Assembly (NCBI GenBank): GCA_024409055.1
Contig: JAKSUL010000005.1
Coordinates: 6,636 to 70,635, forward strand
Length of the DNA: 64,000 nt
Source: Bacilli bacterium
Lineage (GTDB): Bacteria > Bacillota_I > Bacilli_A > RFN20 > CAG-826
Direction: 5' to 3'
In this document: positions 1 to 64,000 of the stretch, piece by piece
Layout of the letters: every line of letters begins with the position of its first letter
Numbering within the stretch: the stretch's first letter is position 1
The notes under the pieces: model-generated
Seen by the model: only the letters and a program-made list of their open reading frames with translations
What the model was told of the DNA's origin: nothing
Database searches by the model: none
Position numbers and translations under genes: made by a program

Positions 1-1
1 G

Positions 2-370
2 ATCATCTATTTCGGAGCCGAGCTCGGGATTGAATTAACAAAAGTCACTTGGCTGAAGATTCCAACCAATTTGATGAACTGGCTCACGATCATTTTCGAT
101 TTGATCGTTTTTTGGGCCGTTACTCGCGGGTGCACAGAAGCGACGGATGACGAAGACTCAGTAGTTAGGCTTGCTAACGTCGCCTTCTTGATCGCGGTCA
201 TCGCCAATGGCCTCCTCATCGTCAACAATATTTGGTCCAACCTCAACGAGAAATTGGCCGGATGGCTAGGCTATTCAAGCAGCGTTCTATTAATTGTAAG
301 CAACACGCTTCAGATAATCCTCATCGTCATGGCGTATCGGAATGTGTTCATTCCTGACGATCCAGAATGA
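2..370 (+). CDS. Integral membrane protein, C-terminal fragment (5' end upstream of window)
   Basis: Frame is open from the window edge (IIYFGAELGIELTKVTWLKIPTNL...) into the listed 71..370 ORF. Hydrophobic helices present. TGA stop 368-370 is followed by a hairpin terminator. No family recognised. Confidence 0.4.
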   Translation: MIYFGAELGIELTKVTWLKIPTNLMNWLTIIFDLIVFWAVTRGCTEATDDEDSVVRLANVAFLIAVIANGLLIVNNIWSNLNEKLAGWLGYSSSVLLIVSNTLQIILIVMAYRNVFIPDDPE

Positions 371-372
371 AA

Positions 373-404
373 AGAGACCGTTTCTAGCGGTCTCTTTTTG
401 TTTT
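373..404. terminator. Rho-independent terminator between convergent genes
   Basis: AGAGACCG (373-380), 7-nt loop, CGGTCTCT (388-395), then TTTTTGTTTT. It sits between the stop at 370 (+) and the stop at 404 (-). Confidence 0.8.
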
Positions 405-1153
405 CAATGTCTATTTATCCAATCTTTGGCTACTTTTACGTATGGATATTCGCCGTCAGGATCTTTAAAGGAGGAACCGGAACAGTGACCGCCGCTTAAC
501 TTAACGGACTCAACATCGACGTCCTTTACGTAATACTTAAGGTTCTTTAATAAAAGAAGATTTTGCTCTTCACGGCAGAACATGTCGTCCTCATACCAGA
601 TAAGAACAACGGGATTTGTTTTAGTGTCTTTGCCTACGTAATACAAAGGGGCGGCTTCGCTAATTCTTTGAAGCCATGGGTCGACCTTCTTTTCGTATTC
701 CAAGACATGGAAGTGGTCACTCATTTGACCAGAATCGGAAACCCATCCTTTTATATCCAAAGTAGACATACCGACTTCTTTTAAATACTTTTCGTTTAGG
801 CACAGCATCATAATCATATACGCACCGGCCGATTGGCCAGAGACATATATGTCGCCATTCCCGCCCCACTCTTTCAAATGGTCTTTCACGAAACGAATGG
901 ATTTGGCTGCTTCCTCAAAATAAGAGGGATATTTAGCCTTCGGGTACAACGTGTAATTAACGGAAACGCCCGCAATCCCGCTCTCGGCGAAATGGGTCAT
1001 CATTTCCACATACTGGGGTTCGGCTTTATCGCCATCAACGATCCCTCCGCCATGAAAATAAACGAGGGTCTTAAAGCCATCTCCATCAGGCAGATAGACG
1101 TCGAGTTTTAAGCCAGGGGCGTATTCAATATCTTTTATTATTCTCATACTCAT
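404..1153 (-). CDS. alpha/beta-hydrolase esterase (HSL-like; HGGG oxyanion motif plus GxSxG)
   Basis: VYFHGGG and GQSAG motifs in the translation. Start trimmed from the ORF-track 1270 to ATG 1153, which forms an ATGA stop/start overlap with the upstream gene (stop 1150-1152). Confidence 0.8.
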   Translation of the reverse strand: MSMRIIKDIEYAPGLKLDVYLPDGDGFKTLVYFHGGGIVDGDKAEPQYVEMMTHFAESGIAGVSVNYTLYPKAKYPSYFEEAAKSIRFVKDHLKEWGGNGDIYVSGQSAGAYMIMMLCLNEKYLKEVGMSTLDIKGWVSDSGQMSDHFHVLEYEKKVDPWLQRISEAAPLYYVGKDTKTNPVVLIWYEDDMFCREEQNLLLLKNLKYYVKDVDVESVKLSGGHCSGSSFKDPDGEYPYVKVAKDWINRH

Positions 1154-1452
1154 TGAGCCAAAGCGGCTTTTTTCTCCCTCTTCAAATTGATGAAATATAG
1201 AATCAAATCGGTGCTGACCATGATAAAGTTCAATGCATATATAGCGAATATCCACCACTTCGTTTCCCAAACAAATGAGGTGTTGAAGAATTTGCTAGCC
1301 ATTCCGGCTATATAGCCAAAATCAATGAGGATCAAGAAGAAAAGGCTTTTACCTTTCGTGCTCTTTGTCTTAATGGATTTATAAACATTCAACGGCCAAG
1401 ATAAGCCAAAGCAAATAAGCATCGTGGCCTCCAATATTTCCGCAACAATCAT
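1150..1452 (-). CDS. Small 3-TM PQ-loop / SemiSWEET-like membrane protein
   Basis: 100 aa with three hydrophobic helices. TM1-loop LSWPLNVYKSIKTKSTKGKS resembles the PQ-loop signature. GGAGG lies 6 nt upstream of ATG 1452; the ORF-track start 1518 has no RBS. Confidence 0.6.
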   Translation of the reverse strand: MIVAEILEATMLICFGLSWPLNVYKSIKTKSTKGKSLFFLILIDFGYIAGMASKFFNTSFVWETKWWIFAIYALNFIMVSTDLILYFINLKREKKAALAQ

Positions 1453-1490
1453 AAATAACCTCCAACTCGATATATTATGCTCCTCAATCG

Positions 1491-1514
1491 TTCGAAAAAA
1501 TTCGATTTTTCGAA
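1491..1514. repeat. Perfect 9-bp inverted repeat TTCGAAAAA-N6-TTTTTCGAA in a divergent promoter region
   Basis: Read directly: left arm 1491-1499, right arm 1506-1514. Lies 40-62 nt upstream of the minus-strand start at 1452. Confidence 0.6.
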
Positions 1515-1648
1515 TCAATTTGTGTCTTTTTTATCCCAAAAGCAGGCAAGGGGATGACTGATGTATAAAAAAGAGAAAAACATGTGAAAAAACGGTGCCC
1601 ATCTATGAGGCATGCCGCTTTATAATTTCCCTAACGAGGCAAGATGCT

Positions 1649-3976
1649 ATGAAAAAACAATCCTACGGAGTCGCATTAAGCGAACCGGGCTGTTATCAGC
1701 TCAACAAATTACCGGAATCGGGCAATTTCGAATACATATATAAAAACGATTCTTCATTCATGAAAGTAGACCAATTCGGACCCTCTTTCATCCAAATGAA
1801 CCCCACAGCCGGTATGAAGGTCATCATCCGCGAAGAAAGGGAGATTTATTCCCCTTGGAAGGTTTACTTCTCACTCGGCAAAAACGTTTTCCATAACTTC
1901 GATGTCTACAAAGCCAAAAAGATCACAATTACATATCGCCCCGAAAAAGCCGTATACGTTTTAGATTTCGGGTCAGCCTTGGTCACCACCACAGTTACGC
2001 CTCATAGCAAAGACTGCGAATTCTATATGAACGTCGTCTTTGAAAATAAGTCGGGCAAGACTCTTAAAATCAAAACAATCGAATCCGCCGCTCTTAACCC
2101 GATTGACTCATTCATGGCCATTTGGGACAAGATGGAATGGTACACAAGAACCGAATCCAGCACGCTCAAAGAATATGGCGCCTCCACCGTGTATCACTAT
2201 TCCGTAAACGGAAAGGCCGAAGAAAGAAGATACATCAAGTTCATCGGCTCAAAGAATCCGAAGTCCACTTTCGTCTCCAGAGAAAACCTCGTTTCCCTTT
2301 CCAAAAGTTACACCGCCATCCCCAAGGATGGGCATTTTGAAGACGCCGTCGTCGGATATCCACAGATTTCCGCTATGACGAATGAATTTGAATTAAGCGA
2401 CAGACATGAAATAACGATGCTTTTGAAGGCATCTGACTCCAAAGAGGAATTAGGCGAAAATCTCCTCTCCCACATGGAACCATCTTTCATTTTGGGGCAA
2501 CAAGAAGAGACAAAGAAAAACTATCTCAAGTTAACGACGTACCGTAGTATCAACACCCCCGACAAAAATTTCGACGCTTTCGTTAATGGTTTCCTCCCTC
2601 TAGAAATGGGATGGGTCGGCGATCTTGATAGAGGATGGGCGACCGGCATGCGTGGAAGCCGCGACTGCGCCAACGACTTCATGGGAATGATCCCTTTTGC
2701 TCCTGAAAGATCAAAAGAAGTCATCGAAACCTTGTTCGTTAGCCAAAGAAAAGACGACGGCTGGTTCCCAAGGCAAGTTCCAACCGGTGGATCGAATAAG
2801 TTCGATATGCGCAATTTTGTCGACAGCAACGCTTTCGTTATCGAATTGATTTACGAATACCTTTGCTATACGAATGATTTCTCTTTGTTAGATAAGAAAT
2901 ACGTGTATCTAAACGGTGAGGAAGAAGGAACCGGCTTGGAGCACTTAATCAAAGCCGCTTCATATTACCTACAAGATAGTCTTATCGGCGACCATGGCCT
3001 CATCAAACTATACGGAGGAGACTGGCTCGACTGTTTAAATAGAGTCGGATTGAAGGGAAGGGCTGAAACTCTCCATGTCACTTGCCAAGCCGTTTTGGCT
3101 TTTAGGGAAGTCGGAGAAGTATTGCGCCGCTATAGAGACAAATACATAGACGTCATCAAGAAGTTCGAAAAGAAAACAACAGAACTCAAGAAAGCCGCCA
3201 AAGCATTATTTAACGAAGAAGGCTTCTATAACGCCTTATACGCCGATGACGGTAATTTATATTTCTCTTCAAAAGACATTGACGGAAATAGGCGTGTATA
3301 TGTCCCTTCAAACGCCTACACGATCATTGCCGGCATCGACCCAAAGAAAGACAAAAAAGTCATCGCCGCCGTCAAAAAATACAATCGCTCGGAGAACGGA
3401 TTCAAGATCTTCTCCACTCCATTCGGCAACCCGCCTTTTGAAGCTATGGGAAAGATGAGCACCGGGGACTTCGCTCAATATTTATTCGAAAACGGCTCCG
3501 TCTATAATCACGCCGCCTACTTCTTTATCAGGGGCACCGCTACCGCCAAAGACGAAAAAACGTTGTACGAGGCCCTTAACATGGCTCTCCCTTACAATCA
3601 AAAATTCCACCCAGAATCAGTCACTTGTTTACCAATGTATGCAGCAACAAATTCCTATAACTTGATCCCGGGGTTCACCGGTAGAGCGGGACTTTGCTTC
3701 TTAACTGGAAGTATTGCCATGGCGATTCGCTCCGTCTACAACTGGATGTTTGGATTGGATTTCCATGTTGACACCCTCGAATTAAAGCCATGCCTTCCTA
3801 AGGAATATCGCGATTCCTCGGTGTGCATTACATACGAAGGCCATAAGATAAAAGTCATTTATCACGGATATGGACACGAAGTCTATGACGTCAAAATTGG
3901 CGATAAATCAGTCGGAGCGTCAATCGATAAAGCCATCTTGAACAAAAACTTAGAGATCGAAGCGTTCTTGAAATAA
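1649..3976 (+). CDS. GH94-like glycoside phosphorylase (cellobiose/chitobiose phosphorylase superfamily)
   Basis: GSRDCANDFMG..PERSKEVIE..SQRKDDGWFPRQVP and YGGDWLDCLN resemble the RDxxQD and GDWND catalytic-region blocks of GH94. GAGG lies 9 nt before ATG 1649; the ORF-track start 1595 is GTG without an RBS. Confidence 0.7.
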   Translation: MKKQSYGVALSEPGCYQLNKLPESGNFEYIYKNDSSFMKVDQFGPSFIQMNPTAGMKVIIREEREIYSPWKVYFSLGKNVFHNFDVYKAKKITITYRPEKAVYVLDFGSALVTTTVTPHSKDCEFYMNVVFENKSGKTLKIKTIESAALNPIDSFMAIWDKMEWYTRTESSTLKEYGASTVYHYSVNGKAEERRYIKFIGSKNPKSTFVSRENLVSLSKSYTAIPKDGHFEDAVVGYPQISAMTNEFELSDRHEITMLLKASDSKEELGENLLSHMEPSFILGQQEETKKNYLKLTTYRSINTPDKNFDAFVNGFLPLEMGWVGDLDRGWATGMRGSRDCANDFMGMIPFAPERSKEVIETLFVSQRKDDGWFPRQVPTGGSNKFDMRNFVDSNAFVIELIYEYLCYTNDFSLLDKKYVYLNGEEEGTGLEHLIKAASYYLQDSLIGDHGLIKLYGGDWLDCLNRVGLKGRAETLHVTCQAVLAFREVGEVLRRYRDKYIDVIKKFEKKTTELKKAAKALFNEEGFYNALYADDGNLYFSSKDIDGNRRVYVPSNAYTIIAGIDPKKDKKVIAAVKKYNRSENGFKIFSTPFGNPPFEAMGKMSTGDFAQYLFENGSVYNHAAYFFIRGTATAKDEKTLYEALNMALPYNQKFHPESVTCLPMYAATNSYNLIPGFTGRAGLCFLTGSIAMAIRSVYNWMFGLDFHVDTLELKPCLPKEYRDSSVCITYEGHKIKVIYHGYGHEVYDVKIGDKSVGASIDKAILNKNLEIEAFLK

Positions 3977-3985
3977 ACATAAAAA

Positions 3986-4012
3986 GGCACAGTTTCATCT
4001 GTGTCTTTTTTT
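3986..4012 (+). terminator. Rho-independent terminator
   Basis: GGCACAG, 6-nt loop, CTGTGTC (one G-T pair), followed by T7. Confidence 0.8.
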
Positions 4013-4096
4013 ATCTCCTAAACGTGCCCTATTTGACACAAGGGTTTTTCTACGAAAAAATATAATCAACAAAAGCTCTTTTGAAGGGGTCGATTT

Positions 4097-4407
4097 ATGA
4101 AAAAACAAAAAACATTGTTCGTTTTGACGGCATCTTTGCTTCTTTGCGCGTGTGGAGGGCAAGGCTGAGCGGAATCAACAAAGGATACACGGTTGCCGTC
4201 TATGCCAAAAAAGACGCATCCGGGGTTTGGAATTTAACAACCGACCAGATCGACCAATACGGAAGAGCCGGTTTCATTGCGACAACCGACTATGGCCCAC
4301 ACCCAGAACCAGTGGTCGTTGGAGAAGCAACGAAACTTAATGAGATAATCAAATTCTCGTCTTGGTCATATTCCTTCTACATGTCCGATATCACAGCATT
4401 CAAATAA
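4097..4407 (+). pseudogene. Small lipoprotein gene interrupted by a 1-nt frameshift just after the lipobox
   Basis: ATG 4097 (AAGGGG 8 nt upstream) encodes MKKQKTLFVLTASLLLCACGGQG, then TGA 4166-4168. The remainder (LSGINKGYTVAVYAKKDASGVWNL...AFK, stop 4405-4407) continues in the -1 frame (ORF-track 4081..4407). The junction lies in GGAGGGCAAGG (4154-4164). Confidence 0.55.
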
Positions 4408-4408
4408 A

Positions 4409-6682
4409 ATGAAATTATTCTATGTCGAAGAACCCCCATTAAACTGTACCGATATTTACGATTTCAAGGCATGGGAAAGCAATTCCCTTCCTTTAGGAAA
4501 CGGTTATTTCGGCGCCTGCGTTTTCGGAATGGTCAATCGCGACCGTATCCAAATCACCGAAAACTCGCTTTGTAATCCATACGCTTCGAAACCCGATAAC
4601 CCAAAATGCAATTTCGGCTTGATGAGTTTTGCCGATATCTTCATGGAATTCGGTCATAAGACTTATCAAAACTATCGTCGCGAATTGTGCCTCGACAATG
4701 CCGTTTCGACGATTTCTTATGAAACGAACGGTGTTTCCTATAAAAGGGAAGTGTTTGCCAGCCGTCCTGACGGAGTGATGGCAATTAGAATCACCTCTTC
4801 TAAAAAAGGATCGGTATCCTTTAAAACAGAACTACGTGTGCCCTTTATCGGGAAACACGCCGCCTCCGAGCTTGATGATTTTGCTAGAACTGGCGAAACT
4901 CACGCCAAAGAAAACACCATCGTGGCCCATGGCAAAATGGAGCACTATAACATCTCCTACGTCGGCATTCTTCGTCTCGTCAATAAAGGCGGATCCATCA
5001 AAATAAACGGGGATGAACTAATCTTAGAAAACGCCGATGAAGCGCTTCTTTTGTTTACCTGCGGAACAAACTACAAATTGGATTCATCCATTTTCTTAGA
5101 AAGCGATCCGAAAAAGAAACTCAAAGAAGACCCAAACCTCGAAAAAAGACTAGTGGAAAGAATCGGCTTAGCCGAAGCGAAGGGTTATGAAGCGCTTCTT
5201 GAAAGACACCTAAAAGACTATCAATCGCTTTATGGCAAAGTTTCTTTGCTCCTTGGACCCGAAGAAGACGTTCCAACAAACGAGCTTCTTTCAAATTACA
5301 AAAACGGAAAACACTCAAGGCACCTTGAAGCGTTGCTATACCAATTTGGCCGCTATCTTTTAATCTCTTCTTCTAGAAGAGGATCGTTGCCTGCGAACTT
5401 ACAGGGAATTTGGAGCGGATATAACTCTTCCCCTTGGAGCGCAGGGTATTGGCATAACATCAATGTTCAGATGAACTATTGGCCTTCAGGCCCAGCAAAC
5501 CTATCGGAATGTTTCCTTTCGTATTCCGATTACTTTGAAGCGTATTTGCCTGCCGCGAAGAAAAACGCCCATACGTATATCAAAAATCTTCTTGGGAAGG
5601 AAAACGAAGACGATGGATGGACTCTTGGAACCGGGGGTTGGCCATATCTAGTCGAAGGCATGTCCAATAAGTCTCATAGCGGACCTGGAACAGGGGCGTT
5701 CACTTCCCTTCTTTTCTATGATCACTACGCCTTCACGATGGATAAAGACTATTTGAAGGATGTCGCATATCCCGCTTTATATGAAATGTCTGTTTTCCTT
5801 GAGAAGACTCTCATCGAAAAAGACGGCAAATATTTAGTGGGTGAATCCGCCTCTCCGGAAAATATCGAAAAAGGCGGAGATTGGTGTGACTACCATAGAA
5901 CAACAGGATGCGCATTCGACCAACAGATGGTGTATGCCAATTTTGAGAAGACAGTCGAATGTGCGAAAGCTTTAGGAAAAGAAAGCGACCCCTTCATTCA
6001 AAAGATAATCAATATGCTTCCAAACTTAGACCCCGTCCTCATCGGATTATCGGGGCAAGTAAAAGAATATAGAGAAGAAAACTACTATGCCGAAATAGGC
6101 GAGGAACACCACCGCCACATCTCTCAGCTAGTCGGATTATATCCAGGATATATCTTCACCGAGGATCATCCGGATTGGACGAAAGCCGCGATCTACACTT
6201 TAAACGCCAGAGGCGACGAAAGCACTGGCTGGGCCACCGCTCATAGATTGTGCTTATGGAGCAGGACCCATGATTCAAAGCGCGCTATGGATTTGGTGCA
6301 TTCTCTAATAGAGAGAAATATTCTTCCTAATCTATGGGATTCGCATCCTCCATTTCAGATTGATGGAAACTTTGGCTATGTTGCCGGCGTTTCTGAGATG
6401 CTTCTTCAATCTCATTTAGGATATATCGATTTGCTCCCCTGCCTCCCAAAAGAATGGGAAAACGGAGAGGTTCGCGGTCTCAAGGCTAGAGGAAACGTCA
6501 CAGTCGATATCGAATTCAAAAACGGACGTATCGTTAAATCAAAGTTAACCGCCAATGTCGACGGCGCCATCAAAATCAAAGACAAAGATTACAAAGTCAT
6601 GGTTAAAGGCAAGTTTGTCAAACCTGTTAAAGGGTTCTATGAAATAAGCGTCAAAAAAAGCGATACCGTTGATATCGAATAG
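4409..6682 (+). CDS. GH95 family glycoside hydrolase (alpha-L-fucosidase type)
   Basis: LPANLQGIWSGYNSSPWSAGYWHNINVQMNYWP block and an N-terminal NGYFGACVFG...RIQITENSL block typical of GH95. ATG lies 1 nt after the upstream stop. Confidence 0.9.
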   Translation: MKLFYVEEPPLNCTDIYDFKAWESNSLPLGNGYFGACVFGMVNRDRIQITENSLCNPYASKPDNPKCNFGLMSFADIFMEFGHKTYQNYRRELCLDNAVSTISYETNGVSYKREVFASRPDGVMAIRITSSKKGSVSFKTELRVPFIGKHAASELDDFARTGETHAKENTIVAHGKMEHYNISYVGILRLVNKGGSIKINGDELILENADEALLLFTCGTNYKLDSSIFLESDPKKKLKEDPNLEKRLVERIGLAEAKGYEALLERHLKDYQSLYGKVSLLLGPEEDVPTNELLSNYKNGKHSRHLEALLYQFGRYLLISSSRRGSLPANLQGIWSGYNSSPWSAGYWHNINVQMNYWPSGPANLSECFLSYSDYFEAYLPAAKKNAHTYIKNLLGKENEDDGWTLGTGGWPYLVEGMSNKSHSGPGTGAFTSLLFYDHYAFTMDKDYLKDVAYPALYEMSVFLEKTLIEKDGKYLVGESASPENIEKGGDWCDYHRTTGCAFDQQMVYANFEKTVECAKALGKESDPFIQKIINMLPNLDPVLIGLSGQVKEYREENYYAEIGEEHHRHISQLVGLYPGYIFTEDHPDWTKAAIYTLNARGDESTGWATAHRLCLWSRTHDSKRAMDLVHSLIERNILPNLWDSHPPFQIDGNFGYVAGVSEMLLQSHLGYIDLLPCLPKEWENGEVRGLKARGNVTVDIEFKNGRIVKSKLTANVDGAIKIKDKDYKVMVKGKFVKPVKGFYEISVKKSDTVDIE

Positions 6683-6704
6683 AAACAAAAAAAGCGCATT
6701 TACC

Positions 6705-7625
6705 TTAGATTACACGATTTTCTAAATCGCAATCGCAGAAGACATCCAACACATTTTTTCGAAAAAGATCAGATTCTAAAGGGTCTCCCTCGCAAACAGC
6801 GGGTATCCCGTCCCTTTCTATGGCATCGTCATTTTCGTCATATCTAACTAGCAAGACGTTGTTGATAAATCTATCTCCTCCATTTTCAGGCGAAAGAGCC
6901 TCTTGGATAATTCTTTCCTCATTGATACAAGGTATCAAATATACGACCAAGCCCTTTTGAGAACTTATTCCCCCCTCAGTCGCCCGAACGAAATTTATGC
7001 TTTTGTTTCTGCTTTCTCTAACATTTTTTCCGTTAACTATTTTGTGGGTACAAAAATACTTATCGCAATCCTTATCCTTATCGATTTGGTAACCGCCCCA
7101 CATCTCTACAAGTTTTTCTATCTTCTTTCGGCTGACCTTTTTGCCAAAATTGCGGTTTGGGTAGCCGAGCAATCCTGGCGACTTTAAATATTCCTCGTCG
7201 CTCTCATAGTCGGAATCCGGCATATTGTCAACGTAATCCTCCATTACCCAAATTAAATGATCATGGCTCCCTCCAAGGCCGTCAAACCCATCCTCCCAGC
7301 AAAAATCCCACTCAATCGCCTCACCATTCTTATCGTATCTAGCAAGAACGATCCTGTTCGTGAAAACCTCACAAGGTTCTCCGGCGGACATGACCTTCTT
7401 CACGGTCTCACGATGCTGCCCAATCGGGGTCCAATAGACAAAAAGGCCGTCTTCCGTGCTTATGTGCCCGCCGGTGGCCTTGACGAAATCCGGACTGCAG
7501 CTGACCCTTTTCAGTTCCCCGTCCACTAAGGCAATCCGGCAATAATACTCGTCACGGTCCCTTTCTTTGTCGATCAGGCGACCGTGCCAAGCTTTCACGA
7601 GTTTTTCTATCTTATTTTTGTCCAT
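6705..7625 (-). CDS. Hypothetical cytoplasmic protein built from two tandem copies of one ~150-aa domain
   Basis: KIEKLVKAWHGRLIDKERDRDEYYC...IVLARYDKNGEAIEWD is repeated as KIEKLVEMWGGYQIDKDKDCDKYFC...VLLVRYDENDDAIERD, with an acidic linker (DSDYESDEEY). No signal peptide. No family recognised. Confidence 0.7.
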   Translation of the reverse strand: MDKNKIEKLVKAWHGRLIDKERDRDEYYCRIALVDGELKRVSCSPDFVKATGGHISTEDGLFVYWTPIGQHRETVKKVMSAGEPCEVFTNRIVLARYDKNGEAIEWDFCWEDGFDGLGGSHDHLIWVMEDYVDNMPDSDYESDEEYLKSPGLLGYPNRNFGKKVSRKKIEKLVEMWGGYQIDKDKDCDKYFCTHKIVNGKNVRESRNKSINFVRATEGGISSQKGLVVYLIPCINEERIIQEALSPENGGDRFINNVLLVRYDENDDAIERDGIPAVCEGDPLESDLFRKNVLDVFCDCDLENRVI

Positions 7626-7640
7626 GCTTTTATTTTATCC
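7626..7640 (-). promoter_or_regulatory. Leaderless-type promoter (-10 TAAAAT 6 nt from the start codon)
   Basis: Minus-strand reading is gTGgaTAAAATaaaagcATG. The hexamer maps to 7632-7637 and the ATG to 7625-7623. No Shine-Dalgarno. Confidence 0.5.
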
Positions 7641-8115
7641 ACTGCATCCCGAAAAGACTATGAGCCTTAGATTTCATGTGGGGATCGTCAGAGTACAAAT
7701 TACCTGGATGATAATGTTGAAATTGGAAGCCAGGTGCATCATGAAAATTGCGAAGAGTAGATTTTATTTCCATTGACCCAAATAATCCCCCACTCTATCT
7801 GCCACTCTTCTTGCGTCGCCTTGCAGCATCGTGTATGTATTCAACGACCCTTCTATCACAACTTGTGTATCGTCAAAAGAAACGCATTGCGAGATTTCCT
7901 TAAAGGTGAGCAAGATTGCTTCCGCAGTAATCTCATGAATTGGAACAGGGCTAGTGTATTTATCAAAAACCGAAAGCGAAAAATGAGCCAATTCGTAAAT
8001 GGGAGAAAAAATACTATTCGTTGTAAAACGAAAAAAATATTGAAATTAAACGTTTTCCCTATTTTTCCAATAGGGTCATTTGGGCTAGAATAGAGAACGT
8101 TGTAAAGGGGAAATT

Positions 8116-9603
8116 ATGTACAAAGTAGGTTTTGATAATGACAAATATCTCGCCATGCAAAGCGAGCACATCCAAGAAAGAATCGAACAATTCGGCGGAA
8201 AGCTTTATCTCGAATTCGGAGGAAAGTTATTCGACGACTATCACGCTTCTCGTGTTCTCCCTGGATTTAAGCCCGATTCCAAACTCCAGCTTCTTCTTAA
8301 GATGAAGGATCAGGCCGAGATCGTTATCGTCATCAACGCCGAATCCATCGCCCAAGGAAAAGTCCGTGAAGACCTCGGCATCACATATAACCAGGACGTC
8401 TTGAGACTCATCGACGCCTTCAGAGACGCCGGACTCTTCGTCGGATCAGTTGTTCTTACTAGGTTCGCCAACCAAAAAGCCGCCAAGCAATTTGAACGCT
8501 ATCTCAACAAACAAGGCATCAAAACCTACCACCACTTCACCATCCCCAATTACCCATTCGCCGTTGACGCCATCTGCTCCCCCGAAGGACTCGGCGCCAA
8601 CGATTACATCGAAACCACCCGTCCTCTCGTCGTCATCACCGCTCCAGGCCCTGGCGCTGGCAAAATGGCGACCTGCATCAGCCAGTTATATCAAGACAAC
8701 ACCCGCGGAATTAAATCTGGCTATGCCAAATTCGAAACATTCCCGATTTGGAATCTCCCTTTAAAACATCCGGTCAACCTCGCTTATGAAGCCGCCACGG
8801 CTGACTTGGCTGACGTCAACATGATTGACCCCTACCACCTCGCTGCTTACGGAATTCAGACCGTCAATTACAACAGGGATATCGAAAACTTCCCGGTTCT
8901 AACCCACCTTTTCACAAAGATCTTCGGTGCTTCTCCGTATAAGTCACCGACTGATATGGGCGTCAATATGGCCGGAAACTGCATCTCCAACGACGAAGCC
9001 TGCCAAGAAGCTTCAAGGCAAGAAATCATCCGCCGCTATCTCAAAGCCTTGGTCGACCTCCAAAAAGGAAAAGCCGATGAAAGCGTCGTCGCCAAAATCG
9101 ACTCAATAATGAAAGAGGCCAACATCAAGGTCGAAGAAAGAAAAGTAGTCGTCGCCTGCAAAGAAAAAGCCGCCAAGACCGGAGTCATCTGCTGCGCTCT
9201 TGAGCTTACCGATGGACGTATCTTCACCGGCAAAACCAGCCCTCTTCTTGGAGCTGCCGGAGCCATGCTTCTTAACACCCTTAAGACGTTAGCCGGCATC
9301 GCCGATAACGTCACAATCTTGCCAGCTGCCATTTTAGAACCGGTTTGCAATCTAAAAACCGGGGCTCTTAAAGGTCATAACCCGAGGCTCCATATCTCCG
9401 AACTCCTCGTCACCTTGTCCATCTCCGCCACTCAAAACCCGTTAGCCGCCCTCGTTATGGAGCAACTACCGGCTTTACAAGGCGCCCAAGTTCATTCCAG
9501 CGTCATCTTGTCTGACGAAGATCAGAATACGCTAAAGAAACTCGGAATCGATGTTTCTAGCGAGCCTATCCACGGTTCTAAAAAGCTATACCACGCCAAA
9601 TAA
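8116..9603 (+). CDS. UPF0371 / DUF1846 family protein
   Basis: N-terminus VGFDNDKYLAMQSEHIQERIEQFGGKLYLEFGGKLFDDYHASRVLPGF matches my recollection of this conserved family. AAAGGGG RBS present. Confidence 0.85.
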   Translation: MYKVGFDNDKYLAMQSEHIQERIEQFGGKLYLEFGGKLFDDYHASRVLPGFKPDSKLQLLLKMKDQAEIVIVINAESIAQGKVREDLGITYNQDVLRLIDAFRDAGLFVGSVVLTRFANQKAAKQFERYLNKQGIKTYHHFTIPNYPFAVDAICSPEGLGANDYIETTRPLVVITAPGPGAGKMATCISQLYQDNTRGIKSGYAKFETFPIWNLPLKHPVNLAYEAATADLADVNMIDPYHLAAYGIQTVNYNRDIENFPVLTHLFTKIFGASPYKSPTDMGVNMAGNCISNDEACQEASRQEIIRRYLKALVDLQKGKADESVVAKIDSIMKEANIKVEERKVVVACKEKAAKTGVICCALELTDGRIFTGKTSPLLGAAGAMLLNTLKTLAGIADNVTILPAAILEPVCNLKTGALKGHNPRLHISELLVTLSISATQNPLAALVMEQLPALQGAQVHSSVILSDEDQNTLKKLGIDVSSEPIHGSKKLYHAK

Positions 9604-9608
9604 GTCAG

Positions 9609-9640
9609 AGAGCGCAACAAATTGTTGCGCTCTTTTTTTA
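9609..9640 (+). terminator. Rho-independent terminator
   Basis: AGAGCGCAAC, 5-nt loop, GTTGCGCTCT, followed by T6. Confidence 0.9.
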
Positions 9641-9701
9641 TTTACTTCAGTTCCATCTTTTGACAATTGAAAACTAATTAACGCCTTTAGGCGTCTTTCA
9701 A

Positions 9702-9716
9702 TGATAAAATACGGCT
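9702..9716 (+). promoter_or_regulatory. Leaderless-type extended -10 promoter (TGaTAAAAT 6 nt from ATG 9717)
   Basis: TG at 9702-9703, TAAAAT at 9705-9710, spacer acggct, then ATG. No Shine-Dalgarno. Confidence 0.55.
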
Positions 9717-10442
9717 ATGCCTGAAATTTCCGCGAAAGAATTAATGGTCACTTACGTCAATAAAAAGACGAAGAAAGAGGTTGCTGCCCTCAATGGTTTT
9801 AGCGCTTCTTTTGGCAACGGATCTTTTAACTGCATATTAGGTCCTTCCGGCTGCGGAAAAACCACTTTATTAAAGTCCATAATCGGGACGGTCGATTATC
9901 AAGGTTCAATAACTATCGGCGGTGTGGAAGCCAAAGATATCTCGATAAAAGACAAAAATATCGCATACGTATCGCAGGATTTTGCCTTATATCCACATAT
10001 GGCCATCTTCAATAACATCGCCTTCCCATTAACATTAACCAGCGCTTCAACCGAAGAAATAAGAAGAAGGGTCCGCGAAGTCGCCGAAATGCTCGGCATA
10101 TCTTTTCTTCTCGGAAGAAAGCCGAAGCATCTATCGATAGGACAGCAGCAAAGAGTCGCCTTGGCGCGCGCCATCATCAAAAGACCTGACATATATATTT
10201 TCGATGAACCATTCTCGAATTTAGATAAAGAGACTTCCTCAAAAATAAGGATCGATTTGAAGAAAATCGTTACAGATTTGGGCGCAACCTGTATTTTTGT
10301 GACGCACGATGTTCAAGAGGCTATGGCGTTAGGCGATGAGTTGTTTATTATGAAAGACGGAAAACTCGTATGCAGCGGAAAGCCCATAGATTTAATCAAT
10401 TCGGAGGACGAGAACGTTAAACCGTTCTTCGCGGGAATCTAA
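9717..10442 (+). CDS. ABC transporter ATP-binding protein; MalK/UgpC-like NBD lacking the C-terminal regulatory domain
   Basis: Walker A GPSGCGKTT, YPHMAIFNNIAFPL, signature variant LSIGQQQRVALARA, Walker B IYIFDEPFSNLD, H-loop FVTHD. Only 241 aa. Confidence 0.9.
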   Translation: MPEISAKELMVTYVNKKTKKEVAALNGFSASFGNGSFNCILGPSGCGKTTLLKSIIGTVDYQGSITIGGVEAKDISIKDKNIAYVSQDFALYPHMAIFNNIAFPLTLTSASTEEIRRRVREVAEMLGISFLLGRKPKHLSIGQQQRVALARAIIKRPDIYIFDEPFSNLDKETSSKIRIDLKKIVTDLGATCIFVTHDVQEAMALGDELFIMKDGKLVCSGKPIDLINSEDENVKPFFAGI

Positions 10443-10918
10443 TGTTTTACACCGAAGAGACCGTTAATAAATTAAAAAAGAAAATCGCGCTTCTAAGAGC
10501 AGTGACATTCTCCCTTCTTGGAGCGATGGTTATTTTCACAGTGCTGTCTTTCATCTTTATGGACGAGAAATCAATGAGTCTATTCAAGGCTCTGTTGTCC
10601 GTTATTGATAGCCTTATTATCATCGCCGTGATTTTCATCGCTTCTTTTCTTATTTCAAATAACAAGAAGATTAAAGAGCATGTCGAGAAGATAAATGATG
10701 CGGAAGAGGAAAAGATCAATGTCTCCGTCTTATACATCCCTTCCTCCCCCATCACTTTGACAAATGATATTTCTGTCTACGAGGTCGTCGTTTCGGTTGA
10801 GGGAACAAGGAGGACGGTTAAGTTGTACGCTCCACTAAACGACAAGAGTTTTTTCACAAATGTGAAATACGAAATGGTCATTGCGAATGGCTTCATCAAG
10901 AGGTGGAACGTTATATGA
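10442..10918 (+). CDS. Hypothetical membrane protein (two TM helices plus a soluble C-terminal domain)
   Basis: TAATG stop/start overlap with the ATPase gene. Hydrophobic segments LLGAMVIFTVLSFIF and LIIIAVIFIASFLI. Confidence 0.6.
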   Translation: MFYTEETVNKLKKKIALLRAVTFSLLGAMVIFTVLSFIFMDEKSMSLFKALLSVIDSLIIIAVIFIASFLISNNKKIKEHVEKINDAEEEKINVSVLYIPSSPITLTNDISVYEVVVSVEGTRRTVKLYAPLNDKSFFTNVKYEMVIANGFIKRWNVI

Positions 10919-11499
10919 GCAGGATAAAAAGCCATCTCTTACATTTCGGCATTTTGTATCTAGTGGCCGCCATCGCAACCCCCACTATCGTTTGTTATGC
11001 GGTTGATTTGAAATTTAAACCGAAGGCCAACGAAATATTCGGAGTATACATTGCTAACGGCAAATCGGACGTCGAAGTCCTTTATAGCTACTTCGAAAAG
11101 AAGATGCCAAGCACGATAAAAGAACTCGATATATTCGACTACGCCACATCGACAAGAAACGCTTTCGATACTTTTGGAAAAGAAAGAAGCGACCTTTTAA
11201 TCGTCCCTAAGTCATTCATAGTCGATTCAGTCGCCAAAGAGATATTCACGCCAGTTAAACCGGAAATGTGCGGATCATATGAACCATACAGAATCGACGA
11301 TTCAATATACGGCGTAAAAGTCTATGATTACGCGACTAAAAAAGGCGTTCTCAAAGACATGATTCCTTACGAGCAAGACTATTTCATGTTTATGAACATC
11401 AATAGCGTGCATAAGAGTTCCATTCTCGCGCAGCATAGTTATGACGACCTTGCGATAACAATATGGAATGAGGTTTTGGAAAATGAAACGCAAATATAG
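10915..11499 (+). CDS. Hypothetical N-terminally anchored membrane protein
   Basis: ATGA overlap with the upstream stop, AGGTGG RBS, single TM FGILYLVAAIATPTIVCYAV. ORF-track start is 10903. Confidence 0.6.
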   Translation: MSRIKSHLLHFGILYLVAAIATPTIVCYAVDLKFKPKANEIFGVYIANGKSDVEVLYSYFEKKMPSTIKELDIFDYATSTRNAFDTFGKERSDLLIVPKSFIVDSVAKEIFTPVKPEMCGSYEPYRIDDSIYGVKVYDYATKKGVLKDMIPYEQDYFMFMNINSVHKSSILAQHSYDDLAITIWNEVLENETQI

Positions 11500-12313
11500 C
11501 GTAAAGGATTTCAAAGCGTCTTCTCTCCCAGGGAGTAGAAAAGAACAGTTGAGAGATGTCCTTTCCGTCAATTTTCCAATCATTCTCCTCAACGGACTAA
11601 TATCTATTGTCGGTTTTCTCCCAACATACCTTTTGTTCATCTTAGAGAACAATGTCCTTCGTGACATCTCTATTACCGATGACTTCGGCAACTATTTCAT
11701 ATGGTCATCAATATTTGGAGGATTCCGAGTAATAACGATTTGCTTCTTATTTTTGGTTATTGCCGGTTTAGCAAATATATATCGCGTTCTTTGCTATGAA
11801 GAAGGCCTTTTCTATCGCCAAGACTTCTTCGCGGGCATAAAAGAAAACTGGAAGCACTACCTTCTCACAGGATTCATCATTGGGGTGTTTCTTTTGGCTC
11901 TAGAAGCCCTTCAGACGTTGTCCGGGTCTAAGTCTGGGTCTTTAGCGTTGGAAATCGCCTATTACGGTTATTTCGGCATATTTATCGTATTTATCCTTAC
12001 CATAGCCCAAGTCCTTTTGTTCATGAGCAATATATACGCGTGCAGCTATGGAAGACATATCGCCAACTCCTCGATAATAAGCCTCAAATATTTGTTCCCC
12101 TTAGTTCTCTTCTCTATATTCCTTGGGGTCTCCTATCTGATTCTTTGGATTCCTTTATTCATCATTCAGGTGATCGCCCTCGCTTTGTATTTGTTGTTCC
12201 TTTTCCCAATATTCCTTTTGATGTTTCATCTTTATTGTCTATACATCGTGGACGTCAACATCAACAAAGATTATCCAGAGTTATTAAATAAAGGATTATA
12301 TAAAGGCGAATAA
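11483..12313 (+). CDS. Polytopic membrane protein, YesL/DUF624-like
   Basis: About six hydrophobic helices. The block EEGLFYRQDFFAGIKENWKHYLLTGFIIG resembles the DUF624 signature often found beside sugar ABC systems. GAGG lies 9 nt before ATG 11483. Confidence 0.55.
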   Translation: MKRKYSVKDFKASSLPGSRKEQLRDVLSVNFPIILLNGLISIVGFLPTYLLFILENNVLRDISITDDFGNYFIWSSIFGGFRVITICFLFLVIAGLANIYRVLCYEEGLFYRQDFFAGIKENWKHYLLTGFIIGVFLLALEALQTLSGSKSGSLALEIAYYGYFGIFIVFILTIAQVLLFMSNIYACSYGRHIANSSIISLKYLFPLVLFSIFLGVSYLILWIPLFIIQVIALALYLLFLFPIFLLMFHLYCLYIVDVNINKDYPELLNKGLYKGE

Positions 12314-12324
12314 AAAGGCATAAG

Positions 12325-12384
12325 AAAAGACGGGGTTAATGAGCGAGCGTTCAGTTCGCTTAAGCTTCCCGTCTTTTGTTTTGG
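12325..12384. terminator. Long bidirectional hairpin terminator between convergent genes
   Basis: AAAAGACGGG (12325-12334) pairs with CCCGTCTTTT (12368-12377) around a structured 33-nt loop. T-runs are present on both strands. Confidence 0.7.
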
Positions 12385-12386
12385 TA

Positions 12387-13742
12387 TTAGTAGTTATTGA
12401 CGAGGGTAACGCCAGTCGGAGTGGTTGGAGTCTCCGGATAAGTGTCGTTATATCCACCACAGAAAGAAGTGATGCCAACAATCTTTGGAAGATCGGAGGT
12501 CCACTGCTTGAATACCTCGACTGTGACGTTTTGGAAGTTGACGTTGGTGGCTTTAGTCCTAGAACCGAAGATGTTGTTGTAGCCGATTCTAACTTTGATT
12601 GTGCAATCCTTGATGGTTGACTTCTCATCGATCATGTCTCCGACGAAGATGCCGTTTTTATTGCCGGCGACTGTCGTCGGAAGAGTGTCTCCGTAATGGA
12701 TAACGTTGACACCTTCGATTGTGGCTTTGAAGACCTGGGTTGCGATCATGCAGGCTTCGCCCATGGCTTGATGGACACGGGTAGAACTTCCGTTGGAGCA
12801 GGTGATATCGAAGTTTTTGACAACGCCACCCCTTCCGATGGATCCGAATAAACCAGTAGAAACGAAGGTGATATCGTCAAATACGTGGTCTTGGCCATCG
12901 AAGGTTCCGCGGAAGCCTTTGTCTCCATTCCATCCGCTGCTAACCGGTTTTCCGGCATAGCTCAAGTCGCTATCTCTTTCGTTGATGGTGCTACCGTTAA
13001 GGTTGACATCTCCAGTCATGACGAAATAGCCACCGATGTATTTTCCGTCGACAACAAATGGGTGAGTTTTTCCCTGCGCTGTCTTGCCATTTCCAGCTTC
13101 GTTGGTCCAGTGGACATAGCTGAATTGCTTTGCAGTCGCAATCTCAGCGGTAACGAACAAAGAAGGAACGGTGAATGTGTAGTTTTCTCCGCCGAGTGCC
13201 ATAGTAACATCGACGTTATTTTCACCGATGAACTGTCCATAGGCAGCGGCCGGGATAGCCAACTTTCCGCCGGCCATTGTGGTTCCGGTTAAAGCGGTCT
13301 CTCCAACCTTGGCGGACACAAATGTGCTGCCAGTCGGAAGAGTCGGAAGATTGATTTCGGCATTTTCGGTTTTAGCAACAAAGATGTTGTTGGTTTCGTC
13401 CCAAGAATACTGGACAACAGACTGTTTCTCCATCGTTCCAAGCGGAGCGATATAAGCCGGGTTTTCTGCATTCCAGCCGACAACTTTGCTGAAATCGGTG
13501 TTGGTCCAGCTTCCTTCAACGAAACTAGTGAATGTTTCGTGGCACTTGCAGCAAGACCAGAACTCATAGTGGCCAGACTCTTCGTTGGTCGGTCCTTTAG
13601 CGGCATAGTGATTGCCGATGTGGCTGCAAGGAGTATCGCCAGCAACAAACGGATTGGCGATAGCATTTCCAGCGGCAGCGGCAACACCGACGGTGCCAAC
13701 CATCGATGCGGACAAAGCGACGAGTAATACTTTCTTTTTCAT
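12387..13742 (-). CDS. Secreted protein, paralog of 14906..16660: one Cys-rich module plus a beta-helix-like FDGxGH tail
   Basis: Signal peptide MKKKVLLVALSASMVGTVGVAAAAG; AGAGGA RBS. C-terminal ~250 aa align closely with the 584-aa lipoprotein (GFRGTFDGQDHVFDDITFVSTGLFGSIGRGGVVKNFDITC...). Confidence 0.8.
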   Translation of the reverse strand: MKKKVLLVALSASMVGTVGVAAAAGNAIANPFVAGDTPCSHIGNHYAAKGPTNEESGHYEFWSCCKCHETFTSFVEGSWTNTDFSKVVGWNAENPAYIAPLGTMEKQSVVQYSWDETNNIFVAKTENAEINLPTLPTGSTFVSAKVGETALTGTTMAGGKLAIPAAAYGQFIGENNVDVTMALGGENYTFTVPSLFVTAEIATAKQFSYVHWTNEAGNGKTAQGKTHPFVVDGKYIGGYFVMTGDVNLNGSTINERDSDLSYAGKPVSSGWNGDKGFRGTFDGQDHVFDDITFVSTGLFGSIGRGGVVKNFDITCSNGSSTRVHQAMGEACMIATQVFKATIEGVNVIHYGDTLPTTVAGNKNGIFVGDMIDEKSTIKDCTIKVRIGYNNIFGSRTKATNVNFQNVTVEVFKQWTSDLPKIVGITSFCGGYNDTYPETPTTPTGVTLVNNY

Positions 13743-13772
13743 ATTATTCCTCTTATAAAAATTTCTAATCTT

Positions 13773-13789
13773 ACTCTATGTAATAGAGT
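13773..13789. repeat. Perfect inverted repeat ACTCTAT-GTA-ATAGAGT upstream of the 451-aa gene
   Basis: Read directly. Lies 31-47 nt upstream of ATG 13742 (minus strand). Confidence 0.6.
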
Positions 13790-13796
13790 GAATGCC

Positions 13797-13810
13797 TGCA
13801 AGCGCTTTCC
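13797..13810. promoter_or_regulatory. cre / LacI-family-type operator candidate TGCAAGCGCTTTCC
   Basis: Matches the core of WTGNAANCGNWNNCW except the flanking W positions. Lies 55-68 nt upstream of ATG 13742. Confidence 0.45.
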
Positions 13811-13850
13811 TATTATTTGCATAGAAGTAAAAAAGTTTCGTAAAAAAATG

Positions 13851-13882
13851 AGAAAAAACGCCTCTTTCGGGGCGTTTTTGGG
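13851..13882 (-). terminator. Rho-independent terminator ending the long minus-strand operon
   Basis: AAAAACGCC (13854-13862) pairs with GGCGTTTTT (13871-13879). On the minus strand the stem is followed by a T-rich tract. Confidence 0.85.
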
Positions 13883-13902
13883 TAAATTATGCAAATTTTT
13901 GC

Positions 13903-14880
13903 TTATTTTTTGAGGCAGAGATTGATCAAATCGTCGAGTTTTGCGGTGGCAAGACATTCAACCGTGTCAGCCGCTCCATAATAGATCTTCACTTCTCCAT
14001 CATCTTCCAGGATCATGCCACCCGGGAAGATAACATCGTTGCGGTATCCTTCTCTCTCGTAAGGAGCCTTTGGCGCAAGAATCGGCAATTTGCTGAAGCC
14101 AATGACCTTGCTCGGATCCTTTAGGTCAAGAAGCATTATTCCGGCGTAGTAGATCTTTTGCCATTTCTCTTCCCAACCGTTCTTTCCCCTGTTCGGGTCA
14201 AGTTCGACGGCGTGGAATGTGGTTAACCAGCCTTTTTCCGTCTTAATTGGCGGCGCGGCCGGTCCGATTTTGTTGTTGCAATAAGGGACTTTTTCGGCGC
14301 CAAGAACAAGTTTGGAATTGCCCCAGTATTTAAGATCAGCGGAATCACTCATCCAGATGTCGAAATAGTCTCCGCCGCGAGAATATACAGGGAACGGCCT
14401 CTCTAAACGCACGTACATGCCATTTATCTTTTCAGGGAATAAAACCATGTTGCGGTTATCGGGGACGCTCATGGAGATCACTTCGACTCTTTCAAAGTCT
14501 CCGATGACCTTTCCGATGCCGCCTCTAACGCCGTGCTTCGTATCAACGGCAAAGCAAATGTAAATCTCGTCGTCGATGACGGTAAGGCGAGGATCGTACA
14601 TCCTTTCGATCTCATCATCATGCATCTCAAAAGCCGGTTTATCGTTGGGGATCCAATGAATTCCGTCTTTGCTTCTGGCAACGCCTAAGTTAACTCCGCC
14701 GATGCCGACTTTGTTGATGGGTGGGTAACCCAAATAGTCGTTGCGGAAAACCATGTAATACGTGCCATGGTATTTGATAACGCCGGCATTAAAAATCAAG
14801 GCAGCGTTATATGAGATGTCTTTTTTGGATAGGATAGGATTTTCTTCCGCTCTAACCAAAAGAGGAATTTCTTCGAACAT
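13903..14880 (-). CDS. GH130 family beta-mannoside phosphorylase/hydrolase
   Basis: FNAGVIKYHGTYYMVFRND, YDPRLT, PIKTEKGWLTTFH and KIYYGAADTVECLA blocks are typical of GH130. The subfamily cannot be assigned by eye. Confidence 0.9.
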   Translation of the reverse strand: MFEEIPLLVRAEENPILSKKDISYNAALIFNAGVIKYHGTYYMVFRNDYLGYPPINKVGIGGVNLGVARSKDGIHWIPNDKPAFEMHDDEIERMYDPRLTVIDDEIYICFAVDTKHGVRGGIGKVIGDFERVEVISMSVPDNRNMVLFPEKINGMYVRLERPFPVYSRGGDYFDIWMSDSADLKYWGNSKLVLGAEKVPYCNNKIGPAAPPIKTEKGWLTTFHAVELDPNRGKNGWEEKWQKIYYAGIMLLDLKDPSKVIGFSKLPILAPKAPYEREGYRNDVIFPGGMILEDDGEVKIYYGAADTVECLATAKLDDLINLCLKK

Positions 14881-14905
14881 AATAGAATCTCTTAAAACAA
14901 TTTGA

Positions 14906-16660
14906 TTAAGCCGGCATTACAACCGTGATTCCGGCAGGAGCTTCAGTGCAGGTTGGATAAGAATCGCTATTTCCACCATAGAAATTTGTAATTCCGCGGA
15001 CCGGATCAGCGCTGTATTGCTTCCAAACTTCGACGGTAACGTTTTCGAATGTGACAGAGCCGGTCGTCCTGGTTCCGAAGATGTTATGGTAGCCAGACCT
15101 GACTTTGATATAGCAATTTTTCACAACGGAACGAGCGTCGATCATATCGCCGACGAAGATGGCGTTATGGGTATTGGCGCTGACTCCGTCATCTGCTCCA
15201 GTATGGACAACGTTGACGTTTTCGATGGTAGCGGTATAAACCTGGGCGGCGATCATGCAAGCTTCGGTCATTGCCTGGTGGACTCTAGTTGAATACCCGT
15301 TGGTGCAAGTGATGTCGAAGTTTTTGATGAGGCCTCCTTTACCGATGGCACCGAACAAGCCATAAGCGACGAAAGTGATATCGTCGAATTTGTGGCCTTG
15401 GCCATCGAAGGTACCGCGGAAACCTTTGAGGCTGTTCCATCCACCACTCTTTGGCTGGCCGGCATAGCCTAAATCGCTATCCCTTTCATTGATGGTTCCA
15501 CCGCCGGCGTTGATGTCATCGGTCATCACGAAGTAACCGTCGATGTATTTATTTCCGTTTTCTTCTTTGACGAACGGGTGAGCGCCACTAGATTTGGTAT
15601 TTCCAGCATCGGCTTCGGAAGTCCAATGGATGAAGCTGAACTGTTTGGCAGTAGCGACTTCGGCAGTAATGAATTTGCCTTCGGCCATAACCTTGACGTC
15701 GCAGCCTTCAACAGTGAATGTCGCCTCAACGTTTTTGGTTTCGCCTAAATAGTTTTCAATAGCGGCAGCACCAACGGTGACGACTCCGTCAGCGAAAATG
15801 GCACCAGCAATTGAATCCGTTCCGATCTTAAGTCCTTTTAGGGTCGCGCCAGTCGGGAGACCCGGATAGGATAAACCGGCGTTTTCGTTAGCGACGTATT
15901 TGCCGGCATCTCCATCGAAAACATACTCAGCAACAGATTGAGTGCCTTCAACTTTGGCGTTGATGTCTTCGTGACCAGTGCCTTTATGTCCGCAGGCGCA
16001 TTTCCATTCATACTTTTCGCCAGCCCCATCCAAGATGTATTTATGATCGTGGGTTTGGGTTAAGTGTTCACCGCAAACGGAGCAAGTGGTCCAGTGAGTA
16101 GTGTCATCGCTTTCGTAGTGTCCGTCTGAGACGTGCTCGCCAAGAGGGATTATCAATGAATCGTAACTCACTTCTTTCTTTGTCGAATCGAAGTATTTGC
16201 CGCAGTCTGCGCAGTGATAATGACCAAGCATGCCGGTGTGTTCACAAGTTGCTTCAATCTCTTCAACCCAAGATCCGTATGTATGATCTTTGGTGACCGA
16301 CGGATCGGTGATTTGGTGCTTGGCGCTAGCGTCGCTAAACATCTTTTCGCAAACATCGCAGCTCCAGTATTCAATATTGCCCGGAACTTCGCACTGTGGG
16401 ATAACGGCGTCGTGATGAGTGAGGGCGTGAGCTCCAATCGGAGTAACCAAATCCTCAAGGGTCGTCTCCACTTTTTCTTCAGTGAAAATGAGTTCGCATC
16501 CGCTGCAGGAATAGTAACCCTGCATACCGGTTGTTAGGCAGTTGCTAGCAACCGCGTCATGATGAACGTAGTTGTGTTGGTGTCCTCCGCAGGAAGCAAG
16601 AGTTCCTGAGGCAAGAACAAGAAGAGCAGGAATCGGCAAGACTTTGGATAGTTTGTTCAT
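14906..16660 (-). CDS. Surface lipoprotein: four Cys-rich modules plus a beta-helix-like FDGxGH tail
   Basis: Lipobox LASCGG; AGGAGG RBS. Modules such as HHDAVASNCLTTGMQGYYSCSGCELIF and HHDAVIPQCEVPGNIEYWSCDVCEKMF. Tail GFRGTFDGQGHKFDDITFVAYGLFGAIGKGGLIKNFDITC. Confidence 0.85.
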   Translation of the reverse strand: MNKLSKVLPIPALLVLASGTLASCGGHQHNYVHHDAVASNCLTTGMQGYYSCSGCELIFTEEKVETTLEDLVTPIGAHALTHHDAVIPQCEVPGNIEYWSCDVCEKMFSDASAKHQITDPSVTKDHTYGSWVEEIEATCEHTGMLGHYHCADCGKYFDSTKKEVSYDSLIIPLGEHVSDGHYESDDTTHWTTCSVCGEHLTQTHDHKYILDGAGEKYEWKCACGHKGTGHEDINAKVEGTQSVAEYVFDGDAGKYVANENAGLSYPGLPTGATLKGLKIGTDSIAGAIFADGVVTVGAAAIENYLGETKNVEATFTVEGCDVKVMAEGKFITAEVATAKQFSFIHWTSEADAGNTKSSGAHPFVKEENGNKYIDGYFVMTDDINAGGGTINERDSDLGYAGQPKSGGWNSLKGFRGTFDGQGHKFDDITFVAYGLFGAIGKGGLIKNFDITCTNGYSTRVHQAMTEACMIAAQVYTATIENVNVVHTGADDGVSANTHNAIFVGDMIDARSVVKNCYIKVRSGYHNIFGTRTTGSVTFENVTVEVWKQYSADPVRGITNFYGGNSDSYPTCTEAPAGITVVMPA

Positions 16661-16687
16661 ATATCCTCCTTTTTATATTTATAAAAA

Positions 16688-18508
16688 TTAGTCGACGTAA
16701 TTAATCTTCACGCCTGAAGCGGAAGTATGCGGAGCGGTGTCTTTCTCCTCGTAGTATAGCGAAGCGACCTCTTTGGCGTTGATGACAACGTTATTGGAAG
16801 AAGCGACGTTAAATCCGTTATTGCCAAAAACATTGGCGATGCGAAGGCCGGCGGCGTTGATTGTGATGTTTGTTAAGGTCGACTTAGCGACGGTTCTAGA
16901 AGCAACAATGCCGATATCGGTGCTTTGATAATTCATTGTTGCGCCCATATTTATCGTAACGTCCTTAATGGTTCCGCCTAATACGTGAACCGCGATTATG
17001 GAACAATACGAATTATCGAAGACAACGGCATTGTCAAAAGTGATGTTTTTTACAACGCCACCAACTCCAACAGATCCAAGCAAGCAGTTTTGAGAGCCCT
17101 TGAAGGAAATGTTTTTAATTGAGTGCCCCATACCGTCCAACATTCCGATAAAGCCATATTTGTCGTTATAAGAATTGTTGCCAGGCTGAGAGAAAGTGTG
17201 AGCCGAGCAGTCGATGTCGTTGGCCAAGACATAATAGCCGGCAATATTGACGGATTTGGTGATATCAGCCCACCCCGGCTCGCGGCGATAACGAATCGTT
17301 TCCAAATCATCCGCGTTCCTCAAGAGGAGAGAATATGGGTTAACCGTCGTGTCGTAACGACAAGTCGAGGTATAAATCGATAACGGGCTTTCAGACTTAG
17401 CCTCGCTAGCCTTCAAAAGGGCTTTTGAACCAGTCAAAGAAATATATTTGCTACCACGATCATATGAGGCGGCCACATTTTGGCCATCCCACAAAATCGA
17501 TTCAACGTCCCCACTTAAAGTGGCCGGGACATAAATATTGTTATAGCTACGGTCGAGTTCCATATCGAAGGTTCCGCTTAATTCTCTGACCGATAATCCG
17601 ACGTGAACATTAACTGTAGCGGTCGTCAAAACCCCGGCGTTGACGCTGGAAAGCTTAATTCCGCAATTACCAGTTTTTTGGGCCGTGATAAGACCTTCGC
17701 TAGTGACACTAGCCACGCTCGGATCCAAAGACTCGTAAGAAATCGTGGCCCCTTCGATCTTCGTGCCGTTTTTGTAAACTCCGGCATGCATTTGAACGGT
17801 TGAGTTTTGATCTTCCGCATCGAGGGTATCCATATCGATGTTGAATCCTTCTTCGACAAGGAAGACAGCGCCCTTAGCAACGATTTTCACATTGATCTCT
17901 TTGGCGACTTGCTTCCCATAAATCGAAGCTTTGACGTTGATCGCGGCTTCTCCGATATTTAAAGCGGAAATGGTGATGTTTTTATTTACGCTAACGTTAA
18001 CTCCGGCGGTAGTCGGATCGCTGGAAGTCGCGGAAATCTCGGCTTCGCGAGTAACGTCTTCGCCTTTATATAAAAGCTTTGGCTCGATGAGGAAAGATTC
18101 GTCATGGAGAATGGAGACTTCGCTTTCTCCAACTTCCAAAACCGGCATATTTCCCTTGTCGGAAACCGATGTCTTCAAAGTCCTTTTTTCGCCGCCAACA
18201 TTGACGACGATGTTACATTCCCCATCAGTTCCGTAGGAAGAAACCAAACCGGTTTCGTTAACATCGGCAATACTCGGATTGCTCGAAGTGAAGGTCACGG
18301 TCCCTTCGTAATTGGTTTTAACAACCAATTGGAAAGAATCGTATGTGTCCAAAACGATGTTATCGGCGTTGATGCTGACATCCCACATCGCAGAAGATAC
18401 CGAGGAGGTCGGGGCGTTATTACCGCAAGCAGTAAGCGAGGTAAGGGCTCCGCCTACTAAGAAAGTCGAAGCTAATGCTAGAAGCAATCTGTTCTTTTTG
18501 TTCTTCAT
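16688..18508 (-). CDS. Surface lipoprotein: three Big_2-type Ig-like domains plus a beta-helix-like tail
   Basis: Lipobox LTACGN; AGGAGG RBS. Big_2-like blocks VTFTSSNPSIADVNETGLV and ISYESLDPSVASVTSEGLITAQKTG. Tail GFIGMLDGMGHSIKNISFKG..LLGSVGVGGVVKNITF. Confidence 0.85.
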   Translation of the reverse strand: MKNKKNRLLLALASTFLVGGALTSLTACGNNAPTSSVSSAMWDVSINADNIVLDTYDSFQLVVKTNYEGTVTFTSSNPSIADVNETGLVSSYGTDGECNIVVNVGGEKRTLKTSVSDKGNMPVLEVGESEVSILHDESFLIEPKLLYKGEDVTREAEISATSSDPTTAGVNVSVNKNITISALNIGEAAINVKASIYGKQVAKEINVKIVAKGAVFLVEEGFNIDMDTLDAEDQNSTVQMHAGVYKNGTKIEGATISYESLDPSVASVTSEGLITAQKTGNCGIKLSSVNAGVLTTATVNVHVGLSVRELSGTFDMELDRSYNNIYVPATLSGDVESILWDGQNVAASYDRGSKYISLTGSKALLKASEAKSESPLSIYTSTCRYDTTVNPYSLLLRNADDLETIRYRREPGWADITKSVNIAGYYVLANDIDCSAHTFSQPGNNSYNDKYGFIGMLDGMGHSIKNISFKGSQNCLLGSVGVGGVVKNITFDNAVVFDNSYCSIIAVHVLGGTIKDVTINMGATMNYQSTDIGIVASRTVAKSTLTNITINAAGLRIANVFGNNGFNVASSNNVVINAKEVASLYYEEKDTAPHTSASGVKINYVD

Positions 18509-18517
18509 AACTCCTCC

Positions 18518-20470
18518 TTAATCGATTCCCCAAGATTTCCAAAGCGCGGTGATGCTGCCTTGTTCAAGATCTTGAGTGATTCCGAAATATTCGCAGTCTT
18601 TTTTGAACTCAAGACGGATGTTCCTAAGTTCAATATCGTTATATAAACTGCCGTGTAGCTTATAAAGGACATAGCGAGGGAAAAGCGACTCAAGATTGAT
18701 GTGATCGCAAAGAGTCTTGTAAAGGGATGGGTTACTGGCTTTGTATTTAGCGACTGCCTCGTAAGCGTTATCGATGGTTTTGAGCCAATCTTTAAGCAAT
18801 CCGCTTGGCCACCACTCAGTCTTTTCGATTAACTCATAGATTCCGCCGTTAAGCGTGCTCTCGGTCTCCTCGAGGTGAGTTTCCCATTGGGTCATTTGGT
18901 TGAAAAGTTTCATCATAATCGGGCTGGCTTCGCGGAAATAATTCTCAAAGAAGGTGTCACGCACCTCACCATATTTGACGCGAAGATCAAACTGAGCTTT
19001 GGAAGCTAAGTATTCCCTAAATCTAACAAAGGCGGTCGAAGCGGTGTTTTGACGAATGCCTTGGTTGTACATAAACGAAGCATTGGCATTTTTACAGAAT
19101 CTATAATTCTCAATGAGGTTCTCAAAAGAGTTATAGATGTACATATAGTTCTTAAAATTGCACTCATATAACCAAGTGCAGAGATGGTTGCAGATCTTTC
19201 CCCATTTGTTTACGAGGTTAGCGAGTTTAGCGTTATCCGGATGGTTGAATGACTTGGTGAACGCGGCGGCGATTGGGGCGACGATAACACCGACGTTTTC
19301 ATTTCCTTGGGTGTATTTAGACGGTTTTTCGCCTTCCGGAGCGGTCGGGGCGTCGATCGTGGCATTATAGGCGAAGAAATAGATGTGGAATCCAACACTG
19401 CCATCGCGACCAGGAATCTTTCCGGCCTTGATATCAGCCTGCAAACGATCGTCTAAATCGTTGACGAATCCCAAAATAGTCGAGGAGACAGAGCCGTATT
19501 TGGCAAGGAATCTATTGCATTCATCACAAGTACAGCAAGTTGGCGTGTCCTCCTGAGTAAAGGTGATGTTGTTCATGTTCGGATTGTCCGCAACAGCGAT
19601 TTTGAGTTTTTCATAAACCGTGTTGAGCATAGCTTCCCTTTCGGAATTATCGCCATGGGCCGTATAGCAGAGTTGCTGACTGGATCCGGCCGGGCCGCTA
19701 TACCAAAGAGGATGCTCGCCATAATAGGTGTCACTCGGCAAAACCTTCAAGCAGTTATGGACGCCAGCCCCACCGAAAGGAATGAAAAGGCTGCCTGAGG
19801 GGTTAAAGCCGGTTCCATAAATCAAATCAGTATTGGAAAGGCAGTTCGTGAAAAGACGATACTCAAAATCCGGACGCTCCGTGATGTCCATATCGGGAAG
19901 GGTGTCGCCCTTCTTTGTATAGATGACTGTGTCCTCGGAAATCATATCGTATCCGAGAACGGCGCGGAGGAAAGCCAAACCGGCTAAGTGGTAGCCTTCG
20001 GCCTTATTGGCGGCGATGAAGCAGTTGTTCTCTTTTGTTACGACGCGATATCCCGCAGACGCAAGGTTCAAGCCATCGAGTGAGAAGCCGGCTTCGGCAA
20101 ATTTATTCTCGCATCCAACGAGAATGTATTTATCGCCGCTGACTATTGTGCCGATCGACTCAACGGGAACACGTTCCAAATTGACTCCGGTAGCGCTAGA
20201 AATGCAGCCTTGAATATATCCGGCAGCTCTAGCGGCGGCTCCCTCAAGGGTCTCGCCGTAAACGATTTTGTATTCGCTATAGCCATTCTTGACGAAGGCA
20301 CGGACTTTGTTTTCGGTAATCTTTACATCGTGAAGAGTGTCAGAGGAAACCTTTTCGGTCGTAGGATCTTCAATGGCGTTTCCTTTTTTTGTCGGATCGC
20401 TAGAGCAAGCAGCTAAAGCAACAATCGAAGAAGCGGCGAAGATAAGTGATAGTAATTTTGACTTTTTCAT
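18518..20470 (-). CDS. Lipoprotein, DUF4838-like (glycoside-hydrolase-like) domain
   Basis: Lipobox LAACSS; AGGAGGG RBS. RPDFEYR and FTQEDTPTCCTCDECNRFLAKYGS...GFVNDL blocks match my recollection of DUF4838. The family call needs an HMM search. Confidence 0.6.
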   Translation of the reverse strand: MKKSKLLSLIFAASSIVALAACSSDPTKKGNAIEDPTTEKVSSDTLHDVKITENKVRAFVKNGYSEYKIVYGETLEGAAARAAGYIQGCISSATGVNLERVPVESIGTIVSGDKYILVGCENKFAEAGFSLDGLNLASAGYRVVTKENNCFIAANKAEGYHLAGLAFLRAVLGYDMISEDTVIYTKKGDTLPDMDITERPDFEYRLFTNCLSNTDLIYGTGFNPSGSLFIPFGGAGVHNCLKVLPSDTYYGEHPLWYSGPAGSSQQLCYTAHGDNSEREAMLNTVYEKLKIAVADNPNMNNITFTQEDTPTCCTCDECNRFLAKYGSVSSTILGFVNDLDDRLQADIKAGKIPGRDGSVGFHIYFFAYNATIDAPTAPEGEKPSKYTQGNENVGVIVAPIAAAFTKSFNHPDNAKLANLVNKWGKICNHLCTWLYECNFKNYMYIYNSFENLIENYRFCKNANASFMYNQGIRQNTASTAFVRFREYLASKAQFDLRVKYGEVRDTFFENYFREASPIMMKLFNQMTQWETHLEETESTLNGGIYELIEKTEWWPSGLLKDWLKTIDNAYEAVAKYKASNPSLYKTLCDHINLESLFPRYVLYKLHGSLYNDIELRNIRLEFKKDCEYFGITQDLEQGSITALWKSWGID

Positions 20471-20481
20471 AATTGCCCTCC

Positions 20482-23400
20482 TTATTTGCTGACATTGACC
20501 CTATAGACGACCTCTCCGATGTTGGAGGCTTCGTCAATGGCCATGATGTGGAATTCATAGACTCCGGCGTATTTAGCGACGATGGAGTTCTTTTCGTTTT
20601 CAAAATACAAGCGGATACCGTTCGGGTTAATGACGTATGCCCATACCGTCAATTTATCAGATGGGGTTACGTTATCTTTAACTTCGTACTCGGCTAGATA
20701 TAACGTGTCGCCGACCTTGGCGTTTTTCGCCGGTTCGGACTTCAAGGTGATTTCGGGCCTGGTCTCGTCGGAGACATTAACTAAGTAGGAGAAATCGGAA
20801 GCGTTATTCATTGCGTCGGCCGCTTTGTAATCGACAGTGTAATTGCCATATTGTTCTAGAACGAAATCATAAGAAGCAGAAGGCGAGACTTCGTTGAGCG
20901 TAACGCCGTTATTGTCGACAACATAGTTGCCTTTTGGATCCTTTACGGTCACGGTGAAGTACTTATTGTTTGGGAACAAGACGTCGAAGGCCGTGGCGGC
21001 GCAAACGTGATAAACGCTATTGATGGAATAGGATCCGCCATATGCACCCAAAAGGTGGATTTTCGGCCCAGTCGTATCTTTGACGGCGCTTGTGAATGTG
21101 AAGCCGTTTAAGGATTTGATAGTGAAGGATTCGCCGACCTTCATGTCGGTGTCTATGCGTAAATAGACCCTATCGCTATCTTTGAATTCGTTGACTAGAG
21201 CACCGCCGACATTGTTATCGTTGACCGAGAAAACGCCATCGACGAAAGCGAGCTTGAATTCATTGTTGCCATCCATCGTCAAAGCGGTCTTCACGGCGTT
21301 ATCGCCATAAGACAAGATCGCACCGCCATCGACTTTGGTAAGGGTAGCAGTCACGCTATTTTCGAAATCATAGTAATCAAGAAGGGTCATGCTGATGCTT
21401 TCACCTTGTCTCATGCTGAAGTTCTTCAAAACTATCGCAACTTCGGAGGAAGACTGAGGCGTGATGAAGGTAAATCCACTATTGGCACCCGTGATAGCAA
21501 CATCAAGGGAGGTGTTGGTCGTGGTCATAGCCATTCCTTTAGCGTCAAAGAACCTTTCTTCTTTAAGCTGATTGATGATAGTTCCGTACATCGAAACCTC
21601 TTCGTAGACGTTCATAAGATAAGAGGTTTTGGTGGAAAGCGAGTATCCGTCATAGACAAATTCAAAGGTAATGACTTCCTTTACGTCGTTTCCTTTCGGC
21701 GTGAATTTGGCACCGCCTTGGTATGTCGTAGTTCCGGTCGAATCTGTGACGAGGACGTCAGCAACGCCTGTCTTACCGGTGCGATAATCTTTTGCGATCA
21801 AAGTCGGAACTTCGACTTCGAGATCCGAGATGTGATATGCCGGTATAACAGCGTCTTCATAAAGAGAAGGATGCGTGCTCTCGGTGACGTTGACGTTGAA
21901 CTCTTTGGCAGAAGAAGTTCCAACGAAATCGGTGACCGTGTAGATGATTTTCCAAATACCAACGCGTTCAAAGACAAAGGAGTTATTGATGATTTCCTTT
22001 TCGCCTTCAATCTCGGCTTCGACGGTGACGAATGTGTCTCCGCTTCCACCTTGGATATTCGTCGGGGTTGGCAAAACGATCCTCGATCCAACTTCGATCG
22101 TGGAAGGAATGCCATCTACGTCAAAGGTGATTGGATCAACTTTATCTAAGCAAGTGATGTAAAGAGGGCGAATCGTTTCGTTTCCGAACACGTCTTTGGC
22201 GACATATTCGATGACATATGAGCCAGGATATTTGGTTTGGATAACGCCATTAACGATGCTGACGCGAGTCTTATTGGCTGAGTTGTAGTCATACCAAGCT
22301 TTAGCCGTGACTTCGCATTGTCCAGAATATATGTCATATCCATAAGCGGTTGGGATTGGGTAAGAATAACCTGCGACGGCTTTAGGGAGCTTCGTGATGT
22401 CCTGTTCGAATTCGACGAGCGGTCCTTCGGAATCGCGGAAAGTTGATTCCTCGGCCGCCATCAATTCGTTGGCGGTATACCCGTACACTTTGGAAATGGC
22501 GAAATTGGCCGATTCACCAGCGATACCTTCGGCGGTGACGGAAAGACGCACTTTGTTCGATTTGAATCCCGGCCATCCTTTGGCGAAATAAGCCGGATTA
22601 TCAAGGTCGATGACCTGAGTATCGTGGAAGAAAAGAGCTTGGTTAGTTTGGTCGTAGTGAACTTCGAAGGTGCTTTCTGGAGCGTCGGCACCAGTAGGAA
22701 TCACTTCTTGCCTGATGGTTCCTGTGGTCGGATCCAAGAAAGCATGGCCGCGGAAAGCGGCGAAAGAACAACCGGCAGAGGTTCCGAATTCATCGCCTTG
22801 GTGAAGGGATCCCATACCGCTATTGTCGTAGTAGTTCCAGCCAGACAAAGGCTGATCGTTACCGGCTGCTTTAGCCCAAGCGGTTCCGCCTTCTGAATAG
22901 TTTTGGAAGACGAAATCGAAATAAGTATTCGCGTCGCTGGCATCAGTAAAACGGAAATAAATCTTAGTGAAGTCGTTGGTGCCGCGTGAATCAGGGGTCA
23001 AGAAGCCGTCAATTAAGATGTCTTCTTTGGTGAGGCTAGAGATATCGATGAGTTTGGAGAACGTCAAAGTGTCTCCCTTGGCCAAACGGACAAGCATGGC
23101 CTCGGTGTCTCTTCCTTTATATGGCTGATACGTGACTTCCGAATCATCGGACCTCGCATATTTATGAATTCCGTAAGTTACCGTGGTCTTGTCGCTATGC
23201 ATGATAGACGGGTAGTCGACCTTGAACGTTTTTTCTAAGGTCTTGGTAACGCCGGACACCTCAGCAAAATATTGGATTGTGTACTCCCCGATTTCGTTAA
23301 GGGTCACTTCGCTATCAGAGGTCGCGTTTTTGCTAGGATAAACAAAAGAGTGGGTAGCCGTGACAACGTTCGATCCGTTGACGTACATGGCATTAGGAAT

Positions 23401-23565
23401 CGAGAAGTCGGTGTTGTAGCGGTAATAGTCTTCGACTTGAACATCGGTCCATCCGGACGATTGGGCCGCGTTGATGAGACCGTAAGCACTGGTTCCGGCA
23501 TACGCCAAAGCGCCAAGACACGTCAGTGCCAAGGCAATCGTAATAATCTTGTTTGATTTTTTCAT
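20482..23565 (-). CDS. Large (1027 aa) secreted/anchored surface protein with repeated Ig-like (DUF5011/HYR-type) modules and a lectin-like central region
   Basis: N-terminal signal/anchor MKKSNKIITIALALTCLGALAYAG; AAGGGG RBS before ATG 23565 (ORF-track start 23604). Module endings recur: DVFGNETIRPLYITC, AADAMNNASDFSYLVNVSDETRPEI, AIDEASNIGEVVYRVNVSK. Confidence 0.8.
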   Translation of the reverse strand: MKKSNKIITIALALTCLGALAYAGTSAYGLINAAQSSGWTDVQVEDYYRYNTDFSIPNAMYVNGSNVVTATHSFVYPSKNATSDSEVTLNEIGEYTIQYFAEVSGVTKTLEKTFKVDYPSIMHSDKTTVTYGIHKYARSDDSEVTYQPYKGRDTEAMLVRLAKGDTLTFSKLIDISSLTKEDILIDGFLTPDSRGTNDFTKIYFRFTDASDANTYFDFVFQNYSEGGTAWAKAAGNDQPLSGWNYYDNSGMGSLHQGDEFGTSAGCSFAAFRGHAFLDPTTGTIRQEVIPTGADAPESTFEVHYDQTNQALFFHDTQVIDLDNPAYFAKGWPGFKSNKVRLSVTAEGIAGESANFAISKVYGYTANELMAAEESTFRDSEGPLVEFEQDITKLPKAVAGYSYPIPTAYGYDIYSGQCEVTAKAWYDYNSANKTRVSIVNGVIQTKYPGSYVIEYVAKDVFGNETIRPLYITCLDKVDPITFDVDGIPSTIEVGSRIVLPTPTNIQGGSGDTFVTVEAEIEGEKEIINNSFVFERVGIWKIIYTVTDFVGTSSAKEFNVNVTESTHPSLYEDAVIPAYHISDLEVEVPTLIAKDYRTGKTGVADVLVTDSTGTTTYQGGAKFTPKGNDVKEVITFEFVYDGYSLSTKTSYLMNVYEEVSMYGTIINQLKEERFFDAKGMAMTTTNTSLDVAITGANSGFTFITPQSSSEVAIVLKNFSMRQGESISMTLLDYYDFENSVTATLTKVDGGAILSYGDNAVKTALTMDGNNEFKLAFVDGVFSVNDNNVGGALVNEFKDSDRVYLRIDTDMKVGESFTIKSLNGFTFTSAVKDTTGPKIHLLGAYGGSYSINSVYHVCAATAFDVLFPNNKYFTVTVKDPKGNYVVDNNGVTLNEVSPSASYDFVLEQYGNYTVDYKAADAMNNASDFSYLVNVSDETRPEITLKSEPAKNAKVGDTLYLAEYEVKDNVTPSDKLTVWAYVINPNGIRLYFENEKNSIVAKYAGVYEFHIMAIDEASNIGEVVYRVNVSK

Positions 23566-23569
23566 AAAA

Positions 23570-24481
23570 TCACCCCTTAATTCCGCCGATAGTAAGGTTA
23601 CCAAGCAGTTTTTTGTGGAAAGCTAAGAATAGAGCAAGGGCCGGGAGCAAAATGACGATAGTAGCACCGGCTTTTTGTGGGATCTTATCTAGACCAGGCT
23701 GAGATCCGAAGATGACCGCGTTGTACATTTCATACGCGAGCGTGGGATAGTCCTTTAAATAGATAAGAGGGGTCTGGTAGTCGTTCCAGAACACGATGAA
23801 CTCAATGATGAAAACGGTGAGGAAGACGTTCCTTGCGAGCGGAAGTCCGATGCGAAGAAGAATCTGAGTATTGGAAGCACCGTCGATTTTCGCGGCTTCT
23901 GAGAAGGAATCGGGCATCGATCTGAAGTGCTCATAGAAAACCAAGAAGTACATTCCCAAGAAGGAGAACTTCAAAACCCAAATGAAGAACAGGTTGTTAT
24001 ATAGTCCAAAGAAGTTGACGACCTTGAACTCAGAAGGCTGGTTTCCGACAACCGGGATGGCCATTACGATGATTACGAGGGTGTAAATAATCGCTGAGCT
24101 CTTGAAACGATACCTAGCGCAAGCGTAAGCGACTAAGCAAGGAACAAGGGTTTTAACGACGCCGCTAGTAAGTGAATACCACAAAGAGATTCCGAATAGT
24201 TCAACGAACGAATATTTATGAATCTTTCCGTTCCAACGGCCAAGAATCGAAAGCTTATCAGCCGAGAAAAGGTCGCCGATGTTGAAGTGGAATTCTTCCG
24301 GCCAAGAGAAGGCTTTGGCGAAGGTGAATATTCCTGGATCTTGGAAAGAAGTGAACAAAGAGAAAAGCAATAGCCCAACCAGCGAAACGCTATAGATCGC
24401 AAGGACAACAAGCAAAACTATGGCAAAAATCGATAGGCGTTCTTTTGGTAAGTGATTTGACCTTTTAAGTGCAGTTTTCAT
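23570..24481 (-). CDS. Carbohydrate ABC transporter permease (CUT1, second membrane subunit)
   Basis: EAA loop EAAKIDGASNTQILLRIGLPLA and six hydrophobic helices. GAGGA lies 6 nt before ATG 24481; the ORF-track TTG start at 24487 overlaps the upstream stop. Confidence 0.9.
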   Translation of the reverse strand: MKTALKRSNHLPKERLSIFAIVLLVVLAIYSVSLVGLLLFSLFTSFQDPGIFTFAKAFSWPEEFHFNIGDLFSADKLSILGRWNGKIHKYSFVELFGISLWYSLTSGVVKTLVPCLVAYACARYRFKSSAIIYTLVIIVMAIPVVGNQPSEFKVVNFFGLYNNLFFIWVLKFSFLGMYFLVFYEHFRSMPDSFSEAAKIDGASNTQILLRIGLPLARNVFLTVFIIEFIVFWNDYQTPLIYLKDYPTLAYEMYNAVIFGSQPGLDKIPQKAGATIVILLPALALFLAFHKKLLGNLTIGGIKG

Positions 24482-24483
24482 GA

Positions 24484-25464
24484 TCAATCCTCACTCGGAC
24501 CATATTTGGTCAATAAATGGCGAATCACCAAAGTAAGCGGAACAGCAATCATGGTCAATACCAAGCCAATCGCCGATAGCGGGAACAAAGCCGCAGACGG
24601 TGTCATTTGATTGGCTTTGTCATAGACGTTAGAGAAGAACCAGTAGCCAAACGTAGAAAGGCTCGTCGAGTCTATTGCCCTAGAGCCAAAGAAAGAGAAG
24701 ACGTTATATTGGCATACAAACAGACCGGCGATACCAGTGATCAAGAACACGGATAAGGTCGAGAAAGTCTGAGGCAAAACAATCGAGGTGAATTCTCTCC
24801 ATTGATTAGCGCCATCTACTTTGGCGGCTTCCAAAACTTCGGTAGAGATAGAAGCCATCTTATTGGAGAAAAGAAGGACCGTGGTTCCGAAGTTAAGCCA
24901 AATATAGAAGAACATGACGGTCATGTATTGAGTTTTTGTGTCGCTTAGGAATCCACCGCCTTCAATAGTGACGTTGAACGTATTCTGCATAAAGGCCGCG
25001 AAAGAGGAATCGAACCAAATGAAGATACCGCACAAAACGACGGTTGAAATGATGGAAGGCAAGAAGAGCATGACCCTAAAGAACGAGGATCCGAAGAACT
25101 TCTTGAATATGTAATAGGAGAATAAAAGGGCAAGCGGGATGGATATCGCGTTGCAGATGAACCAGGATTTAACGGAGTTCCACATCAAGGTCCAGAAAGG
25201 AAGCGTAATAATATCGCTAGGATTTCCAGTCCAGTTTGGAGACTCTCCGCCGATCCAGCGGAAAACGTTAACAAAGTTATCGAAAGTGAATATCTCCGAC
25301 CTCACCCCACCTTCAATCGTGACTTTCTCAAAAGCCAAAACGAAGGAGTTGAAGTTAACGACCACGTAAAAGATGGCGAACTGAAGAAGAGGTAAAGCAA
25401 GGAGGGCGATGTAAAAACCAAGATCCTTGAGACTTTGTTTTTTTCGATTCGTCATTTTTGCCAT
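24484..25464 (-). CDS. Carbohydrate ABC transporter permease (CUT1, first membrane subunit)
   Basis: EAA loop EAAKVDGANQWREFTSIVLPQ; polytopic. Confidence 0.9.
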   Translation of the reverse strand: MAKMTNRKKQSLKDLGFYIALLALPLLQFAIFYVVVNFNSFVLAFEKVTIEGGVRSEIFTFDNFVNVFRWIGGESPNWTGNPSDIITLPFWTLMWNSVKSWFICNAISIPLALLFSYYIFKKFFGSSFFRVMLFLPSIISTVVLCGIFIWFDSSFAAFMQNTFNVTIEGGGFLSDTKTQYMTVMFFYIWLNFGTTVLLFSNKMASISTEVLEAAKVDGANQWREFTSIVLPQTFSTLSVFLITGIAGLFVCQYNVFSFFGSRAIDSTSLSTFGYWFFSNVYDKANQMTPSAALFPLSAIGLVLTMIAVPLTLVIRHLLTKYGPSED

Positions 25465-25482
25465 AAAACTTTTTCGCAGATA

Positions 25483-27171
25483 TTAGAGAAGTCCTTTGAA
25501 GTAATTCCAGGCAGTAACCGGGGAGTTGCTGTGGAAGGCGTTGATCGGGAAGGCGTAAGTCGTGGTACCGACCTTTGCGCGATAGGCGTTCGGCTCAGTG
25601 AATGAGTCTGGGCTCGCGGCATAGGTCGCAGCATGGCTATACGGGAAGATGATGTCGGTGTTTTCCGATTGGACGTAATTGTGCAAAGAACGGCCAAACG
25701 GAGAAAGCTCATTGAGTTCTTCCGGCGTCATCGTGTACTTGAGAGCCTTCATTGTGTTGGTGGATTTGGTATAGGCGACAAGCTCGTTATCGGAGTTCAC
25801 GAATTGGATGAACTTTTTGGCGGCCTGAAGTTTTCCATTCTTTAATTTGCTAGAAGCGAAGCACAAGGTGGAAAGGTTATCGGAGATCGTGTTTTTGATA
25901 TGGGCGTCAACATAGGACTGATTCGGGCGAGGGAGGTTCATCCAGCCGAAGTTACGTTTATTGATGCCATATTCAGAGCCGAAGCGGGCTTCCATATCGG
26001 TGAAGCAGCTCTTGCCTTCGTTCATAGCCCAAACACCTTCCACTAACATGGCGATGTCTTTGGCTCCGCTGGCTTTGGATCCCCAAATGAAATCCTGCTG
26101 GGCAGCTGTGTGGGTGTATCCGTTGTTATAACCGGATCCATTGGTCCAGTCGGAAGAATTTTTGACGATGGTCGAGAAGAAATCGAGGGCGTAGTATTTG
26201 CCGACTTGCCTCTGGACGTTGGCACGTCCGGCGACGCTATCTTCGATAACGACGCTCTCCAAAGAGGAAACTGGGACAACGCCGTCATCCGGTTCAGTAG
26301 CTGAGGTCTTGACCAAGTCGTCATCGGTTCCGTTGAGAGCATAGTTAAGCATCATCTTCTCGGATCCTTCGGCTTGTGTAACGAGGGCGTTAATGAAGGC
26401 GTTGGTGTAGTTGTAGTTACGATATCCGTTCCAAACAAGCGGGATAGCCTGTTTCTGAACGATCTGGCGGCAAAGCATGAAGAACTCTTGGTAGGTAGCC
26501 GGGAGTCCATCGTCTTCCGTATCGAAATATCCGTCAGGTCCAGTGCTCTTTTTCAAGACGGTTGGATCTGGATAGTTGCCGATGAAGTTCAAGCTTTCGT
26601 CAGCCGGATACGGCTCGCCGTTTCTATCGATGAAATAGAGTCCGTACTTGTCGAACAATTCAATGTTATAAATAAGGCCAGATCCGCCCATGTAGTGCGG
26701 CAAGGCGTAATAATGTTTGGAGCCACCTTCCGTAACACCGAGGAAATCTTCTTGGCTCTTGCTTAACTTGGAGGCGATTGTCTTGTTGTCGAACTCGCTG
26801 GTTTCGGTAACGATGTCCGAAATATCGGCGATGGCGTTGACGGAACGGAGCTCATCGTAGAAAGAGTGCTCGTGGAAGTAGACATCAAAATCTCCAAGGG
26901 CAATTTCTTGAGAGGAATAGCTCGTTTTCAATGGGTTGATTTGAATTTCAACGCCAGTCTTTCCTTCCTCAAAGGAGGTTTCGGCAAACTTGGCTTCGAA
27001 ACGTTCCTTGACGCCGTTAAGCCAATCGCTTCCGAATCCACCGTTATAATTAAAGACGGAGATTTGGGTTTTGGTGGAATCTCCACCTCCACCGCATCCG
27101 GTTAAAGAAGTAGCCAAAACCGGCAAAGCGGCAAGGGATAAAATCAAATGCTTGTTCAAAGTCTTTTTCAT
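25483..27171 (-). CDS. Extracellular solute-binding lipoprotein of a sugar ABC importer (large ~560-aa class)
   Basis: Lipobox LTGCGGGG; AAGGAGG RBS. It is the first gene upstream of two permeases. Confidence 0.85.
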   Translation of the reverse strand: MKKTLNKHLILSLAALPVLATSLTGCGGGGDSTKTQISVFNYNGGFGSDWLNGVKERFEAKFAETSFEEGKTGVEIQINPLKTSYSSQEIALGDFDVYFHEHSFYDELRSVNAIADISDIVTETSEFDNKTIASKLSKSQEDFLGVTEGGSKHYYALPHYMGGSGLIYNIELFDKYGLYFIDRNGEPYPADESLNFIGNYPDPTVLKKSTGPDGYFDTEDDGLPATYQEFFMLCRQIVQKQAIPLVWNGYRNYNYTNAFINALVTQAEGSEKMMLNYALNGTDDDLVKTSATEPDDGVVPVSSLESVVIEDSVAGRANVQRQVGKYYALDFFSTIVKNSSDWTNGSGYNNGYTHTAAQQDFIWGSKASGAKDIAMLVEGVWAMNEGKSCFTDMEARFGSEYGINKRNFGWMNLPRPNQSYVDAHIKNTISDNLSTLCFASSKLKNGKLQAAKKFIQFVNSDNELVAYTKSTNTMKALKYTMTPEELNELSPFGRSLHNYVQSENTDIIFPYSHAATYAASPDSFTEPNAYRAKVGTTTYAFPINAFHSNSPVTAWNYFKGLL

Positions 27172-27215
27172 TGAAAGCCTCCTTTTTGAGAAGAATATGT
27201 ATTTGCTATGTGGAT

Positions 27216-27221
27216 ATTATA
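27216..27221 (-). promoter_or_regulatory. Candidate -10 box (TATAAT on the minus strand) for the SBP operon
   Basis: Minus strand reads aaaagtTATAATatcc, about 45 nt upstream of ATG 27171, which has its own AAGGAGG. No convincing -35. Confidence 0.35.
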
Positions 27222-27308
27222 ACTTTTAGTTAACTCCTTAAAAAAGGTGGGCAGTATTGCACTTTTTGACAAAAGAAAGGATTTTTTATCTATCCGAGAG
27301 TCAAAGAT

Positions 27309-27323
27309 TTGGAAGCGATTACA
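27309..27323. promoter_or_regulatory. cre / LacI-family-type operator candidate tTGGAAGCGATTACA
   Basis: Fits all 15 positions of WTGNAANCGNWNNCW. Lies between the GH127 terminator and the SBP operon promoter region. Confidence 0.5.
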
Positions 27324-27350
27324 AAAAAACGGCCTCGCGACCGTTTTTCG
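27323..27350 (-). terminator. Rho-independent terminator after the GH127-like gene
   Basis: AAAAACGG (27325-27332) pairs with CCGTTTTT (27341-27348). On the minus strand the stem is followed by T7. Confidence 0.75.
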
Positions 27351-27357
27351 TAATAAA

Positions 27358-29175
27358 TCACTTATTTTGCCAAACCGTAATCTTGGACGAAGGATCGTCG
27401 TAATCTTTGCCGGCTTGAGAATAATCCACGAGATGGATGATGTTATCACCGCATTTGAATTCGTAAGCCGAATTGGAGGCGAAGGCTTTGTTATCGAAAG
27501 GTTTCATCCTGACGGCCGAACCATCTCTAACTTTTTTGCCGAGAGGTTTCTCGATATCGTCGAGTCGACGATCTCTAGCCAGCACGATCGGTCCTTTTGT
27601 GAAAGCAATTTTGCCATTTAGGCAATGGGATTTGGCCGGCATCTTGAATTCGATGACGATTTTATCTTTGGACCACTCTTTATCGATGGTCATGTAGCCT
27701 TTATTCGCATCGACCTCGGTTTCGATATCGTTTATCGAAACTTTCACGGCGTCGGCCCATTCAGGAACCCTAAGAGAAAGCGGCCATTTGGAGCCATTCC
27801 CCTTAACTTTGATAAGAGCTTTGTTTTTCTTGTACAAATTGGCGGAAACCTTAATAGAAACTCTGCTTTCGCCAACTTCCGTTTTAACTTCCATGTCGTT
27901 ATAGAAGTTCAAAAGGAGACCACCGTCTTTCTTTAAAACTGAGAAAAGATTCGTAATAGCCATGCCACGTCCGCCGTTGCAAGCACAGCAGCCATAGGAT
28001 CTATCGTTTTCCATTTGTTTGAATCCACCGACATTGGACCCACGGGATCCCATATAAATTGGACTATATGAATCAAACGGATAGCTTTCGTGTGGGACGA
28101 CAAAACAATCATCGCCAACCCAAACATTGCCATGGCTATTTACCATGGTTTGGTTTTCGTTATTAACGGCTCCGAAGAGAGCATTATAAGCTGAACGTTC
28201 GATCAAATCGGCATAATGAGCATCGCCGGTTATGCGCAATAGCTTGAAATAAAAACCCATCAAAGTGACGGTAACGCAGGTCTCCTGCATATTGCGCTTC
28301 GGCTTTTCGGTTTGGGTTAAAGAAGAATTGTCGAACATTTCGCCAGCGCAGCCAGCGCATCCGATGATGGTAAAGTCGCTTTCTTCAATTTTCTTGCCAA
28401 ATCTTATGGCGGCATCAAGGTATTTTTGGTTGCCCTCTAATTCATAAAGATCGATCAAGCTTTCGATGCAGCTCGTCATCTCATAAGCCTTCACGACCGG
28501 AAACTGGAAAGGATAGGCGCTGGTAAAGCAGGCATTTACGAGGTCAAAGCCCTTGCAGAATCCTGTGTCGACGATGTAATGGGCAAAATCCAAATATTTT
28601 TCCTCGCCGCTTGCCTTATATAACATTGCGAACGCGCGGCAGATAGAAGCCGAATTCAAGCCGCCGTAGAACCTGGATGTCTCCAAAATGCTCTTTTTGT
28701 TTTTGCCGTTGCCAATGTGTTTGATGATGTAATCGGCGGAACGTTTTGCGGCTTTTAAGACAGCTTTCTTCAAAGATTTCTTATTGCAGATTTCGTAGTA
28801 CTCAAGCAAACCGATAATCGCGTATTTGCGGCACCACATATCCCATCCATTGAATTCTTTCTCTAACGGATAGGTGGAAAGACGGCCGTTTTTTTCTTGA
28901 ACGGAGATAAGATCAATGACCGTGTCGGTCAAATAAGCATAGAGTTCCTTATCCTTCGTGGCTTGGTAATTAAGGCACGCTCCACGCATGAGTTTTCCCC
29001 AATACTCTCCGCGCCAATCGCAATCGACATCGCTATGAACGCGAAATTGATTCACCAAAAGTTTCCAAAGTTCGGCATCTTTATATTGTTTGTTGACGAT
29101 AAAAGAAACCAACATGCCGGCATACCCGCCGAGTTTGATATCTCCAAAGCCAAGATTATTAACTGCGTAATTCAT
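27358..29175 (-). CDS. GH127/DUF1680-like glycoside hydrolase (beta-L-arabinofuranosidase family)
   Basis: QETCVT and SYGCCACNGGRG blocks resemble the Glu/Cys and Cys-Cys zinc/catalytic motifs of the GH127 HypBA1 type. Length is 605 aa. Confidence 0.7.
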   Translation of the reverse strand: MNYAVNNLGFGDIKLGGYAGMLVSFIVNKQYKDAELWKLLVNQFRVHSDVDCDWRGEYWGKLMRGACLNYQATKDKELYAYLTDTVIDLISVQEKNGRLSTYPLEKEFNGWDMWCRKYAIIGLLEYYEICNKKSLKKAVLKAAKRSADYIIKHIGNGKNKKSILETSRFYGGLNSASICRAFAMLYKASGEEKYLDFAHYIVDTGFCKGFDLVNACFTSAYPFQFPVVKAYEMTSCIESLIDLYELEGNQKYLDAAIRFGKKIEESDFTIIGCAGCAGEMFDNSSLTQTEKPKRNMQETCVTVTLMGFYFKLLRITGDAHYADLIERSAYNALFGAVNNENQTMVNSHGNVWVGDDCFVVPHESYPFDSYSPIYMGSRGSNVGGFKQMENDRSYGCCACNGGRGMAITNLFSVLKKDGGLLLNFYNDMEVKTEVGESRVSIKVSANLYKKNKALIKVKGNGSKWPLSLRVPEWADAVKVSINDIETEVDANKGYMTIDKEWSKDKIVIEFKMPAKSHCLNGKIAFTKGPIVLARDRRLDDIEKPLGKKVRDGSAVRMKPFDNKAFASNSAYEFKCGDNIIHLVDYSQAGKDYDDPSSKITVWQNK

Positions 29176-29310
29176 CGTTGATCGACTAATTTTAAGAATT
29201 GGCCAACGTCTTTAGCAATGGCATATGAGCCAAAAATGGTGCCATTTTTTTACTTTGTTCACCTTCCGACTGCTTCGCATTTGCTAATGAACAAAATGTT
29301 TTCTTTCGTT

Positions 29311-29322
29311 TACAATAGCGTC
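29311..29322 (+). promoter_or_regulatory. Leaderless-type promoter (-10 TACAAT 6 nt from ATG 29323)
   Basis: TACAAT at 29311-29316, spacer agcgtc, then ATG. TGAACA lies 17 nt upstream as a weak -35. No Shine-Dalgarno. Confidence 0.45.
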
Positions 29323-30165
29323 ATGAGATTCTTCTCTTCAAAAACATATAGCGAAAAGGAACCGTACGTTCACGTTATTTTCCAACACGCCAAAGTTGAG
29401 CAAAAACACACCCATGACTTCATCGAAATCGTCTACGTCAACTCCGGAAAGATGGTCCAAAACGTAAACGGAAAAGAGTTTTCGGTGAAAAAAGGCGATC
29501 TTTTGTTCATCAACTTTAACAGTATCCACAGCTTCCGCCCAATTGGAGAAGCCACTTTCTATAACATCTGCTTCTACCCCGAGACGTTGGAGAAGATCAT
29601 CACTCCTCAAAACGCCTTCTCGCTTCTTTCTTTATCCGCATTCAACGAAATCAGCGGCGACGCCAACGAAGGTGTCATCAGTTTCGATTCAAAAGAGCAA
29701 AAAGAAATCAGCGGCATCTTGGAAATCATGCTTCGTGAACAGAGTCAAAGGCTTCCACGTTTCGACGTCATCAACCAAGGTTATTTGAACATCATCATCA
29801 TGAAAATGCTTAGGAAGACTTCCATTCCGGCGGATCCTGAGCAAGATGTCTGGAATGAACTCGCCGAATACATCGAGTCAAACCTCGACGCCGATTTATC
29901 GTTAGAGGCGTTAGCCAAAAAATGCTTCTATAACCCGTCTTATTTCTCTCGCTTGTTTAAGAGCAAATTCAACGTGCCCCTCATCGAGTACGTCAGCAGA
30001 AAACGCATCGATAAAGCAGTTGAATTGTTAAGCGACACCGAGCTGTCGGTCGAAGCCGTAGCTGCTTCTAGCGGATTTTCGAACAAGAGCGCTTTCTATA
30101 GGGCTTTCTCAAAATACACGGGAAAGACGCCCGCCGACTTCCGCGACAAAAGCAAAAAGATTTAA
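29323..30165 (+). CDS. AraC family transcriptional regulator (cupin sensor plus HTH)
   Basis: N-terminal HTHDFIEIVYVNSG cupin-like block and a C-terminal AraC HTH (YFSRLFKSKFNVPLIEYV...SGFSNKSAFYRAFSKYTGKTPADFR). Start is uncertain: the ORF track begins at 29218, and 29323 gives a typical 280 aa. Confidence 0.8.
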   Translation: MRFFSSKTYSEKEPYVHVIFQHAKVEQKHTHDFIEIVYVNSGKMVQNVNGKEFSVKKGDLLFINFNSIHSFRPIGEATFYNICFYPETLEKIITPQNAFSLLSLSAFNEISGDANEGVISFDSKEQKEISGILEIMLREQSQRLPRFDVINQGYLNIIIMKMLRKTSIPADPEQDVWNELAEYIESNLDADLSLEALAKKCFYNPSYFSRLFKSKFNVPLIEYVSRKRIDKAVELLSDTELSVEAVAASSGFSNKSAFYRAFSKYTGKTPADFRDKSKKI

Positions 30166-30173
30166 TGTAAAAT

Positions 30174-30200
30174 AACTCGCCGTTCGGCGAGTTTTACTTT
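30174..30200 (+). terminator. Rho-independent terminator
   Basis: AACTCGCC, GTTC loop, GGCGAGTT, followed by TTACTTT. Confidence 0.7.
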
Positions 30201-30217
30201 CCAGGAAAGGATCGTCT

Positions 30218-31825
30218 ATGAAATTAACATTCATGCTAGATTGCTCTAGAAACGCTGTCTTCAGCAAAAAACAGGTTTTCAAAATAATCGATACCTTATC
30301 AGCAATGGGTTATAACGGCTTGATGCTTTACACCGAAGACACCTATGAAGTAAAAGATGAACCATATTTTGGACGTTTCCGTGGTCGCTATACCAAAGAA
30401 GAAATAAAAGAAATCGATAAATACGCCATCTCAAAAGGAATCGAACTGATTCCTTGCGTTCAGACTTTGGCTCACGTCAATGGTTTAGTCCGTTGGGAAC
30501 GCTTCGCCGAAATAATCGATATCGACGACATCTTTTTGGCCGATGATGAAAAAACCTACGACCTAATCGATAAGATGATGGCTTCTTTGGCGGAAGCGTT
30601 CACATCCAGGACCGTCCATATCGGCATGGATGAAGCCGCCCACCTCGGAAGAGGCAAATTTCTCAATAAATTCGGTTATGAAAAAGCCTCAGAAATCCTT
30701 TTAAAACACTTGAGACGTGTGAATGAAATCGCCGCCAAATACGGTTTCCGCTGCATGATGTGGTCCGATATGTTCTTCAACGTGGCCGCCAGCGTGGAAA
30801 ACGATCCGAACACGATTGACGAAAACTTGCTGCAAAGCATCGTGGACCGCACGCCGAAAGACGTCACTCAATGCTTTTGGACATACGCTCTTAGAGACGA
30901 GGCTTTATACGACGAGAAAAACTCCCTTCAAAAAAAGCTTTTCGAAAAGGTCAACTTTACAGGCGGATGCCATTCATGGTTTGGATACGCTCCGAAAAAC
31001 AAAATTTCTTTGGATATCGCTGAAAAGGCCATTAACTCCGTACTCAAAAACAAAATCGATAATGTAATCGTCACCTTCTGGGGCGACACTGGGGCGGAAT
31101 GTTCCTTCTACGCAGTTCTCCCGGTTCTTTATTACTACGCAAAACGCCTCAATGAAAACAAAACCATGGAGGAGATTAGGAAAAATTTCGCCTCTTTCGC
31201 CGGCATCGATTTTGAAGCGATGCTCTTGCTTGATTGCCCGAACGAAATCATCGAGAACCAATACTTCTATTCGAATCCATCGTTCTACATGCTTTACTGC
31301 GATTACTTCTCAGGCACTTTCGATTCAACTGTCGCAGGACACGAAAGCGCATTGTTCGAAGGTTACGCTAAGAAGCTCCACGAATACGTAAATCACGAAA
31401 AATACGGATACGTGTACGATCTTTTGGAAAAATTGTGCAAGGTTTTGTCCCACAAATACGAATTAGGTCACAAGACGCGCATTGCTTATCAGTCCAACGA
31501 CCTCAAAGGATTAAATGACTTAATAGAAAAAGATTACAAACCTTTGATCGCACTCTTCGAAGAACTCCAGGTTTCTTTCAACAGGCAATGGCTTATCGAG
31601 CACAAAACTTCCGGACTTGAAATACACGCCCAAAGGTTCGGCGCGATGATCAATAGAACAAAGCAATGTATAGACTTGTTGAATCTCCACATTGAAGAAG
31701 GGCTCGATATTGCCGAGTTAAACGAACCGGAAATCGATCCAAATAATCGTGAGGGAAATCCGAAAGAGCCAATACTCTGCAGCCAATATTCAAAAGCGTT
31801 TAGCGTAAACGTCTATAGCCACTAA
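30218..31825 (+). CDS. GH20 family beta-N-acetylhexosaminidase-like protein (cytoplasmic)
   Basis: MLDCSRNA and VHIGMDEAAHLG (H-x-G-x-D-E) blocks. GAAAGGA RBS. No signal peptide. Confidence 0.75.
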   Translation: MKLTFMLDCSRNAVFSKKQVFKIIDTLSAMGYNGLMLYTEDTYEVKDEPYFGRFRGRYTKEEIKEIDKYAISKGIELIPCVQTLAHVNGLVRWERFAEIIDIDDIFLADDEKTYDLIDKMMASLAEAFTSRTVHIGMDEAAHLGRGKFLNKFGYEKASEILLKHLRRVNEIAAKYGFRCMMWSDMFFNVAASVENDPNTIDENLLQSIVDRTPKDVTQCFWTYALRDEALYDEKNSLQKKLFEKVNFTGGCHSWFGYAPKNKISLDIAEKAINSVLKNKIDNVIVTFWGDTGAECSFYAVLPVLYYYAKRLNENKTMEEIRKNFASFAGIDFEAMLLLDCPNEIIENQYFYSNPSFYMLYCDYFSGTFDSTVAGHESALFEGYAKKLHEYVNHEKYGYVYDLLEKLCKVLSHKYELGHKTRIAYQSNDLKGLNDLIEKDYKPLIALFEELQVSFNRQWLIEHKTSGLEIHAQRFGAMINRTKQCIDLLNLHIEEGLDIAELNEPEIDPNNREGNPKEPILCSQYSKAFSVNVYSH

Positions 31826-31830
31826 TAGCA

Positions 31831-31858
31831 AAGCCCGCCAGAAGCGGGTTTTTGTTTG
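31831..31858 (+). terminator. Rho-independent terminator
   Basis: CCCGC, 5-nt loop, GCGGG with A/T extension, followed by TTTTTGTTT. Confidence 0.8.
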
Positions 31859-31927
31859 AATTTATATGCGGATTTTATGTCGTTATTTCCAAAAATCTCG
31901 TTTTTTAAGCGATTAAAACAAAAGAAA

Positions 31928-31941
31928 TATAATATGGTTAT
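31928..31941 (+). promoter_or_regulatory. Leaderless-type promoter (-10 TATAAT 8 nt from ATG 31942)
   Basis: TATAAT at 31928-31933, spacer atggttat, then the ATG of a signal peptide. No Shine-Dalgarno. Confidence 0.5.
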
Positions 31942-33093
31942 ATGAAAAAACAGCACAAAACCCTCCTTGTTTTAGCCGCTTTGGCTTTGGCTTCCTGCGG
32001 AGGCGGAACCACATCGGAGATTTCAAGCACTCAGAGCAATCCCGTTTCAACTCCGACCTCAGAACAGACAAAGACATCAATCGATTTTTCCAGCATCGTT
32101 TATGTCGACGACCTTCTTTGGTTCCCGACATTGGAATTAGAAGTCGGACAAAAAGAATTCATCGGTCAGTACCTCCTCGAGTTCGAGGGATCTGAGATTT
32201 TAATCGAAGACGAATCTTCCCTTTCGTTAGAGGGTGAATACATCGTTCCAAAGAAAGAAGGGACCACGTATCTTGTCTATCACGCTCAAGGCAAATACCA
32301 AAAGGTTCAAATTAACGTTGCCCCAAAAGGAACTTATAAACGTGCTTATACATTTGACGATGCGGATTTAGAAGGCAAAAACGTCTGCAATTTCGGGGAC
32401 TCCGTTTCGTGCGACTGGACGGTCGGAGACGAAGTCAGCATTTACGCAAGACGTTTCGCTGCCCACTACAAAATGAACATGGTTGCCAATTACGCTATCG
32501 GCGGAACCGTTTCTATCTATCCGTCTTTCAACGCAAACGTCACCAGCGAATACAAAGGAACCGAGTTCATGTATAACGATGGTTGCGACATGGTCTACAA
32601 CAAAGCCAAAAATGGAACCCTGGCAACTATGGATATGATGTTTATAACCTATGGTTACAACGATTGTTATTTCCAGCCAGACATTGATTGTGAACAAGAT
32701 CAAATCGTGTGCACCGACGGAACGTTTGCCAACTGTCACTCATACAAAGGCTATTACCGCTACATGATCGATACGGCGAGGAAGGCAAATCCCAATATCA
32801 AAATCGTAATAATGAACATCATCTATAACGAATATGACATCGATCATAACGGTTATAAGCACAATCCAAATTACAGCTTTGATAAAGGAATCAAATACGC
32901 CGATTACAGAAAGGCCATTTTCGAAATCGGATACGAAAAAGACGTCAAAGTCATTGATGAATGGAATTATATGAAAGGCCAATATGACTACTACGAAGGC
33001 AGGCCTGAAGGCGTATCTTGGTGCTATAAAGACAACGTCCATCCATCGGTTTTCGGTAACAAGAAAATAGCTAATTATTCATACAAGTTTTAA
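31942..33093 (+). CDS. Lipoprotein with a C-terminal SGNH/GDSL esterase domain
   Basis: Lipobox LASCGGG. SGNH blocks NFGDSVS, YGYND and DNVHPS. Paralogous to 61610..62320 (YRYMIDTARKANPNIKIVIMN versus FRYMVKELRKVNPNIEIVILN). Confidence 0.8.
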   Translation: MKKQHKTLLVLAALALASCGGGTTSEISSTQSNPVSTPTSEQTKTSIDFSSIVYVDDLLWFPTLELEVGQKEFIGQYLLEFEGSEILIEDESSLSLEGEYIVPKKEGTTYLVYHAQGKYQKVQINVAPKGTYKRAYTFDDADLEGKNVCNFGDSVSCDWTVGDEVSIYARRFAAHYKMNMVANYAIGGTVSIYPSFNANVTSEYKGTEFMYNDGCDMVYNKAKNGTLATMDMMFITYGYNDCYFQPDIDCEQDQIVCTDGTFANCHSYKGYYRYMIDTARKANPNIKIVIMNIIYNEYDIDHNGYKHNPNYSFDKGIKYADYRKAIFEIGYEKDVKVIDEWNYMKGQYDYYEGRPEGVSWCYKDNVHPSVFGNKKIANYSYKF

Positions 33094-33111
33094 ATATTTG
33101 AACAACCAAAA

Positions 33112-33142
33112 AGATCGGGGTTTTATCCCCGATTTTCTTTTG
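33112..33142 (+). terminator. Rho-independent terminator
   Basis: ATCGGGG, 6-nt loop, CCCCGAT, followed by TTTCTTTT. Confidence 0.85.
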
Positions 33143-33283
33143 CAAAACCTATAAAAGTGAAAAGTTTTGACGATTTTTTTATTCATAATAATCACGCCAA
33201 AACCACCCAAAAGTATAAATATATTCAGTTTTCATCTTTCCTTTTATCGAACTAATAGTGGCAATCTACATATTCTCAAATAC

Positions 33284-33300
33284 CGAAATATATAATTTCG
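33284..33300. repeat. Inverted repeat CGAAAT-ATATA-ATTTCG overlapping the -10 box
   Basis: Read directly. Arms at 33284-33289 and 33295-33300 embrace TATAAT (33291-33296). Confidence 0.55.
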
Positions 33301-33303
33301 CCA
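33291..33303 (+). promoter_or_regulatory. Leaderless-type promoter (-10 TATAAT 7 nt from ATG 33304)
   Basis: TATAAT at 33291-33296, spacer ttcgcca, then the ATG of signal peptide MEKCKRFALIGLGIG. No Shine-Dalgarno. Confidence 0.5.
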
Positions 33304-35190
33304 ATGGAAAAATGTAAGCGCTTTGCACTAATCGGACTAGGCATCGGAATTCTTTCGGCGGCCTCTTTTGGCGTTTCTCCGATCGAAGTAAGCGCCGCGA
33401 TCCCCGACGACCGCACGCTTGCCGCCCCCTACGATCCAACAATACCGACGCTTGGCGATTATTCCGTCAACACATACATCACATCCCTTGAGCAGCTTCA
33501 GTCTTATGCCGAAGAAAACGCCGCCCGCCCCACCAATGCGATTTTATATATCAATGAAGCCGGCGCAGTCACCGATTCAAAAGGGAATTCTTTGGGAATC
33601 TCTTATAAGCTCGCTTATTCGGCATATCTTAAGAACGCTATAATCCCCTGCTTCTATATTAAAGACGCTGGGACATTAGACGCCTTCTCAACATATTGGC
33701 TAGACGAATGGAAACATTGGGATTGCTCCTTAGTTTCAGACGATCCATCTCTTCTTTTATCGGCTCGTCAAAAATTACCGATTTTACGTGGCATCCTCGA
33801 TTATTCTAAGAAGACTTTCACCGCCGCCGATTACGGATCCATGGTCAAAGAAACTCACCTTTCAATGGCCAACACCCTTATCTTTAATGACGAGCAAGCC
33901 ACATATGACACCGTTCGCTATTTCCAAGCTCGTTTCAAAACGGTCTGGGTCGATACCTCCAATTCCAGCAACATCGACACTGCTAAACAAGTTTGCCAAG
34001 GGGCGTATGGGGTAATCGTCAAAAACGCCGAAGAATCCTATAACTACCTCAAGGCTTTCTCTAATTCCGCTTATCCAAAGTCCAACTACAATCGCATTGC
34101 GTATAACGTTGCTCACCGTGGTCTCCCGCAGACAAATTACGAAAATTCCCTTGAAGGATGCATCGAAGCGTACGAAAAAGGTGCAACACACATCGAGGTC
34201 GACATCCAAGTCACCAAGGATAACAAACTCGCCATCATGCATGACGATACGATTGATAGGACCACCACGGGCACTGGAAAGATCTCCGATTACACCGCTG
34301 AAGAATTAAAAGCCTTCCGCATCGACAGCACCCTCTCCGTCCAGCTCAAAGGCGAAGGCGTGCCGATCCCGATGCTCGACCAAATCTTCTCCGAATTCAA
34401 AGGAAAAGACTTAGTGATCATCGTCGAAATCAAAACAGCCGCCACTAATGCAGTCTCTCTTCTAAAACAATACATCGAAGAAGCCGACATCGCCGATCAA
34501 GTTGTCGTTATCTCCTTCTATCCGGCTCAGCTCGTGAAGATGAAAGAGGAACTCCCTTATATTCCTTGCGCTGACTTGAATTCTTATAACCAGGGGGCCA
34601 TCGAAGGAACTTCCTTCAAAACAATAAACACCAATAATTACGTCATTGATACCAACGGTGCCGGATATACATCTTTGTTCTTAAAGACACTTGCCCACCG
34701 TGGATACGCCTCTTGGCTTTGGACATACGAAAACGTCTCAAACGTTTATACCGCTATCAAAAACGGCATAGTAGGCATCACCAATAACGTCGCCGATTCT
34801 GCCGGCCAGTGTCCGACAGGAATCGTGGTTCCAAGCGAAATAGAGACCGAATCTTTGGAGAAGTGCACAGTCGAGGCTACCGTCACCACATACACCGGTG
34901 AGCTTAATGAAAAAATCGAAGCCACGCCTTTGTTCCTTGAGAAATTAGAGGACGGCAGTTACACCGCCATTTTCTCCGGAAAATTCGATACCGGAACAAA
35001 ATCCCCACGTCTTCAGGTTTGCCTCTTCTCAGCTCCTGCCCATGTCGTGATTAAACAAAAAGACAATCCGCCGGTAAATCCGGACGGAAAAAATAGCACC
35101 ACTTTGTTAGTGGTTGGCGGAATAAGCCTTGGCGTCATTGCCTTAGGGACCGCTACATTCTTCTTGCTGAGAAGGAGGTTTAAGAAATGA
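33304..35190 (+). CDS. Secreted, C-terminally membrane-anchored protein with a glycerophosphodiester phosphodiesterase (GDPD) domain
   Basis: AHRGLPQTNYENSLEGCIEAYEKGATHIEVDIQVTKDNKLAIMHDDTIDRTT is the GDPD signature. N-terminal signal peptide and a C-terminal TM LLVVGGISLGVIALGTATFFLLRRRFKK. The N-terminal ~230 aa are unassigned. Confidence 0.85.
   Translation: MEKCKRFALIGLGIGILSAASFGVSPIEVSAAIPDDRTLAAPYDPTIPTLGDYSVNTYITSLEQLQSYAEENAARPTNAILYINEAGAVTDSKGNSLGISYKLAYSAYLKNAIIPCFYIKDAGTLDAFSTYWLDEWKHWDCSLVSDDPSLLLSARQKLPILRGILDYSKKTFTAADYGSMVKETHLSMANTLIFNDEQATYDTVRYFQARFKTVWVDTSNSSNIDTAKQVCQGAYGVIVKNAEESYNYLKAFSNSAYPKSNYNRIAYNVAHRGLPQTNYENSLEGCIEAYEKGATHIEVDIQVTKDNKLAIMHDDTIDRTTTGTGKISDYTAEELKAFRIDSTLSVQLKGEGVPIPMLDQIFSEFKGKDLVIIVEIKTAATNAVSLLKQYIEEADIADQVVVISFYPAQLVKMKEELPYIPCADLNSYNQGAIEGTSFKTINTNNYVIDTNGAGYTSLFLKTLAHRGYASWLWTYENVSNVYTAIKNGIVGITNNVADSAGQCPTGIVVPSEIETESLEKCTVEATVTTYTGELNEKIEATPLFLEKLEDGSYTAIFSGKFDTGTKSPRLQVCLFSAPAHVVIKQKDNPPVNPDGKNSTTLLVVGGISLGVIALGTATFFLLRRRFKK
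33313..33327. promoter_or_regulatory. cre / LacI-family-type operator candidate TGTAAGCGCTTTGCA inside the first codons of the GDPD gene
   Basis: Imperfect palindrome around GCGC, with one deviation from WTGNAANCGNWNNCW. Positioned +10 to +24 relative to the start codon of a leaderless gene. Confidence 0.4.
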
Positions 35191-36650
35191 AAAATAGATT
35201 CATTTTAGGTTTATTGATCACCTTTGCCCTTTCTTCTTGTGGCCAACAATCACCCGTTTCTTCTGCCCCAGAAAGTGCGGTCAGCGAAAGCTCGTCTTCC
35301 CTTTCTTCTAGCGAAATAGAGAACAAGGCTTTGAAGTTCTTCTCCTCGAATTCATTGGGAACTCCAGTAGAACGCCCTTCTTCCCTACCTTCTTTCGCTC
35401 CAAAACTTTTTGACAAAGATTCACTATCGATAGAAAACTCCAGAAAACTCGGTGAAGGCGTTAACCATTTAGTTTATTCGTTCAATTTGAATTCCGGTAA
35501 TAACGTGAAGGCTAACGTCATTGCCGTCGACATGCAAAAAGCCTCTATTCACACCACTTCCGCCGGAACGATAGACACGGTAAATAATCAAATATCCGCC
35601 TATGAGACCGCTCATCCCGACAAAAAAGTCATGGCAGGCGTGAACGCCGACTTCTTCCCAACGGGAACAGGCGGCTCATGCGTCAATGCTTACGTCAAAG
35701 ACGGAAAGATCATCAAAGCGGGTCATAACGACAACGGCGTCTATGACTATAGAGATCCAGCAAGCGACGTACCGGCCTCTAACCCGATGCTGCTTGGTGT
35801 CGACTCAATACACGCCCGCATCGCTCCTATTGTCGAGAACAAAACAAAAGAGGAAACGATCAAGTCTAAATTCCAATACACGGTCTATTCATCGGACCAG
35901 CAAGACACCCCAAAGGAATTGGACGGAAAGATAACGTTCAACGCTTCCAATATAGGAACAGCCGATTACGACCTAGTAATCAACGGAACCAAGTACGTAA
36001 GCGAAGAAAATCAAACATTGGTCAAAATTCATTTGATCAATGATTCAGAAGCCTCCTTCGTCTACGGACAAGTCGAAGAAGTCAGAAAACTTCAAGGAGA
36101 ACGTATATCCACATCCTTGGATTTAGATAAAGGATATGTCTATCTCTTCGCAAAAGAAGGCGCCCAAAGGAAATTCGCCACTGGCGATTACGTTGGATAC
36201 GCCGCTAGAAATGACGATGGAAAATGGTTCGGATATTCAAACATCATCGGTGGTCGTCAATCATTGGTCGAACAAGGCGAAATCCCATCAACCGTCGCTT
36301 TGGAAAACACCAACGGCGCCCAAAGAACCAATATCCCACGTACATGTGCAGGCATAGCGTGTGATTCCACTTTATATGTAGTGGCAATTGAGGCGCTTAG
36401 ATACGGAAATAAATCCACGTCCACTTCCGACCCATACGGAGTTTCGCTTCCAGAGCTCGCCGAATTCATGCGTTACATCGGTTGTTACGAAGCCCTTAAC
36501 TTCGATGGAGGCGGATCAACTCAGCTCATCACTTCGGATAAAGACGGCACCGGAACGAAAACGCTAAGCGTCCGTAGCTCCGATTACGGCACATACGATG
36601 TCAACGAAGTCAGGAAGGTTTATAACACCCTCCTCATTACAACCAAATAA
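35187..36650 (+). CDS. Lipoprotein with a phosphodiester glycosidase (NAGPA/DUF2233-like) domain
   Basis: Lipobox LSSCGQ. The RTCAGI...GVSLPELAEFMRYIGCYEALNFDGGGSTQL block matches the family signature. ATGA overlap with the GDPD gene stop. Confidence 0.75.
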   Translation: MKNRFILGLLITFALSSCGQQSPVSSAPESAVSESSSSLSSSEIENKALKFFSSNSLGTPVERPSSLPSFAPKLFDKDSLSIENSRKLGEGVNHLVYSFNLNSGNNVKANVIAVDMQKASIHTTSAGTIDTVNNQISAYETAHPDKKVMAGVNADFFPTGTGGSCVNAYVKDGKIIKAGHNDNGVYDYRDPASDVPASNPMLLGVDSIHARIAPIVENKTKEETIKSKFQYTVYSSDQQDTPKELDGKITFNASNIGTADYDLVINGTKYVSEENQTLVKIHLINDSEASFVYGQVEEVRKLQGERISTSLDLDKGYVYLFAKEGAQRKFATGDYVGYAARNDDGKWFGYSNIIGGRQSLVEQGEIPSTVALENTNGAQRTNIPRTCAGIACDSTLYVVAIEALRYGNKSTSTSDPYGVSLPELAEFMRYIGCYEALNFDGGGSTQLITSDKDGTGTKTLSVRSSDYGTYDVNEVRKVYNTLLITTK

Positions 36651-36695
36651 GGTTTCATCACCGAAAGGTGAACAAATATTAGAAAGGAACAAAAC

Positions 36696-38912
36696 ATGAA
36701 CAAGAAATTGTTTGTACTAGCTAGTGTGTCCTTGCTCTTAGGACTTACAGGCTGCTCCAATCAGGGAACCTCCACCGGCTCGAAAGAAAGCGGCGGAGAG
36801 ACCAGCCAAGCAAGTACTCCAGTTACCGTGACTTACCGCGTCACATTCGATTCTGACGGCGGTTCAGAAGTCGCCCCTCAAACTGTCGAGGAAGGAAAGA
36901 AGGTTACAAAGCCTACTGACCCAACCCGTCCAGGAAGAGTCTTCGAAGGATGGTTTAACGGCGAAAACGAATGGAATTTCGATATCGACGTCGTCACTGC
37001 CGACATCACCCTCAAAGCCAAGTGGAAGCTCAATGTTTCCCCGGTCCTCGAAGATGCTCTCACCCCAATCGCCATCAACGAAGATAGCGAAATGACCGTT
37101 TGGACTAGAGGAAACTTCGAAGTCACCTCTGATAGCGGACATTGGTTCATCAATGGTTCGATCAAAGCCGACTGGAAGACCATGATGGTCTTCGACGGAG
37201 ACGGCAAAATCTGCTGGGGCGTTTGGTGCCCAGCCAATGGTTTTGGAGGCCCGGCTTCTTACGCCTACGTCCATAACTTCGATTACTCAATCAGCAAAGC
37301 CGGATGCCAAGGCAACCCGGCCTTCGAATTCGGTGAGCATTTCGGCACCGACAGCAAAGACTTCAAGATCGTCGTCCCAGAAGGCGGATTCGCTTTAACC
37401 TCAATCGGCGAAGGCGGAATCAACTCCGGCCGCATGGTCGGCTTGATCTCCGGCGGAGAGCACACCGAAATCGGTGAGCAATTTGGATATGGTCCGGAAT
37501 TCAACACCCCGAACTGTCAGTGGTCCAACCGCACCATGAAATACGACGCCGAAGAAAACCGCGTCAACGTCTATTGCCTCGCTACTTCCATGACCTTCAC
37601 CGGCAGCAAATCCGGCGTAGCCGTCGGAAACGCCGACACAGGCGAATACGCCGTCACCGTCGGACTAGCCAAAGGCAACAACGTCACATTCAAATACGAT
37701 AACGGTATTAGAGCTTCCGTCCTCAAAGGCGACAAGTTCACATTGACCGGTGCCCCAGAGGCGACAATCGACTCCGAAGACAATTCGATCATCAGAGTCT
37801 CGAAAACCGGAAACTACACATTCACGTATAACGTCAATACCAAAACGATGGACGTCGTTCTCGTTGAAGGTGGCGGAGACAAAGGCATCCTTTTAGAAGC
37901 CCCTGTTAGCGACGTTAACGCCGATGGAAACCTCGCTATTTGGACCGAACAAGGCACCAAGCTCCACGAACCGAGCGGATGGACAATCGGAAACGGTTGG
38001 AGAACATACATGGTCATCGATAAAGACGGCAGATTGATGTATTACTGCTACAACCCGCCGAATGGATACGGCGGACCGACTGCCGCTTCCCGAAACTACC
38101 ACTCCATGTACGCCGACGGCACCACCAACCCAGCTGTCGAATTGCTTCCTGGATTCGGACCGTGGGAACCCGGTGGAACAGCCCATAACCAGTGGAACCT
38201 CGTGATTCCGGAGGGCGGATTCGCCATCACCGCTATGGGTGAAAACGCCAGCGCCATCACCGGTGTCTTAACCGGAGGCGCCGTTGACGAATTAAGCGAT
38301 GCCACAATCGCCGCCGCCAACAAGCACTACGAAGCCGCCGATAAAGTCCGCTTCGTATACGATGCCAGTGCCCGTAAGTTGACCTTAAAAGAAGAAGGAT
38401 CAACCCCAACGGCCAAGGCTCAAGCCAAGATCGGTGCCGCAACTATCGATATGCCGGCTATCTACGATGAGTCTCACGGAAACATCACCAAATCCGACTA
38501 CACAATCGGCGTTGATGAAAACGGAACAATCATCTTTGCTTCCTACACTGCCGATGGATACGGCGGACCGGCTGACGGTTTCTACCACGACGGAAATTAC
38601 GTTTGTGTCCCAGGTCAGCAGTGCGGTGTCTTCTTCGTTCACGAAGACTTCGCCCCGTGGGCCCCAGGAATCGAAGGCGCCCCGTGGAATAACTACGACA
38701 TCAAGGCTGCCGCCGGAATGCGCATCATCACCGGAAACGCCATGCAAATGGCCGGCATCATCGAAGCCCTCTTCGAACAGGATGTCTATTCCATGGAAAC
38801 CAATACGTATTTCGAAAGAGAGCTTGAAGACGGAGAACTCAACGAAAAGAAAGTCTCCTTCACTCCGACCGCGGAAGATGCGACCATCGTCGACATCACC
38901 GTCACCAAATAA
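36696..38912 (+). CDS. Lipoprotein: Listeria-Bacteroides (Flg_new) repeat, three copies of an unassigned NGYGGP domain, one small beta-sandwich-like module
   Basis: Lipobox LTGCSN; GAAAGGA RBS. YRVTFDSDGGSEV...FEGWFNGENEWNFD...TLKAKW is the Listeria-Bacteroides repeat. Domain copies lie at roughly aa 120-295, 398-566 and 578-738. Confidence 0.85.
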   Translation: MNKKLFVLASVSLLLGLTGCSNQGTSTGSKESGGETSQASTPVTVTYRVTFDSDGGSEVAPQTVEEGKKVTKPTDPTRPGRVFEGWFNGENEWNFDIDVVTADITLKAKWKLNVSPVLEDALTPIAINEDSEMTVWTRGNFEVTSDSGHWFINGSIKADWKTMMVFDGDGKICWGVWCPANGFGGPASYAYVHNFDYSISKAGCQGNPAFEFGEHFGTDSKDFKIVVPEGGFALTSIGEGGINSGRMVGLISGGEHTEIGEQFGYGPEFNTPNCQWSNRTMKYDAEENRVNVYCLATSMTFTGSKSGVAVGNADTGEYAVTVGLAKGNNVTFKYDNGIRASVLKGDKFTLTGAPEATIDSEDNSIIRVSKTGNYTFTYNVNTKTMDVVLVEGGGDKGILLEAPVSDVNADGNLAIWTEQGTKLHEPSGWTIGNGWRTYMVIDKDGRLMYYCYNPPNGYGGPTAASRNYHSMYADGTTNPAVELLPGFGPWEPGGTAHNQWNLVIPEGGFAITAMGENASAITGVLTGGAVDELSDATIAAANKHYEAADKVRFVYDASARKLTLKEEGSTPTAKAQAKIGAATIDMPAIYDESHGNITKSDYTIGVDENGTIIFASYTADGYGGPADGFYHDGNYVCVPGQQCGVFFVHEDFAPWAPGIEGAPWNNYDIKAAAGMRIITGNAMQMAGIIEALFEQDVYSMETNTYFERELEDGELNEKKVSFTPTAEDATIVDITVTK
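38121..38201 (+). repeat. 81-nt segment about 91 percent identical to 40106-40186
   Basis: Hand alignment gives 7 mismatches in 81 nt. It includes identical runs cttcctggattcggaccgtgggaacc and gcccataaccagtggaacctc. Confidence 0.7.
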
Positions 38913-38956
38913 TTCGAATATTCATTAAAAACATATAAATAAGAAAGGAGTTTGCA

Positions 38957-40384
38957 ATGAATAAAAAATTTCTCTTTCCGTTAGTCGCTTCTTTACTCGT
39001 TTTAAGCGCCTGCGGAGGAAACGGCACCAGCTCTAAACAAGAGAGCTCCCAGCCAAAATCCGAGCCGACCTCTCAACCGACATCCGTCCCAACATCAGAA
39101 CCGTCTTCCGATCCGACATCCGTCCCAACTTCCGAAGAAACAAGCGAATCCTCCGAAGTGACCAGCGAGTCCAGCGAACCGGTCGTCACCAAAGTCGACG
39201 CCGTCGTTCGCTCTGGCGAAAACATCCGCTCCGAAAATACCCTTGAAGAAACAGAGGAGGGTTCCGGAGTCTTCGTCGGAAACATCGTCATGACCCAATG
39301 GAACAGCGTCGAATTCACATTCGGCTCAACCGTCTTGGCATTCGGCTCAGTCAATCTTGAAGGACTTTTCTGCGAAACAACTGGCGCCGATTGGACCGAC
39401 AAGCTCTACGTGGACAACGTAGGCGACACCAGATTCTTCCGCGGTGTGACCGGCGAAGTCACCTACAAGATCACCTACACCGCCGAAACCAACACCCTCA
39501 AAGCCGAGCTTGTTATCATGAACAAACTCAGCGATGCCGGCGCTCCAGACGGCGGAGTCATGCTTGATCCGCAGGCCGACGGAACCTTCACCGAAACCCG
39601 CGTCTTGAAACAATGGAATCGTTTCCAGCTTAAATACTACGACGCCGAAGGAAATAGCGTCGACGTGAACCCGGACAATACCGATGTCAGCGGAGATGCT
39701 TATGCCACTTATGGCGCCTCCACCACATATCACGTCTACTATGACGAAGGAATCTTCTGCACTGAGCTCACAAATAACGGAAGATACACATTCGTCTACA
39801 CCCCGGCTAACGGCACCACAAAGGCCACCCTTGTCTTCACGGCCGATAGCGGATCCGATCCTTCAGTCGCTCTCTCGTTAGCAGTCGCTTCCACCTCCGC
39901 CGACACCACAACAACCGTTTGGGCCGCAGGAACCATCGTTCACAACCCAGACGCCGTTTGGGCCGTCAAAACCGGCAACGGTTGGAGAACATATTTAGCC
40001 GTCGATTCCGAAGGACGTATCGCTTACTATTGCTTCAACCCGGCCAACGGCTACGGAGGTCCGGACGGAACTTCCTACAACCGCCATTCCGCCTATGCCG
40101 ACTACACCACCAACCCAGCAATCGAAATCCTTCCTGGATTCGGACCGTGGGAACCGGGTGGAAGTGCCCATAACCAGTGGAACCTCAAAGCTCCGGAAGG
40201 CGGCTTCATGGTCACCGGATACGGAGACGATATCGCCCAAGTCATCGGTGTTGTTACTGGCGGAGAGGCCAGCGCAACCACTGCCGAAGGCGAAATCAAC
40301 AAATATTACGCCGCCATCGATGACGTTCGTGTCGCTTACGACGCCGAAGGAGGCAAGCTTAACTTCTCCGTCGTTAACAAATAA
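38957..40384 (+). CDS. Lipoprotein: S/P/T/E-rich linker, two small beta-sandwich-like modules, one NGYGGP domain
   Basis: Lipobox LSACGGNG; AAAGGAG RBS. C-terminal GNGWRTYLAVDSEGRIAYYCFNPANGYGGP...LPGFGPWEPGGSAHNQWNLKAPEGGF parallels the upstream gene. Confidence 0.85.
   Translation: MNKKFLFPLVASLLVLSACGGNGTSSKQESSQPKSEPTSQPTSVPTSEPSSDPTSVPTSEETSESSEVTSESSEPVVTKVDAVVRSGENIRSENTLEETEEGSGVFVGNIVMTQWNSVEFTFGSTVLAFGSVNLEGLFCETTGADWTDKLYVDNVGDTRFFRGVTGEVTYKITYTAETNTLKAELVIMNKLSDAGAPDGGVMLDPQADGTFTETRVLKQWNRFQLKYYDAEGNSVDVNPDNTDVSGDAYATYGASTTYHVYYDEGIFCTELTNNGRYTFVYTPANGTTKATLVFTADSGSDPSVALSLAVASTSADTTTTVWAAGTIVHNPDAVWAVKTGNGWRTYLAVDSEGRIAYYCFNPANGYGGPDGTSYNRHSAYADYTTNPAIEILPGFGPWEPGGSAHNQWNLKAPEGGFMVTGYGDDIAQVIGVVTGGEASATTAEGEINKYYAAIDDVRVAYDAEGGKLNFSVVNK
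39077..39129 (+). repeat. 17-nt perfect direct repeat ccgacatccgtcccaac (x2, 36-nt period) inside the S/P/T-rich linker
   Basis: Copies at 39077-39093 and 39113-39129, each encoding PTSVPTS. Confidence 0.7.
40106..40186 (+). repeat. Partner of the 38121-38201 near-identical segment
   Basis: See 38121-38201. Confidence 0.7.
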
Positions 40385-40427
40385 CGAAAGCAAGAATAGA
40401 GGCTTAACGCTCTTGTTCGGATCATCC

Positions 40428-40453
40428 GAAGAGGCGCAACGCCTCTTTTTTTC
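40428..40453 (+). terminator. Rho-independent terminator, preceded by a second small hairpin at 40416-40430
   Basis: AGAGGCG, CAA loop, CGCCTCT, followed by T7. The upstream hairpin is TTCGGA-TCA-TCCGAA. Confidence 0.85.
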
Positions 40454-40517
40454 GTATTCAATAAATGTGCGAAAATTAAGATTGGATATATAGGAATACT
40501 CATATCTTTCGGCAAAC

Positions 40518-40547
40518 TTGAAAGCGCTAACCTTTTTTTATTAACAT
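40518..40547 (+). promoter_or_regulatory. Candidate promoter TTGAAA-18-TAACAT for the 13-gene operon
   Basis: -35 at 40518-40523 and -10 at 40542-40547. A leader with GAGGA (40557-40561) precedes ATG 40569. Confidence 0.35.
40519..40532. promoter_or_regulatory. cre / LacI-family-type operator candidate TGAAAGCGCTAACC overlapping the candidate -35
   Basis: Fits WTGNAANCGNWNNCW at all positions but the last W. Confidence 0.5.
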
Positions 40548-40568
40548 AAAAACACCGAGGAAATACCT

Positions 40569-42062
40569 ATGAAAAACAAAACAATTCTCCTTCTTTCTGC
40601 CCTTACTCTCACTGGCCTTCTTGCCAGCTGTGGGGGAAACGGCACCAGCTCCAGCAAAAGTCAAACCATCGAACTTGTCGATAATCGTCAAGAGATTTAC
40701 ACCACCGTCATCGGAGAGATGAATCACGGTGTATTCGAAAGTTACGACGAGGACAAGGATTACAAATCACTTTACGAAGCCGTCCAGGCTTGCCTTGAAA
40801 ACGGTGAGGCCGGAAGCTATGTCTACCGCAAAGGCGGAGACGCTAAGAAACCAGCTTTCGTCAAACAGCAACGTTCCGACGACTATTGGTACTACTACAA
40901 AGACGGAAACGTCGCCGAAGGATACGCTCCTTACATGGTCGGGGACGTCGATTGGTATAGAGGACAAAACTACACCCGTATCCAATCTTCCGGCGGATAT
41001 GCCCACGCCACCTACCAGCCATACGCTTTGAAGGGACACGAAGGCAAATCCACCCAGTCTTGGAACCGCCTCCCGCTCCTTGATGGTGCCGTTAGGTACA
41101 ACCCACACGCTTTCACTGGCATTCAGGACACCACCTACACATTCAACCTTTCCAAAGCCAAGATCCGTCCTTCCTATAGCAAAGATCAAAAAGCCATCCC
41201 GATGGTCGGACTTTCCACCACCGACTCCTACAACTGGTCCAACCAAGGCATCTACATGGATACCGTCAACGGCAACTGGTATTACTTCTATGGAGAAACC
41301 CAATCTGATTCCAAATCTCTCGAATACGAAGAAGAATTGATTATGACTTCTTCCTGGGATCAGGCCGCTCAAGAATTCACTCCGACTAACGATGTCAGAA
41401 TGACCTTGAATATGTATCAAGACGAAGAGGAAGATTTCGTTTCCAACAAATTGAAGATCGAAATCCTCGAAAACGGAAATGTCATCAAGACCATCGACAA
41501 AGAATACGAACTCAACACGATGACGATGCGTGGAACTCATCGCGCCCAAATCGCCATTGACTTAGTCCCGACCGACGAAGATAACGAAGAAGCTTCCATG
41601 ACTCCGGACTATATGTGCGGTGCTTACTTCAAAAACGCTATCGTCGCCGAAGGAAAAGGATCCGTCCGCGAAGGACTTACCGACGAAGAATACATGGGTG
41701 ACACCGATATGTGCTGCGAGCCAGGACACACTTACGACCTCACCTACGCTAAAGGCGGATACTCCAACGACTCCGATACCGAAGTCATCCTCGATAACTG
41801 CACCGCCATCTCCTATAGCGATGCTAATGCCGGCTGCGACACCTGGAACATCAGCTTCGAGCAAGTTGCTCCGACCGTCGACCGCACCGAAACCATCGCT
41901 TCTGTCGAAACCAAGATCGAAGCCATTCCGGACGGCGCTGATCTCGATGATCCAAAAGCCGCCGCGGCTTACCTCGCTTGGGAAAAACTCTCCTACGATC
42001 AGCAGCTCATCATCACCGAAGTCGACCACATCACCAAACTCAAAGATATCATCGGTGACTAA
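40569..42062 (+). CDS. Lipoprotein of unknown function (497 aa)
   Basis: Lipobox LASCGGNG; GAGGA RBS. Rich in aromatic and acidic residues. No motif recognised. Confidence 0.8.
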   Translation: MKNKTILLLSALTLTGLLASCGGNGTSSSKSQTIELVDNRQEIYTTVIGEMNHGVFESYDEDKDYKSLYEAVQACLENGEAGSYVYRKGGDAKKPAFVKQQRSDDYWYYYKDGNVAEGYAPYMVGDVDWYRGQNYTRIQSSGGYAHATYQPYALKGHEGKSTQSWNRLPLLDGAVRYNPHAFTGIQDTTYTFNLSKAKIRPSYSKDQKAIPMVGLSTTDSYNWSNQGIYMDTVNGNWYYFYGETQSDSKSLEYEEELIMTSSWDQAAQEFTPTNDVRMTLNMYQDEEEDFVSNKLKIEILENGNVIKTIDKEYELNTMTMRGTHRAQIAIDLVPTDEDNEEASMTPDYMCGAYFKNAIVAEGKGSVREGLTDEEYMGDTDMCCEPGHTYDLTYAKGGYSNDSDTEVILDNCTAISYSDANAGCDTWNISFEQVAPTVDRTETIASVETKIEAIPDGADLDDPKAAAAYLAWEKLSYDQQLIITEVDHITKLKDIIGD

Positions 42063-42067
42063 GATTC

Positions 42068-43513
42068 ATGAAAAGCAACGCAATCAAAAAATATAGAAAG
42101 CTTTTGCTTCTTGCACCGTTAACCATTCTCGTCGCTTGCGGACAGGGCGGAGGAAACACTTCCGCCATTTCCAGCCAGCAAACTGTGGAGTCGACCAGCG
42201 TCACCAATCCGGTGATCATCGAACTCAAGAGCGCTTCACAGGAACCAGTGGAACTCGTGGCCCCTTTCACCATCTACACCCCAGACGGAGAAACCCCGGT
42301 TCTCACAACCGACAAGACTGGACAAAAAACGTCCAATATCCCGACTCAATACGACAATCTATACGCCGCCATCAGAGTCGCCGGAAGCAACGCGACTTCC
42401 AAGAACGCCCTTCAAGTCCAAGACGCCAATAACGTCCAGGTTTTCAAACGCGCCAAAGTCTCTCAATGCTATGTCTTTGATGGAGATAAGTACGTCGGAA
42501 CCTCGGGACAATCCACAGCAAAAGCCTATTGCACAGCCCATCCAACCGCTTACGCCGTTAACGGCAACGCCTCCGATTACTATTACTTAGGAAGGCACGA
42601 CATGGTCGAAGGACAATCCGTTAAGGAAGACGTCCTCGAAACCAATGCCGGCGCCTACAACTACATGTTCTCCAAAGGCGGATCGGGCGGAAAAGATTAT
42701 GGTTACCGTTATGCCACCGCCGATGTTCACCTCTCCGAAACGACATACCGCGTCGGAGAAGACGAAAGCACCTGGAACGCCTACATATTCATCAATATGC
42801 ATGAGCACATCCTATCCGACCTCGGCTTAATCGGAACTTTGCGCGGAAACGAAGTCCGCTGGTATTTGGTCCGCAACTGCAGCTCCGCCATGCATACCGC
42901 CGGAACAAGCTCAATCGAGCACGACGCCAAATTCTTCGTGTATCAAGACACGACGAAATATCCGAACTGCATCGTGACGAAATCGACCAAATACGATGCC
43001 ACCACCAAAACTTATTCCGGATTTGATGATCTTCACTTCGAAGCTTTCACCCAAAACGACGGTTGGACATTAAACATCACCAACCTTCGCACTGGAGTCG
43101 TCTCCACGATCGAAGACCACCATACACAAGACGGCCACGCCCTCGAGGAAAACACTTCTCCAAATACCGGACGTGCCCTCATCGCCGCTTCTTATTGCCC
43201 GGTCATCGGAAATATCTGGAACTGGGATTCCGGCGCGGCTCTCAACAACGTTGTTTGGGATAACATCAGCCTCAAGAAAGCTATCGTCGACGATAGTGGC
43301 GTTATCAATAACGATATCGAAGCCTATCGTAACGAAACCGTTTCATACCCGCTTTATCCAGGAGAAGACGCCTATCGCGACGGATATTCCCAAGGCGGAT
43401 ACAAAGCCAGCCACGAATTTGGCACTCGCCAAGAAGGTGGCGAATATAAGAGTGGTATAAAATATACCGCCGGACAAAAATACCTTTCCTTTTCCGTTGA
43501 TTACGGAAAATAA
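42068..43513 (+). CDS. Lipoprotein of unknown function (481 aa), possibly a distant paralog of the preceding gene
   Basis: Lipobox LVACGQGG. Lies 5 nt after the upstream stop. Weak colinear similarity to the preceding gene (YKSLYEAVQAC versus YDNLYAAIRVA). Confidence 0.8.
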   Translation: MKSNAIKKYRKLLLLAPLTILVACGQGGGNTSAISSQQTVESTSVTNPVIIELKSASQEPVELVAPFTIYTPDGETPVLTTDKTGQKTSNIPTQYDNLYAAIRVAGSNATSKNALQVQDANNVQVFKRAKVSQCYVFDGDKYVGTSGQSTAKAYCTAHPTAYAVNGNASDYYYLGRHDMVEGQSVKEDVLETNAGAYNYMFSKGGSGGKDYGYRYATADVHLSETTYRVGEDESTWNAYIFINMHEHILSDLGLIGTLRGNEVRWYLVRNCSSAMHTAGTSSIEHDAKFFVYQDTTKYPNCIVTKSTKYDATTKTYSGFDDLHFEAFTQNDGWTLNITNLRTGVVSTIEDHHTQDGHALEENTSPNTGRALIAASYCPVIGNIWNWDSGAALNNVVWDNISLKKAIVDDSGVINNDIEAYRNETVSYPLYPGEDAYRDGYSQGGYKASHEFGTRQEGGEYKSGIKYTAGQKYLSFSVDYGK

Positions 43514-43533
43514 AATTTCCTAAAGGAGGAATT

Positions 43534-45234
43534 ATGAAAAACACAAAGTATCTTAGAATCTTCTCGCTTGCGACCATGATCGGAACCGCCCTCACGTCTT
43601 GCGGCGGAGGAATCGGTGATTTCGAGCCGGATTTAAATGTCGACGTCACTAAGCACGACGACATCACTTTGAGCGTTTATCTGCCCTCCTTTGGGTGCTC
43701 AAACGAAAAGGTCAGCAACGGAGTCCTTTCCCGCGCTCTCCAAGAAACCACGACTTACAAAGTCAATTTCAATCAGCTTTCCGAATCGGCCGCTGATACC
43801 GAGATCAATTCTCTCCTTTCAATGAAGGAAAAGGTCGACGTTTTAAAATGCGCCCCGACCGTCTTCAACAACTACGTCACCGATGGGTATTTCACCAACC
43901 TCACTGAGCTCGTTAAGAAGTACGGAGACACACCGGTAGACGAAAAAGGAACCAAGTTCGTCGATTTGTTCACGAAAGAACAATGGGAAGCCTGCACCTA
44001 CGATGGCAAAATCTACGCCATCCCAGAATACGGTCACACCGCAATGTGCAACAGCACCTTAGCCTGGAACCGCGATCACTTGAAAACCGTCGGCATTGAA
44101 AAAATTCCGGAAACCCTTTCCGAATTCGACGCCGCCGTTCGTGCTCTTCAAAGTCATTTCGGCGCGATCAACAATTCATACCACGCCTTCGGCTTCACCG
44201 GTAACATCGCTCAAGATAACCCGATCTCCCCGGCATTCAACGTCCCTATGCAGTGGTACGAAGATAACGAAGGCAAACTCCAAAGCATGCTTAACTCCAA
44301 GGAGATGGAAAACTATCTCCGCTATATGAACGACCTCAAGAGAAACGAAGTCATCGTCTCTGACTGGGTCGGTTTGACCGAAGTCAATGCAATTGATTCT
44401 TTCGTCAAAGAGAACTGCTCCGTCTTCGTTTCCTCCTATTGGAACATCAAGTCCCTCCGTTCCGCTCTTGTCGCTTCTTATAAATCCTTCCCATCCTCAG
44501 TCGTTTCAAAGTCTGACAAAGAAGCTTATGTCCACGGTGGCAAGGAACGCACCGCTTTGAAAGAAGACGCTTTAGTTTCCTGGAGAATCGGATTAAGAGG
44601 AGACGGAAGTCACTCTTCCGCCGACCAAAGCAAAGCTATGTTCCGCGATAACCGTACCGTCGGATATTTCATCACCGTTCCGGTCGCCACCGCGAAACGT
44701 TCCGCTTACTCAATGGATTGGATGATTCGCAAGAACACCGAAGAAGCCACCAAAATGATGGTTGCCGGCAAAGAAGGCGTCCATTTTGACTACACCACCG
44801 AGGATGATCCAGACGCGATCAAACTCCTCACCGAAACTCCGACATACGTTAAGAAGTACGATGCCTTCGACGAAGACATCTCAGGCATGTCTCAATTCCA
44901 GACCGGAGTCTATTGCGACGTCGCCAGGCAATGGTGGCCAATCGCTGAAGCCGGATTCGACGCCTGGCCGGTCCTTATCCTTGATGAGCAAGGAAAAGAA
45001 GACCTCTCCCGCGTCATCGGCAATCCTTTCGCCATGCACCCGGTCATTCAGTCCTATTCGAAGTATGACTTGAAGGCTCAGAACTACGTCATCACCAAAG
45101 TTCAAAGCGTCATCAACTCCAGGGATAACGATACCTTCGATTCCCGTTTAAGCTCTGCTCGCAGCGAATACAAGACCAAGTATTACGACAAGTTCGAAAA
45201 AGACATCAACTCTTGGTACCGCTCCAGCAAATAA
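43534..45234 (+). CDS. Extracellular solute-binding lipoprotein of a sugar ABC importer (large ~560-aa class)
   Basis: Lipobox LTSCGGG; AAGGAGG RBS. Directly upstream of two permeases. Confidence 0.85.
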   Translation: MKNTKYLRIFSLATMIGTALTSCGGGIGDFEPDLNVDVTKHDDITLSVYLPSFGCSNEKVSNGVLSRALQETTTYKVNFNQLSESAADTEINSLLSMKEKVDVLKCAPTVFNNYVTDGYFTNLTELVKKYGDTPVDEKGTKFVDLFTKEQWEACTYDGKIYAIPEYGHTAMCNSTLAWNRDHLKTVGIEKIPETLSEFDAAVRALQSHFGAINNSYHAFGFTGNIAQDNPISPAFNVPMQWYEDNEGKLQSMLNSKEMENYLRYMNDLKRNEVIVSDWVGLTEVNAIDSFVKENCSVFVSSYWNIKSLRSALVASYKSFPSSVVSKSDKEAYVHGGKERTALKEDALVSWRIGLRGDGSHSSADQSKAMFRDNRTVGYFITVPVATAKRSAYSMDWMIRKNTEEATKMMVAGKEGVHFDYTTEDDPDAIKLLTETPTYVKKYDAFDEDISGMSQFQTGVYCDVARQWWPIAEAGFDAWPVLILDEQGKEDLSRVIGNPFAMHPVIQSYSKYDLKAQNYVITKVQSVINSRDNDTFDSRLSSARSEYKTKYYDKFEKDINSWYRSSK

Positions 45235-45240
45235 CGTTTT

Positions 45241-46236
45241 ATGGAACTGCTCGCCAAAAAAGTAAAGCTGATCAGGCCAAAGCAAGAAGGCTATTGGCAC
45301 CGACTCGGCATTAAACTCAAGAAATACCTCCCGATCATGGCATTCATCGTGCCAGCGGCCTTCATGGCCGTTTTGTTCGGTTATATCCCTCTCATCTTCC
45401 TTCTTGCCGCGTTTAAAACGAACTTCAATCTTTCCATTTACACACCTTTCCAGGCTTTATTCAGCCCGAACTGGTCGTTTGTTCAATTCACCAAGATATT
45501 CGGCGAAAACGCCGACGAATTTTTCTTGGCGTTAAAGAATACTTTGGTCATCAACGGAATCAAGTTGGTTTTAATCTTCCCGATACCGATCATCATCGCC
45601 ATCATGCTTTCGGAAGTCAAAAACGCGACTTTGGCAAAGTTATTCCTCATCATCCTTTGCCTTCCTAACTTCTTGTCGTGGCCAACCGTCATCGGTATTT
45701 GGCAAAACTTCTTCCGCCAATCTGACGGTGTCATCAACTCCATATTCGGAACCAACATCGGGTGGCTAACCTCCGATAACGGGCCTAACGGAATATCTCT
45801 TTTCCGTTTCTTCGTCATATCTTTTGACGCTTGGAAAGGATGCGGATGGAATTCCATCATGTTCTACACCGCTATCGTGTCCATCGACAAATCCTATTAC
45901 GAAGCGGCTGAACTCGATGGCGCCAACAAGTTCCAGCAAACTTTGCGTTTGACCTTACCGTCCATCTTCCCAACCATCGCCCTTATGTTCATTATGAACA
46001 TCACCTACATCCTCTCCTGCGGCTTCGATGAGATCAACCTCTTGGCTAACCTCGACCCGAACTGGAAGTTATACGAAACCACTTTGGACTATTACTTGTA
46101 TAACCAAGCCTTGGCGGAGAACGCAGACTTCTCTTACGCAACGGCGCTTGGCCTATTCAACTCAACGGTCTCATTGACATTCATGTTGGTGGGCAACTCA
46201 TTCTGCAAAAAATTCTTGCACAGGGGGCTTTGGTAA
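45241..46236 (+). CDS. Carbohydrate ABC transporter permease (LplB-like)
   Basis: EAA loop EAAELDGANKFQQTLRLTLPS; polytopic. Confidence 0.9.
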   Translation: MELLAKKVKLIRPKQEGYWHRLGIKLKKYLPIMAFIVPAAFMAVLFGYIPLIFLLAAFKTNFNLSIYTPFQALFSPNWSFVQFTKIFGENADEFFLALKNTLVINGIKLVLIFPIPIIIAIMLSEVKNATLAKLFLIILCLPNFLSWPTVIGIWQNFFRQSDGVINSIFGTNIGWLTSDNGPNGISLFRFFVISFDAWKGCGWNSIMFYTAIVSIDKSYYEAAELDGANKFQQTLRLTLPSIFPTIALMFIMNITYILSCGFDEINLLANLDPNWKLYETTLDYYLYNQALAENADFSYATALGLFNSTVSLTFMLVGNSFCKKFLHRGLW

Positions 46237-46237
46237 T

Positions 46238-47122
46238 ATGATTCACAAGAAGCACCTTAAAAAACTAATTAGGAAAACAAAAGGGGACCGTTTATTCCTC
46301 GGCCTTTCTTATGGCTTCTTAATTTTCTTCAGCATCCTCGTCATTTTGCCGATCATGAACCTCATTTCCTTCTCCTTAACTCCGGAAGGAAATAACGCCT
46401 ATGTTCGCTTTATCCCTGAAGGATTTACCCTTAGCTATTTCGCCTATTTCTTCAAAGATAGCCAATTCATCACCTCTTTCGGGAATTCGGTCCTTTTGAC
46501 CGTCGGCGTCACAATCGTCTCTAACGTCTTTATGGCTTTGGCGGCTTATCCTCTTTCTAAGCCGGACCTCCCGATGAAAAAACCGATTTTGGTTTTCTTC
46601 ATCATCACCATGCTTTTCGGAGCCGGCATCCTTCCGACCAAATTCATGTTGCAGGGCCTTGGAGTTCTAGGAACCCTCTGGGGCATATTCCTTCTCTCCA
46701 TCAATAACGTCTTCAACATGCTTCTATACAAGTCCTTCTATGAGGGCTTACCGAAGGAGACTATCGAAGCGGCCGAAGTCGACGGAGTCAACAACATCCA
46801 GCTCTTCTTCCGCATCGTTCTCCCAATGTCGCTTCCGGTATTCGCGTCCTGCTGCTTCTTCACCATCGTCGGCACATGGAACGCTTATTCCAGCGTCTTG
46901 ATGTTCGTCGGTTCCACCCACCCCGAATCCTGGACTCTTTCTTACTACATCTATTACTTGGTCTCTCAATTCAACCCGACCGGAAGCTCAATCATCAAGA
47001 CAACCAACTTGGTCAACTATCAGTCGGCTTCAATTGTCATCTCCACCATCCCGATCCTTTTGATCTATCCGTTCATCGTCCGCTATATCAAATCGGGCAT
47101 TACCTTAGGAAGCGAAAAATAA
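46238..47122 (+). CDS. Carbohydrate ABC transporter permease (LplC-like)
   Basis: EAA loop EAAEVDGVNNIQLFFRIVLPM; polytopic. Lies 1 nt after the upstream stop. Confidence 0.9.
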   Translation: MIHKKHLKKLIRKTKGDRLFLGLSYGFLIFFSILVILPIMNLISFSLTPEGNNAYVRFIPEGFTLSYFAYFFKDSQFITSFGNSVLLTVGVTIVSNVFMALAAYPLSKPDLPMKKPILVFFIITMLFGAGILPTKFMLQGLGVLGTLWGIFLLSINNVFNMLLYKSFYEGLPKETIEAAEVDGVNNIQLFFRIVLPMSLPVFASCCFFTIVGTWNAYSSVLMFVGSTHPESWTLSYYIYYLVSQFNPTGSSIIKTTNLVNYQSASIVISTIPILLIYPFIVRYIKSGITLGSEK

Positions 47123-47123
47123 A

Positions 47124-48248
47124 ATGAAAATCTCCCGCGAAGAAGCACAAAAAGTATTCGATCCGAAAAGCTACGGCACGGTTGATTTCGCGTCCTTGGA
47201 ACTAGAAAGCCACGACCCTTTTAACAAAGAGGAATTTCACATCGCCAATTCTTACGTTGCCGATGAAAGCCATTCATTCTTTAGGTTAAGCGAAAAGGAA
47301 ATGGATTCGATTAGGCCCGTCTCGAAAGACGAGGCTTATTTAGCAATGCATTCCGCTGGAATAGAGTTGCAGTTCGAAACCGATTCTCGCCTTATCAAAA
47401 TCAAAGCCAGGAACCTTGAATCCTTCTCCATGAAAAACATGTCCTTCATGGGGATGTGCGGTTTCGACTGCTATTACCTTTCAGAAAAGCACGATAAATT
47501 TTTGTTCAACCATTCGACTTTCCCGAACTACATCGACGACAAAGTCTACGTTGGCGAACTCGGCTATTTCCAAACGAAGAAGATGAGGAAAATAATCCTC
47601 AACTTACCCCTTTATAACGGAGTCATGGATTTGGATATCCGTCTAGAAAAAGGATGCAAAGTAATTCCGTGGTCCTACGAAAACAAAAAGACAATCGTTT
47701 GCTATGGAACGTCCATCCTCCAAGGATGTTCTTCGTCTCACCCTGGCATTGCCACCACAAACAAATTGAGCCGTTACTTCAAGCAAGAAGTCTTGAACTA
47801 TGGATTCTCCGGAGCCGCGTTGCTCGAAAAAGAAGTTGCCGAAGTTTTAGCAAATAGAGAAAACGTCGAAATGTATATCATCGACGCCGAAGCTAACGCC
47901 GGCATGTCCACAAAGCTTTATGAGAATCTCGAGACTTTCGTTTCGATCTTATTCGAAGCTCATCCAAGCACCCCCATCGTCATCATGAACAGAATCCGCA
48001 GCACCTATGACGGAGGCTATCCAAACATCTACGAAGGACACGAATTCAACGATCGCGTCATGAAGGAAGTCGTGGACACCTTTAAAGCTAAAGGAGCCAA
48101 CATCCGCTTCGTTGATAACTGGGCGTTATTTGATGAAGACGAAACCGAAATCACTATCGAAGGTCTCCACCCAACCGATGTCGGAATGGACATAATCACC
48201 AATCGTTATATCGAAGTTATCTCAAAGATAAAGGAGGAGTGCAAATGA
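47124..48248 (+). CDS. Cytoplasmic SGNH-type esterase with a GxDLY-like N-terminal domain
   Basis: MCGFDCYY (GxDLY-like), VCYGTSILQG (block I variant) and GLHPTDVG (block V). No signal peptide. Confidence 0.7.
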   Translation: MKISREEAQKVFDPKSYGTVDFASLELESHDPFNKEEFHIANSYVADESHSFFRLSEKEMDSIRPVSKDEAYLAMHSAGIELQFETDSRLIKIKARNLESFSMKNMSFMGMCGFDCYYLSEKHDKFLFNHSTFPNYIDDKVYVGELGYFQTKKMRKIILNLPLYNGVMDLDIRLEKGCKVIPWSYENKKTIVCYGTSILQGCSSSHPGIATTNKLSRYFKQEVLNYGFSGAALLEKEVAEVLANRENVEMYIIDAEANAGMSTKLYENLETFVSILFEAHPSTPIVIMNRIRSTYDGGYPNIYEGHEFNDRVMKEVVDTFKAKGANIRFVDNWALFDEDETEITIEGLHPTDVGMDIITNRYIEVISKIKEECK

Positions 48249-49741
48249 AGATCGTTTTGCTCCCATTAGACGAAAGACCGTGTAACTCTTATTACCCCTC
48301 TATCCTTCCAACGGATAAAGAGGTCAACATCGTTGTCGCTCCTTCTTCCCTTCTTTCAAAGCAAAAGAAAATCTGTGACGTCAGCAAACTACATGGTTGG
48401 CTTTTAAAAGAATGCAAAGACGCCGACTACGCCATCATATCGATGGACATGCTTTGCTATGGCGGATTAATCCCCTCCCGCATTCATCATGAGTCTTACG
48501 AGGCCATCATAAAAAGAAGCGACATCGTAAGAGAAATCAAAAAAGAAAACCCAAAAATCAAAATATATGCCAACGAGCTCATAATGCGTTGCCCCTGCTA
48601 TTCGCTTTCCGTCGAAGAGCCGGATTACTACGACGAATGCGGCAAAGAACTATTTATGTATGGTTGGTATCTCGACCGCCAGAACTTAGGCCTTCTCACC
48701 GAAGAAGAAAAAGCCTTAATGATCGAAAACCGCGCGAAAATCAAAGACGAATACCTTAATGATCTTTTGAATCGCCGCCGCATCAATAAACAGGTCGTCA
48801 TGTATAACCTCTCTTTGTTCAAAGACGGGGTTGTCGATTTCTTCTCCATACCTCAAGACGACTGCGCGCCATACGGTCTTTCCGTTATGGATGTCCGCGA
48901 TATCAAGGCTTACATGGTTGAGGAAGGAATCGAAGGCGTCATGATGTATCCGGGCGCTGACGAAGTCGGATTAGACCTTATCTCCCGTGCCATAAACGAC
49001 TTCAAAGGAGTAAGCCCAAAAGTTTACGTCTCTTATGCGACGCCAGCTGGGCAAACCAAAATCCCAGAACTCGAGGATCGCCCAATCAATATCACCATCC
49101 CACTTCACATGAGAGTAGCTGGATGTACCTTGGTAGATACGCTGGAAGAGGCCAATATCCTTTATATCGTTAATTGTGGCGACGCTTTCTTGGCTACCGC
49201 CAACCCGAATAAATCGCTCAGCTTAAAAGACCGCGAAAACGATCGCATCATAGCCGAGATCAAAAAGGCCAATAGCCTCGGTATCAAAGTCGCTATCGCC
49301 GATAACTTCTATACGAATGAGGGTGATTTCACCTTATTGAATCTTCTTCAAAGCAATGACTGCCTAGCCCTTCTAAATTCCTATTCTGGATGGAATACCT
49401 CCTCCAATACATTAGGAACCGCCACAGCCGCGGCCGTATGCAGTTTCCACTACCACGACGAGGCAAAGGAAAAATATTTCCTCTTCTATCGTCTAGTCGA
49501 GGACTTGATCTACATGGGCAAGACTCGTAGGGAACTAATCGACTACATCGCAAAGAAAGATCAGTCCGTCACCACCATGAACGACATGGGCACTTTCGAA
49601 GACGAATACGCATCTTTGGTCCACGATTCCTTACGCTTCCACATCAAGGAATACGGTCTTGATGAAATCTATTCCTACAAAGACGTAAAAGTCTCTTTCC
49701 CGTGGCATAGAACATTTGAAATTTTCCTTGAGGTTATATGA
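48245..49741 (+). CDS. DUF4127 family protein
   Basis: MKIVLLPLDERPCN...ISMDMLCYGGLIPSR matches my recollection of the DUF4127 N-terminus. AGGAGG RBS before ATG 48245; overlaps the upstream stop. Confidence 0.7.
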   Translation: MKIVLLPLDERPCNSYYPSILPTDKEVNIVVAPSSLLSKQKKICDVSKLHGWLLKECKDADYAIISMDMLCYGGLIPSRIHHESYEAIIKRSDIVREIKKENPKIKIYANELIMRCPCYSLSVEEPDYYDECGKELFMYGWYLDRQNLGLLTEEEKALMIENRAKIKDEYLNDLLNRRRINKQVVMYNLSLFKDGVVDFFSIPQDDCAPYGLSVMDVRDIKAYMVEEGIEGVMMYPGADEVGLDLISRAINDFKGVSPKVYVSYATPAGQTKIPELEDRPINITIPLHMRVAGCTLVDTLEEANILYIVNCGDAFLATANPNKSLSLKDRENDRIIAEIKKANSLGIKVAIADNFYTNEGDFTLLNLLQSNDCLALLNSYSGWNTSSNTLGTATAAAVCSFHYHDEAKEKYFLFYRLVEDLIYMGKTRRELIDYIAKKDQSVTTMNDMGTFEDEYASLVHDSLRFHIKEYGLDEIYSYKDVKVSFPWHRTFEIFLEVI

Positions 49742-51924
49742 CGATGATAAAAGAAAACGGAAATCCAATAATTTTCGAAAATGGCGATAAGAAAATTGCC
49801 GTCGAATTTTTGGTTGGCGGTTTTGTCCGCGTCTACGAAAAGAAAGCCAAAACCGATTTGATTGAGATTTCATATCGAAAATCAAACGCGAAAATCGAAG
49901 TCAAAGAAGGAGCCATCGCCTACGGAAGCTTTGAGCTATCCTTCGACGACGAGGCTTCTTTAATAGTCAAAAAGAGCGGCAAAGATTATCTCGTTGTCAA
50001 GCACACCCACGAAGAAGGAAACAACGTTTCTTTCTCCTTCAATAGCGAATCGCATATCTATGGCCTTGGCGACAAGATGGCTCAGCTCGACAAAAAAGGT
50101 TATGCCTACCGTCAATGGAACACCGACTGCACCGCCAGGCACGATGAACTTGAGCCCGCCTTGTATAAGTCGCTTAACTTCATCCTTTTGGAAAAAGAAT
50201 CCACATATTGTGGTTTGTTCTTCCCGTCAACCTATCCCTACGACGTTGATCTAGGCCTAAAAGAAGAGAACAAAGCCACCATCACTTCGAAAGACGCCCC
50301 GATCGATTACTTCCTCTTCTTAGAAGACACACCAAAAGAAATCGTTTCCGCTTACTCTTCATTAGTTGGGCATCCATACATGGTCCGCTTAAAGATGCTT
50401 GGCAACAACCAGTCTCGCTGGGGATACGAAAGCGAAGCCCTCGTAAGAGAAGTCGTGTCGAAATACCGTGAGAACCAAATCCCTCTCGATTACCTCCATT
50501 TCGATATTTTCTATATGGATGGTTATCGCGATTTCACAAGCGACAAAACGCGTTTCCCGAATCTAAAAAACCTCACCTCTTGGATGAAAGACAAAAACGT
50601 CGAAGCCGTTTGTATCAATGACGCCGGAATCAAGCTGGATCCTGAATTCGACGTTTATAACTACTGCAAAGACAACGGTTTGATCTCGACCCAAAATGGC
50701 AAAGAACTAGTCGCGACCGTTTGGCCTGGAGATTCGATATTCCCGAAGTATTATCACCCAAAGGCCCAAACTTTCTTCGGCGATAAAGCTTATGCGTTCA
50801 TGAAGGAAAACGGATTCTCCGGCCTTTGGAACGATATGAATGAGCCCGTTTCTTTCAAAGGCGAGCTTCCAGAAGATGTTGATTTCTCCATCCCCGGAAG
50901 AAAGGTGTCTCACTTAGAAGAGCATAACGTCTATGGCGAACATATGATTCGCTGCTTCTCCAAAATCTTCGAAAGAGATAACATCCGTCCCTATTTGTTC
51001 AGTAGAGCCTGCTTTGCCACCACTCCGAAATACGCTTTCGTGTGGAATGGGGACAACTATTCCTTGTGGCATCACTTAAGATCTTCGATTCCTCAGGTTC
51101 TGACCCTCTCGCTTTGCGGCGCTATGTTCAACGGAGACGACATCGGTGGATTCGGTGGGCACGGAAACCGTGAACTTCTTATTCGTTGGGTCGAAGCCAA
51201 TATTCTCTTTCCCTTCTTCAGGAACCACTCAACGCTAAACACCAAAGCGCAAGAGCCATATGCCTACGACGAAGAGACCAAAGAAATCTACACGCATTAC
51301 CTCAATATCCGCTACGAACTCCTCCCTTATCTTTATAACTGCGTCGAGGAGATGAGTTCAAAGGGAATCCCGATGGTTCGCCCTCTCTTCTATAACTATC
51401 CGTTAGACGAGAAATCCAAATGCGTGAACGACCAATATATGGTCGGCGACGACATCATGGTAGCTCCGATCGTGGATCAAGGCGCCACCGTTAGATCAGT
51501 GTATTTCCCGAAAGGAAATTGGTACGACTACGAAACCGGCGAGAAATATAAAGGCGGGCGCTACTACGCGATCCCAATGCCTTTAGGGAAAACCGGTATA
51601 TACGTCAGGGGAAACACAATAATCCCATGCTTCAAAAAAGGCCTCCAGTACATCGAGAAAGAAGAAATCGATACATTGGTTCTCCGCCTATATGGAAATA
51701 AAGGCAAATGCCGTTTATACGAAGACGACGGAAAAACCCTTGATTACAAGAAAGGTAAATTCAATGTTTACGCCTTCTCATTCGACAAAAAAGGCGTCAC
51801 CTATAAATACATCGAGAAAGAATACGAAAGTCCTTTCCGCACCCTAAAAATCAAAAAGGGTGGCAAAGAAGCTTCTATCAACTTTAAAGAAAACAAAGCA
51901 GTCGCTTTAGAGGATTTAAAATGA
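49738..51924 (+). CDS. GH31 family alpha-glycosidase (alpha-glucosidase/alpha-xylosidase type)
   Basis: FSGLWNDMNEP and WNGDNYSLWHHL blocks. ATGA overlap with the upstream stop. Confidence 0.9.
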   Translation: MTMIKENGNPIIFENGDKKIAVEFLVGGFVRVYEKKAKTDLIEISYRKSNAKIEVKEGAIAYGSFELSFDDEASLIVKKSGKDYLVVKHTHEEGNNVSFSFNSESHIYGLGDKMAQLDKKGYAYRQWNTDCTARHDELEPALYKSLNFILLEKESTYCGLFFPSTYPYDVDLGLKEENKATITSKDAPIDYFLFLEDTPKEIVSAYSSLVGHPYMVRLKMLGNNQSRWGYESEALVREVVSKYRENQIPLDYLHFDIFYMDGYRDFTSDKTRFPNLKNLTSWMKDKNVEAVCINDAGIKLDPEFDVYNYCKDNGLISTQNGKELVATVWPGDSIFPKYYHPKAQTFFGDKAYAFMKENGFSGLWNDMNEPVSFKGELPEDVDFSIPGRKVSHLEEHNVYGEHMIRCFSKIFERDNIRPYLFSRACFATTPKYAFVWNGDNYSLWHHLRSSIPQVLTLSLCGAMFNGDDIGGFGGHGNRELLIRWVEANILFPFFRNHSTLNTKAQEPYAYDEETKEIYTHYLNIRYELLPYLYNCVEEMSSKGIPMVRPLFYNYPLDEKSKCVNDQYMVGDDIMVAPIVDQGATVRSVYFPKGNWYDYETGEKYKGGRYYAIPMPLGKTGIYVRGNTIIPCFKKGLQYIEKEEIDTLVLRLYGNKGKCRLYEDDGKTLDYKKGKFNVYAFSFDKKGVTYKYIEKEYESPFRTLKIKKGGKEASINFKENKAVALEDLK

Positions 51925-53207
51925 TCAAAGTTGCAATATTCGGTCTTGGAAACCGCGGAAGAATGTACGCGGATTACGCCAAGCAAGAGCCAAGCAAAAT
52001 GCAGGTGGTCCAAATCGTGGACACCAATAAAACAGCTTTGGATTGGGCTCGCGAAAACTATGGGGTCAAACCGGAAAACTGCTATTCTTCCGTCGAAGAA
52101 TTCTTGAAAGCCCCAAAGATCGCCGATGCCGTCTTGAACTGCACGATGGACCAATACCACTACGACACCACTATGCCATTATTCAAACTTGGCTACCACG
52201 TGTTGCTCGAAAAGCCGATTTCAGTCTCGGAAAAAGAGCTTAACGAACTTCGCGACGAATCCAAAAAATATAAGCGCGCCTTCATGGTGTGCCACGTTCT
52301 CCGCTACGCCCCGTTCTATAGGAAGGTCAAAGAAATCCTCCTCTCTGGAGAGGTTGGAAAACTCGTTTCCATCGAAATGGCCGAGCACGTTTATGTCCCG
52401 CATATGCTTGCTAGCTATGTCCGTGGAAAATGGCGCAGCGAATCCGAATGCGGATCCCCGATGATCATGGCCAAATGCTGTCACGACACCGACTTGATGT
52501 GTTGGTTCAACGAAGGACATCGCCCAACATTCATCTCTTCTTTCGGCGAACGCAGCGTCTTCGTTCCGGAAAACAAACCAGAAGGTGCTTCTGATCGTTG
52601 CATGACCTGCAAACACAAAGAAACTTGCCAATATTCCTGCTACTTCAACCTCGAATTAAAGCATATGGACCCCATCATCTTCCAAAACGCCTTCCCAGGA
52701 AAGAACTGGGATGAGCTTACCAAGGAAGATAAAATTAAGGTATTCACCGAGTCTCCATCCCTAGGGCTCTGTGCCTTCTCTGGACCACAAGATTTAGTCG
52801 ACCACCAAGTCACGTCCGTCGCCTTTGAAAACGGAGTCACCGCCACCCTCAACATGATTGGTGGCACTTCCTATCCATGCCGCACTCTCCATATCACATG
52901 CACGGGCGGAGAAATCTATGGCGTCTTGGAAGAAAACAAAGTATTCGAACGCATTTATCAGAAAGACAAATTCTGGCGTGAAACCATCTGTCACGACCTC
53001 GGAAACGTTGGAGACGGCCACGGCGGAGGAGACGTTCGCTTAATCGCCGACTTCGTCCATTATCTCGAAACCGGAGAACTCTCCATTTCCCAAACCAACA
53101 TCGACAGTTCGATCGATGGCCACTTGGTCGCCATCGCAGCCGACAAATCCGACAAGAATCACAAAGTCATCGTCTTCGGCGAAGATAGATCGCTAAAGCA
53201 ATCCTAA
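51921..53207 (+). CDS. Gfo/Idh/MocA family oxidoreductase with an internal four-Cys motif
   Basis: Rossmann start MIKVAIFGLGNRG and an EKP motif (LLEKPI). CMTCKHKETCQYSC lies at aa 227-240. ATGA overlap with the GH31 stop. Confidence 0.85.
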   Translation: MIKVAIFGLGNRGRMYADYAKQEPSKMQVVQIVDTNKTALDWARENYGVKPENCYSSVEEFLKAPKIADAVLNCTMDQYHYDTTMPLFKLGYHVLLEKPISVSEKELNELRDESKKYKRAFMVCHVLRYAPFYRKVKEILLSGEVGKLVSIEMAEHVYVPHMLASYVRGKWRSESECGSPMIMAKCCHDTDLMCWFNEGHRPTFISSFGERSVFVPENKPEGASDRCMTCKHKETCQYSCYFNLELKHMDPIIFQNAFPGKNWDELTKEDKIKVFTESPSLGLCAFSGPQDLVDHQVTSVAFENGVTATLNMIGGTSYPCRTLHITCTGGEIYGVLEENKVFERIYQKDKFWRETICHDLGNVGDGHGGGDVRLIADFVHYLETGELSISQTNIDSSIDGHLVAIAADKSDKNHKVIVFGEDRSLKQS

Positions 53208-53219
53208 GGAGGTACCCCT

Positions 53220-54977
53220 ATGCCAGACACCAAAAAAGAGGAACTTAAAGCCAAGAGAAAGGCTGAGCAATTGGCAGCCAAGCAGGCCAGCATCGAAAAC
53301 ATCGTCAACTACAACCGCGTTGTCGCGATTGAGTTAGCGAACCGCGCCAAAGAAAAGAAGGCTAACGAAGGCGCCTATATTTGTTTGCAGAACGTGAACA
53401 AAATATACGACAACCTCGTTCAGGCCGTCTTCGATTTCTCCCTTGATATCAAAAAGGGCGAATTCGTTGTTTTAGTTGGCCCTTCTGGATGCGGAAAGTC
53501 CACCACTTTACGCATGATCGCTGGCTTAGAGGAAATCACAGCCGGAAACCTTTTTATCGATAACAAATACGCCAACGTCTTATCTCCGAAAGACCGTGAC
53601 ATTTCCATGGTCTTCCAGTCTTATGCGCTCTATCCGCATATGTCCGTTTACGACAACATGGCTTTCGCCATGCAAATTAGGCCATACGCAATTCCTTGCT
53701 ATGACGGAAACGGAAATCCCGTCCTCGGCGTTGACGAAAACGAAATCAAGCGCATTGAAAAAGAGATCAAAGACACTGAATCTCAGCTCAATAACGTCAA
53801 ATCTTACGGTTATCAAGGCGCCACCCAAAGCGAAGTCGTCGCTCCGCTCGAGGCCCATTTAGAAAAACTCAACAAAAAATGCGAAGAGGCCAAGACCAAC
53901 CAAGTCCATTTGAAAAAAGTCCGTAAATACAGCAAATCGGAAATCAATGAGTTCGTCGACGAAGCCGCTAAGATCCTTCAAATCCAAGAATACCTTGATC
54001 GCAAGCCACGTGAACTATCCGGTGGTCAGCGTCAGCGTGTCGCTTTAGGACGCGCCATCGTCAAGAAATCAAAACTCTTCTTGATGGACGAGCCTCTTTC
54101 TAACTTGGACGCTAAGCTCCGTGTTTCTATGCGTTCTGAGATCAAACGTCTTCATAAATCAATCGGGGCCACCACAATTTATGTTACCCACGACCAGACC
54201 GAAGCCATGACCATGGCCGATCGCATCGTCATCATGAACAAGGGTTACATCCAACAAATTGGAACTCCTCAGGAAATCTACAATCACCCATCTAACGTCT
54301 TCGTTGCGACCTTCATTGGTTCACCTGCCATGAATATCCTCGACGTCGAACTTAGCAAAAACGCCGTTACCTTCCAAGGCGGAGAAACTCTCACCTTATC
54401 CAAAGGATCCGAGGAGCGTGTCGTCGATTACATCAAGTCTAAAATCGCTGAGATTGAAGCCTTCGAGAAAAATGGTTTAGCCGAAGAGGAGGCCAAACAA
54501 CGCCAAGTCACAAAGGAAACCCTTATCCTTAAGATGAAGACAAGCAAAGCGAAAAAAGCCGAGGAAAACACCAGAGATGTCCTCGACGAAATCACTTTGA
54601 ACGAAGAAGAAAAAGAAATCTGCAAGAGCTTATTCGAAAAGAAGCTTGCCGTCTTATTGGAGAAGAAAGCCAAATATCAAGCTATGCTTGACTCTGGAGT
54701 CTATAACGTCAAATTCGGCATTCGTCCTGAATACGTTTACGTTAAAGGCAGCAGCCTTGAATCGGATGTTGTGCCAAGTGAAGACAAGAAACTTCTCATC
54801 AACATCTCCGAGCTTTTAGGCAACGAATTCTACTTACATGGAAACTTAGGCGGAAAAGATTTCGTTCTCAAATCGACATCCTCCCACCCTGTCGCAGAAG
54901 GCGAAGAAGCAACGATTGTCTTCGATCTTGCCAGAGTCCATATCTTCGATTCCATCGACGAGCGCATTATCTTCTAA
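53220..54977 (+). CDS. MsmK/UgpC-type sugar ABC ATPase with an N-terminal extension and two large insertions
   Basis: [49 protein letters not shown] and VTHDQ motifs. AAGGAGG RBS. 585 aa, versus the roughly 370 aa usual for this class. Confidence 0.9.
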
Positions 54978-54980
54978 CTT

Positions 54981-57164
54981 ATGATTGTTTTTGATTCGGA
55001 CAACAAGTTCTTCCATCTAAAAAACAAGGATCTTTCCTATGTTTTTTACGTCAATCAATTAGGGGTTCTCATAAAACTATATTACGGCCAACCCATCCAC
55101 GATTTAGGCAAAGAACACCTTGAATCAATAAACGAATTAAGCGGGGACGCGCATGGATATTTGGATAGTGATGGAAAAGAAGTGATCCCCACTTCCCCAC
55201 GCTTTGCCGGTAGTTATCTCCCTCAAGAGATCCCCACTTTTCTTTCCTATGACAAGCGCCCGGCTTTGTTCAAAATCGAGCATAGCGACGGAAGCAAAGT
55301 AACCGATTTTCGCTATGTTTCTCACACCATTTCCAAAGGAAAACCGGCATTAAAAGGGCTCCCTTCTTTGAGAGAAGGAAACTGCGAAACGCTATGTGTC
55401 TTGCTAAAAGATCAAAAAGATGATGTTTTCGTTGAGGCGTATTACACAATCTACGATGATTGCCCAATACTCCTTCGCCACAACCGCATAATCAACAAAT
55501 CCAAGAACGTCATCCGCTTATTTAAAGCCGGATCTCTTTGTTTGGATTTGCCAAGCAACGATTACTCTATCCTCTCGTTGCACGGAACATACGCCACGGA
55601 TAGAGAAATAGAAACGACACGCATCAACCACAACATAGTAACAATAGATGAGAACGCCGGAGGAAAAGGCTTTTACCACAACCCTATGGGCATGCTCATA
55701 AAAGATGGTACAAACACCGAAAACGGCGAGGCCATCGGTTTTGGCTTGATCTATTCCGGTAACTTCGCCTTCAACTTTGCCGGAACCCAGATGGAACAAA
55801 TTAGAGCTGTGCTAGGACTAAACGAAGAGAACTTCTGCTTCTATCTAGAAAGCGGAGAAGACTTCGTCACCCCCGAAGCTTTCCTGGTTTATTCAAACAA
55901 AGGAACCTACGAGGTTACCCATCAATTTCACAACATCATTAGAGAGCATCTATTACGCCCAATACCAAAAGGATTCGAGAAAACGGTTCTTTTGAATAGT
56001 TGGGAAGGGACGTATTTCAATTTTAACACCGAACTCATTCTTTCTTATTTGGATAAAGCGAAGGAAATGGGCGTCACCTTATTCGTTTTGGATGATGGTT
56101 GGTTCGGAAATAGAGACGATGACACGAGGTCTCTCGGCGACTGGGAAGTTAATAAGAACAAAATCGATCTCAAGAAGGTCGTTGATTACGCACATGAAAT
56201 CGGGCTTAAATTCGGGCTATGGATTGAGCCAGAGATGATAAATCCCGATTCAAATCTTTTTAGAGAGCATCCGGAATACGCCTTATACGATCGCGGTTTA
56301 AACCCCACCACATTCCGTCACCAGCTCGTTTTGGATTTAACAAATCCAGAAGTAGTAGATGTAATTTCGGAAAAGATAATCTCAATATTCAAAACATACG
56401 GACTCGATTACTGCAAATGGGACTTCAATAGAATCCTGACCGAACCTGTTTCTCCATTCCTTACAAAAGAAAGGCAAGGAGAGGTGTTCCACCGCTTCAT
56501 GCTCGGAACATATGAGATGATGTCTCGCTTCGTCAGGAGCTGCCCCAATATTTTGTTTGAGACTTGCTCCGGAGGCGGAGGAAGATTCGACATGGGAATG
56601 CTTGCTTATTGTCACCAAATTTGGGGAAGCGACGAAACGGACGGACCAGCTAGGACGTATATCCATTATTCGACCAATTTGTTCTATCCTCTTCAGGTAT
56701 TGGGCGCCCACGTGTCGGCTAGAAAATATCTTTCCATCAAAGAAAAAGCCGCCATCGCGATGTTCGGAACTTATGGATACGAGCTCAATCCTTTGAAGTT
56801 AAGCGAGAAGGATATTTCTGATATTAGAGAATGCAATGAGCTATATCTATCTCTCAAAGACACAATTTATAACGGAGATTACTATCCGCTGATTAACCCA
56901 TACGATGGTTCCAACTTCGTCAGTTGGGAGGTCGTAAGCAAAGACAAGAACAGCGCCGCCGTTTTCTTGATGAACTACCACCTAATCAATTGGAGATCTC
57001 GTTTCTTGAAAATAAAGGGCCTCGACCCAAATAAGCTCTACAAAAATTCCTTAGACGGCAGCGTCTTTTATGGTGACTTCTACGCAAACGTCGGTTTAAA
57101 TGTAACCGCAGGAAGAGACAACTTTACTGATCAGGTCATCTCCTTTACTGTCGTAAATGAATAA
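54981..57164 (+). CDS. GH36 alpha-galactosidase
   Basis: LLNSWEGTYFNFN, FVLDDGWF, KWDFNR and CSGGGGRFD blocks. Confidence 0.9.
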   Translation: MIVFDSDNKFFHLKNKDLSYVFYVNQLGVLIKLYYGQPIHDLGKEHLESINELSGDAHGYLDSDGKEVIPTSPRFAGSYLPQEIPTFLSYDKRPALFKIEHSDGSKVTDFRYVSHTISKGKPALKGLPSLREGNCETLCVLLKDQKDDVFVEAYYTIYDDCPILLRHNRIINKSKNVIRLFKAGSLCLDLPSNDYSILSLHGTYATDREIETTRINHNIVTIDENAGGKGFYHNPMGMLIKDGTNTENGEAIGFGLIYSGNFAFNFAGTQMEQIRAVLGLNEENFCFYLESGEDFVTPEAFLVYSNKGTYEVTHQFHNIIREHLLRPIPKGFEKTVLLNSWEGTYFNFNTELILSYLDKAKEMGVTLFVLDDGWFGNRDDDTRSLGDWEVNKNKIDLKKVVDYAHEIGLKFGLWIEPEMINPDSNLFREHPEYALYDRGLNPTTFRHQLVLDLTNPEVVDVISEKIISIFKTYGLDYCKWDFNRILTEPVSPFLTKERQGEVFHRFMLGTYEMMSRFVRSCPNILFETCSGGGGRFDMGMLAYCHQIWGSDETDGPARTYIHYSTNLFYPLQVLGAHVSARKYLSIKEKAAIAMFGTYGYELNPLKLSEKDISDIRECNELYLSLKDTIYNGDYYPLINPYDGSNFVSWEVVSKDKNSAAVFLMNYHLINWRSRFLKIKGLDPNKLYKNSLDGSVFYGDFYANVGLNVTAGRDNFTDQVISFTVVNE

Positions 57165-58392
57165 GCAAGAAGAAAACAGCCAATTTTATCCAGTAGGACC
57201 AGTCAAAGCGTTCTTTTCGTCTTTGATAAACGCCTTGCTCGTTTGTCTTTTATCGGTGGGCTTTTATTTTTCTATCTTCCAAACAATCAAATACACTTCG
57301 ATGAAGGGCGATGTCGATCGCAAGGAAAACTCATATTCCCTCATTCTAAAAGAAGGAAGGGAATCAGGCCTATTAAAAGGCAACGAGTCGAACACAATGG
57401 TGTTTTCCTGTTCGAACTATTATGAATTCTTCGTCGCCGAACTTCTAAAACACGACTATCTCTCCCCTTATTACGACTACGAAAAAGACCCTGATGGCTT
57501 CAAAAAAGCGGAGTCCAAATTCAAAGACATTCCTCAAATAGAAATCGATGGTAACCAAATAAAAGACGACTATTTAGGCCATTTTTACACATCGTACGTA
57601 ATAGGAAGAGTGGATGAAGGTGGAAATAAATTGGTTACGTATTCCCAAGAAGACTCTGTATCCAGTTACATAAATGGTATCTTGTCCGCGAACGATCCTT
57701 CAAAGGGCGGTGCTTTCTTCGATTACATAGACGATTCAACATTCCCGATTCTAAAATCGAACGTACGTACCTTGTTGTTTGGATATGTAATCAATTCAAT
57801 CGTAACCGACGCCACCAAAAACATGGACCAGAAATTCTATTCATATTTCCAAGGCGTTTTCGACGGCGCTCAAGATTTGCTTATGAAAGATTCAGTCTAC
57901 GGGGCGGCATACAGGAACTTTGAGGAGAGCAACTCCAAATTATTGTCCTTTGATACGATTGGCGTTTTCGTCTCGTTTGGAATCGCGTCGTTAATAGCGA
58001 TGATCGTCATTCCTCTCATCGCCAAAAAAGGAAGAAGCCTAGGAAATATCATCACGAAGACTCAATACGTCCAAGAAAACGATTCTTTCGAAACGAAAAA
58101 CCTCTTACTTCTATTTTTGATTTCAATCCCAAAATACATATTCGTAATTGGAATCTTTGTTTTAATCAGCAACCAACAAATTCTCCTTTCCCCTTGGTTT
58201 CATGTGTTCGGAAAAGGAGTTAACGGCTTGTTCCTTCTTGCCGCTTCCCTTATCGTGGACGCCGCAAGCATAATCATCACATTGGTCCATCCAGACAATA
58301 GAAATTTGGATGGCATCGTCTCCATGACTACTCTTTGTTCAAAACCACGCCACTCTGAGACAAATAAGCCTTCTGGAACTGTTTCGGAGTAA
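57157..58392 (+). CDS. Hypothetical polytopic membrane protein
   Basis: Overlaps the GH36 stop. N-terminal TM ALLVCLLSVGFYFSIF, a large loop, then three to four C-terminal TM helices. No family recognised. Confidence 0.6.
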   Translation: MNKQEENSQFYPVGPVKAFFSSLINALLVCLLSVGFYFSIFQTIKYTSMKGDVDRKENSYSLILKEGRESGLLKGNESNTMVFSCSNYYEFFVAELLKHDYLSPYYDYEKDPDGFKKAESKFKDIPQIEIDGNQIKDDYLGHFYTSYVIGRVDEGGNKLVTYSQEDSVSSYINGILSANDPSKGGAFFDYIDDSTFPILKSNVRTLLFGYVINSIVTDATKNMDQKFYSYFQGVFDGAQDLLMKDSVYGAAYRNFEESNSKLLSFDTIGVFVSFGIASLIAMIVIPLIAKKGRSLGNIITKTQYVQENDSFETKNLLLLFLISIPKYIFVIGIFVLISNQQILLSPWFHVFGKGVNGLFLLAASLIVDAASIIITLVHPDNRNLDGIVSMTTLCSKPRHSETNKPSGTVSE

Positions 58393-59170
58393 TGTGATTG
58401 TATTTCTTAAATTCCCTGATGTAGTTGCTCGGGGACTTAAAGCCGCATTCCTCGGAGATCTCTTTAATAGATTTGTTGGAGATTTTTAAAAGTCGCTTGG
58501 AATGGTTGAGCTTATATTGAGTTAAGTACTGGACATACGTCATGCCAGTTCTTTCTTTGAATATCTCGCAAAAGTAATTCTTCTGATAGCCACAGAAATC
58601 GCTCATCTCTTGGAGGGACGGCGATCTCGCGAAGTTTTTGTGAATATACTGAAGAATGTCATTGTTGTTTTTGGGTCCAACTAGAGGCGGACGCATCTGT
58701 TTGGCGCCGACAGCAACAAGCAAAATGGCGTTCAGTAAATGTGAAAGAATTAAACGCTTATTTGTTCGCTTTGACTGACTGATGTCGAACATCAAAGCCA
58801 GCATAGAGGCGATTTGCCTCGTTTTGTTCGGGGTCAAAGTAATGATGATATTGTTATTATCGAACTCAACGAAATTAGAAACGGCCTCTTCGTCAATCAT
58901 CGTGGTATTGAAAGCCACGTCATAAATACGAAGCGGGGTCGTAGCGATGATTTCATGAAAATCAGAAGGGCGATACATGAACAAAGTGTCGTGCCTTATC
59001 TCATACGGATTTCCGTTTACGATCTGAGTACCAGTTCCCTCGACGGCGAGCTCCAACTCATAAAACTCATGGAAATGAAGCGGGTAATGCTTATCCACCT
59101 TAGAAAATTCAACGTAAATGTCGTTGCCTTTTAAATATTCTTTTTCACTAAGTTTTATCGCGTCTTGCAT
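58328..59170 (-). CDS. AraC family transcriptional regulator (cupin sensor plus HTH)
   Basis: HYPLHFHEFYELELAVEG cupin block and C-terminal AraC HTH (...ECGFKSPSNYIREFKKYNHITPKQFQ). Start set at ATG 59170 (280 aa); the ORF-track 59425 extension runs through the divergent promoter. Confidence 0.8.
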   Translation of the reverse strand: MQDAIKLSEKEYLKGNDIYVEFSKVDKHYPLHFHEFYELELAVEGTGTQIVNGNPYEIRHDTLFMYRPSDFHEIIATTPLRIYDVAFNTTMIDEEAVSNFVEFDNNNIIITLTPNKTRQIASMLALMFDISQSKRTNKRLILSHLLNAILLVAVGAKQMRPPLVGPKNNNDILQYIHKNFARSPSLQEMSDFCGYQKNYFCEIFKERTGMTYVQYLTQYKLNHSKRLLKISNKSIKEISEECGFKSPSNYIREFKKYNHITPKQFQKAYLSQSGVVLNKE

Positions 59171-59206
59171 TTGTAAATAGTTTAAGAATATTCGGTTTTT
59201 AGTCAA
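59171..59206 (-). promoter_or_regulatory. Promoter TTGACT-16-TAAACT, 8 nt from ATG 59170 (leaderless-type)
   Basis: Minus strand: TTGACT at 59206-59201, TAAACT at 59184-59179, spacer atttacaa, then ATG. No Shine-Dalgarno. Confidence 0.55.
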
Positions 59207-59278
59207 TGGAAATTGCCCATAATTATGTTTTACTATTTTGAAAAGTTGTCGCTTCTTCGTATCACTTGCCCGAATATT
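59187..59278. repeat. Inverted 9-mers AATATTCGG (59187-59195) and CCGAATATT (59270-59278) in the AraC/lipoprotein intergenic region
   Basis: Read directly. The first lies in the AraC promoter spacer; the second lies 43-51 nt upstream of the -10 box of the divergent lipoprotein gene. Confidence 0.55.
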
Positions 59279-59320
59279 AAGAAAATGCCCCTTCTTTTTA
59301 TAAAAGAATTTGGGTTCGAC

Positions 59321-59333
59321 TATAATTACCTTA
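59321..59333 (+). promoter_or_regulatory. Leaderless-type promoter (-10 TATAAT 7 nt from ATG 59334)
   Basis: TATAAT at 59321-59326, spacer tacctta, then the ATG of signal peptide MKQKILSIFSLGFLLLASC. No Shine-Dalgarno. Confidence 0.5.
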
Positions 59334-61598
59334 ATGAAACAAAAAATATTAAGTATTTTTTCGTTAGGATTCCTTCTTCTAGCCTCTTGTGGAGAAGCCC
59401 ATAGCGAACCAACATCGTCTGCCACAAGCGCAGAAACATCTCTTCCTTCAAAGAAATTCGAAATTTCACAAAGCTACGTTACTGATGTTTTCTTGCCCGG
59501 CAATCCGATGATCCTCACTTCGGTCAGCCAAGACACGAACTATATTGTTTTAGATGAAGCATCAAGGATCGTATACACGGCTTCTTTCATAAGTTCCGGA
59601 TACGGAACAAGAATTCGCTCATACCACTCCCCTTCATATGATTCGGTGCTTGGGTCACTGTTCAAATCAGGGCAAGTCATTGTCTTGGAGGGAATGAGAG
59701 GATACGAAGTTCAAACAGCCGGATACGCCCAATTCGTCAGTGAGGTCAGCAACGGCGAGATCAAAGTCGAAGACGCCTATGACCCAAATGCATCGTTCGT
59801 CCCAAATTGGAACTCGATAAAAAACGGATACTTAAACGATGACATCGGAATTACCTTTGTCTCAGGAGGAGAAACAATGAATTATCGCAATAAAGAGCCA
59901 TTCCGCCTTTCTTCGATATTCGATTCTTATGACGAAAACGGACAGTCCGCTTATTTGATGGAAGTCCCGTATTCCGATTCATACGAAATCGTTTGCCCAG
60001 GAGCAGCAGAGCTCAAAGTCACCGATATCAATGGGGCCGAAATCAAAAAGGATTCAGCCTCTTTGTACACATTCCATAAAGGAGAGAAGGTGGCCGTTTC
60101 CATGAAGGGTGGCTCCTTTGAACCGTTCAATCTTTCCGTTAAAGCCAAAAATCATCTTGTCGAACTTCCTTATGAAGTTTTGAAAGGAACCAGCATATCT
60201 TCTTATGATGTCCAAGGCGACAAATCCGTCGATCCTCTCACCAGTTCCCAAATCAAAGTCGCAAAACGTGATGACGGGAAGGGTTTGTACATCAACTGCA
60301 ATAACCCAGAAGCCCTTTACGAAGATTGCCTCAACACAGTTTTGACCGGACAAGACGTTTCCGGAAAGGAAGTGTTCTTCACATATGAGCACAACAACAA
60401 AATTACCCGCACATATTACTATGGATACCGCGTCACAAACACCGGAGACACCGATATCTTCGTCACGGTCAAAAACCTCGGCAATCAAATCAAAGGCGAT
60501 GGCTCTTGGTTAGGAGAAAACGAATGGATCCAGTTCTACAACCTTCCATTCCGCGTTAAAGACTTGGATAAATTATCGGCTTCTCAAAAGAAGAATTTTG
60601 ACGCATACGTCGGCTTCTCCAATGAATACCAGCCAGAAGTACGTCAGCCTATCACTTATCGAATTCCGAAGGGAAAATACATCTACGTCATGGGCGGAAC
60701 CACAAAAGACGCCTATAAAAACATCAACGTATTTGGTTCTGCAGACGAGCAGGTTTCCTCCTCGATATCCGGATGTTCTAATGGAGCTGTCCTCTTTGAG
60801 GTAACGGGCGGCAAAGCCTTCGGCCAATTCATGGCTTACTCAGATCCAGATGCATCTACCATCAACGAGACTCCATATGTCAAAGAGCACAAGCAATATG
60901 GATATGTCATGAATATCGTTGAAGGCGGAGAGACCCATTTCACCGGAAGCCAATACGCTGGATACGAGCCAGTCCATGGCGTCGTCGACACAAATGCCGA
61001 ATGGATCATAAACGACAAGACGGCGGCCGGACCACTTCCAGTCACATATCGCAACAACTACTATTCCAACAAGCAAAAAGGTGAACCGTTCGGAAAGGTC
61101 ACCGACGTAGTTGGATACGAGAACAAGAAGGTTGCGCGTTGGATCACCCACATCAATCCAACACATACTCCGAACGCAGTCGGTACGGACATGACCAAGT
61201 ACATAACAACCAACCACGAAACAGGTGAACCAATCGTCATAGAAGCAGAGCGTTATGACGGTACCGGAAGCACCGCTAATATTGGCAACTGGATGGTTGA
61301 TTACATCGACACCATCACTTTGGTAAATCAAGGCGATAAAGAACGCGAGTTGACCTATAAGATGTCACATAATGGTGTCATATTGGCTTTCGTTCGTGAC
61401 GAAAACGGAAATATTAGCCCATCTTATCCTCTCGCTTATCAGACCCGTATCAACGGTTCCGCATACGGAGCCGCCATCGACATTCCGTTCTCCTACACTA
61501 TCAAAATAGCTCCGCACTCCGTTGCGCGCTTCTCAGTTGATTACAACTTATTGGCCAATAGTAGTGGCTACATCACCCACGAAGTTACAATTAAGTAG
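59334..61598 (+). CDS. Lipoprotein of unknown function (754 aa)
   Basis: Lipobox LLASCGE. Start trimmed from the ORF-track 59310 to the Met that begins the signal peptide. No motif recognised. Confidence 0.8.
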   Translation: MKQKILSIFSLGFLLLASCGEAHSEPTSSATSAETSLPSKKFEISQSYVTDVFLPGNPMILTSVSQDTNYIVLDEASRIVYTASFISSGYGTRIRSYHSPSYDSVLGSLFKSGQVIVLEGMRGYEVQTAGYAQFVSEVSNGEIKVEDAYDPNASFVPNWNSIKNGYLNDDIGITFVSGGETMNYRNKEPFRLSSIFDSYDENGQSAYLMEVPYSDSYEIVCPGAAELKVTDINGAEIKKDSASLYTFHKGEKVAVSMKGGSFEPFNLSVKAKNHLVELPYEVLKGTSISSYDVQGDKSVDPLTSSQIKVAKRDDGKGLYINCNNPEALYEDCLNTVLTGQDVSGKEVFFTYEHNNKITRTYYYGYRVTNTGDTDIFVTVKNLGNQIKGDGSWLGENEWIQFYNLPFRVKDLDKLSASQKKNFDAYVGFSNEYQPEVRQPITYRIPKGKYIYVMGGTTKDAYKNINVFGSADEQVSSSISGCSNGAVLFEVTGGKAFGQFMAYSDPDASTINETPYVKEHKQYGYVMNIVEGGETHFTGSQYAGYEPVHGVVDTNAEWIINDKTAAGPLPVTYRNNYYSNKQKGEPFGKVTDVVGYENKKVARWITHINPTHTPNAVGTDMTKYITTNHETGEPIVIEAERYDGTGSTANIGNWMVDYIDTITLVNQGDKERELTYKMSHNGVILAFVRDENGNISPSYPLAYQTRINGSAYGAAIDIPFSYTIKIAPHSVARFSVDYNLLANSSGYITHEVTIK

Positions 61599-61609
61599 AG
61601 GCATTAATC

Positions 61610-62320
61610 ATGGGCAACAATTGGACTTTCGAACAAAGAAAAAACGATTTTAAAGATAAGCGTTTCGTCGTCTTCGGCGACTCCGTTTCCGCCAACGAAA
61701 CCTATCAAAATAACGGCAAAACGTATTGCCATCTCCTGTGTAACTATTTGGGCGCGGAATACGTAAAAGACTATGCGATCGGTGGCACCACGGTCACTTA
61801 TATGTACCCTGGCAGCAACATCGAAAAAGAATACAAAGACCACAAAGTCGCCATCGACGGCGTTCGTGTTTTAAAGCGTGCCAAAGAAGCTGGAGAATTA
61901 GACAACATCGATGTCGCTTTCATCGCATTCGGCCACAATGACCAGTATTTCCAGCCGCCGCTTGATAAAGAAGGCGACGACGGCTCTTCCCTTGATAAAG
62001 CCCACTCCTTCAAAGGAAGTTTCCGCTACATGGTCAAAGAGCTCCGCAAAGTTAATCCAAATATCGAGATCGTCATTTTAAACTGCACGTATAGCGAATA
62101 TGACTTAAATTCCAAGGAATGGGACCGCGTTTATTACTATGACGATTACCGCAAAGCCACCGCGGAAGTCGCAAAAGAGCTAAACTGCAAGCTAATCGAT
62201 CCTTGGGAGGCGACGAAACCTTATTTCGACGGCAAAACCGCGAAAGTTTATTATCACGATGACGTTCACCTTTCCCAAGAAGGTCACAAAATCATCTTCA
62301 ACTACGTTTTGAACCATTGA
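61610..62320 (+). CDS. Cytoplasmic SGNH/GDSL esterase
   Basis: VVFGDSVSANE (block I), FGHND (block III) and DDVHLSQEGH (block V). Confidence 0.8.
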   Translation: MGNNWTFEQRKNDFKDKRFVVFGDSVSANETYQNNGKTYCHLLCNYLGAEYVKDYAIGGTTVTYMYPGSNIEKEYKDHKVAIDGVRVLKRAKEAGELDNIDVAFIAFGHNDQYFQPPLDKEGDDGSSLDKAHSFKGSFRYMVKELRKVNPNIEIVILNCTYSEYDLNSKEWDRVYYYDDYRKATAEVAKELNCKLIDPWEATKPYFDGKTAKVYYHDDVHLSQEGHKIIFNYVLNH

Positions 62321-64000
62321 TGAAAAGCAAGAAACCTCTACTATTTCTTATTCCATTATTGCTAAGCTGCGGGCAGAGTTCGTCATCCGCTTCGCAAGGC
62401 ATTTCGTTTGATTTGATTTGGGACCAGAAATACGAAGCCAAAGATTTTTCCTATTCTTTGATTAAAGAAGCCAAAGTCCTTAAGGACAACGAATTTTTGG
62501 AAACATTCGACGGAACGATTACCAAGAGTTCGGACTACAAATACGAATTTTTGGGTGAAGAAAAAATCCGTTATGTTGACGTTAGCAACGGCTATTGTTT
62601 GACACTTCCGAAAGAAACGGAAATAGATAACGCTCTCTCAAAAAGCGGAACCCATTTTCTTAGTGGTTCATCTTCTTTAAGAGTCAGTATCGAAACACCT
62701 AGCCCATATAGCAGGGACGCGAAAGGCTATTCGTTTTACTATAACGACTGGATAGTTCGTTACTTAAATTCGGAAAAATACATTAACGAAAACGATTTTT
62801 CCTTTTTCTCTGAGCCAATCAAAGAAAGCAAAAGCGTGATAAGCGGTTATGAAATGAGCGCTTTTTACATTGAGGTTAAAAATCCTGGCGCCATTGAATT
62901 CCCCTATTATCACATAGGGGTTTTAAGACCATCCTCCTCTTTCGAGAGGTTTGCTATTTTGGTCTACAAATCCGCTAAGCCAGAGACCCAAGCGTTCCTT
63001 AATTACATGGATTCCTTTACATTTGTAAAAGCGCAGGGGACAGCCAAAGACTACCTACCAGTCCAGAAGCGTCTAGAGAATAAGAAATGGAACGATGTTA
63101 CAAAGTCGTACTACAAATACCTATGCGAAAAGGAGTACCCAGATTGGGGTTTCTTCAACGAATCGATGTTAAATAACGACGTTGATGATTATCAAGAGAT
63201 CTACGATATGATTGTCAACGGCCAAAACACCCTTAAGAGCCTTTTTGATTGCGACTTCGAGATAATCCCCACCTATTCTCATTTGGCGTGGCACGATATA
63301 GATTTTAGGTTCACATCAATGCATAAAGATTTAGCGGGTGGTGATGGAAGAAACGGAAAACAGGTTCTTCAATATACATACCAATACACAACCACCAACA
63401 ATTCGGTTGGCATCGATACTGAAGAAAGCTTAAGGAGTCCATTAATCGACGTGTTAAGAGGCAAATACGATCAGAAGTTCCACGATCTTGCAAAGGCCAT
63501 AAAAGAATATAACGCCCCCGTTCTTTTCCGTTTGAACAACGAAATGAACACGGATTGGACCTCTTATTGTGGTTTATATAACCTCCTTGATCCCGAATTG
63601 TTCAAACAGTCATGGATTTATCTATACGAAATCTTCCAAGAAGAAAATGTCGATAACTGCATTTGGATATTCAATCCATTCGATGATAATTGGCCATCCG
63701 CGAACTGGGCGAATTTCATGTCGTATTATCCAGGAAACGAATATGTTCAAATGATCGGTTTGACCTCATACGAATTCAACAATTTCGAAGAAGGAAAAGA
63801 CGATGGAAGGAAAACGTTCCGAGTCCGCTTCCAAAATCTTTTCGATGTCAACAAAGGGATATTCTCTTCTTTGCCTTACATAGTTTCTGAATTCGGCTGC
63901 GCAGCCGGAGGAGAAACAACAGGCGAAGCAGGAAGAAACGAAGAATATCAAGCCAGTTGGGTAACCACCATGTTCAAAGATATAGTGGCAAGAAAGTCAT
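62320..64000 (+). CDS. Lipoprotein with a GH26-like (beta-mannanase family) C-terminal domain; 3' end beyond window
   Basis: Not in the ORF track because no stop falls inside the window. I translated ATG 62320 (TGATG overlap with the upstream stop) to 63999 with no stop. Begins MKSKKPLLFLIPLLLSCGQ. GH26-like blocks: VLFRLNNEMNTDWTSYCG, YYPGNEYVQMIGLTSYE and YIVSEFGC. Confidence 0.7.
   Translation, partial: MKSKKPLLFLIPLLLSCGQSSSSASQGISFDLIWDQKYEAKDFSYSLIKEAKVLKDNEFLETFDGTITKSSDYKYEFLGEEKIRYVDVSNGYCLTLPKETEIDNALSKSGTHFLSGSSSLRVSIETPSPYSRDAKGYSFYYNDWIVRYLNSEKYINENDFSFFSEPIKESKSVISGYEMSAFYIEVKNPGAIEFPYYHIGVLRPSSSFERFAILVYKSAKPETQAFLNYMDSFTFVKAQGTAKDYLPVQKRLENKKWNDVTKSYYKYLCEKEYPDWGFFNESMLNNDVDDYQEIYDMIVNGQNTLKSLFDCDFEIIPTYSHLAWHDIDFRFTSMHKDLAGGDGRNGKQVLQYTYQYTTTNNSVGIDTEESLRSPLIDVLRGKYDQKFHDLAKAIKEYNAPVLFRLNNEMNTDWTSYCGLYNLLDPELFKQSWIYLYEIFQEENVDNCIWIFNPFDDNWPSANWANFMSYYPGNEYVQMIGLTSYEFNNFEEGKDDGRKTFRVRFQNLFDVNKGIFSSLPYIVSEFGCAAGGETTGEAGRNEEYQASWVTTMFKDIVARKS

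Follow-up and report, generated by a model that had tools for sequence, protein, structure and literature searches.

A diverged beta-helix module at the tip of stalked surface proteins in a Bacilli sugar locus, with a proposed role in glycan binding

The window, that is, the whole 64,000-nucleotide stretch of DNA analysed here, contains three open reading frames on the minus strand that encode proteins of 451 aa (P0001), 584 aa (P0002) and 606 aa (P0003). An earlier note made from the sequence alone had described them as surface proteins sharing a beta-helix-like tail. The locus raises the question of what these tails are and what they may do among genes for sugar uptake. The three genes are as follows.

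12387..13742, minus strand: P0001 gene (451 aa), signal peptide without lipobox, one Cys/His (ZBD-like) unit, Ig-like domain and beta-helix tail
14906..16660, minus strand: P0002 gene (584-aa lipoprotein), lipobox LASC, four Cys/His units, Ig-like domain and beta-helix tail
16688..18508, minus strand: P0003 gene (606-aa lipoprotein), lipobox LTAC, Big_2/Ig-like stalk and beta-helix tail

The description of P0001 as secreted and of the other two as lipoproteins was borne out. The signal peptide of P0001, whose gene has its own Shine-Dalgarno sequence (AGAGGA), lacks a lipobox Cys, while the lipoboxes of P0002 and P0003 point to a lipid anchor and surface exposure.

P0001 and P0002 were aligned over 346 aa with 55% identity (E 2e-123), and over the tail only with 64% identity, in agreement with the earlier estimate of well over half. 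The shared region had been put at about 250 aa; the similarity itself held, but its extent did not, as it begins approximately 90 residues earlier and includes the Ig-like domain. P0003, rightly described as more divergent, yielded a BLAST patch of only 58 aa with P0002 (33% identity, E 1e-6) and 28% identity with P0001 (E 3e-5). A profile of 129 modules, all from other organisms, nevertheless matched each of the three tails over about 220 positions, with E-values between 1e-42 and 1e-44, and their homology is therefore far beyond chance. The tails are located as follows.

12390..13175, minus strand: P0001 tail, residues ~190-451 (foreign-module profile E 1.9e-42)
14909..15688, minus strand: P0002 tail, residues ~325-584 (foreign-module profile E 3e-42; AF2 pLDDT 80.6, strands every 25-34 residues)
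16691..17356, minus strand: P0003 tail, residues 385-606 (foreign-module profile E 9e-45; AF2 pLDDT 89.5, pTM 0.89; 3N6Z as top Foldseek match)

Structure prediction, proposed as a check in the earlier note, returned a beta-helical rather than a non-helical model for the P0003 tail. When this model was searched with Foldseek, 3N6Z was listed first (probability 1.00, TM 0.47, structural-alignment identity 14%), ahead of the M26 IgA1 proteases 6XJB, 6XJA and 7UVK (TM 0.40, probability 0.69); the SRRP adhesin 5NXK was also listed (TM 0.34). The matches were exclusively beta-solenoids, none of them reaching E ≤ 0.001. The models support the prediction that the tail is a right-handed beta-solenoid of about 220 aa with 6-7 rungs. 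The AF2 model of the P0002 tail was less confident, with two segments below pLDDT 50, and Foldseek of the P0002 241-584 model yielded no solenoid in the top 50, just weak Ig-like matches from the front domain. For P0001 and P0002, the solenoid fold is predicted from homology and from the periodic strands of the P0002 model.

Pfam and NCBIfam searches with the three proteins and the isolated tails gave no tail match even at E ≤ 10. This included GLUG (PF07581; a 28-residue motif, threshold 20.5 bits), with both proteins and tails, and Peptidase_M26_N (PF05342; threshold 27.7 bits), with the proteins. In GLUG-annotated relatives, the motif sits within the region homologous to the module, around rung 3, and the PF05342 threshold was passed by the relatives P0004 (36 bits), P0023 (28.9 bits) and P0186 (29 bits), in each case on profile positions ~143-250 alone, the last ~100 or so of the profile. 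A profile of 36 modules (A3), with P0003 at its head and P0001 and P0002 included, matched 3n6z_A at E 2.7e-18 over profile positions 17-191. 3N6Z was not reached by the smaller profiles A1 and A2, so the link is transitive, via GLUG-bearing relatives. PDB sequence searches with P0002, A1, A2 and the relatives P0004 and P0156 returned nothing relevant for the tail. Taken together, the results support membership of the tail in the GLUG / Peptidase_M26_N / 3N6Z superfamily as a diverged branch, and the earlier proposal of a right-handed beta-helix, GLUG-like surface module was upheld.

The PF05342 matches and the PDB title "IgA1 protease" could suggest an M26 protease. This reading was ruled out because the catalytic domain and HExxH are absent: no HExxH was found in the sequences of P0001-P0003, and no peptidase family was matched in Pfam or NCBIfam.

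Between the N-terminus and the tail, the following segments were delimited.

13173..13424, minus strand: P0001 Ig-like beta-sandwich, residues ~107-190 (homology to the modelled P0002 domain, residues 241-325)
15686..15940, minus strand: P0002 Ig-like beta-sandwich, residues 241-325 (AF2 blocks with pLDDT 83-95; Foldseek Ig matches with probability up to 0.97 and weak E-values)
15956..16588, minus strand: P0002 Cys/His-rich repeat stalk, residues 25-235 (9qa6_A residues 850-927, E 1.7e-4)
17357..18391, minus strand: P0003 Big_2/Ig-like stalk, residues ~40-384 (PF02368 E 9.4e-10; PF22359)

The match to 9qa6_A places the Cys and His of the P0002 repeats in register with those of ZBD1. The M64 IgA protease of Thomasclavelia ramosa (PDB 9QA6; PMC12237041) contains ZBD1 and ZBD2 as putative zinc-binding domains, and the sequence alignment suggests that the P0002 stalk is related to them. 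In both proteins these units separate the anchor from the functional domains, are non-catalytic and are predicted to bind zinc. The order of anchoring is reversed, being N-terminal in P0002 and by a C-terminal sortase motif in the T. ramosa protease.

The module proved to be more abundant than the three-member family described previously. In the 1.78-Mb genome, 13 ORFs with 15 modules were detected at E ≤ 2.6e-8 and a 14th at 9e-5, that is, about 13-14 members. FDGxGH, which had been taken for the periodic pattern, is present a single time in each module, in the first rung; what recurs is the rung end x-I-x-N/D-V-x-V. The conserved part is a cap, GYYxLxxD ... FxGTFDGxGH ... GLFG ... IKN, and the rungs after it are hypervariable. 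Across 13 cassette-type heads, columns with at least 75% identity were confined to the cap and rungs 1-2, plus one later Gly (conserved residues G, Y, L, D, F, G, T, D, G, G, H, G, G, K, N), and no conserved acidic or basic residues were present in rungs 3-7. The cap contains a conserved D/D/H/K/N cluster, which may serve to bind metal or substrate and not have a structural role alone.

P0001 and P0002 are an orphan, locally duplicated, lineage-specific subtype. Neither 1.84 billion representatives nor 24 species of the same genus yielded a close relative, the pattern search from alignment A1 gave 106 matches of which none was confirmed as a relative, and in the tree a long stem leads to the pair. 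The genome showed no PBP, FtsW/RodA or sortase, and the uncultured host bacterium is apparently wall-less.

The genes surrounding the three ORFs are listed below.

13854..13879, minus strand: intrinsic terminator after GH130 (9-bp stem and T-run, free energy -11.4 kcal/mol, z -2.6)
13903..14880, minus strand: GH130 beta-mannoside phosphorylase-like gene, 325 aa, no signal peptide (PF04041 E 7.9e-41)
18518..20470, minus strand: DUF4838 lipoprotein, 650 aa, GH163/GH185 catalytic-domain type (PF16126 E 4.9e-40), fifth cassette gene
20482..23604, minus strand: ~1040-aa Ig-like surface protein "BIG", fourth cassette gene
23570..27171, minus strand: SBP (562 aa) and two ABC permeases, cassette genes 1-3

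As had been noted, P0001 and P0002 bracket the GH130 gene and belong to separate transcription units: the terminator hairpin separates P0001 from GH130, and P0001 therefore forms a unit of its own. The nearest PDB entries to GH130 were TM1225, beta-1,2-oligomannan and beta-1,2-mannobiose phosphorylases, and UhgbMP. No sequence-level relative of the DUF4838 protein was found in the PDB. In BT1035/GH163, a surface enzyme acting on N-glycans, DUF4838 is the catalytic domain (PMC10570127).

P0003 is the sixth gene of a cassette with the order SBP, two permeases, ~1030-aa Ig-like protein, DUF4838/GH163-like enzyme and beta-helix lipoprotein. The genome has four complete six-gene cassettes, whose corresponding genes are all paralogous (21-42% identity). 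Among 9 loci of other species in the genus, 7 showed the same order, which was also observed in GCA_054278415.1, there beside different GHs. The DUF4838 gene lies 9 nt upstream of P0003, and a module gene directly follows DUF4838, with 3-10 nt spacers or overlaps, within the window, on C56, C34 and C11, at seven other genus loci and in L017. The C5 cassette has DUF4838 without a module gene behind it, and P0001, P0002 and at least five other module proteins of the genome do not adjoin any DUF4838 gene.

The sugar locus as a whole is headed by a divergent AraC regulator and includes a GH127-like gene, DUF4838, GH130, SBP and two permeases. Gram-positive polysaccharide utilisation loci (gpPULs), reportedly described by Sheridan et al. 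in 2016, are defined by one or more carbohydrate-active enzymes that are encoded together with a carbohydrate transporter and a transcriptional regulator. Here, enzymes, importer and AraC regulator are found together, and the locus is a gpPUL by this definition.

Beyond the fold, homology, architecture, synteny and conservation pattern reported above, we infer binding over catalysis and the identity of the ligand. The head is probably a non-catalytic binding domain for sugars or glycoproteins that serves the surrounding sugar-import operon; a non-catalytic head is most likely because the conserved residues are confined to the cap. In the pneumococcal IgA1 protease, the homologous beta-helix is a mobile gate, with the catalytic residues in other domains (PMC7695701), and Monzon et al. 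listed domains of this class as tips of predicted fibrillar adhesins (PMC9210967). Each protein consists of a membrane-anchored or secreted stalk carrying a small right-handed beta-helix at its far C-terminal end, in which the cap may nucleate the solenoid and the hypervariable rungs may form the ligand-binding face. Judging from the neighbouring genes, the heads would take hold, at the cell surface, of a glycan or glycoprotein that contains beta-mannosides and keep it in place for the DUF4838 enzyme, the products then passing to the SBP/ABC importer and on to GH130. P0001 and P0002 are a duplicated offshoot flanking the phosphorylase.

A stronger version of this proposal makes the beta-helix lipoprotein the obligate specificity or presentation partner of the DUF4838 glycosidase. 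These two, the ~1030-aa protein and the ABC importer would make up one fixed surface machine of six genes, multiplied and re-targeted in wall-less gut Firmicutes. P0001 and P0002 would then be a newly evolved, zinc-stalked, partly secreted offshoot scavenging a beta-mannoside glycan. In this full form, the proposal is considered unlikely.

The head could itself be a carbohydrate-active enzyme (lyase, glycosidase or esterase on a pectate-lyase-like scaffold), which would give the operon another surface enzyme in addition to DUF4838. PL1/3/6/9, GH28 and CE8 all have a right-handed beta-helix fold, beta-helices being the scaffold of many carbohydrate-active enzymes, and the genes lie within a glycan-degradation operon. 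The A3 profile gave weak pectinesterase matches in the PDB (E 0.05-0.1), Foldseek listed pectate lyases, polygalacturonases and alginate lyases for the P0003 tail, and "potential catalytic functions" were noted for the domain class by Monzon et al. (PMC9210967). However, these Foldseek matches did not exceed probability 0.11 and TM 0.25 (pectate lyase, probability 0.10), compared with 1.00 and 0.47 for 3N6Z. No CAZy-type match was obtained in Pfam or NCBIfam, and a well-characterised enzyme family, which the earlier note had named as an outcome against its reading, was matched in neither of these nor in the PDB. The helix is also short and lacks the protruding loops that make enzyme clefts (compare PMC7695701). 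The suggested search for pectate-lyase-fold catalytic residues found no conserved Asp/Glu/Arg/Lys/His constellation in the helix body of the 13 cassette-type heads, the conserved residues all lying in the cap shared with non-enzymatic relatives. With conserved catalytic residues absent, the pectate-lyase-type reading was down-weighted, and an enzymatic head appears quite unlikely.

Two further explanations were considered. A protein-docking or gating subunit would attach to the DUF4838 glycosidase or the ~1030-aa protein and regulate it or present its substrate, as an in-trans equivalent of the M26 beta-helix gate. The recurrent adjacency to DUF4838 favours it, as the tight spacing suggests stoichiometric co-production, and so does the IgA1 protease, whose homologous domain contacts and gates the catalytic domains (PMC7695701). 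We nevertheless regard it as improbable, given the C5 cassette, the module proteins away from any DUF4838 gene, and hypervariable rungs that suit diverse external ligands better than a single conserved partner. Alternatively, the proteins may be variable surface adhesins or antigens of a wall-less bacterium, directed at host mucus, cells, other microbes or immune evasion and tied only loosely to nutrient uptake. A multigene family large for a 1.78-Mb genome without PBP, FtsW/RodA or sortase, the isolation of P0001 and P0002 on their long stem, the SRRP adhesin among the fold matches and a stalk-plus-tip architecture like that of fibrillar adhesins (PMC9210967) are consistent with such a role. 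It is very unlikely all the same, as gene order with importer and glycosidase is kept across species, which argues for nutrient acquisition, and P0001 and P0002 flank a cytoplasmic phosphorylase in an AraC-headed sugar locus.

When compared with known systems, the favoured binding head is nearest in form to 3N6Z (BACOVA_03286 of Bacteroides ovatus, a structural-genomics entry titled "putative immunoglobulin A1 protease"), which shares the small beta-solenoid and the cap motif xxDID ... FDGxxHxIxNF ... FFG ... xNVxF. Its repeats were related to GLUG by ConSole (PMC4021314). 3N6Z is, however, a Bacteroidota protein of 363 aa with clearer GGxxG (GLUG-like) rungs, whereas the proteins of the window are Firmicutes-type lipoproteins with long stalks and degenerate rungs. 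GLUG proteins (PF07581) have the rung pattern hydrophobic-x-x-G/A-x-I-x-N-x in common with P0001-P0003, but carry GGLxG where these have LLA, MIA or IIA, and are often giant and multi-module, in contrast to the single module of each protein here. The M26 IgA1 protease beta-helix (S. pneumoniae residues ~781-1070 and the Gemella homologue; 6XJA, 6XJB, 7UVK; PF05342) is alike in fold class, size and its non-catalytic nature, and was described as "relatively small" and without protruding elements (PMC7695701). It differs in gating an active site within the same chain, while in P0001-P0003 the helix is a terminal head on a stalk.

The present locus, in which an AraC regulator and an ABC sugar importer go with glycoside hydrolases or phosphorylases and with surface proteins on lipid anchors, resembles gpPULs and recalls the non-catalytic surface glycan-binding proteins of Bacteroides Sus-like systems. 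The beta-helix lipoproteins are placed where glycan-capture proteins would be expected, with binding predicted. Their head fold differs from the Ig/CBM-like folds of the surface glycan-binding proteins known to us. In the gpPUL literature we know of no account of BIG, DUF4838 and beta-helix lipoprotein as a fixed trio. A surface DUF4838 enzyme is likewise paired with a short cytoplasmic GH130, presumably BT1033, in the BT1033-BT1035 locus for complex N-glycans in B. thetaiotaomicron. The window's GH130 is nearer to beta-1,2-mannoside phosphorylases/TM1225 than clearly of the N-glycan type, and the import system differs.

The three proteins are further examples of a known but functionally unstudied family. 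The GLUG / M26-N / 3N6Z beta-helix is among the commonest unstudied surface domains in gut metagenomes, and to our knowledge the IgA1 proteases are its one setting with an established role. For their cluster, Monzon et al. reported about 350,000 MGnify homologues (PMC9210967). The setting here is unusually clean, with a single module at a lipoprotein tip, in a fixed place beside a GH163-type enzyme and an importer, and multiplied in one small genome; this single-copy cassette setting therefore offers a tractable system for finding what the domain binds. The orphan pair P0001/P0002 shows the speed of head divergence. The cassette setting would also show how wall-less or Gram-positive gut bacteria capture complex glycans without Sus-type outer-membrane machinery, and the obligate partnership with DUF4838, if true, would do the work of the Bacteroides Sus paradigm with wholly different components.

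Three neighbouring genes on the minus strand of the window encode surface proteins, referred to here as P0001, P0002 and P0003, and their positions and lengths were exactly those reported in the earlier note. The genes and the associated features are as follows:

12387-13742, minus strand: ORF of P0001, 451 aa
13518-13631, minus strand: Cys/His unit of P0001, residues ~38-75
13854-13879, minus strand: intrinsic terminator between GH130 and P0001; 9-bp GC-rich hairpin with a T-run, -11.4 kcal/mol, z -2.6
14906-16660, minus strand: ORF of P0002, 584 aa
15956-16588, minus strand: Cys/His repeats of P0002, residues 25-235
16688-18508, minus strand: ORF of P0003, 606 aa

P0002 and P0003 carry the lipoboxes LASC and LTAC, respectively, while P0001 has a signal peptide and no lipobox cysteine. 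P0001 and P0002 were 55% identical across 346 residues (E 2e-123), with 64% identity in the C-terminal beta-helix domain (the tail, or head) alone. The similarity of this pair, previously judged by eye, was therefore real, and it extended beyond the ~250 aa claimed, taking in a domain of ~90 residues ahead of the tail. With P0003, BLASTP detected only a patch of 58 residues in common with the pair (33% and 28% identity, E 1e-6 and 3e-5).

A profile of the P0001/P0002 alignment was run exhaustively against 1.84 billion representative proteins, yielding 282 proteins at E <= 0.001. Below 1e-30, P0001 alone was retrieved; the remaining matches were mostly large multi-module proteins, aligned chiefly at profile positions ~125-215. 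From these matches, 132 modules were excised for a family profile, which was rebuilt with the 129 foreign modules only in order to avoid circularity. This profile matched P0003, P0002 and P0001 across about 220 positions at E-values of 9e-45, 3e-42 and 1.9e-42, respectively, and on this evidence the three tails can be regarded as truly homologous, P0003 being the more divergent homologue that had been proposed, despite its short BLASTP patch. In the genome (GCA_024409055.1; 1.78 Mb, 97% complete), the same profile identified 13 ORFs with 15 modules at E <= 2.6e-8, two of the ORFs carrying tandem modules, and a 14th ORF at 9e-5. The "three-member family" of the earlier note was thus an undercount.

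Pfam and NCBIfam scans left the tails of all three proteins uncovered by any family, and P0001-P0003 did not qualify as members of Pfam GLUG or Peptidase_M26_N. Relatives retrieved with the module alignment bear PF07581 (GLUG), PF20200 or PF05342 (Peptidase_M26_N), the last of these matching over its final ~100 positions only; where GLUG is annotated, its 28-residue motif maps within the module-homologous region, near the third rung (solenoid turn). A profile of 36 module sequences matched PDB entry 3N6Z ("putative immunoglobulin A1 protease", BACOVA_03286) at E 2.7e-18.

The AlphaFold2 model of the P0003 tail (pLDDT 89.5, pTM 0.89) retrieved only beta-solenoids from the PDB by Foldseek, none at E <= 0.001. 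The top match was again 3N6Z (probability 1.00, TM 0.47), so that sequence profile and structure search indicated the same entry. It was followed by a pectate lyase and the M26 IgA1 proteases 6XJB, 6XJA and 7UVK (TM up to 0.40), and further by the L. reuteri SRRP adhesin, pentapeptide-repeat proteins and designed solenoids. The model of P0002 residues 241-584 (pLDDT 80.6, pTM 0.85) displayed an Ig-like sandwich, then strands every 25-34 residues; two segments were poorly modelled, and its Foldseek list consisted mainly of weak Ig-like matches. The GLUG-like beta-helix reading was borne out by the P0003 model and the profile match: the P0003 tail is predicted to belong to the 3N6Z-type structural class, and the P0001 and P0002 tails would follow by homology. 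Within the known GLUG/M26-N/3N6Z superfamily, the module represents a diverged branch.

P0003 carries its head on a Big_2/Ig-like stalk (PF02368) that follows the lipobox. In P0002, the lipobox is succeeded by four Cys/His units and an Ig-like domain before the head; P0001 has the same order with a single Cys/His unit, but begins with its signal peptide. The heads span residues 385-606 of P0003, 325-584 of P0002 and 190-451 of P0001. From these domain orders, all three proteins are stalks bearing the beta-helix at the membrane-distal end. The extracellular Cys/His units aligned to residues 850-927 of 9qa6_A with Cys and His in register (E 1.7e-4). This range covers ZBD1, a putative zinc-binding domain with 2His/2Cys sites in the M64 IgA protease of T. 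ramosa. ZBD1 is not required for catalysis and is located in the stalk, close to the cell-wall anchor (PMC12237041); ZBD1 and ZBD2, both putative, make up a non-catalytic stalk for which a possibly new metal-binding fold was suggested (PMC12237041).

Searches for close relatives of the P0001/P0002 subtype yielded none in 24 species of the same genus (best E 2.8e-11, motif region only), in a collection of 5.8 billion proteins, or in a genome-contig scan using patterns from the pair's alignment. Judged from sequence, P0001 and P0002 form an orphan, zinc-stalked subtype, the zinc sites being predicted. Two further lipoproteins of the genome, on contigs C56 (C56:32616-35375) and C34 (C34:47475-48827), carry a His-rich unit like that of P0002 straight after the lipobox (CGGTAHEHTYVAHPE... 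and CGG...DHAYVHHE). At 919 aa, the C56 protein shares 42% identity with P0002 residues 24-87 and bears two beta-helix modules in tandem. The zinc-type stalk is thus reused in this genome.

P0003 and P0002 lie in a minus-strand operon (29175-13903) headed by a divergent AraC regulator gene and comprising GH127-like, SBP, two permease, 1040-aa Ig-like, 650-aa DUF4838 lipoprotein, P0003, P0002 and GH130 genes. P0001, with a Shine-Dalgarno sequence of its own, lies beyond the terminator, which had been claimed at 13851-13882 and was recovered there as the hairpin and T-run listed. The palindrome GGAAAGCGCTTGCA (window 13797-13810, minus strand), a cre/LacI-like candidate, was noted between this terminator and the P0001 Shine-Dalgarno sequence.

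The six-gene series of SBP, two permeases, ~1030-aa protein, DUF4838 and beta-helix lipoprotein is repeated on C56 and C34; on C11 it is split. Across the copies, each of the six genes has its paralogues (21-42% identity), and the DUF4838 genes were above the Pfam cut-off in four of four cases. A fifth cassette (C5:14000-31366) has the SBP, two permeases, a ~1056-aa protein and DUF4838, without the beta-helix lipoprotein gene. The order was intact in seven of the nine loci fetched around module matches in other species of the genus, and in the unrelated assembly GCA_054278415.1, there beside GH106 and GH39 genes. In the latter locus (L017, 11884-14399), a gene call of 46 aa runs into the start of a module-bearing protein of 792 aa; this pair directly follows the cassette's beta-helix lipoprotein and precedes a second DUF4838 gene.

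Maximum-likelihood phylogeny of 22 modules paired P0001 with P0002 as sisters (support 100/100), set apart from the rest by a long stem; P0003 clustered with the cassette proteins of C11 and C34 (84/84). Module proteins on C4, C69, C75, C23 and C87 formed a separate clade (100/99); deeper branches were without resolution. The C4 and C75 proteins sit outside DUF4838 cassettes, the former adjoining another SBP/permease set. P0003 is thus a standard cassette component, and P0001 and P0002 are additions specific to the window copy. Fold, homology, architecture and synteny of the module are shown by these results. The window locus fits the definition of a Gram-positive PUL.

GH163 and GH185 have DUF4838 as their catalytic domain, and BT1035 (GH163) is a surface enzyme that cuts GlcNAc-beta1,2-Man in complex N-glycans (PMC10570127). 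The window GH130 was nearest to TM1225, beta-1,2-oligomannan and beta-1,2-mannobiose phosphorylases and UhgbMP. Both relationships suggest that the operon probably handles a beta-mannoside-containing glycan. Putative surface GDPD-type and NAGPA-type phosphodiesterase genes were observed at window 33304-36650. GH130 (13903-14880) and these enzymes together would suit beta-1,2-mannosides joined by phosphodiesters, such as those of fungal phosphomannan; this is speculation only.

Conservation was evaluated in 13 heads: four cassette proteins of the genome, seven from loci L017-L025, P0001 and P0002. At a threshold of >=75%, conserved columns occurred only in the cap (the module start) and the first two rungs, apart from one later glycine. 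Numbered after P0003, those of the cap and first rungs are T388, G424, Y425, L428, D431, F453, G455, D458, G459, G461, H462, G481, K487 and N488, together with positions 456 (consensus T, M in P0003) and 475 (consensus G, C in P0003). Rungs 3-7 showed no conserved polar residue in this alignment. The cap motif is common to 3N6Z and to GLUG-bearing relatives of very different architecture, and for this reason it most likely nucleates the fold.

In an enzyme family one would look for retained catalytic residues, and in a binding face re-targeted between cassettes for variation. That the head is itself an enzyme is therefore unlikely, the conserved columns lying almost entirely in the cap and first rungs. 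The only relative studied so far is the pneumococcal IgA1 protease, where the beta-helix serves as a mobile gate without a catalytic part (PMC7695701). That the head docks to or gates DUF4838 is considered as unlikely as the enzyme reading. A nutrient-independent adhesin or variable antigen was considered more doubtful still. The absence of catalytic-type conservation, the variable rungs and the non-catalytic beta-helix of the IgA1 protease favour capture: we infer, with some confidence, that the head would capture a glycan or glycoprotein without catalysis and hold it for the SBP and the DUF4838 enzyme.

Neither PBP transpeptidase (PF00905), FtsW/RodA/SpoVE (PF01098) nor sortase (PF04203) was found in the 97%-complete genome, while positive controls matched; the organism is therefore probably wall-less, a state that fits a surface proteome consisting of lipoproteins. 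The module is a very common kind of surface domain, and the locus offers a tractable context for work on its role.

Follow-up and report, generated by a model that had tools for sequence, protein, structure and literature searches.

An operon of eight genes probably represents one copy of a conserved, PUL-like glycan-utilisation cassette of Gram-positive bacteria, in which a DUF4838 protein is the predicted surface glycosidase. It lies in a window of 64,000 nucleotides, the whole stretch of DNA analysed, from an uncultured gut Firmicute, a Bacilli bacterium (contig JAKSUL010000005.1). Packed closely together between two terminators, the genes link an ABC importer with surface proteins and a cytoplasmic GH130 enzyme in one unit (Table 1). 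The order SBP, permease, permease, ~1000-aa protein, DUF4838 protein was searched for in 80 related loci from MAGs of gut Clostridia and Bacilli. It is present in 57 of the 59 loci with enough sequence to test the full core order, each headed by an SBP orthologue. The initial annotation had regarded the operon as a monoderm analogue of a polysaccharide utilisation locus (PUL), and the unit indeed behaves as the Gram-positive counterpart of one.

Table 1. Positions of the operon, its neighbours and its signals in the window
Feature	Position	Strand	Basis
Promoter and leader of operon	27172..27321	-	between upstream terminator and SBP ATG; sequence read
SBP, 562-aa lipoprotein, carbohydrate ABC importer	25483..27171	-	Pfam SBP_bac_1, E 1.3e-10; lipobox LTGC
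ABC importer permease 1	24484..25464	-	BPD_transp_1, E 5e-10; six or seven hydrophobic segments
ABC importer permease 2	23570..24487	-	BPD_transp_1, E 7e-14
1027-aa surface protein	20482..23565	-	ATG start; ORF list has longer 1040-aa form from TTG start
650-aa DUF4838 lipoprotein	18518..20470	-	PF16126; lipobox LAAC
606-aa lipoprotein, Big_2 Ig stalk and C-terminal head of about 200 aa	16688..18508	-	Big_2, E 9e-10
584-aa lipoprotein, Cys/His stalk, Ig-like domain and head	14906..16660	-	motif repeats, phmmer, AF2
Cytoplasmic GH130	13903..14880	-	PF04041, E 8e-41; no signal peptide
Intrinsic terminator closing operon	13854..13879	-	9-bp stem and T run
451-aa secreted paralogue of 584-aa protein	12387..13742	-	separately transcribed
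Convergent four-gene module: ABC ATPase and three small membrane proteins	9717..12313	+	
Cytoplasmic GH127-like cysteine glycosidase, own transcription unit	27358..29175	-	PF07944, E 3e-37; PF20736, E 4e-11
AraC-family regulator, divergent from GH127-like gene	29218..30165	+	HTH_18, HTH_AraC, AraC_binding
Cytoplasmic GH20/GH20C-type beta-hexosaminidase	30218..31825	+	Glyco_H_20C_C, E 9e-38; Glyco_hydro_20, E 4e-16

Surface proteins

The four surface genes sum to 8.6 kb. The 650-aa lipoprotein matches PF16126 (E 4.9e-40) with a score of 138.1 bits, where the curated gathering cut-off is 26.6, and the match covers profile positions 17-322 of 325. DUF4838, a glycosidase domain family that is known but has been little studied, is the catalytic TIM-barrel domain of the CAZy families GH163 and GH185, both of which are beta-N-acetylglucosaminidase families (PMC10570127). 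The initial annotation had seen no recognised hydrolase in the surface block and had named GH130 as the sole enzyme with a catalytic signature; the DUF4838 match overturns both statements. Its view of the surface proteins as uncharacterised parts holds for the other three but fails for this one.

BT1035 of GH163 attacks complex N-glycans as a surface endo-beta-GlcNAcase, and Sp_0475 of GH185 is a 6-sulfo-GlcNAcase with the functional residues Q174, H227, D309, and Y436 (PMC10570127). The sequence network of DUF4838 is of large diversity with low identity between clusters, and cluster 3, that of Sp_0475, is cytoplasmic and devoid of signal peptides (PMC10570127). Among 16 homologues of the 650-aa protein, D201, N239, D308, Y435, C268, C313, C315, and C318 are invariant and H238 is nearly so. 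H238, D308, and Y435 parallel three of the four Sp_0475 residues, H227, D309, and Y436, a correspondence of numbering and conservation rather than of direct alignment. The lipobox LAAC follows a hydrophobic N-terminus and its cysteine is conserved in the homologues, which places the protein at the surface. DUF4838 is the only Pfam domain recognised in the 650-aa protein; the F5/8 type C module located at the C terminus of BT1035 is absent. This module characterises the founding GH163 member, but other members of the family need not have it. The PDB contains no DUF4838 structure. The 650-aa protein is GH20-like and related to GH163/GH185, and its sequence predicts that it provides the surface beta-N-acetylhexosaminidase activity of the cassette.

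The N-terminus of the 1027-aa protein is a hydrophobic anchor or signal that lacks a canonical lipobox. Its AF2 model (pLDDT 78) is composed of strands throughout and contains about six Ig-like domains and two larger beta-sandwiches (residues ~150-360 and ~650-820). Foldseek matched the model only to Ig-repeat adhesins and S-layer proteins, and the sole Pfam match is Bact_surface_Ig-like, with no catalytic Pfam domain. The family has 2818 representatives at E<=1e-30, and a ~1000-aa homologue directly precedes the DUF4838 gene in 75 of the 80 loci. We propose that the protein binds glycans or acts as a scaffold alongside DUF4838.

The 606- and 584-aa lipoproteins each display a head module on a stalk. 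In the 584-aa protein, four Cys/His repeats (residues ~27-230) are followed by an Ig-like domain (235-335) and the head (336-584). The motif C-x3-G-x6-C-x2-C occurs at residues 41, 90, and 139 with a period of 49, and the fourth repeat is a variant. Foldseek yielded no match for this protein at E<=1e-3, and its AF2 model is confident at residues 78-175. In a phmmer search, the Cys repeats matched residues 850-927 of the IgA protease 9qa6 (E 5e-4), a segment described as the CTD2 "metal-associated periscope domain" (PMC12415215). By this similarity, the repeats may form a zinc-type rod stalk resembling the CTD2 periscope.

The head module is common to the 606-, 584-, and 451-aa proteins and their cassette orthologues, and occurs 1-4 times per protein. 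The 451-aa protein, which shares 56% identity with the 584-aa protein over 331 aa, is composed of one degenerate Cys repeat, an Ig-like domain, and a head. It carries a signal peptide without a lipobox, and its gene has its own Shine-Dalgarno sequence downstream of the operon terminator. PF05342 is matched by 4 of 12 head copies (best E 4.9e-10), all from relatives and none from the window itself. The head resembles Peptidase_M26_N/GLUG and is probably a beta-helix.

The heads, and possibly the beta-sandwiches of the 1027-aa protein, might instead constitute new glycoside hydrolase or lyase families that act as the main depolymerisers, leaving DUF4838 only to trim. Right-handed beta-helices are a common scaffold of polysaccharide hydrolases and lyases, and one of the 12 head copies weakly matches Pect-lyase_RHGA_epim (2e-4) and Beta_helix (1e-3). 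The module has four invariant residues (D46, D73, K102, and N103), the PDB offers no structural match that would give the head another role, and at 51 of 68 loci the gene after DUF4838 encodes a stalk-head protein. However, the invariant residues lie in F-D-G-x-G-H and I-K-N turns of the kind that usually open a structural beta-helix, single proteins contain 2-4 repeats of the module, and the module is homologous to the non-catalytic Peptidase_M26_N region. Pfam revealed no catalytic domain in any member, N-extended ones included; in the window, the 1027-, 606-, and 584-aa proteins are devoid of a catalytic signature. The cassette moreover already possesses a bona fide glycoside hydrolase domain in DUF4838. 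New catalytic families among these proteins are therefore unlikely.

Conservation and boundaries of the cassette

Dozens of genomes contain the cassette genes in the same order and on the same strand, with proteins that are 25-60% identical. The pair of a ~1000-aa Ig-rich protein and DUF4838 accompanies an importer in at least 300 places in species-representative genomes. Several MAGs carry 2-4 diverged copies of the cassette. The accessory enzymes vary among copies and include GH36, GH38, GH2, GH78, GH109, GH63-like, GH127-like, GH130, and GH20C. GH130 does not define the system: it is found with the conserved core at only 3 of the 80 related loci and is an accessory gene outside it. The closest orthologous locus (L001) also contains nagA and nagB, indicating a GlcNAc-containing cargo.

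This setting bears on whether the surface proteins are mainly adhesins or host-interaction factors, directed at host glycoproteins such as IgA or mucin, as is presumed of other proteins with M26_N or periscope domains, and for which the importer is an incidental or regulatory neighbour. In favour of this, the proteins have Ig-rich folds like those of adhesins, an IgA protease contains the same type of stalk domain, and the head has a relative in the N-terminal region of streptococcal IgA1 proteases. Nevertheless, no surface protein of the operon contains a peptidase Pfam domain or an HExxH motif. Strict synteny with an oligosaccharide importer, a glycoside hydrolase domain, and variable cytoplasmic exo-glycosidases in at least 57 loci, together with nagA and nagB in the closest one, makes a primary role in adhesion very improbable.

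The minus-strand run from 27171 to 13903 comprises eight ORFs, and not the nine genes counted in the initial annotation, whose own list names eight. Its upper limit of 27 nt for the gaps, its terminator at the operon end, and its protein labels all agree with the present gene, hairpin and Pfam calls. The successive junctions measure 18, about 2 (or a 4-nt overlap), 4, 11, 9, 27, and 25 nt. The likely start of permease 2 is an ATG at 24481, behind GAGGA. An AAGGAGG Shine-Dalgarno sequence at 27184-27178 precedes the ATG of the SBP gene, and similar sequences precede four further genes of the operon. The leader contains a TATAAT-like box near 27221-27216 and a 28-nt imperfect direct repeat (27182-27209 and 27262-27289), and no Rfam element was found in it. 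Upstream of the leader, a hairpin with a T run at 27347-27322 terminates the GH127-like gene.

The arrangement is not one of chance, because the same gene order is found in dozens of other genomes. That the genes are merely adjacent, without co-transcription or a common function, is scarcely credible: a weak hairpin (16714-16694) lies at the end of the Big_2 gene, but the terminator-like matches inside the operon are weak and in no excess (28 versus 20.2 +/- 5.0 in shuffled sequence), strong terminators occur at the two operon ends only, and the junctions are short and equipped with Shine-Dalgarno sequences.

Importer, cytoplasmic enzymes and regulator

The SBP shows weak NCBIfam matches to carbohydrate and NgcE-type SBPs. 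The lipoboxes LTGC, LAAC, LTAC, and LASC are found in the SBP and the 650-, 606-, and 584-aa proteins, respectively; none is present on GH130, the GH127-like protein, or GH20C. The four-gene module that converges on the operon encodes a UgpC/MalK-type ATPase of 241 aa (9717-10442), which lacks the regulatory domain, and small membrane proteins of 158, 198, and 281 aa. The ATPase matches NCBIfam UgpC with 222 bits and also GlcV and MalK. The module is found in 16-17 of 80 loci, and in one of them (L027) the same four genes come after the cassette on the same strand. As judged purely from synteny, the ATPase is probably the one missing from the importer.

The best solved relatives of the GH130 protein are all phosphorylases, TM1225 among them (E 3e-48). 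GH130 phosphorylases are distinguished by a proton-donor Asp, an Arg/His phosphate pair, a Y/R specificity pair, and the lack of a signal peptide, and the Y/R pair marks beta-1,4 specificity (PMC7660257). The window protein possesses R46, Y95, D96, R143, R161, H223, and D305. D96 corresponds to the proton donor, R161/H223 to the phosphate pair, and Y95/R143 to the specificity pair, and no signal peptide is present. Its YDPR, NRN, RP, H, and AAD motifs align with those of TM1225, whereas beta-1,2 enzymes contain EDPR and NKD instead. These residues predict a beta-1,4-mannoside phosphorylase, and the beta-mannoside or N-glycan-like substrate first guessed for the operon fits the Y95/R143 signature.

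The AGEMF, QETC, and GCCAC motifs of the GH127-like protein align with AGEAF, ETC, and CC of 6ex6 and 4qjy. The protein is highly diverged from its best structural match (E 3e-18). We take these motifs to hold the Glu acid/base and the Glu-x-Cys and Cys-Cys zinc/nucleophile elements, as in HypBA1. The gene lies inside the cassette locus in L001-L003, L050, L060, L080, L081, and L083, and L064 has a partial match of 108 aa on the opposite strand. Homologues of the GH20C-type enzyme, also an accessory enzyme, are present at L005, L019, and L075. Taken together, GH130 and the GH127-like enzyme do not single out any known glycan. AraC genes flank many cassette copies, and the AraC-family protein of the window is a candidate regulator of the locus.

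Proposed pathway and comparison with known systems

In the cassette reading favoured here, transcription would start just upstream of the SBP gene, probably under the control of the neighbouring AraC-type regulator. The four surface proteins would be displayed at the cell surface, with the DUF4838 lipoprotein as the glycosidase. By analogy with its family, DUF4838 would be a retaining, substrate-assisted beta-N-acetylhexosaminidase that converts a HexNAc-containing glycan or glycoconjugate into importable oligosaccharides. The 1027-aa protein and the two stalk-head lipoproteins may capture and present the substrate, as suggested by their non-catalytic folds, modular repetition, and stalk homology. 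The SBP and the two permeases would import the products, probably energised by the syntenic ATPase. In the cytoplasm, GH130 would phosphorolyse beta-1,4-mannosyl linkages, for example in Man-beta1,4-GlcNAc, to release Man-1-P, and the GH20C-like and GH127-like neighbours would complete the breakdown. The substrate of the window copy is most likely an N-glycan-type or other beta-Man/beta-GlcNAc-bearing glycan. Other copies, with different finishing enzymes, presumably target other glycans.

The rules of glycan foraging in the gut come mostly from Bacteroidota, in which SusC/D pairs allow automatic detection of PULs; we know of no comparable marker in Firmicutes. The pair of ~1000-aa Ig-rich protein and DUF4838 could mark PUL-like loci in uncultured Christensenellales-like, Clostridia, and Bacilli lineages. 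Tentatively, the core may even be the signature of an undescribed multi-copy system of uncultured gut Clostridia and Bacilli, functionally equivalent to the SusC/D 'utilisome', with a diversifying DUF4838 and copies tuned to individual glycans, a possibility that we hold with more doubt than belief. If so, the ~1000-aa protein, the stalked heads, and DUF4838 would form an importer-coupled surface complex, and each paralogous copy would fit a different host or dietary glycan. In a stronger version, the M26_N-like heads or the large beta-sandwiches could themselves be new catalytic families. The cassette also suggests that surface DUF4838 enzymes form a large and unexplored radiation, whose two characterised relatives have unusual and biotechnologically useful specificities, namely LacNAc removal from N-glycan antennae and 6-sulfo-GlcNAc release. 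Through the cassette, two orphan modules, the M26_N-like head and the zinc-type periscope repeats, are now linked with carbohydrate uptake; to our knowledge, IgA proteases were their only previous context.

The Cys/His repeats of the 584-aa protein resemble CTD2, one of the metal-associated periscope domains (CTD2/CTD4) in the C-terminal tail of the Thomasclavelia ramosa IgA protease, and the head module shows homology to the N-terminal region (Peptidase_M26_N) of the streptococcal M26 IgA1 protease. As in these proteases, a rod-like stalk would hold a functional domain away from the cell. The window proteins differ in lacking a peptidase domain and in their carbohydrate-uptake context. In addition, the T. 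ramosa stalk is C-terminal and precedes a wall anchor, whereas the window stalk is N-terminal and lies behind a lipid anchor.

The pathway also parallels HypBA2/ABC transporter/HypBA1 of Bifidobacterium longum, a GH121 and GH127 pathway in which a surface enzyme frees a small oligosaccharide that is imported by the ABC transporter and cleaved by a cytoplasmic GH127 cysteine glycosidase. The surface enzyme of the window is DUF4838 and not GH121, and its GH127-like protein is highly diverged. Sp_0475 of Streptococcus pneumoniae shares the Pfam domain, and the numbering of its functional His, Asp, and Tyr is close to that of conserved residues in the 650-aa protein. However, the GH185 enzyme is cytoplasmic and has no signal peptide, while the window protein is a lipoprotein.

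The N-glycan PUL of B. thetaiotaomicron (BT1035/BT1033) likewise combines, in one regulated locus, a surface DUF4838 enzyme, an intracellular GH130 beta-1,4-mannoside phosphorylase, and beta-hexosaminidases, and oligosaccharides released outside the cell are finished inside. BT1033 was characterised on Man-beta1,4-GlcNAc, and the BT1033 and BT1035 genes are presumably close together, given their near-adjacent locus tags. Compared by features rather than sequence, the window DUF4838 protein differs from BT1035 in lacking the C-terminal F5/8 type C module. No SusC-like or SusD-like Pfam match was found in the locus, which relies instead on an SBP-dependent importer with BPD_transp_1 permeases and falls outside the strict Bacteroidota definition of a PUL. 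The ~1000-aa Ig-rich partner and the stalk-head lipoproteins have no known counterpart in Bacteroides.

The cassette also resembles the Gram-positive PULs (gpPULs) of Roseburia, Eubacterium, Bifidobacterium, and Streptococcus, whose genes for an ABC importer, a regulator, and glycoside hydrolases lie together. An ABC importer, an AraC regulator, DUF4838, GH130, GH127-like, and GH20C proteins are all encoded within 13.9-31.8 kb of the window, and the proposed sequence of extracellular cleavage, oligosaccharide import, and processing by cytoplasmic exo-enzymes or phosphorylases is that of gpPULs. The surface proteins of the window are lipid-anchored, in contrast to LPXTG- or cohesin-bound ones. 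Whereas gpPULs are typically heterogeneous, the cassette has a fixed six-gene core (SBP, two permeases, ~1000-aa Ig-rich protein, DUF4838, and stalk-head lipoprotein), several copies of which can occur in one genome, with accessory enzymes that are exchanged from copy to copy, an organisation nearer to the logic of SusC/D.

Anatomy of the operon

The minus-strand run from the SBP gene to the GH130 gene contains eight open reading frames. The initial annotation had counted nine, and its coordinates, gap sizes, and domain labels are borne out by the reading frames, junctions, and domain matches. The junctions measure 18, about 2, 4, 11, 9, 27, and 25 nt. Shine-Dalgarno sequences of the AAGGAGG type precede the SBP, DUF4838, Big_2, and 584-aa genes. 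Terminators flank the operon on both sides, and the terminator-like matches inside it are weak and not commoner than in shuffled sequence. Over 9000-33500, Rfam detects neither a riboswitch nor a leader. The promoter region 5' of the SBP gene contains an imperfect direct repeat, which may represent two AraC-type operator sites or be due to chance.

A lipobox marks the SBP and the 650-, 606-, and 584-aa proteins as predicted lipoproteins, and the 1027-aa protein has a hydrophobic anchor at its N terminus. The four surface proteins occupy ~8.6 kb of coding sequence, close to the ~8.7 kb originally estimated. A sequence check found no signal peptide in the GH130, GH127-like, and GH20C-like proteins.

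Elsewhere in the window lies another glycan locus, unlike the operon in type, followed by a further run of enzyme genes. The composition of the second locus suggests an attack on phosphodiester-linked glycans, for example teichoic-acid-like or phosphomannan-like polymers.

Coordinates and features of the operon and neighboring genes in the window
Feature	Position	Strand	Description
Upstream enzymes	1595-6682	plus	GH94-superfamily protein (793 aa, GTG start), GH95 enzyme (757 aa)
ATPase module	9717-12313	plus	ABC ATPase (241 aa), three small membrane proteins; convergent to operon
451-aa paralogue	12387-13742	minus	own transcription unit
Downstream terminator	13879-13854		9-bp stem and T run
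Operon	27171-13903	minus	SBP to GH130
SBP		minus	562 aa, first gene
Two permeases		minus	BPD_transp_1, after SBP
1027-aa protein	ATG at 23565	minus	
650-aa protein		minus	DUF4838
606-aa protein		minus	Big_2
584-aa protein		minus	without Pfam match
GH130		minus	325 aa, last gene
Direct repeat	27182-27209 and 27262-27289		28 nt, 71% identity, 80 nt apart
Upstream terminator	27347-27322		hairpin and T run, end of upstream GH127-like gene
Second glycan locus	33304-47122	plus	GDPD phosphodiesterase (628 aa), NAGPA-type phosphodiester glycosidase (487 aa), Listeria-Bacteroides-repeat protein (738 aa), three proteins with at most a PT-repeat match, another large SBP, two permeases
Genes past the second importer	47124-57164	plus	SGNH/GxDLY esterase, DUF4127, GH31, GFO/IDH/MocA oxidoreductase, GH36, MalK-like ATPase (585 aa; N-terminal extension, split ABC domain)

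Surface proteins

The 650-aa protein belongs to the DUF4838 family (Pfam, E 4.9e-40). DUF4838 is the catalytic TIM barrel, distantly GH20-like, of the CAZy families GH163 and GH185 (PMC10570127). The surface block was thought to contain no recognised hydrolase, a claim that falls with this match to a known catalytic domain. The GH163 founder, BT1035, is a surface endo-β-N-acetylglucosaminidase that frees LacNAc units from complex N-glycans, and the GH185 founder, Sp_0475, is a 6-sulfo-GlcNAcase that employs Q174, H227, D309, and Y436 in substrate-assisted catalysis (PMC10570127). Across 16 aligned homologues of the 650-aa protein, D308 and Y435 do not vary and H238 almost never does. C268, C313, C315, and C318 are likewise invariant. 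The last three form a C-x-C-x2-C cluster five residues past the putative catalytic Asp308. The four cysteines look like a structural metal site beside the active site; the GH185 paper makes no mention of a metal site near the DUF4838 active site (PMC10570127). Two descriptive features argue against the 650-aa protein being simply identical in type to either founder: it lacks the F5/8 type C module present in BT1035, and, unlike Sp_0475, it is not cytoplasmic.

The AlphaFold2 model of the 1027-aa protein (pLDDT 78) is all β and is composed of about six Ig-like domains and two larger sandwiches. Foldseek with the full-length model retrieved only generic Ig-repeat adhesins and S-layer proteins, giving no fold type for the two larger sandwiches. 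Pfam detects only Ig-like domains in the protein, in eight relatives, and in N-terminally extended versions, and found no fused catalytic domain in the extended relatives. An exhaustive HMM search yielded 2818 representatives of the ~1000-aa family at E<=1e-30, with more than 150 full-length matches below 1e-204, overturning the rarity suggested by the 10 relatives from a word-indexed search.

The 606-, 584-, and 451-aa proteins have a C-terminal module of ~200 residues in common, here called the head, with the motifs GYYxL-NDI, GFxGxFDGxGHxI, and GLFGxIxxGxIKN. Relatives carry one to four copies per protein. Of 12 head copies, four match Peptidase_M26_N (best E 4.9e-10) and one weakly matches pectate-lyase-like models; the copies in the window itself fall short of significance for Peptidase_M26_N. 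The head has no PDB match by sequence or fold, and Foldseek with the 584-aa model returned nothing at E<=1e-3. In the N-terminal part of the 584-aa protein, the repeat C-x3-G-x6-C-x2-C occurs three times at a spacing of 49 residues, and a fourth, variant copy is also present. These repeats match residues 850-927 of the T. ramosa IgA protease (9qa6), which constitute CTD2, a "metal-associated periscope domain" forming a zinc-bridged rod that projects the protease off the cell (PMC12415215). Against the PDB, neither single-sequence nor profile searches with the four surface proteins gave anything else of significance. These proteins have no NCBIfam match, and Pfam and a motif check found no peptidase domain or HExxH motif in them.

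Given their lipobox, Big_2 or periscope-like repeats, and shared head, the 606- and 584-aa lipoproteins are read as an anchor, then a stalk (Big_2 repeats or zinc rod), and then a head. The 451-aa paralogue is 56% identical to the C-terminal two-thirds of the 584-aa lipoprotein. With a signal peptide that lacks a lipobox and only a single degenerate Cys repeat, it may represent the head protein in released form.

An alternative is that the heads or the large sandwiches form new catalytic families; the weak pectate-lyase-like match would allow this, and no fold match points to another role. Against this stand the repetition of the head as a module, its M26_N homology, and the genuine GH domain already present in the cassette.

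Conservation and genomic setting of the cassette

The same gene block recurs in other genomes, on contigs that encode relatives of the 1027-aa protein. The DUF4838 alignment, used to scan the species representatives of GTDB, gave 305 relatives from a single peptide pattern. The best 80 loci belong to about 65 MAGs of gut, rumen, or caecal origin, which bear the labels Clostridia, Bacilli, Christensenellaceae, Ca. Scatosoma, Pumilibacteraceae, and "Mollicutes". By local BLAST, the gene immediately 5' of DUF4838 encodes the ~1000-aa protein in 75 of the best 80 of 305 loci. The order SBP, permease, permease, ~1000-aa protein, DUF4838 is kept in 57 of the 59 loci whose sequence reaches far enough upstream, and a Big_2 or head protein then follows in 51 of 68. 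In several MAGs the cassette is present two to four times, in diverged form. L001, the closest orthologous locus, is 50% identical in the DUF4838 protein and 52% in the SBP, and also contains nagA and nagB.

The genes around the core differ between copies and include GH36, GH38, GH2, GH78, GH109, GH63-like, GH127-like, and GH20C-like enzymes, BNR and ADP-ribosylglycohydrolase-like proteins, GFO/IDH/MocA and xylose-isomerase-like TIM proteins, and AraC regulators. Among the best 80 of 305 loci, GH130 lies beside the core in only three (L017, L041, and L054) and a GH127-like gene in nine or so. Surface proteins that are purely adhesins, or genes adjacent by chance, would hardly account for such strict synteny with an importer and variable exo-glycosidases.

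GH95 homologues also adjoin two cassette copies (L012 and L015). A ~512-aa protein with an ADP-ribosylglycohydrolase domain (E 6e-39; e.g. L070 13822-15357), an unusual companion for a carbohydrate locus, adjoins the cassette in 13 loci within L005-L084, and in 11 of these it shares the strand of the cassette. Beside some copies (L001 425-6227, L003 3103-6112, L010, and L033) there are repeatedly GFO/IDH/MocA oxidoreductases and xylose-isomerase-like TIM (AP_endonuc_2) proteins, a pairing that resembles oxidative (3-keto) glycoside-cleavage pathways. Several cassette-bearing MAGs are labelled Acidiphilium, Staphylococcaceae, Bacteroidales/Bacteroidaceae, Paludibacteraceae, or Parasutterella (L015, L016, L022, L025, L027, L029, L035, L048, L049, L056, L057, L059, and L066); given the Firmicute type of the cassette, these names probably reflect wrong taxonomic labelling or mixed bins.

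Proposed feeding system and comparison with known systems

The GH130 protein contains the proton donor D96, the Arg/His phosphate pair R161/H223, and the pair Y95/R143. The Tyr/Arg pair marks β-1,4-mannoside phosphorylases (PMC7660257), and in PDB alignments β-1,2 enzymes have Glu and Lys at these positions. The protein is a GH130 member, predicted to be of the β-1,4 phosphorylase type. The upstream GH127-like protein retains the Glu and Cys motifs of GH127 structures and belongs to GH127.

The operon has no ATPase gene of its own. The 241-aa ATPase is a UgpC/MalK/GlcV-type nucleotide-binding protein without a regulatory domain, and the three accompanying membrane proteins, with 2, 1, and about 6 predicted TM segments, match no Pfam or NCBIfam family. 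In locus L027 the same four genes lie directly downstream of the cassette and are co-directional with it (13926-16587), and the module occurs in 16-17 of the best 80 of 305 loci. The module is the likely energiser of the importer. An exporter role for the ATPase (9717-10442) was rejected because its best matches are importer NBDs (UgpC, GlcV, and MalK).

The operon anatomy, domain identities, predicted localisation, and synteny are shown, and the best reading of the operon is a PUL-like feeding system. A presumed glycan substrate would be captured at the surface by the Ig-rich protein and the stalked heads, whose binding role we infer. The DUF4838 lipoprotein, whose activity and specificity in this cassette we likewise infer, would cleave a HexNAc-containing glycan, and the SBP and permeases would take up the products. 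In the cytoplasm, GH130 would convert Man-β1,4-X and phosphate to Man-1-P, and the neighboring GH20C-like and GH127-like enzymes would finish the breakdown.

The pairing of DUF4838 with a β-1,4 GH130 parallels BT1035 and BT1033 of B. thetaiotaomicron, and by this analogy favours an N-glycan-type substrate for this copy. BT1033 is a GH130 characterised on Man-β1,4-GlcNAc; judging from their locus tags, the two genes presumably lie close together.

Literature searches on DUF4838, GH163, and BT1035 yielded no description of this cassette, and most apparent GH163 matches concerned GH16_3. The cassette is more ordinary than first thought in one respect, since it contains a known GH domain, and of greater interest in another, since its fixed, multi-copy, and widespread core includes three orphan surface families. 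The initial annotation had proposed a monoderm analogue of a PUL. Strictly, the cassette does not count as a PUL, since it lacks a SusC/D pair, but its working would be similar to that of a Bacteroides PUL, and it falls within the loose definition of a Gram-positive PUL.

Follow-up and report, generated by a model that had tools for sequence, protein, structure and literature searches.

NGYGGP, a repeated domain of two adjacent lipoproteins from an uncultured gut Bacilli genome, and its putative role in glycopolymer capture

What is the domain that recurs in two neighboring lipoproteins within a sugar-utilisation locus of a Bacilli bacterium, and what might it do there? The window, that is, the whole 64,000-nucleotide stretch of contig JAKSUL010000005.1 analyzed here, comes from a MAG (Bacilli bacterium). 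The domain, of ca. 170 aa and here called NGYGGP, is present three times in the first lipoprotein (A) and once in the second (B).

36696..38912, + strand: gene of lipoprotein A, 738 aa (ORF; identical to P0003 and NCBI MCQ2742053.1)
36696..36755, + strand: signal peptide and lipobox of A, LTG/C, Cys20 (read from the sequence)
36834..37022, + strand: Listeria-Bacteroides repeat (Flg_new, PF09479), A aa 47-109 (Pfam, E=3.4e-19)
37050..37586, + strand: NGYGGP copy 1, A aa 119-297 (HMM envelope; i-E 1.3e-37 with the window-free profile)
37587..37889, + strand: unannotated inter-domain module, A aa 298-398, ending GNYTFTY... (spanned by the BLAST alignment A325-562/B230-468)
37890..38396, + strand: NGYGGP copy 2, A aa 399-567 (HMM envelope; i-E 1.3e-52)
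38400..38909, + strand: NGYGGP copy 3, A aa 569-738 (HMM envelope; i-E 3.9e-16)
38957..40384, + strand: gene of lipoprotein B, 475 aa (ORF; identical to MCQ2742054.1)
39869..40381, + strand: NGYGGP copy 4, B aa 305-475 (HMM envelope; i-E 3.6e-52; the modelled copy)

These envelopes come from a first family profile. A second profile, built from 37 foreign sequences and no window sequence, found exactly four domains among the 339 window ORFs (A aa ~121-295, ~401-568, and ~575-735; B aa ~305-472). Both ORFs and all four copies noticed in the sequence-only reading were thus recovered, with boundaries within a few codons of the envelopes, except that copy 3 had been started nine codons late (aa 578 instead of 569). 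Copy 2 is the nearest to that of B (52 to 55% identity). Pairwise BLAST gave 45% identity for A325-562 against B230-468 (E=2e-64), 27% for A116-291 against B302-469 (E=2e-15), and 30% for A604-689 against B347-430 (E=2e-7). Copy 1 belongs to an NGFGGP subtype with a longer loop, and copy 3 to a divergent subtype (DGYGGP, without WR and with AAGMR replacing PEGGF) also found in P0066 and P0091. The motifs first quoted from these copies (VDxxG, NG[YF]GGP, NPA, and PEGGF) hold family-wide, over 237 instances. NGYGGP is a repeated domain that defines a family, and a rare one: among 1.84 billion proteins we found 166 representatives at E≤1e-3 and 124 at E≤1e-10, with 1 to ~8 copies each, nearly all of them lipoproteins of uncultured gut Bacilli/Erysipelotrichaceae or Clostridia.

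The N termini of A (MNKKLFVLASVSLLLGLTG followed by C) and B (MNKKFLFPLVASLLVLSA followed by C, with lipobox LSA/C and Cys19) read as lipoprotein signal peptides. By the lipobox pattern (an N-terminal signal peptide ending [LVI][ASTG][GA]C), both are predicted to be lipidated as bacterial lipoproteins, substrates of Lgt/Lsp. Of 149 family sequences that begin with Met, a good many of them fragments, 83 show such a pattern, and among complete members an N-terminal lipobox followed by an S/T/P stalk is nearly universal. The NCBI names, “InlB B-repeat-containing protein” for A and “PT domain-containing protein” for B, derive only from the N-terminal parts or repeats. In A, the Listeria-Bacteroides repeat expected from the first reading is clear (69.2 bits against a 27-bit cut-off); it is a separate N-terminal module confined to aa 47-109, and the NGYGGP domain is not Flg_new. 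The S/P/T-rich stalk, at aa ~20-85 of B, is weaker, its PT repeat (aa 28-62) scoring 23.5 bits, under the 26.2 Pfam cut-off. B aa ~86-304 consists of unannotated modules. As for the “G.YTFTY” modules, they are visible in both proteins and related to each other, since A aa 325-398, the last ~75 residues of the inter-domain module, align with B aa 230-304, just before the NGYGGP copy; a Pfam search gave no match for the modules of either protein, and the beta-sandwich once suggested for them is putative. Among 57 full-length family proteins, the co-occurring domains are extracellular (Flg_new in 15, a collagen stalk in 4, plus dockerin and BspA-LRR). The proposal that A and B have the architecture of surface glycan-binding or -processing proteins is consistent with these lipoboxes, stalks, and partners and with the sugar-utilisation locus, whose local regulator is of the AraC type; binding itself is putative.

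The neighborhood of A and B contains the following features.

33304..35190, + strand: extracellular GDPD phosphodiesterase, C-terminally membrane-anchored, 628 aa (Pfam PF03009, E=3.9e-32)
35187..36650, + strand: NAGPA/DUF2233 phosphodiester glycosidase family lipoprotein, 487 aa (Pfam PF09992, E=2.9e-20)
40428..40448, + strand: terminator-like hairpin, 9-bp stem then a T-run, just 3' of B (consensus scan)
40569..43513, + strand: two unannotated lipoproteins, 497 aa (lipo497) and 481 aa (lipo481) (orthologues at the same position in L001, L008, and L017)
43534..47122, + strand: ABC sugar importer, a solute-binding lipoprotein and two permeases (conserved downstream)

The GDPD gene overlaps the NAGPA gene by 4 nt, and the latter ends 45 nt upstream of A. 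Given such tiny intergenic gaps and the hairpin after B, GDPD, NAGPA, A, and B look co-transcribed, and the hairpin probably ends their transcription unit, in a scan whose terminator-like sites showed no overall enrichment. The NAGPA protein matched the PDB entries 3ohg (1e-11) and 6ozd (1e-5), while lipo497 and lipo481 had no match in Pfam or the PDB.

Across diverged genomes the order is kept as [GDPD]-NAGPA-NGYGGP lipoprotein(s)-two unknown lipoproteins-ABC importer-esterase-DUF4127. NAGPA adjoins NGYGGP in seven independent loci (the window, L001, L005, L006, L008, L012, and L017), four of which also carry GDPD, and since the NAGPA orthologues are only 34 to 78% identical, this synteny outlives real divergence. 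The lineages that carry these loci are related, so that some of the synteny may be inherited rather than selected. The GDPD/NAGPA slot of L014 holds two Metallophos genes, and the downstream cassette is retained there. Overall, a phosphoesterase was fused or adjacent in 10 of 14 informative independent loci. The seven diverged loci and the apparent co-transcription strengthen the suggestion that the domain and the GDPD/phosphodiester-glycosidase pair have a substrate in common.

The reading towards which we lean, with modest confidence, is that NGYGGP is an undescribed non-catalytic extracellular recognition module that captures a phosphodiester-bridged glycopolymer for the neighboring enzymes. 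The modules would sit on stalked proteins that a lipid anchor holds at the surface of monoderm gut bacteria, with A and B made together with the membrane-anchored GDPD phosphodiesterase and the NAGPA-type phosphodiester glycosidase. There they would bind the polymer, the leading candidates being teichoic-acid-like or other sugar-1-phosphate or glycerol-phosphate polymers, and present it to the two phosphodiester-cleaving enzymes. The solute-binding protein and ABC permease encoded downstream would take over the fragments, and GH20, GH31, GH36, and SGNH esterases would complete the degradation. We infer both binding rather than cleavage and the identity of the ligand from architecture and guilt by association. 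Against binding to a polyanion, the instances are strongly acidic (median pI 4.4, median net charge -11, basic <1%), which would be unexpected for contact with a phosphodiester backbone, so that the domain would have to read sugar substituents or use bridging cations.

Adhesion is the alternative that survives best, although we consider it unlikely: NGYGGP would be an adhesion or structural module, for host, food-particle, or microbial surfaces, own envelope polymers, or a surface layer, secondarily recruited into nutrient loci. Two genomes (L002 and L003) encode NGYGGP lipoproteins of 1,200 to 2,600 aa with 3 to ~8 copies directly after rpoB-rpoC and with no sugar genes nearby, so the domain is not confined to nutrient loci. 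These proteins evolve fast (39% identity, against 87% for RpoB and 81% for RpoC). A clostridial member lies between SpoIID and Peptidase_M23 genes, a cell-wall context, and the collagen-like stalks, BspA-type LRR, and Flg_new that accompany the domain are common in adhesins. However, the members are already lipid-anchored and thus need no wall anchor, and what is conserved around the domain is mainly a catabolic cassette, with glycosidases and an ABC importer. As both are binding roles, adhesion overlaps with polymer capture.

That NGYGGP is itself catalytic, a new glycosidase, lyase, or phosphodiesterase for the polymer on which GDPD and NAGPA also act, seems to us rather improbable. It would explain why a Pfam search found no recognisable catalytic domain in A and B despite their enzyme operon, and some acidic and polar positions are fairly conserved over the 237 instances (D46 88%, E110 71%; N82, N144, and D158 ~67 to 69%). 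The AlphaFold2 model of B aa 305-475 (pLDDT 95.8, pTM 0.91) also has a mixed alpha/beta fold with 10 strands and 3 helices, and CBM folds are typically beta-sandwiches, a difference that speaks for catalysis and against a binding module. On the other hand, the highest conservation falls on Gly, Pro, and aromatic positions (P109 100%, G49 98%, G61 96%, G63 and G111 92%) and no polar residue is invariant, the candidate catalytic residues D46, E110, and H73 (<60%) all varying. Tandem arrays reach ~8 copies and include degenerate ones such as copy 3 of A. Besides, NGYGGP is attached in the style of an accessory module to bona fide catalytic domains, as a single C-terminal appendage on calcineurin-like phosphoesterases (Metallophos) in ~10 proteins, and two copies lie C-terminal to a lipo497-like domain in L014/P0015. 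With these appendages and a conservation that is not enzyme-like, NGYGGP falls by architecture within the CBM class (non-catalytic modules appended to carbohydrate-active or related enzymes).

Does the proposed recognition module belong to any known family? The NGYGGP regions of A and B had no match in Pfam-A or NCBIfam at E≤0.1, no Pfam family was matched by more than one of 41 diverse instances even at E≤10, and a PDB sequence search gave no meaningful match. Foldseek searches of the B-copy model against PDB and BFVD returned nothing at E<1. Similarity to known CBMs was likewise absent by PDB sequence, Foldseek, and the Pfam CBM families. Of the modules known to bind cell walls or teichoic acids (CW_binding_1, GW/SH3b, SLH, CWB2, LysM, and PG_binding), Pfam showed none in the 41 instances at E≤10 and, at E≤1e-4, none in the 57 full-length family proteins. 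The claim that the domain fits no known family was therefore upheld: with a family profile and a confident model in hand, as the sequence-only reading had advised, no characterised Pfam module matched. NAGPA/DUF2233 (PF09992; 3ohg, 6ozd, and 6pkg), the constant genomic neighbor, has loosely similar local motifs (a DGKI hairpin and NP), but NGYGGP is not a member of it, since hhalign gave 0.3% for the 41-sequence profile against the neighboring NAGPA and 0.1% against a 7-sequence NAGPA alignment. An RCC1-like beta-propeller was rejected as well, because several tandem blades, each with a hairpin plus Gly-rich turn motif, would be expected, whereas each 170-aa domain has one such motif and the model is no propeller. 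That NGYGGP is a very divergent lectin, CBM, or part of the NAGPA/DUF2233 fold missed by the tools is very improbable, given those hhalign values, a top Foldseek match (a 6ozd chain) that is not significant (E ~2, the same as for unrelated proteins, and a TM of 0.19 to 0.24, far under fold-level similarity despite the quality of the model), and a sole PDB sequence match below 1e-3 that is a motif of ~30 residues in the RCC1-like ATS1 (E=4e-4, profile positions 28-58). NGYGGP thus represents a new domain family, and possibly a new fold, although the type of system in which it occurs is known.

The usual fusion partners of extracellular calcineurin-like phosphoesterases are NAGPA and domains for adhesion or carbohydrate binding, and the predicted substrates of these enzymes are teichoic acid or eDNA (10.1101/2024.03.27.587046). 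By architecture, the ~10 C-terminal fusions of NGYGGP to such enzymes resemble the accessory domains of that ShfP radiation, but NGYGGP is absent from its partner list (LTD, Ig, LamG, FN3, SLH, discoidin, cadherin, CW_binding, and PQQ; 10.1101/2024.03.27.587046). GlpQ-type GDPD enzymes break down glycerol-phosphate teichoic acids (PMC7086022), and the GlpQ/PhoD scavenging system of Bacillus subtilis has an extracellular GDPD enzyme like that of the NGYGGP operon; unlike the window, this system is not known to include binding lipoproteins of its own, an NAGPA enzyme, or a cassette for sugar import. A and B are also similar to the SusE/SusF-type surface proteins of Bacteroidota and to the CBM-rich ones of Gram-positive PULs (Roseburia/Eubacterium rectale, PMC5320581) in being lipid-anchored, with tandem modules on a stalk and no catalytic domain, and their genes, like those of PUL surface glycan-binding lipoproteins, lie between extracellular enzymes and an importer, with a local regulator. 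However, NGYGGP resembles neither SusE/F domains nor known CBMs in sequence or predicted structure, its fold is predicted to be mixed alpha/beta, and, unlike PULs with endo-glycanases, the associated enzymes (GDPD, NAGPA, and Metallophos) cleave phosphodiesters.

Phosphodiester-linked glycopolymers such as teichoic acids are abundant and poorly studied gut substrates, for which NGYGGP, if our reading holds, would be a new recognition module. It would then mark a conserved catabolic cassette of uncultured herbivore-gut Bacilli, the surface components of which are almost entirely unannotated. More tentatively, and doubtful at present, it may found a new-fold family of binding modules for teichoic acids or other phosphoglycans and, alongside three or more further lipoprotein families that lack annotation (lipo497, lipo481, and a 762-aa protein), mark an unrecognised “phosphoglycan utilisation locus” with which uncultured gut Bacilli forage microbial cell-wall polymers. 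To our knowledge, the function of bacterial NAGPA/DUF2233 enzymes is largely unknown, and NGYGGP could help to give them a substrate. Being small and soluble and having a confident model, the domains offer a testable handle on polymer capture by Gram-positive gut bacteria. At the very least, a new domain-family entry is warranted.

A possible fifth NGYGGP-like core, degenerate and shortened, was seen with low confidence at 59535..59768 (+ strand), aa 76-153 of the 762-aa unannotated lipoprotein. HMMER with the window-free profile did not match it, and hhalign gave a probability of 35 to 51% (E 1.5e-4 to 4e-4). It sits in an optional N-terminal module of this protein that is missing from the L012 and L014 homologues.

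A domain of ca. 170 residues, named NGYGGP after its NG[YF]GGP motif, occurs four times in two adjacent lipoproteins, A and B, both of which begin with a lipoprotein signal peptide. The genes and the HMM envelopes of the copies are as follows.

36696-38912, + strand: lipoprotein A, ORF of 738 aa, lipobox LTG↓C
37050-37586, + strand: NGYGGP copy 1 (A 119-297)
37890-38396, + strand: NGYGGP copy 2 (A 399-567)
38400-38909, + strand: NGYGGP copy 3 (A 569-738)
38957-40384, + strand: lipoprotein B, ORF of 475 aa, lipobox LSA↓C
39869-40381, + strand: NGYGGP copy 4 (B 305-475)

BLAST aligned A 325-562 with B 230-468 (45% identity, E=2e-64), A 116-291 with B 302-469 (27%, E=2e-15), and A 604-689 with B 347-430 (30%, E=2e-7). 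As a check against circularity, a profile built from 37 foreign sequences only was run on the 339 ORFs of the window; it recovered the three copies of A (i-E values of 1.3e-37, 1.3e-52, and 3.9e-16) and that of B (3.6e-52), and matched nothing else among these ORFs. The four copies described in the sequence-only reading were thereby borne out, with boundaries agreeing to a few codons and the start of copy 3 displaced by nine. The Listeria-Bacteroides (Flg_new) repeat it had seen was recovered at A 47-109 (E=3.4e-19); for B, the Pfam scan also found, weakly, the PT-rich stalk. The G.YTFTY modules it proposed are visible, and BLAST relates the versions in A and B, without a match to any family. 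The NCBI names (“InlB B-repeat-containing” and “PT domain-containing”) reflect only the N-terminal parts of A and B, respectively. Two family members identical to A and B (P0003 and P0016) belong to a MAG that bears the label “Bacilli bacterium.”

The sequence-only reading could not place the domain in a known family, and Pfam-A, NCBIfam, PDB sequence, and Foldseek searches all agreed. Neither Pfam-A (24,736 models) nor NCBIfam 20 matched the domain region of A and B, and a scan of 41 diverse instances at E≤10 turned up no family matched by more than one of them. PDB profile searches yielded only noise apart from the RCC1-like ATS1 (E=4e-4), dismissed as a match to a 30-residue motif, as was the transferrin receptor, a PDB sequence match. 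A first structure model based on six sequences was mediocre (pLDDT 69) and left unused; from an alignment of 41 sequences, AlphaFold2 predicted ten strands and three helices with very high confidence (pLDDT 95.8, pTM 0.91). Foldseek found no neighbor of this model at E<1 among 350,542 PDB chains (best TM 0.24) or in BFVD, and the motif “NGYGGP” did not appear in the literature searched. NGYGGP is a genuine and rare domain family that lacks annotation, and its confidently predicted structure is without a solved neighbor.

Since a word-indexed protein search gave just 2 and then 11 matches, without names or Pfam labels, an exhaustive HMMER search was required. Among 1.84 billion representatives it detected 166 proteins at E≤1e-3 (124 at E≤1e-10), with ca. 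237 domain instances, from one to about eight per protein. The genome loci of the relatives belong to MAGs of Bacilli or Erysipelotrichaceae that originate from sheep colon, rabbit, and rumen, and one member was found in a Clostridia MAG. With few exceptions, the complete members are lipoproteins that bear S/T/P-rich stalks. The Pfam domains that accompany NGYGGP in a set of 57 members were Flg_new (15), Flg_new_2 (5), collagen triple helix (4), Metallophos (6, or ca. 10 by the GNH[DE] motif), dockerin (1), and BspA-LRR (1). The best-conserved positions are mainly Gly, Pro, and aromatic residues (P109, 100%; G49, 98%; G61, 96%; G63 and G111, 92%; Y53, 81%), and the potential catalytic residues are variable (D46, 88%; E110, 71%; H73, <60%). 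The domain is uniformly acidic, with a median pI of 4.4 and a median net charge of -11. Seven members, none from the window (P0036, P0044, P0060, P0061, P0063, P0065, and P0072), carry right behind the lipobox a His-rich motif, “HEHTY..EWS.D...HWH,” which may bind a metal.

In the window, the genes from 29218 to ca. 58400 lie on the + strand. An AraC regulator, GH20, an SGNH lipoprotein, a membrane-anchored GDPD, and a lipoprotein of the NAGPA (DUF2233 phosphodiester glycosidase) type precede A and B. Two unannotated lipoproteins of 497 and 481 aa (lipo497 and lipo481), a solute-binding lipoprotein, and two permeases follow, and then a GxDLY/SGNH esterase, DUF4127, GH31, a GFO/IDH/MocA oxidoreductase, a MalK-like ATPase, and GH36. 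Scanning the window for Rfam families and tRNAs gave no match. The individual genes referred to below are these.

33304-35190, + strand: GDPD protein, 628 aa
35187-36650, + strand: NAGPA-type lipoprotein
40569-42062, + strand: lipo497, without Pfam, NCBIfam, or PDB match
42068-43513, + strand: lipo481, without Pfam, NCBIfam, or PDB match
53220-54977, + strand: MalK-like ABC ATPase, unusually long at 585 aa
57157-58392, + strand: multi-pass membrane protein of 411 aa, without Pfam match
59310-61598, + strand: unannotated lipoprotein of 762 aa, with an optional N-terminal module (aa ca. 55-190)

The GDPD and NAGPA genes share 4 nt, gaps of 45 and 44 nt separate NAGPA from A and A from B, and directly 3' of B a terminator-like hairpin with a 9-bp stem (40428-40448) is followed by a promoter-like site; from these consensus-level signals, GDPD-NAGPA-A-B look like a single transcription unit.

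We annotated 17 fetched loci using the domain HMM and the genes of the window. Related loci were sought with a seven-sequence alignment as query, and a metagenome scan added only one locus, 97% identical to L006. Three loci (L001, L008, and L017) hold the cassette [GDPD]-NAGPA-NGYGGP(x2-3)-NGYGGP(x1)-lipo497-lipo481-SBP-permeases-GxDLY-DUF4127, in which lipo497 and lipo481 keep their order directly after the NGYGGP genes. L005, L006, and L011 have partial versions of the cassette, located at contig ends, and L007 and L006 represent one species (97% DNA identity). The NAGPA orthologues of the cassette loci are just 34 to 78% identical, so the arrangement outlasts substantial divergence. In L012, NAGPA adjoins an NGYGGP gene on the opposite strand, and the genes downstream include a GlcNAc 2-epimerase, a Metallophos gene, and one for a homologue of the 762-aa protein. 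The GDPD/NAGPA slot of L014 is filled by two Metallophos genes; the downstream cassette is retained there, and the NGYGGP protein (P0015) fuses a lipo497-like domain to two C-terminal copies. A dockerin-Metallophos-NGYGGP protein in L009 is flanked by SpoIID and a Peptidase_M23 gene. Altogether, a phosphoester-cleaving enzyme is adjacent to, or fused with, an NGYGGP protein in 10 of the 14 informative independent loci.

There are exceptions. In L002 (8066-11905) and L003 (8084-11980), from two MAGs, lipoproteins of ca. 1,290 aa with three or four NGYGGP copies and the N-terminus “MNSKKLL...LTGC” lie directly downstream of rpoB-rpoC. They are 39% identical, versus 87% for RpoB and 81% for RpoC; this is a fast-evolving surface protein, and possibly a highly expressed one. 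The neighbors in L004 are GH20 and SGNH, and L016 has no informative ones.

The NGYGGP domain behaves as an accessory module, as indicated by tandem arrays that include degenerate copies, a C-terminal place after true catalytic domains, display on lipid-anchored or collagen-like stalks, and invariant Gly/Pro with non-invariant polar residues. Its most consistent partners, GDPD, NAGPA, and calcineurin-like phosphoesterases, belong to three families without relation to each other, each of which acts on phosphoester or phosphodiester bonds by cleaving them; one of the three can take the slot of the others. Given this behavior and these partners, we propose that the domain would capture a phosphodiester-bridged glycopolymer, akin to the surface glycan-binding lipoproteins of polysaccharide utilization loci, and we lean modestly towards a binding role. 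Teichoic-acid-like polymers are the leading candidate ligand, tentatively so: GDPD enzymes of the GlpQ type break down glycerol-phosphate teichoic acids (PMC7086022), and teichoic acid or eDNA is the predicted substrate of calcineurin-like phosphoesterases that are extracellular and have binding domains and NAGPA as fusion partners (10.1101/2024.03.27.587046). The basic charge expected of a polyanion binder was not found (pI 4.4); this acidity counts against electrostatic or direct backbone binding, and the module would have to recognize sugar substituents or bind by way of bridging cations. A Gram-positive utilization locus with surface binding lipoproteins is a known kind of system; what is new is the NGYGGP module and its apparent substrate class.

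An adhesin or structural module, to which the giant rpoBC-linked lipoproteins and the collagen and LRR partner domains point, seems unlikely as a separate explanation and overlaps with a binding role. That NGYGGP is a new catalytic domain would account for A and B having no other one, but copy multiplicity and residue variability make this quite doubtful. Improbable, finally, is an overlooked divergent member of a known fold: loosely similar motifs and 6ozd as the top Foldseek match prompted a comparison with NAGPA/DUF2233, and homology was ruled out by hhalign probabilities of 0.3% and 0.1% and a TM of ca. 0.2.

Besides NGYGGP, the conserved locus that contains it holds three or more other lipoprotein families without annotation. 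Lipo497 and lipo481 share no similarity with one another, and searches with these two and the 762-aa protein found no solved relatives and gave no clue to the substrate. The N-terminal module of the 762-aa protein resembles a stripped-down NGYGGP core (“YIVLDEASRIVYTA..SSGYG..SYHSPSY..VIVLEGMRGYEV,” especially 59535-59768), with an hhalign probability of 35 to 51% (E ca. 1e-4) and no HMMER match. Homologues of the core of the 762-aa protein adjoin NGYGGP genes in L004, L012, and L014, those of L012 and L014 without the module. In L004, a homologue of the 411-aa membrane protein adjoins an AraC regulator and the 762-aa-protein homologue.

In the GDPD protein, the Pfam match to the GDPD domain is confined to aa 271-495, leaving the first ca. 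265 residues and aa ca. 500-590 unannotated, and a C-terminal transmembrane anchor takes the place of a lipobox. The catalytic domain of the NAGPA-type lipoprotein appears split around an unannotated stretch, with the match to NAGPA chains of the PDB at aa 133-184 and the Pfam match at aa 324-459. The ABC_tran match of the MalK-like ATPase spans aa 72-293 with a profile of only 137 positions, pointing to a large insertion. Another sugar locus, the second of the window and in divergent orientation (12387-29175, - strand), contains GH127, an SBP with two permeases, DUF4838, GH130, a Big_2 protein, a 1,040-aa surface Ig-like protein, and ORFs of 584 and 451 aa without Pfam match.
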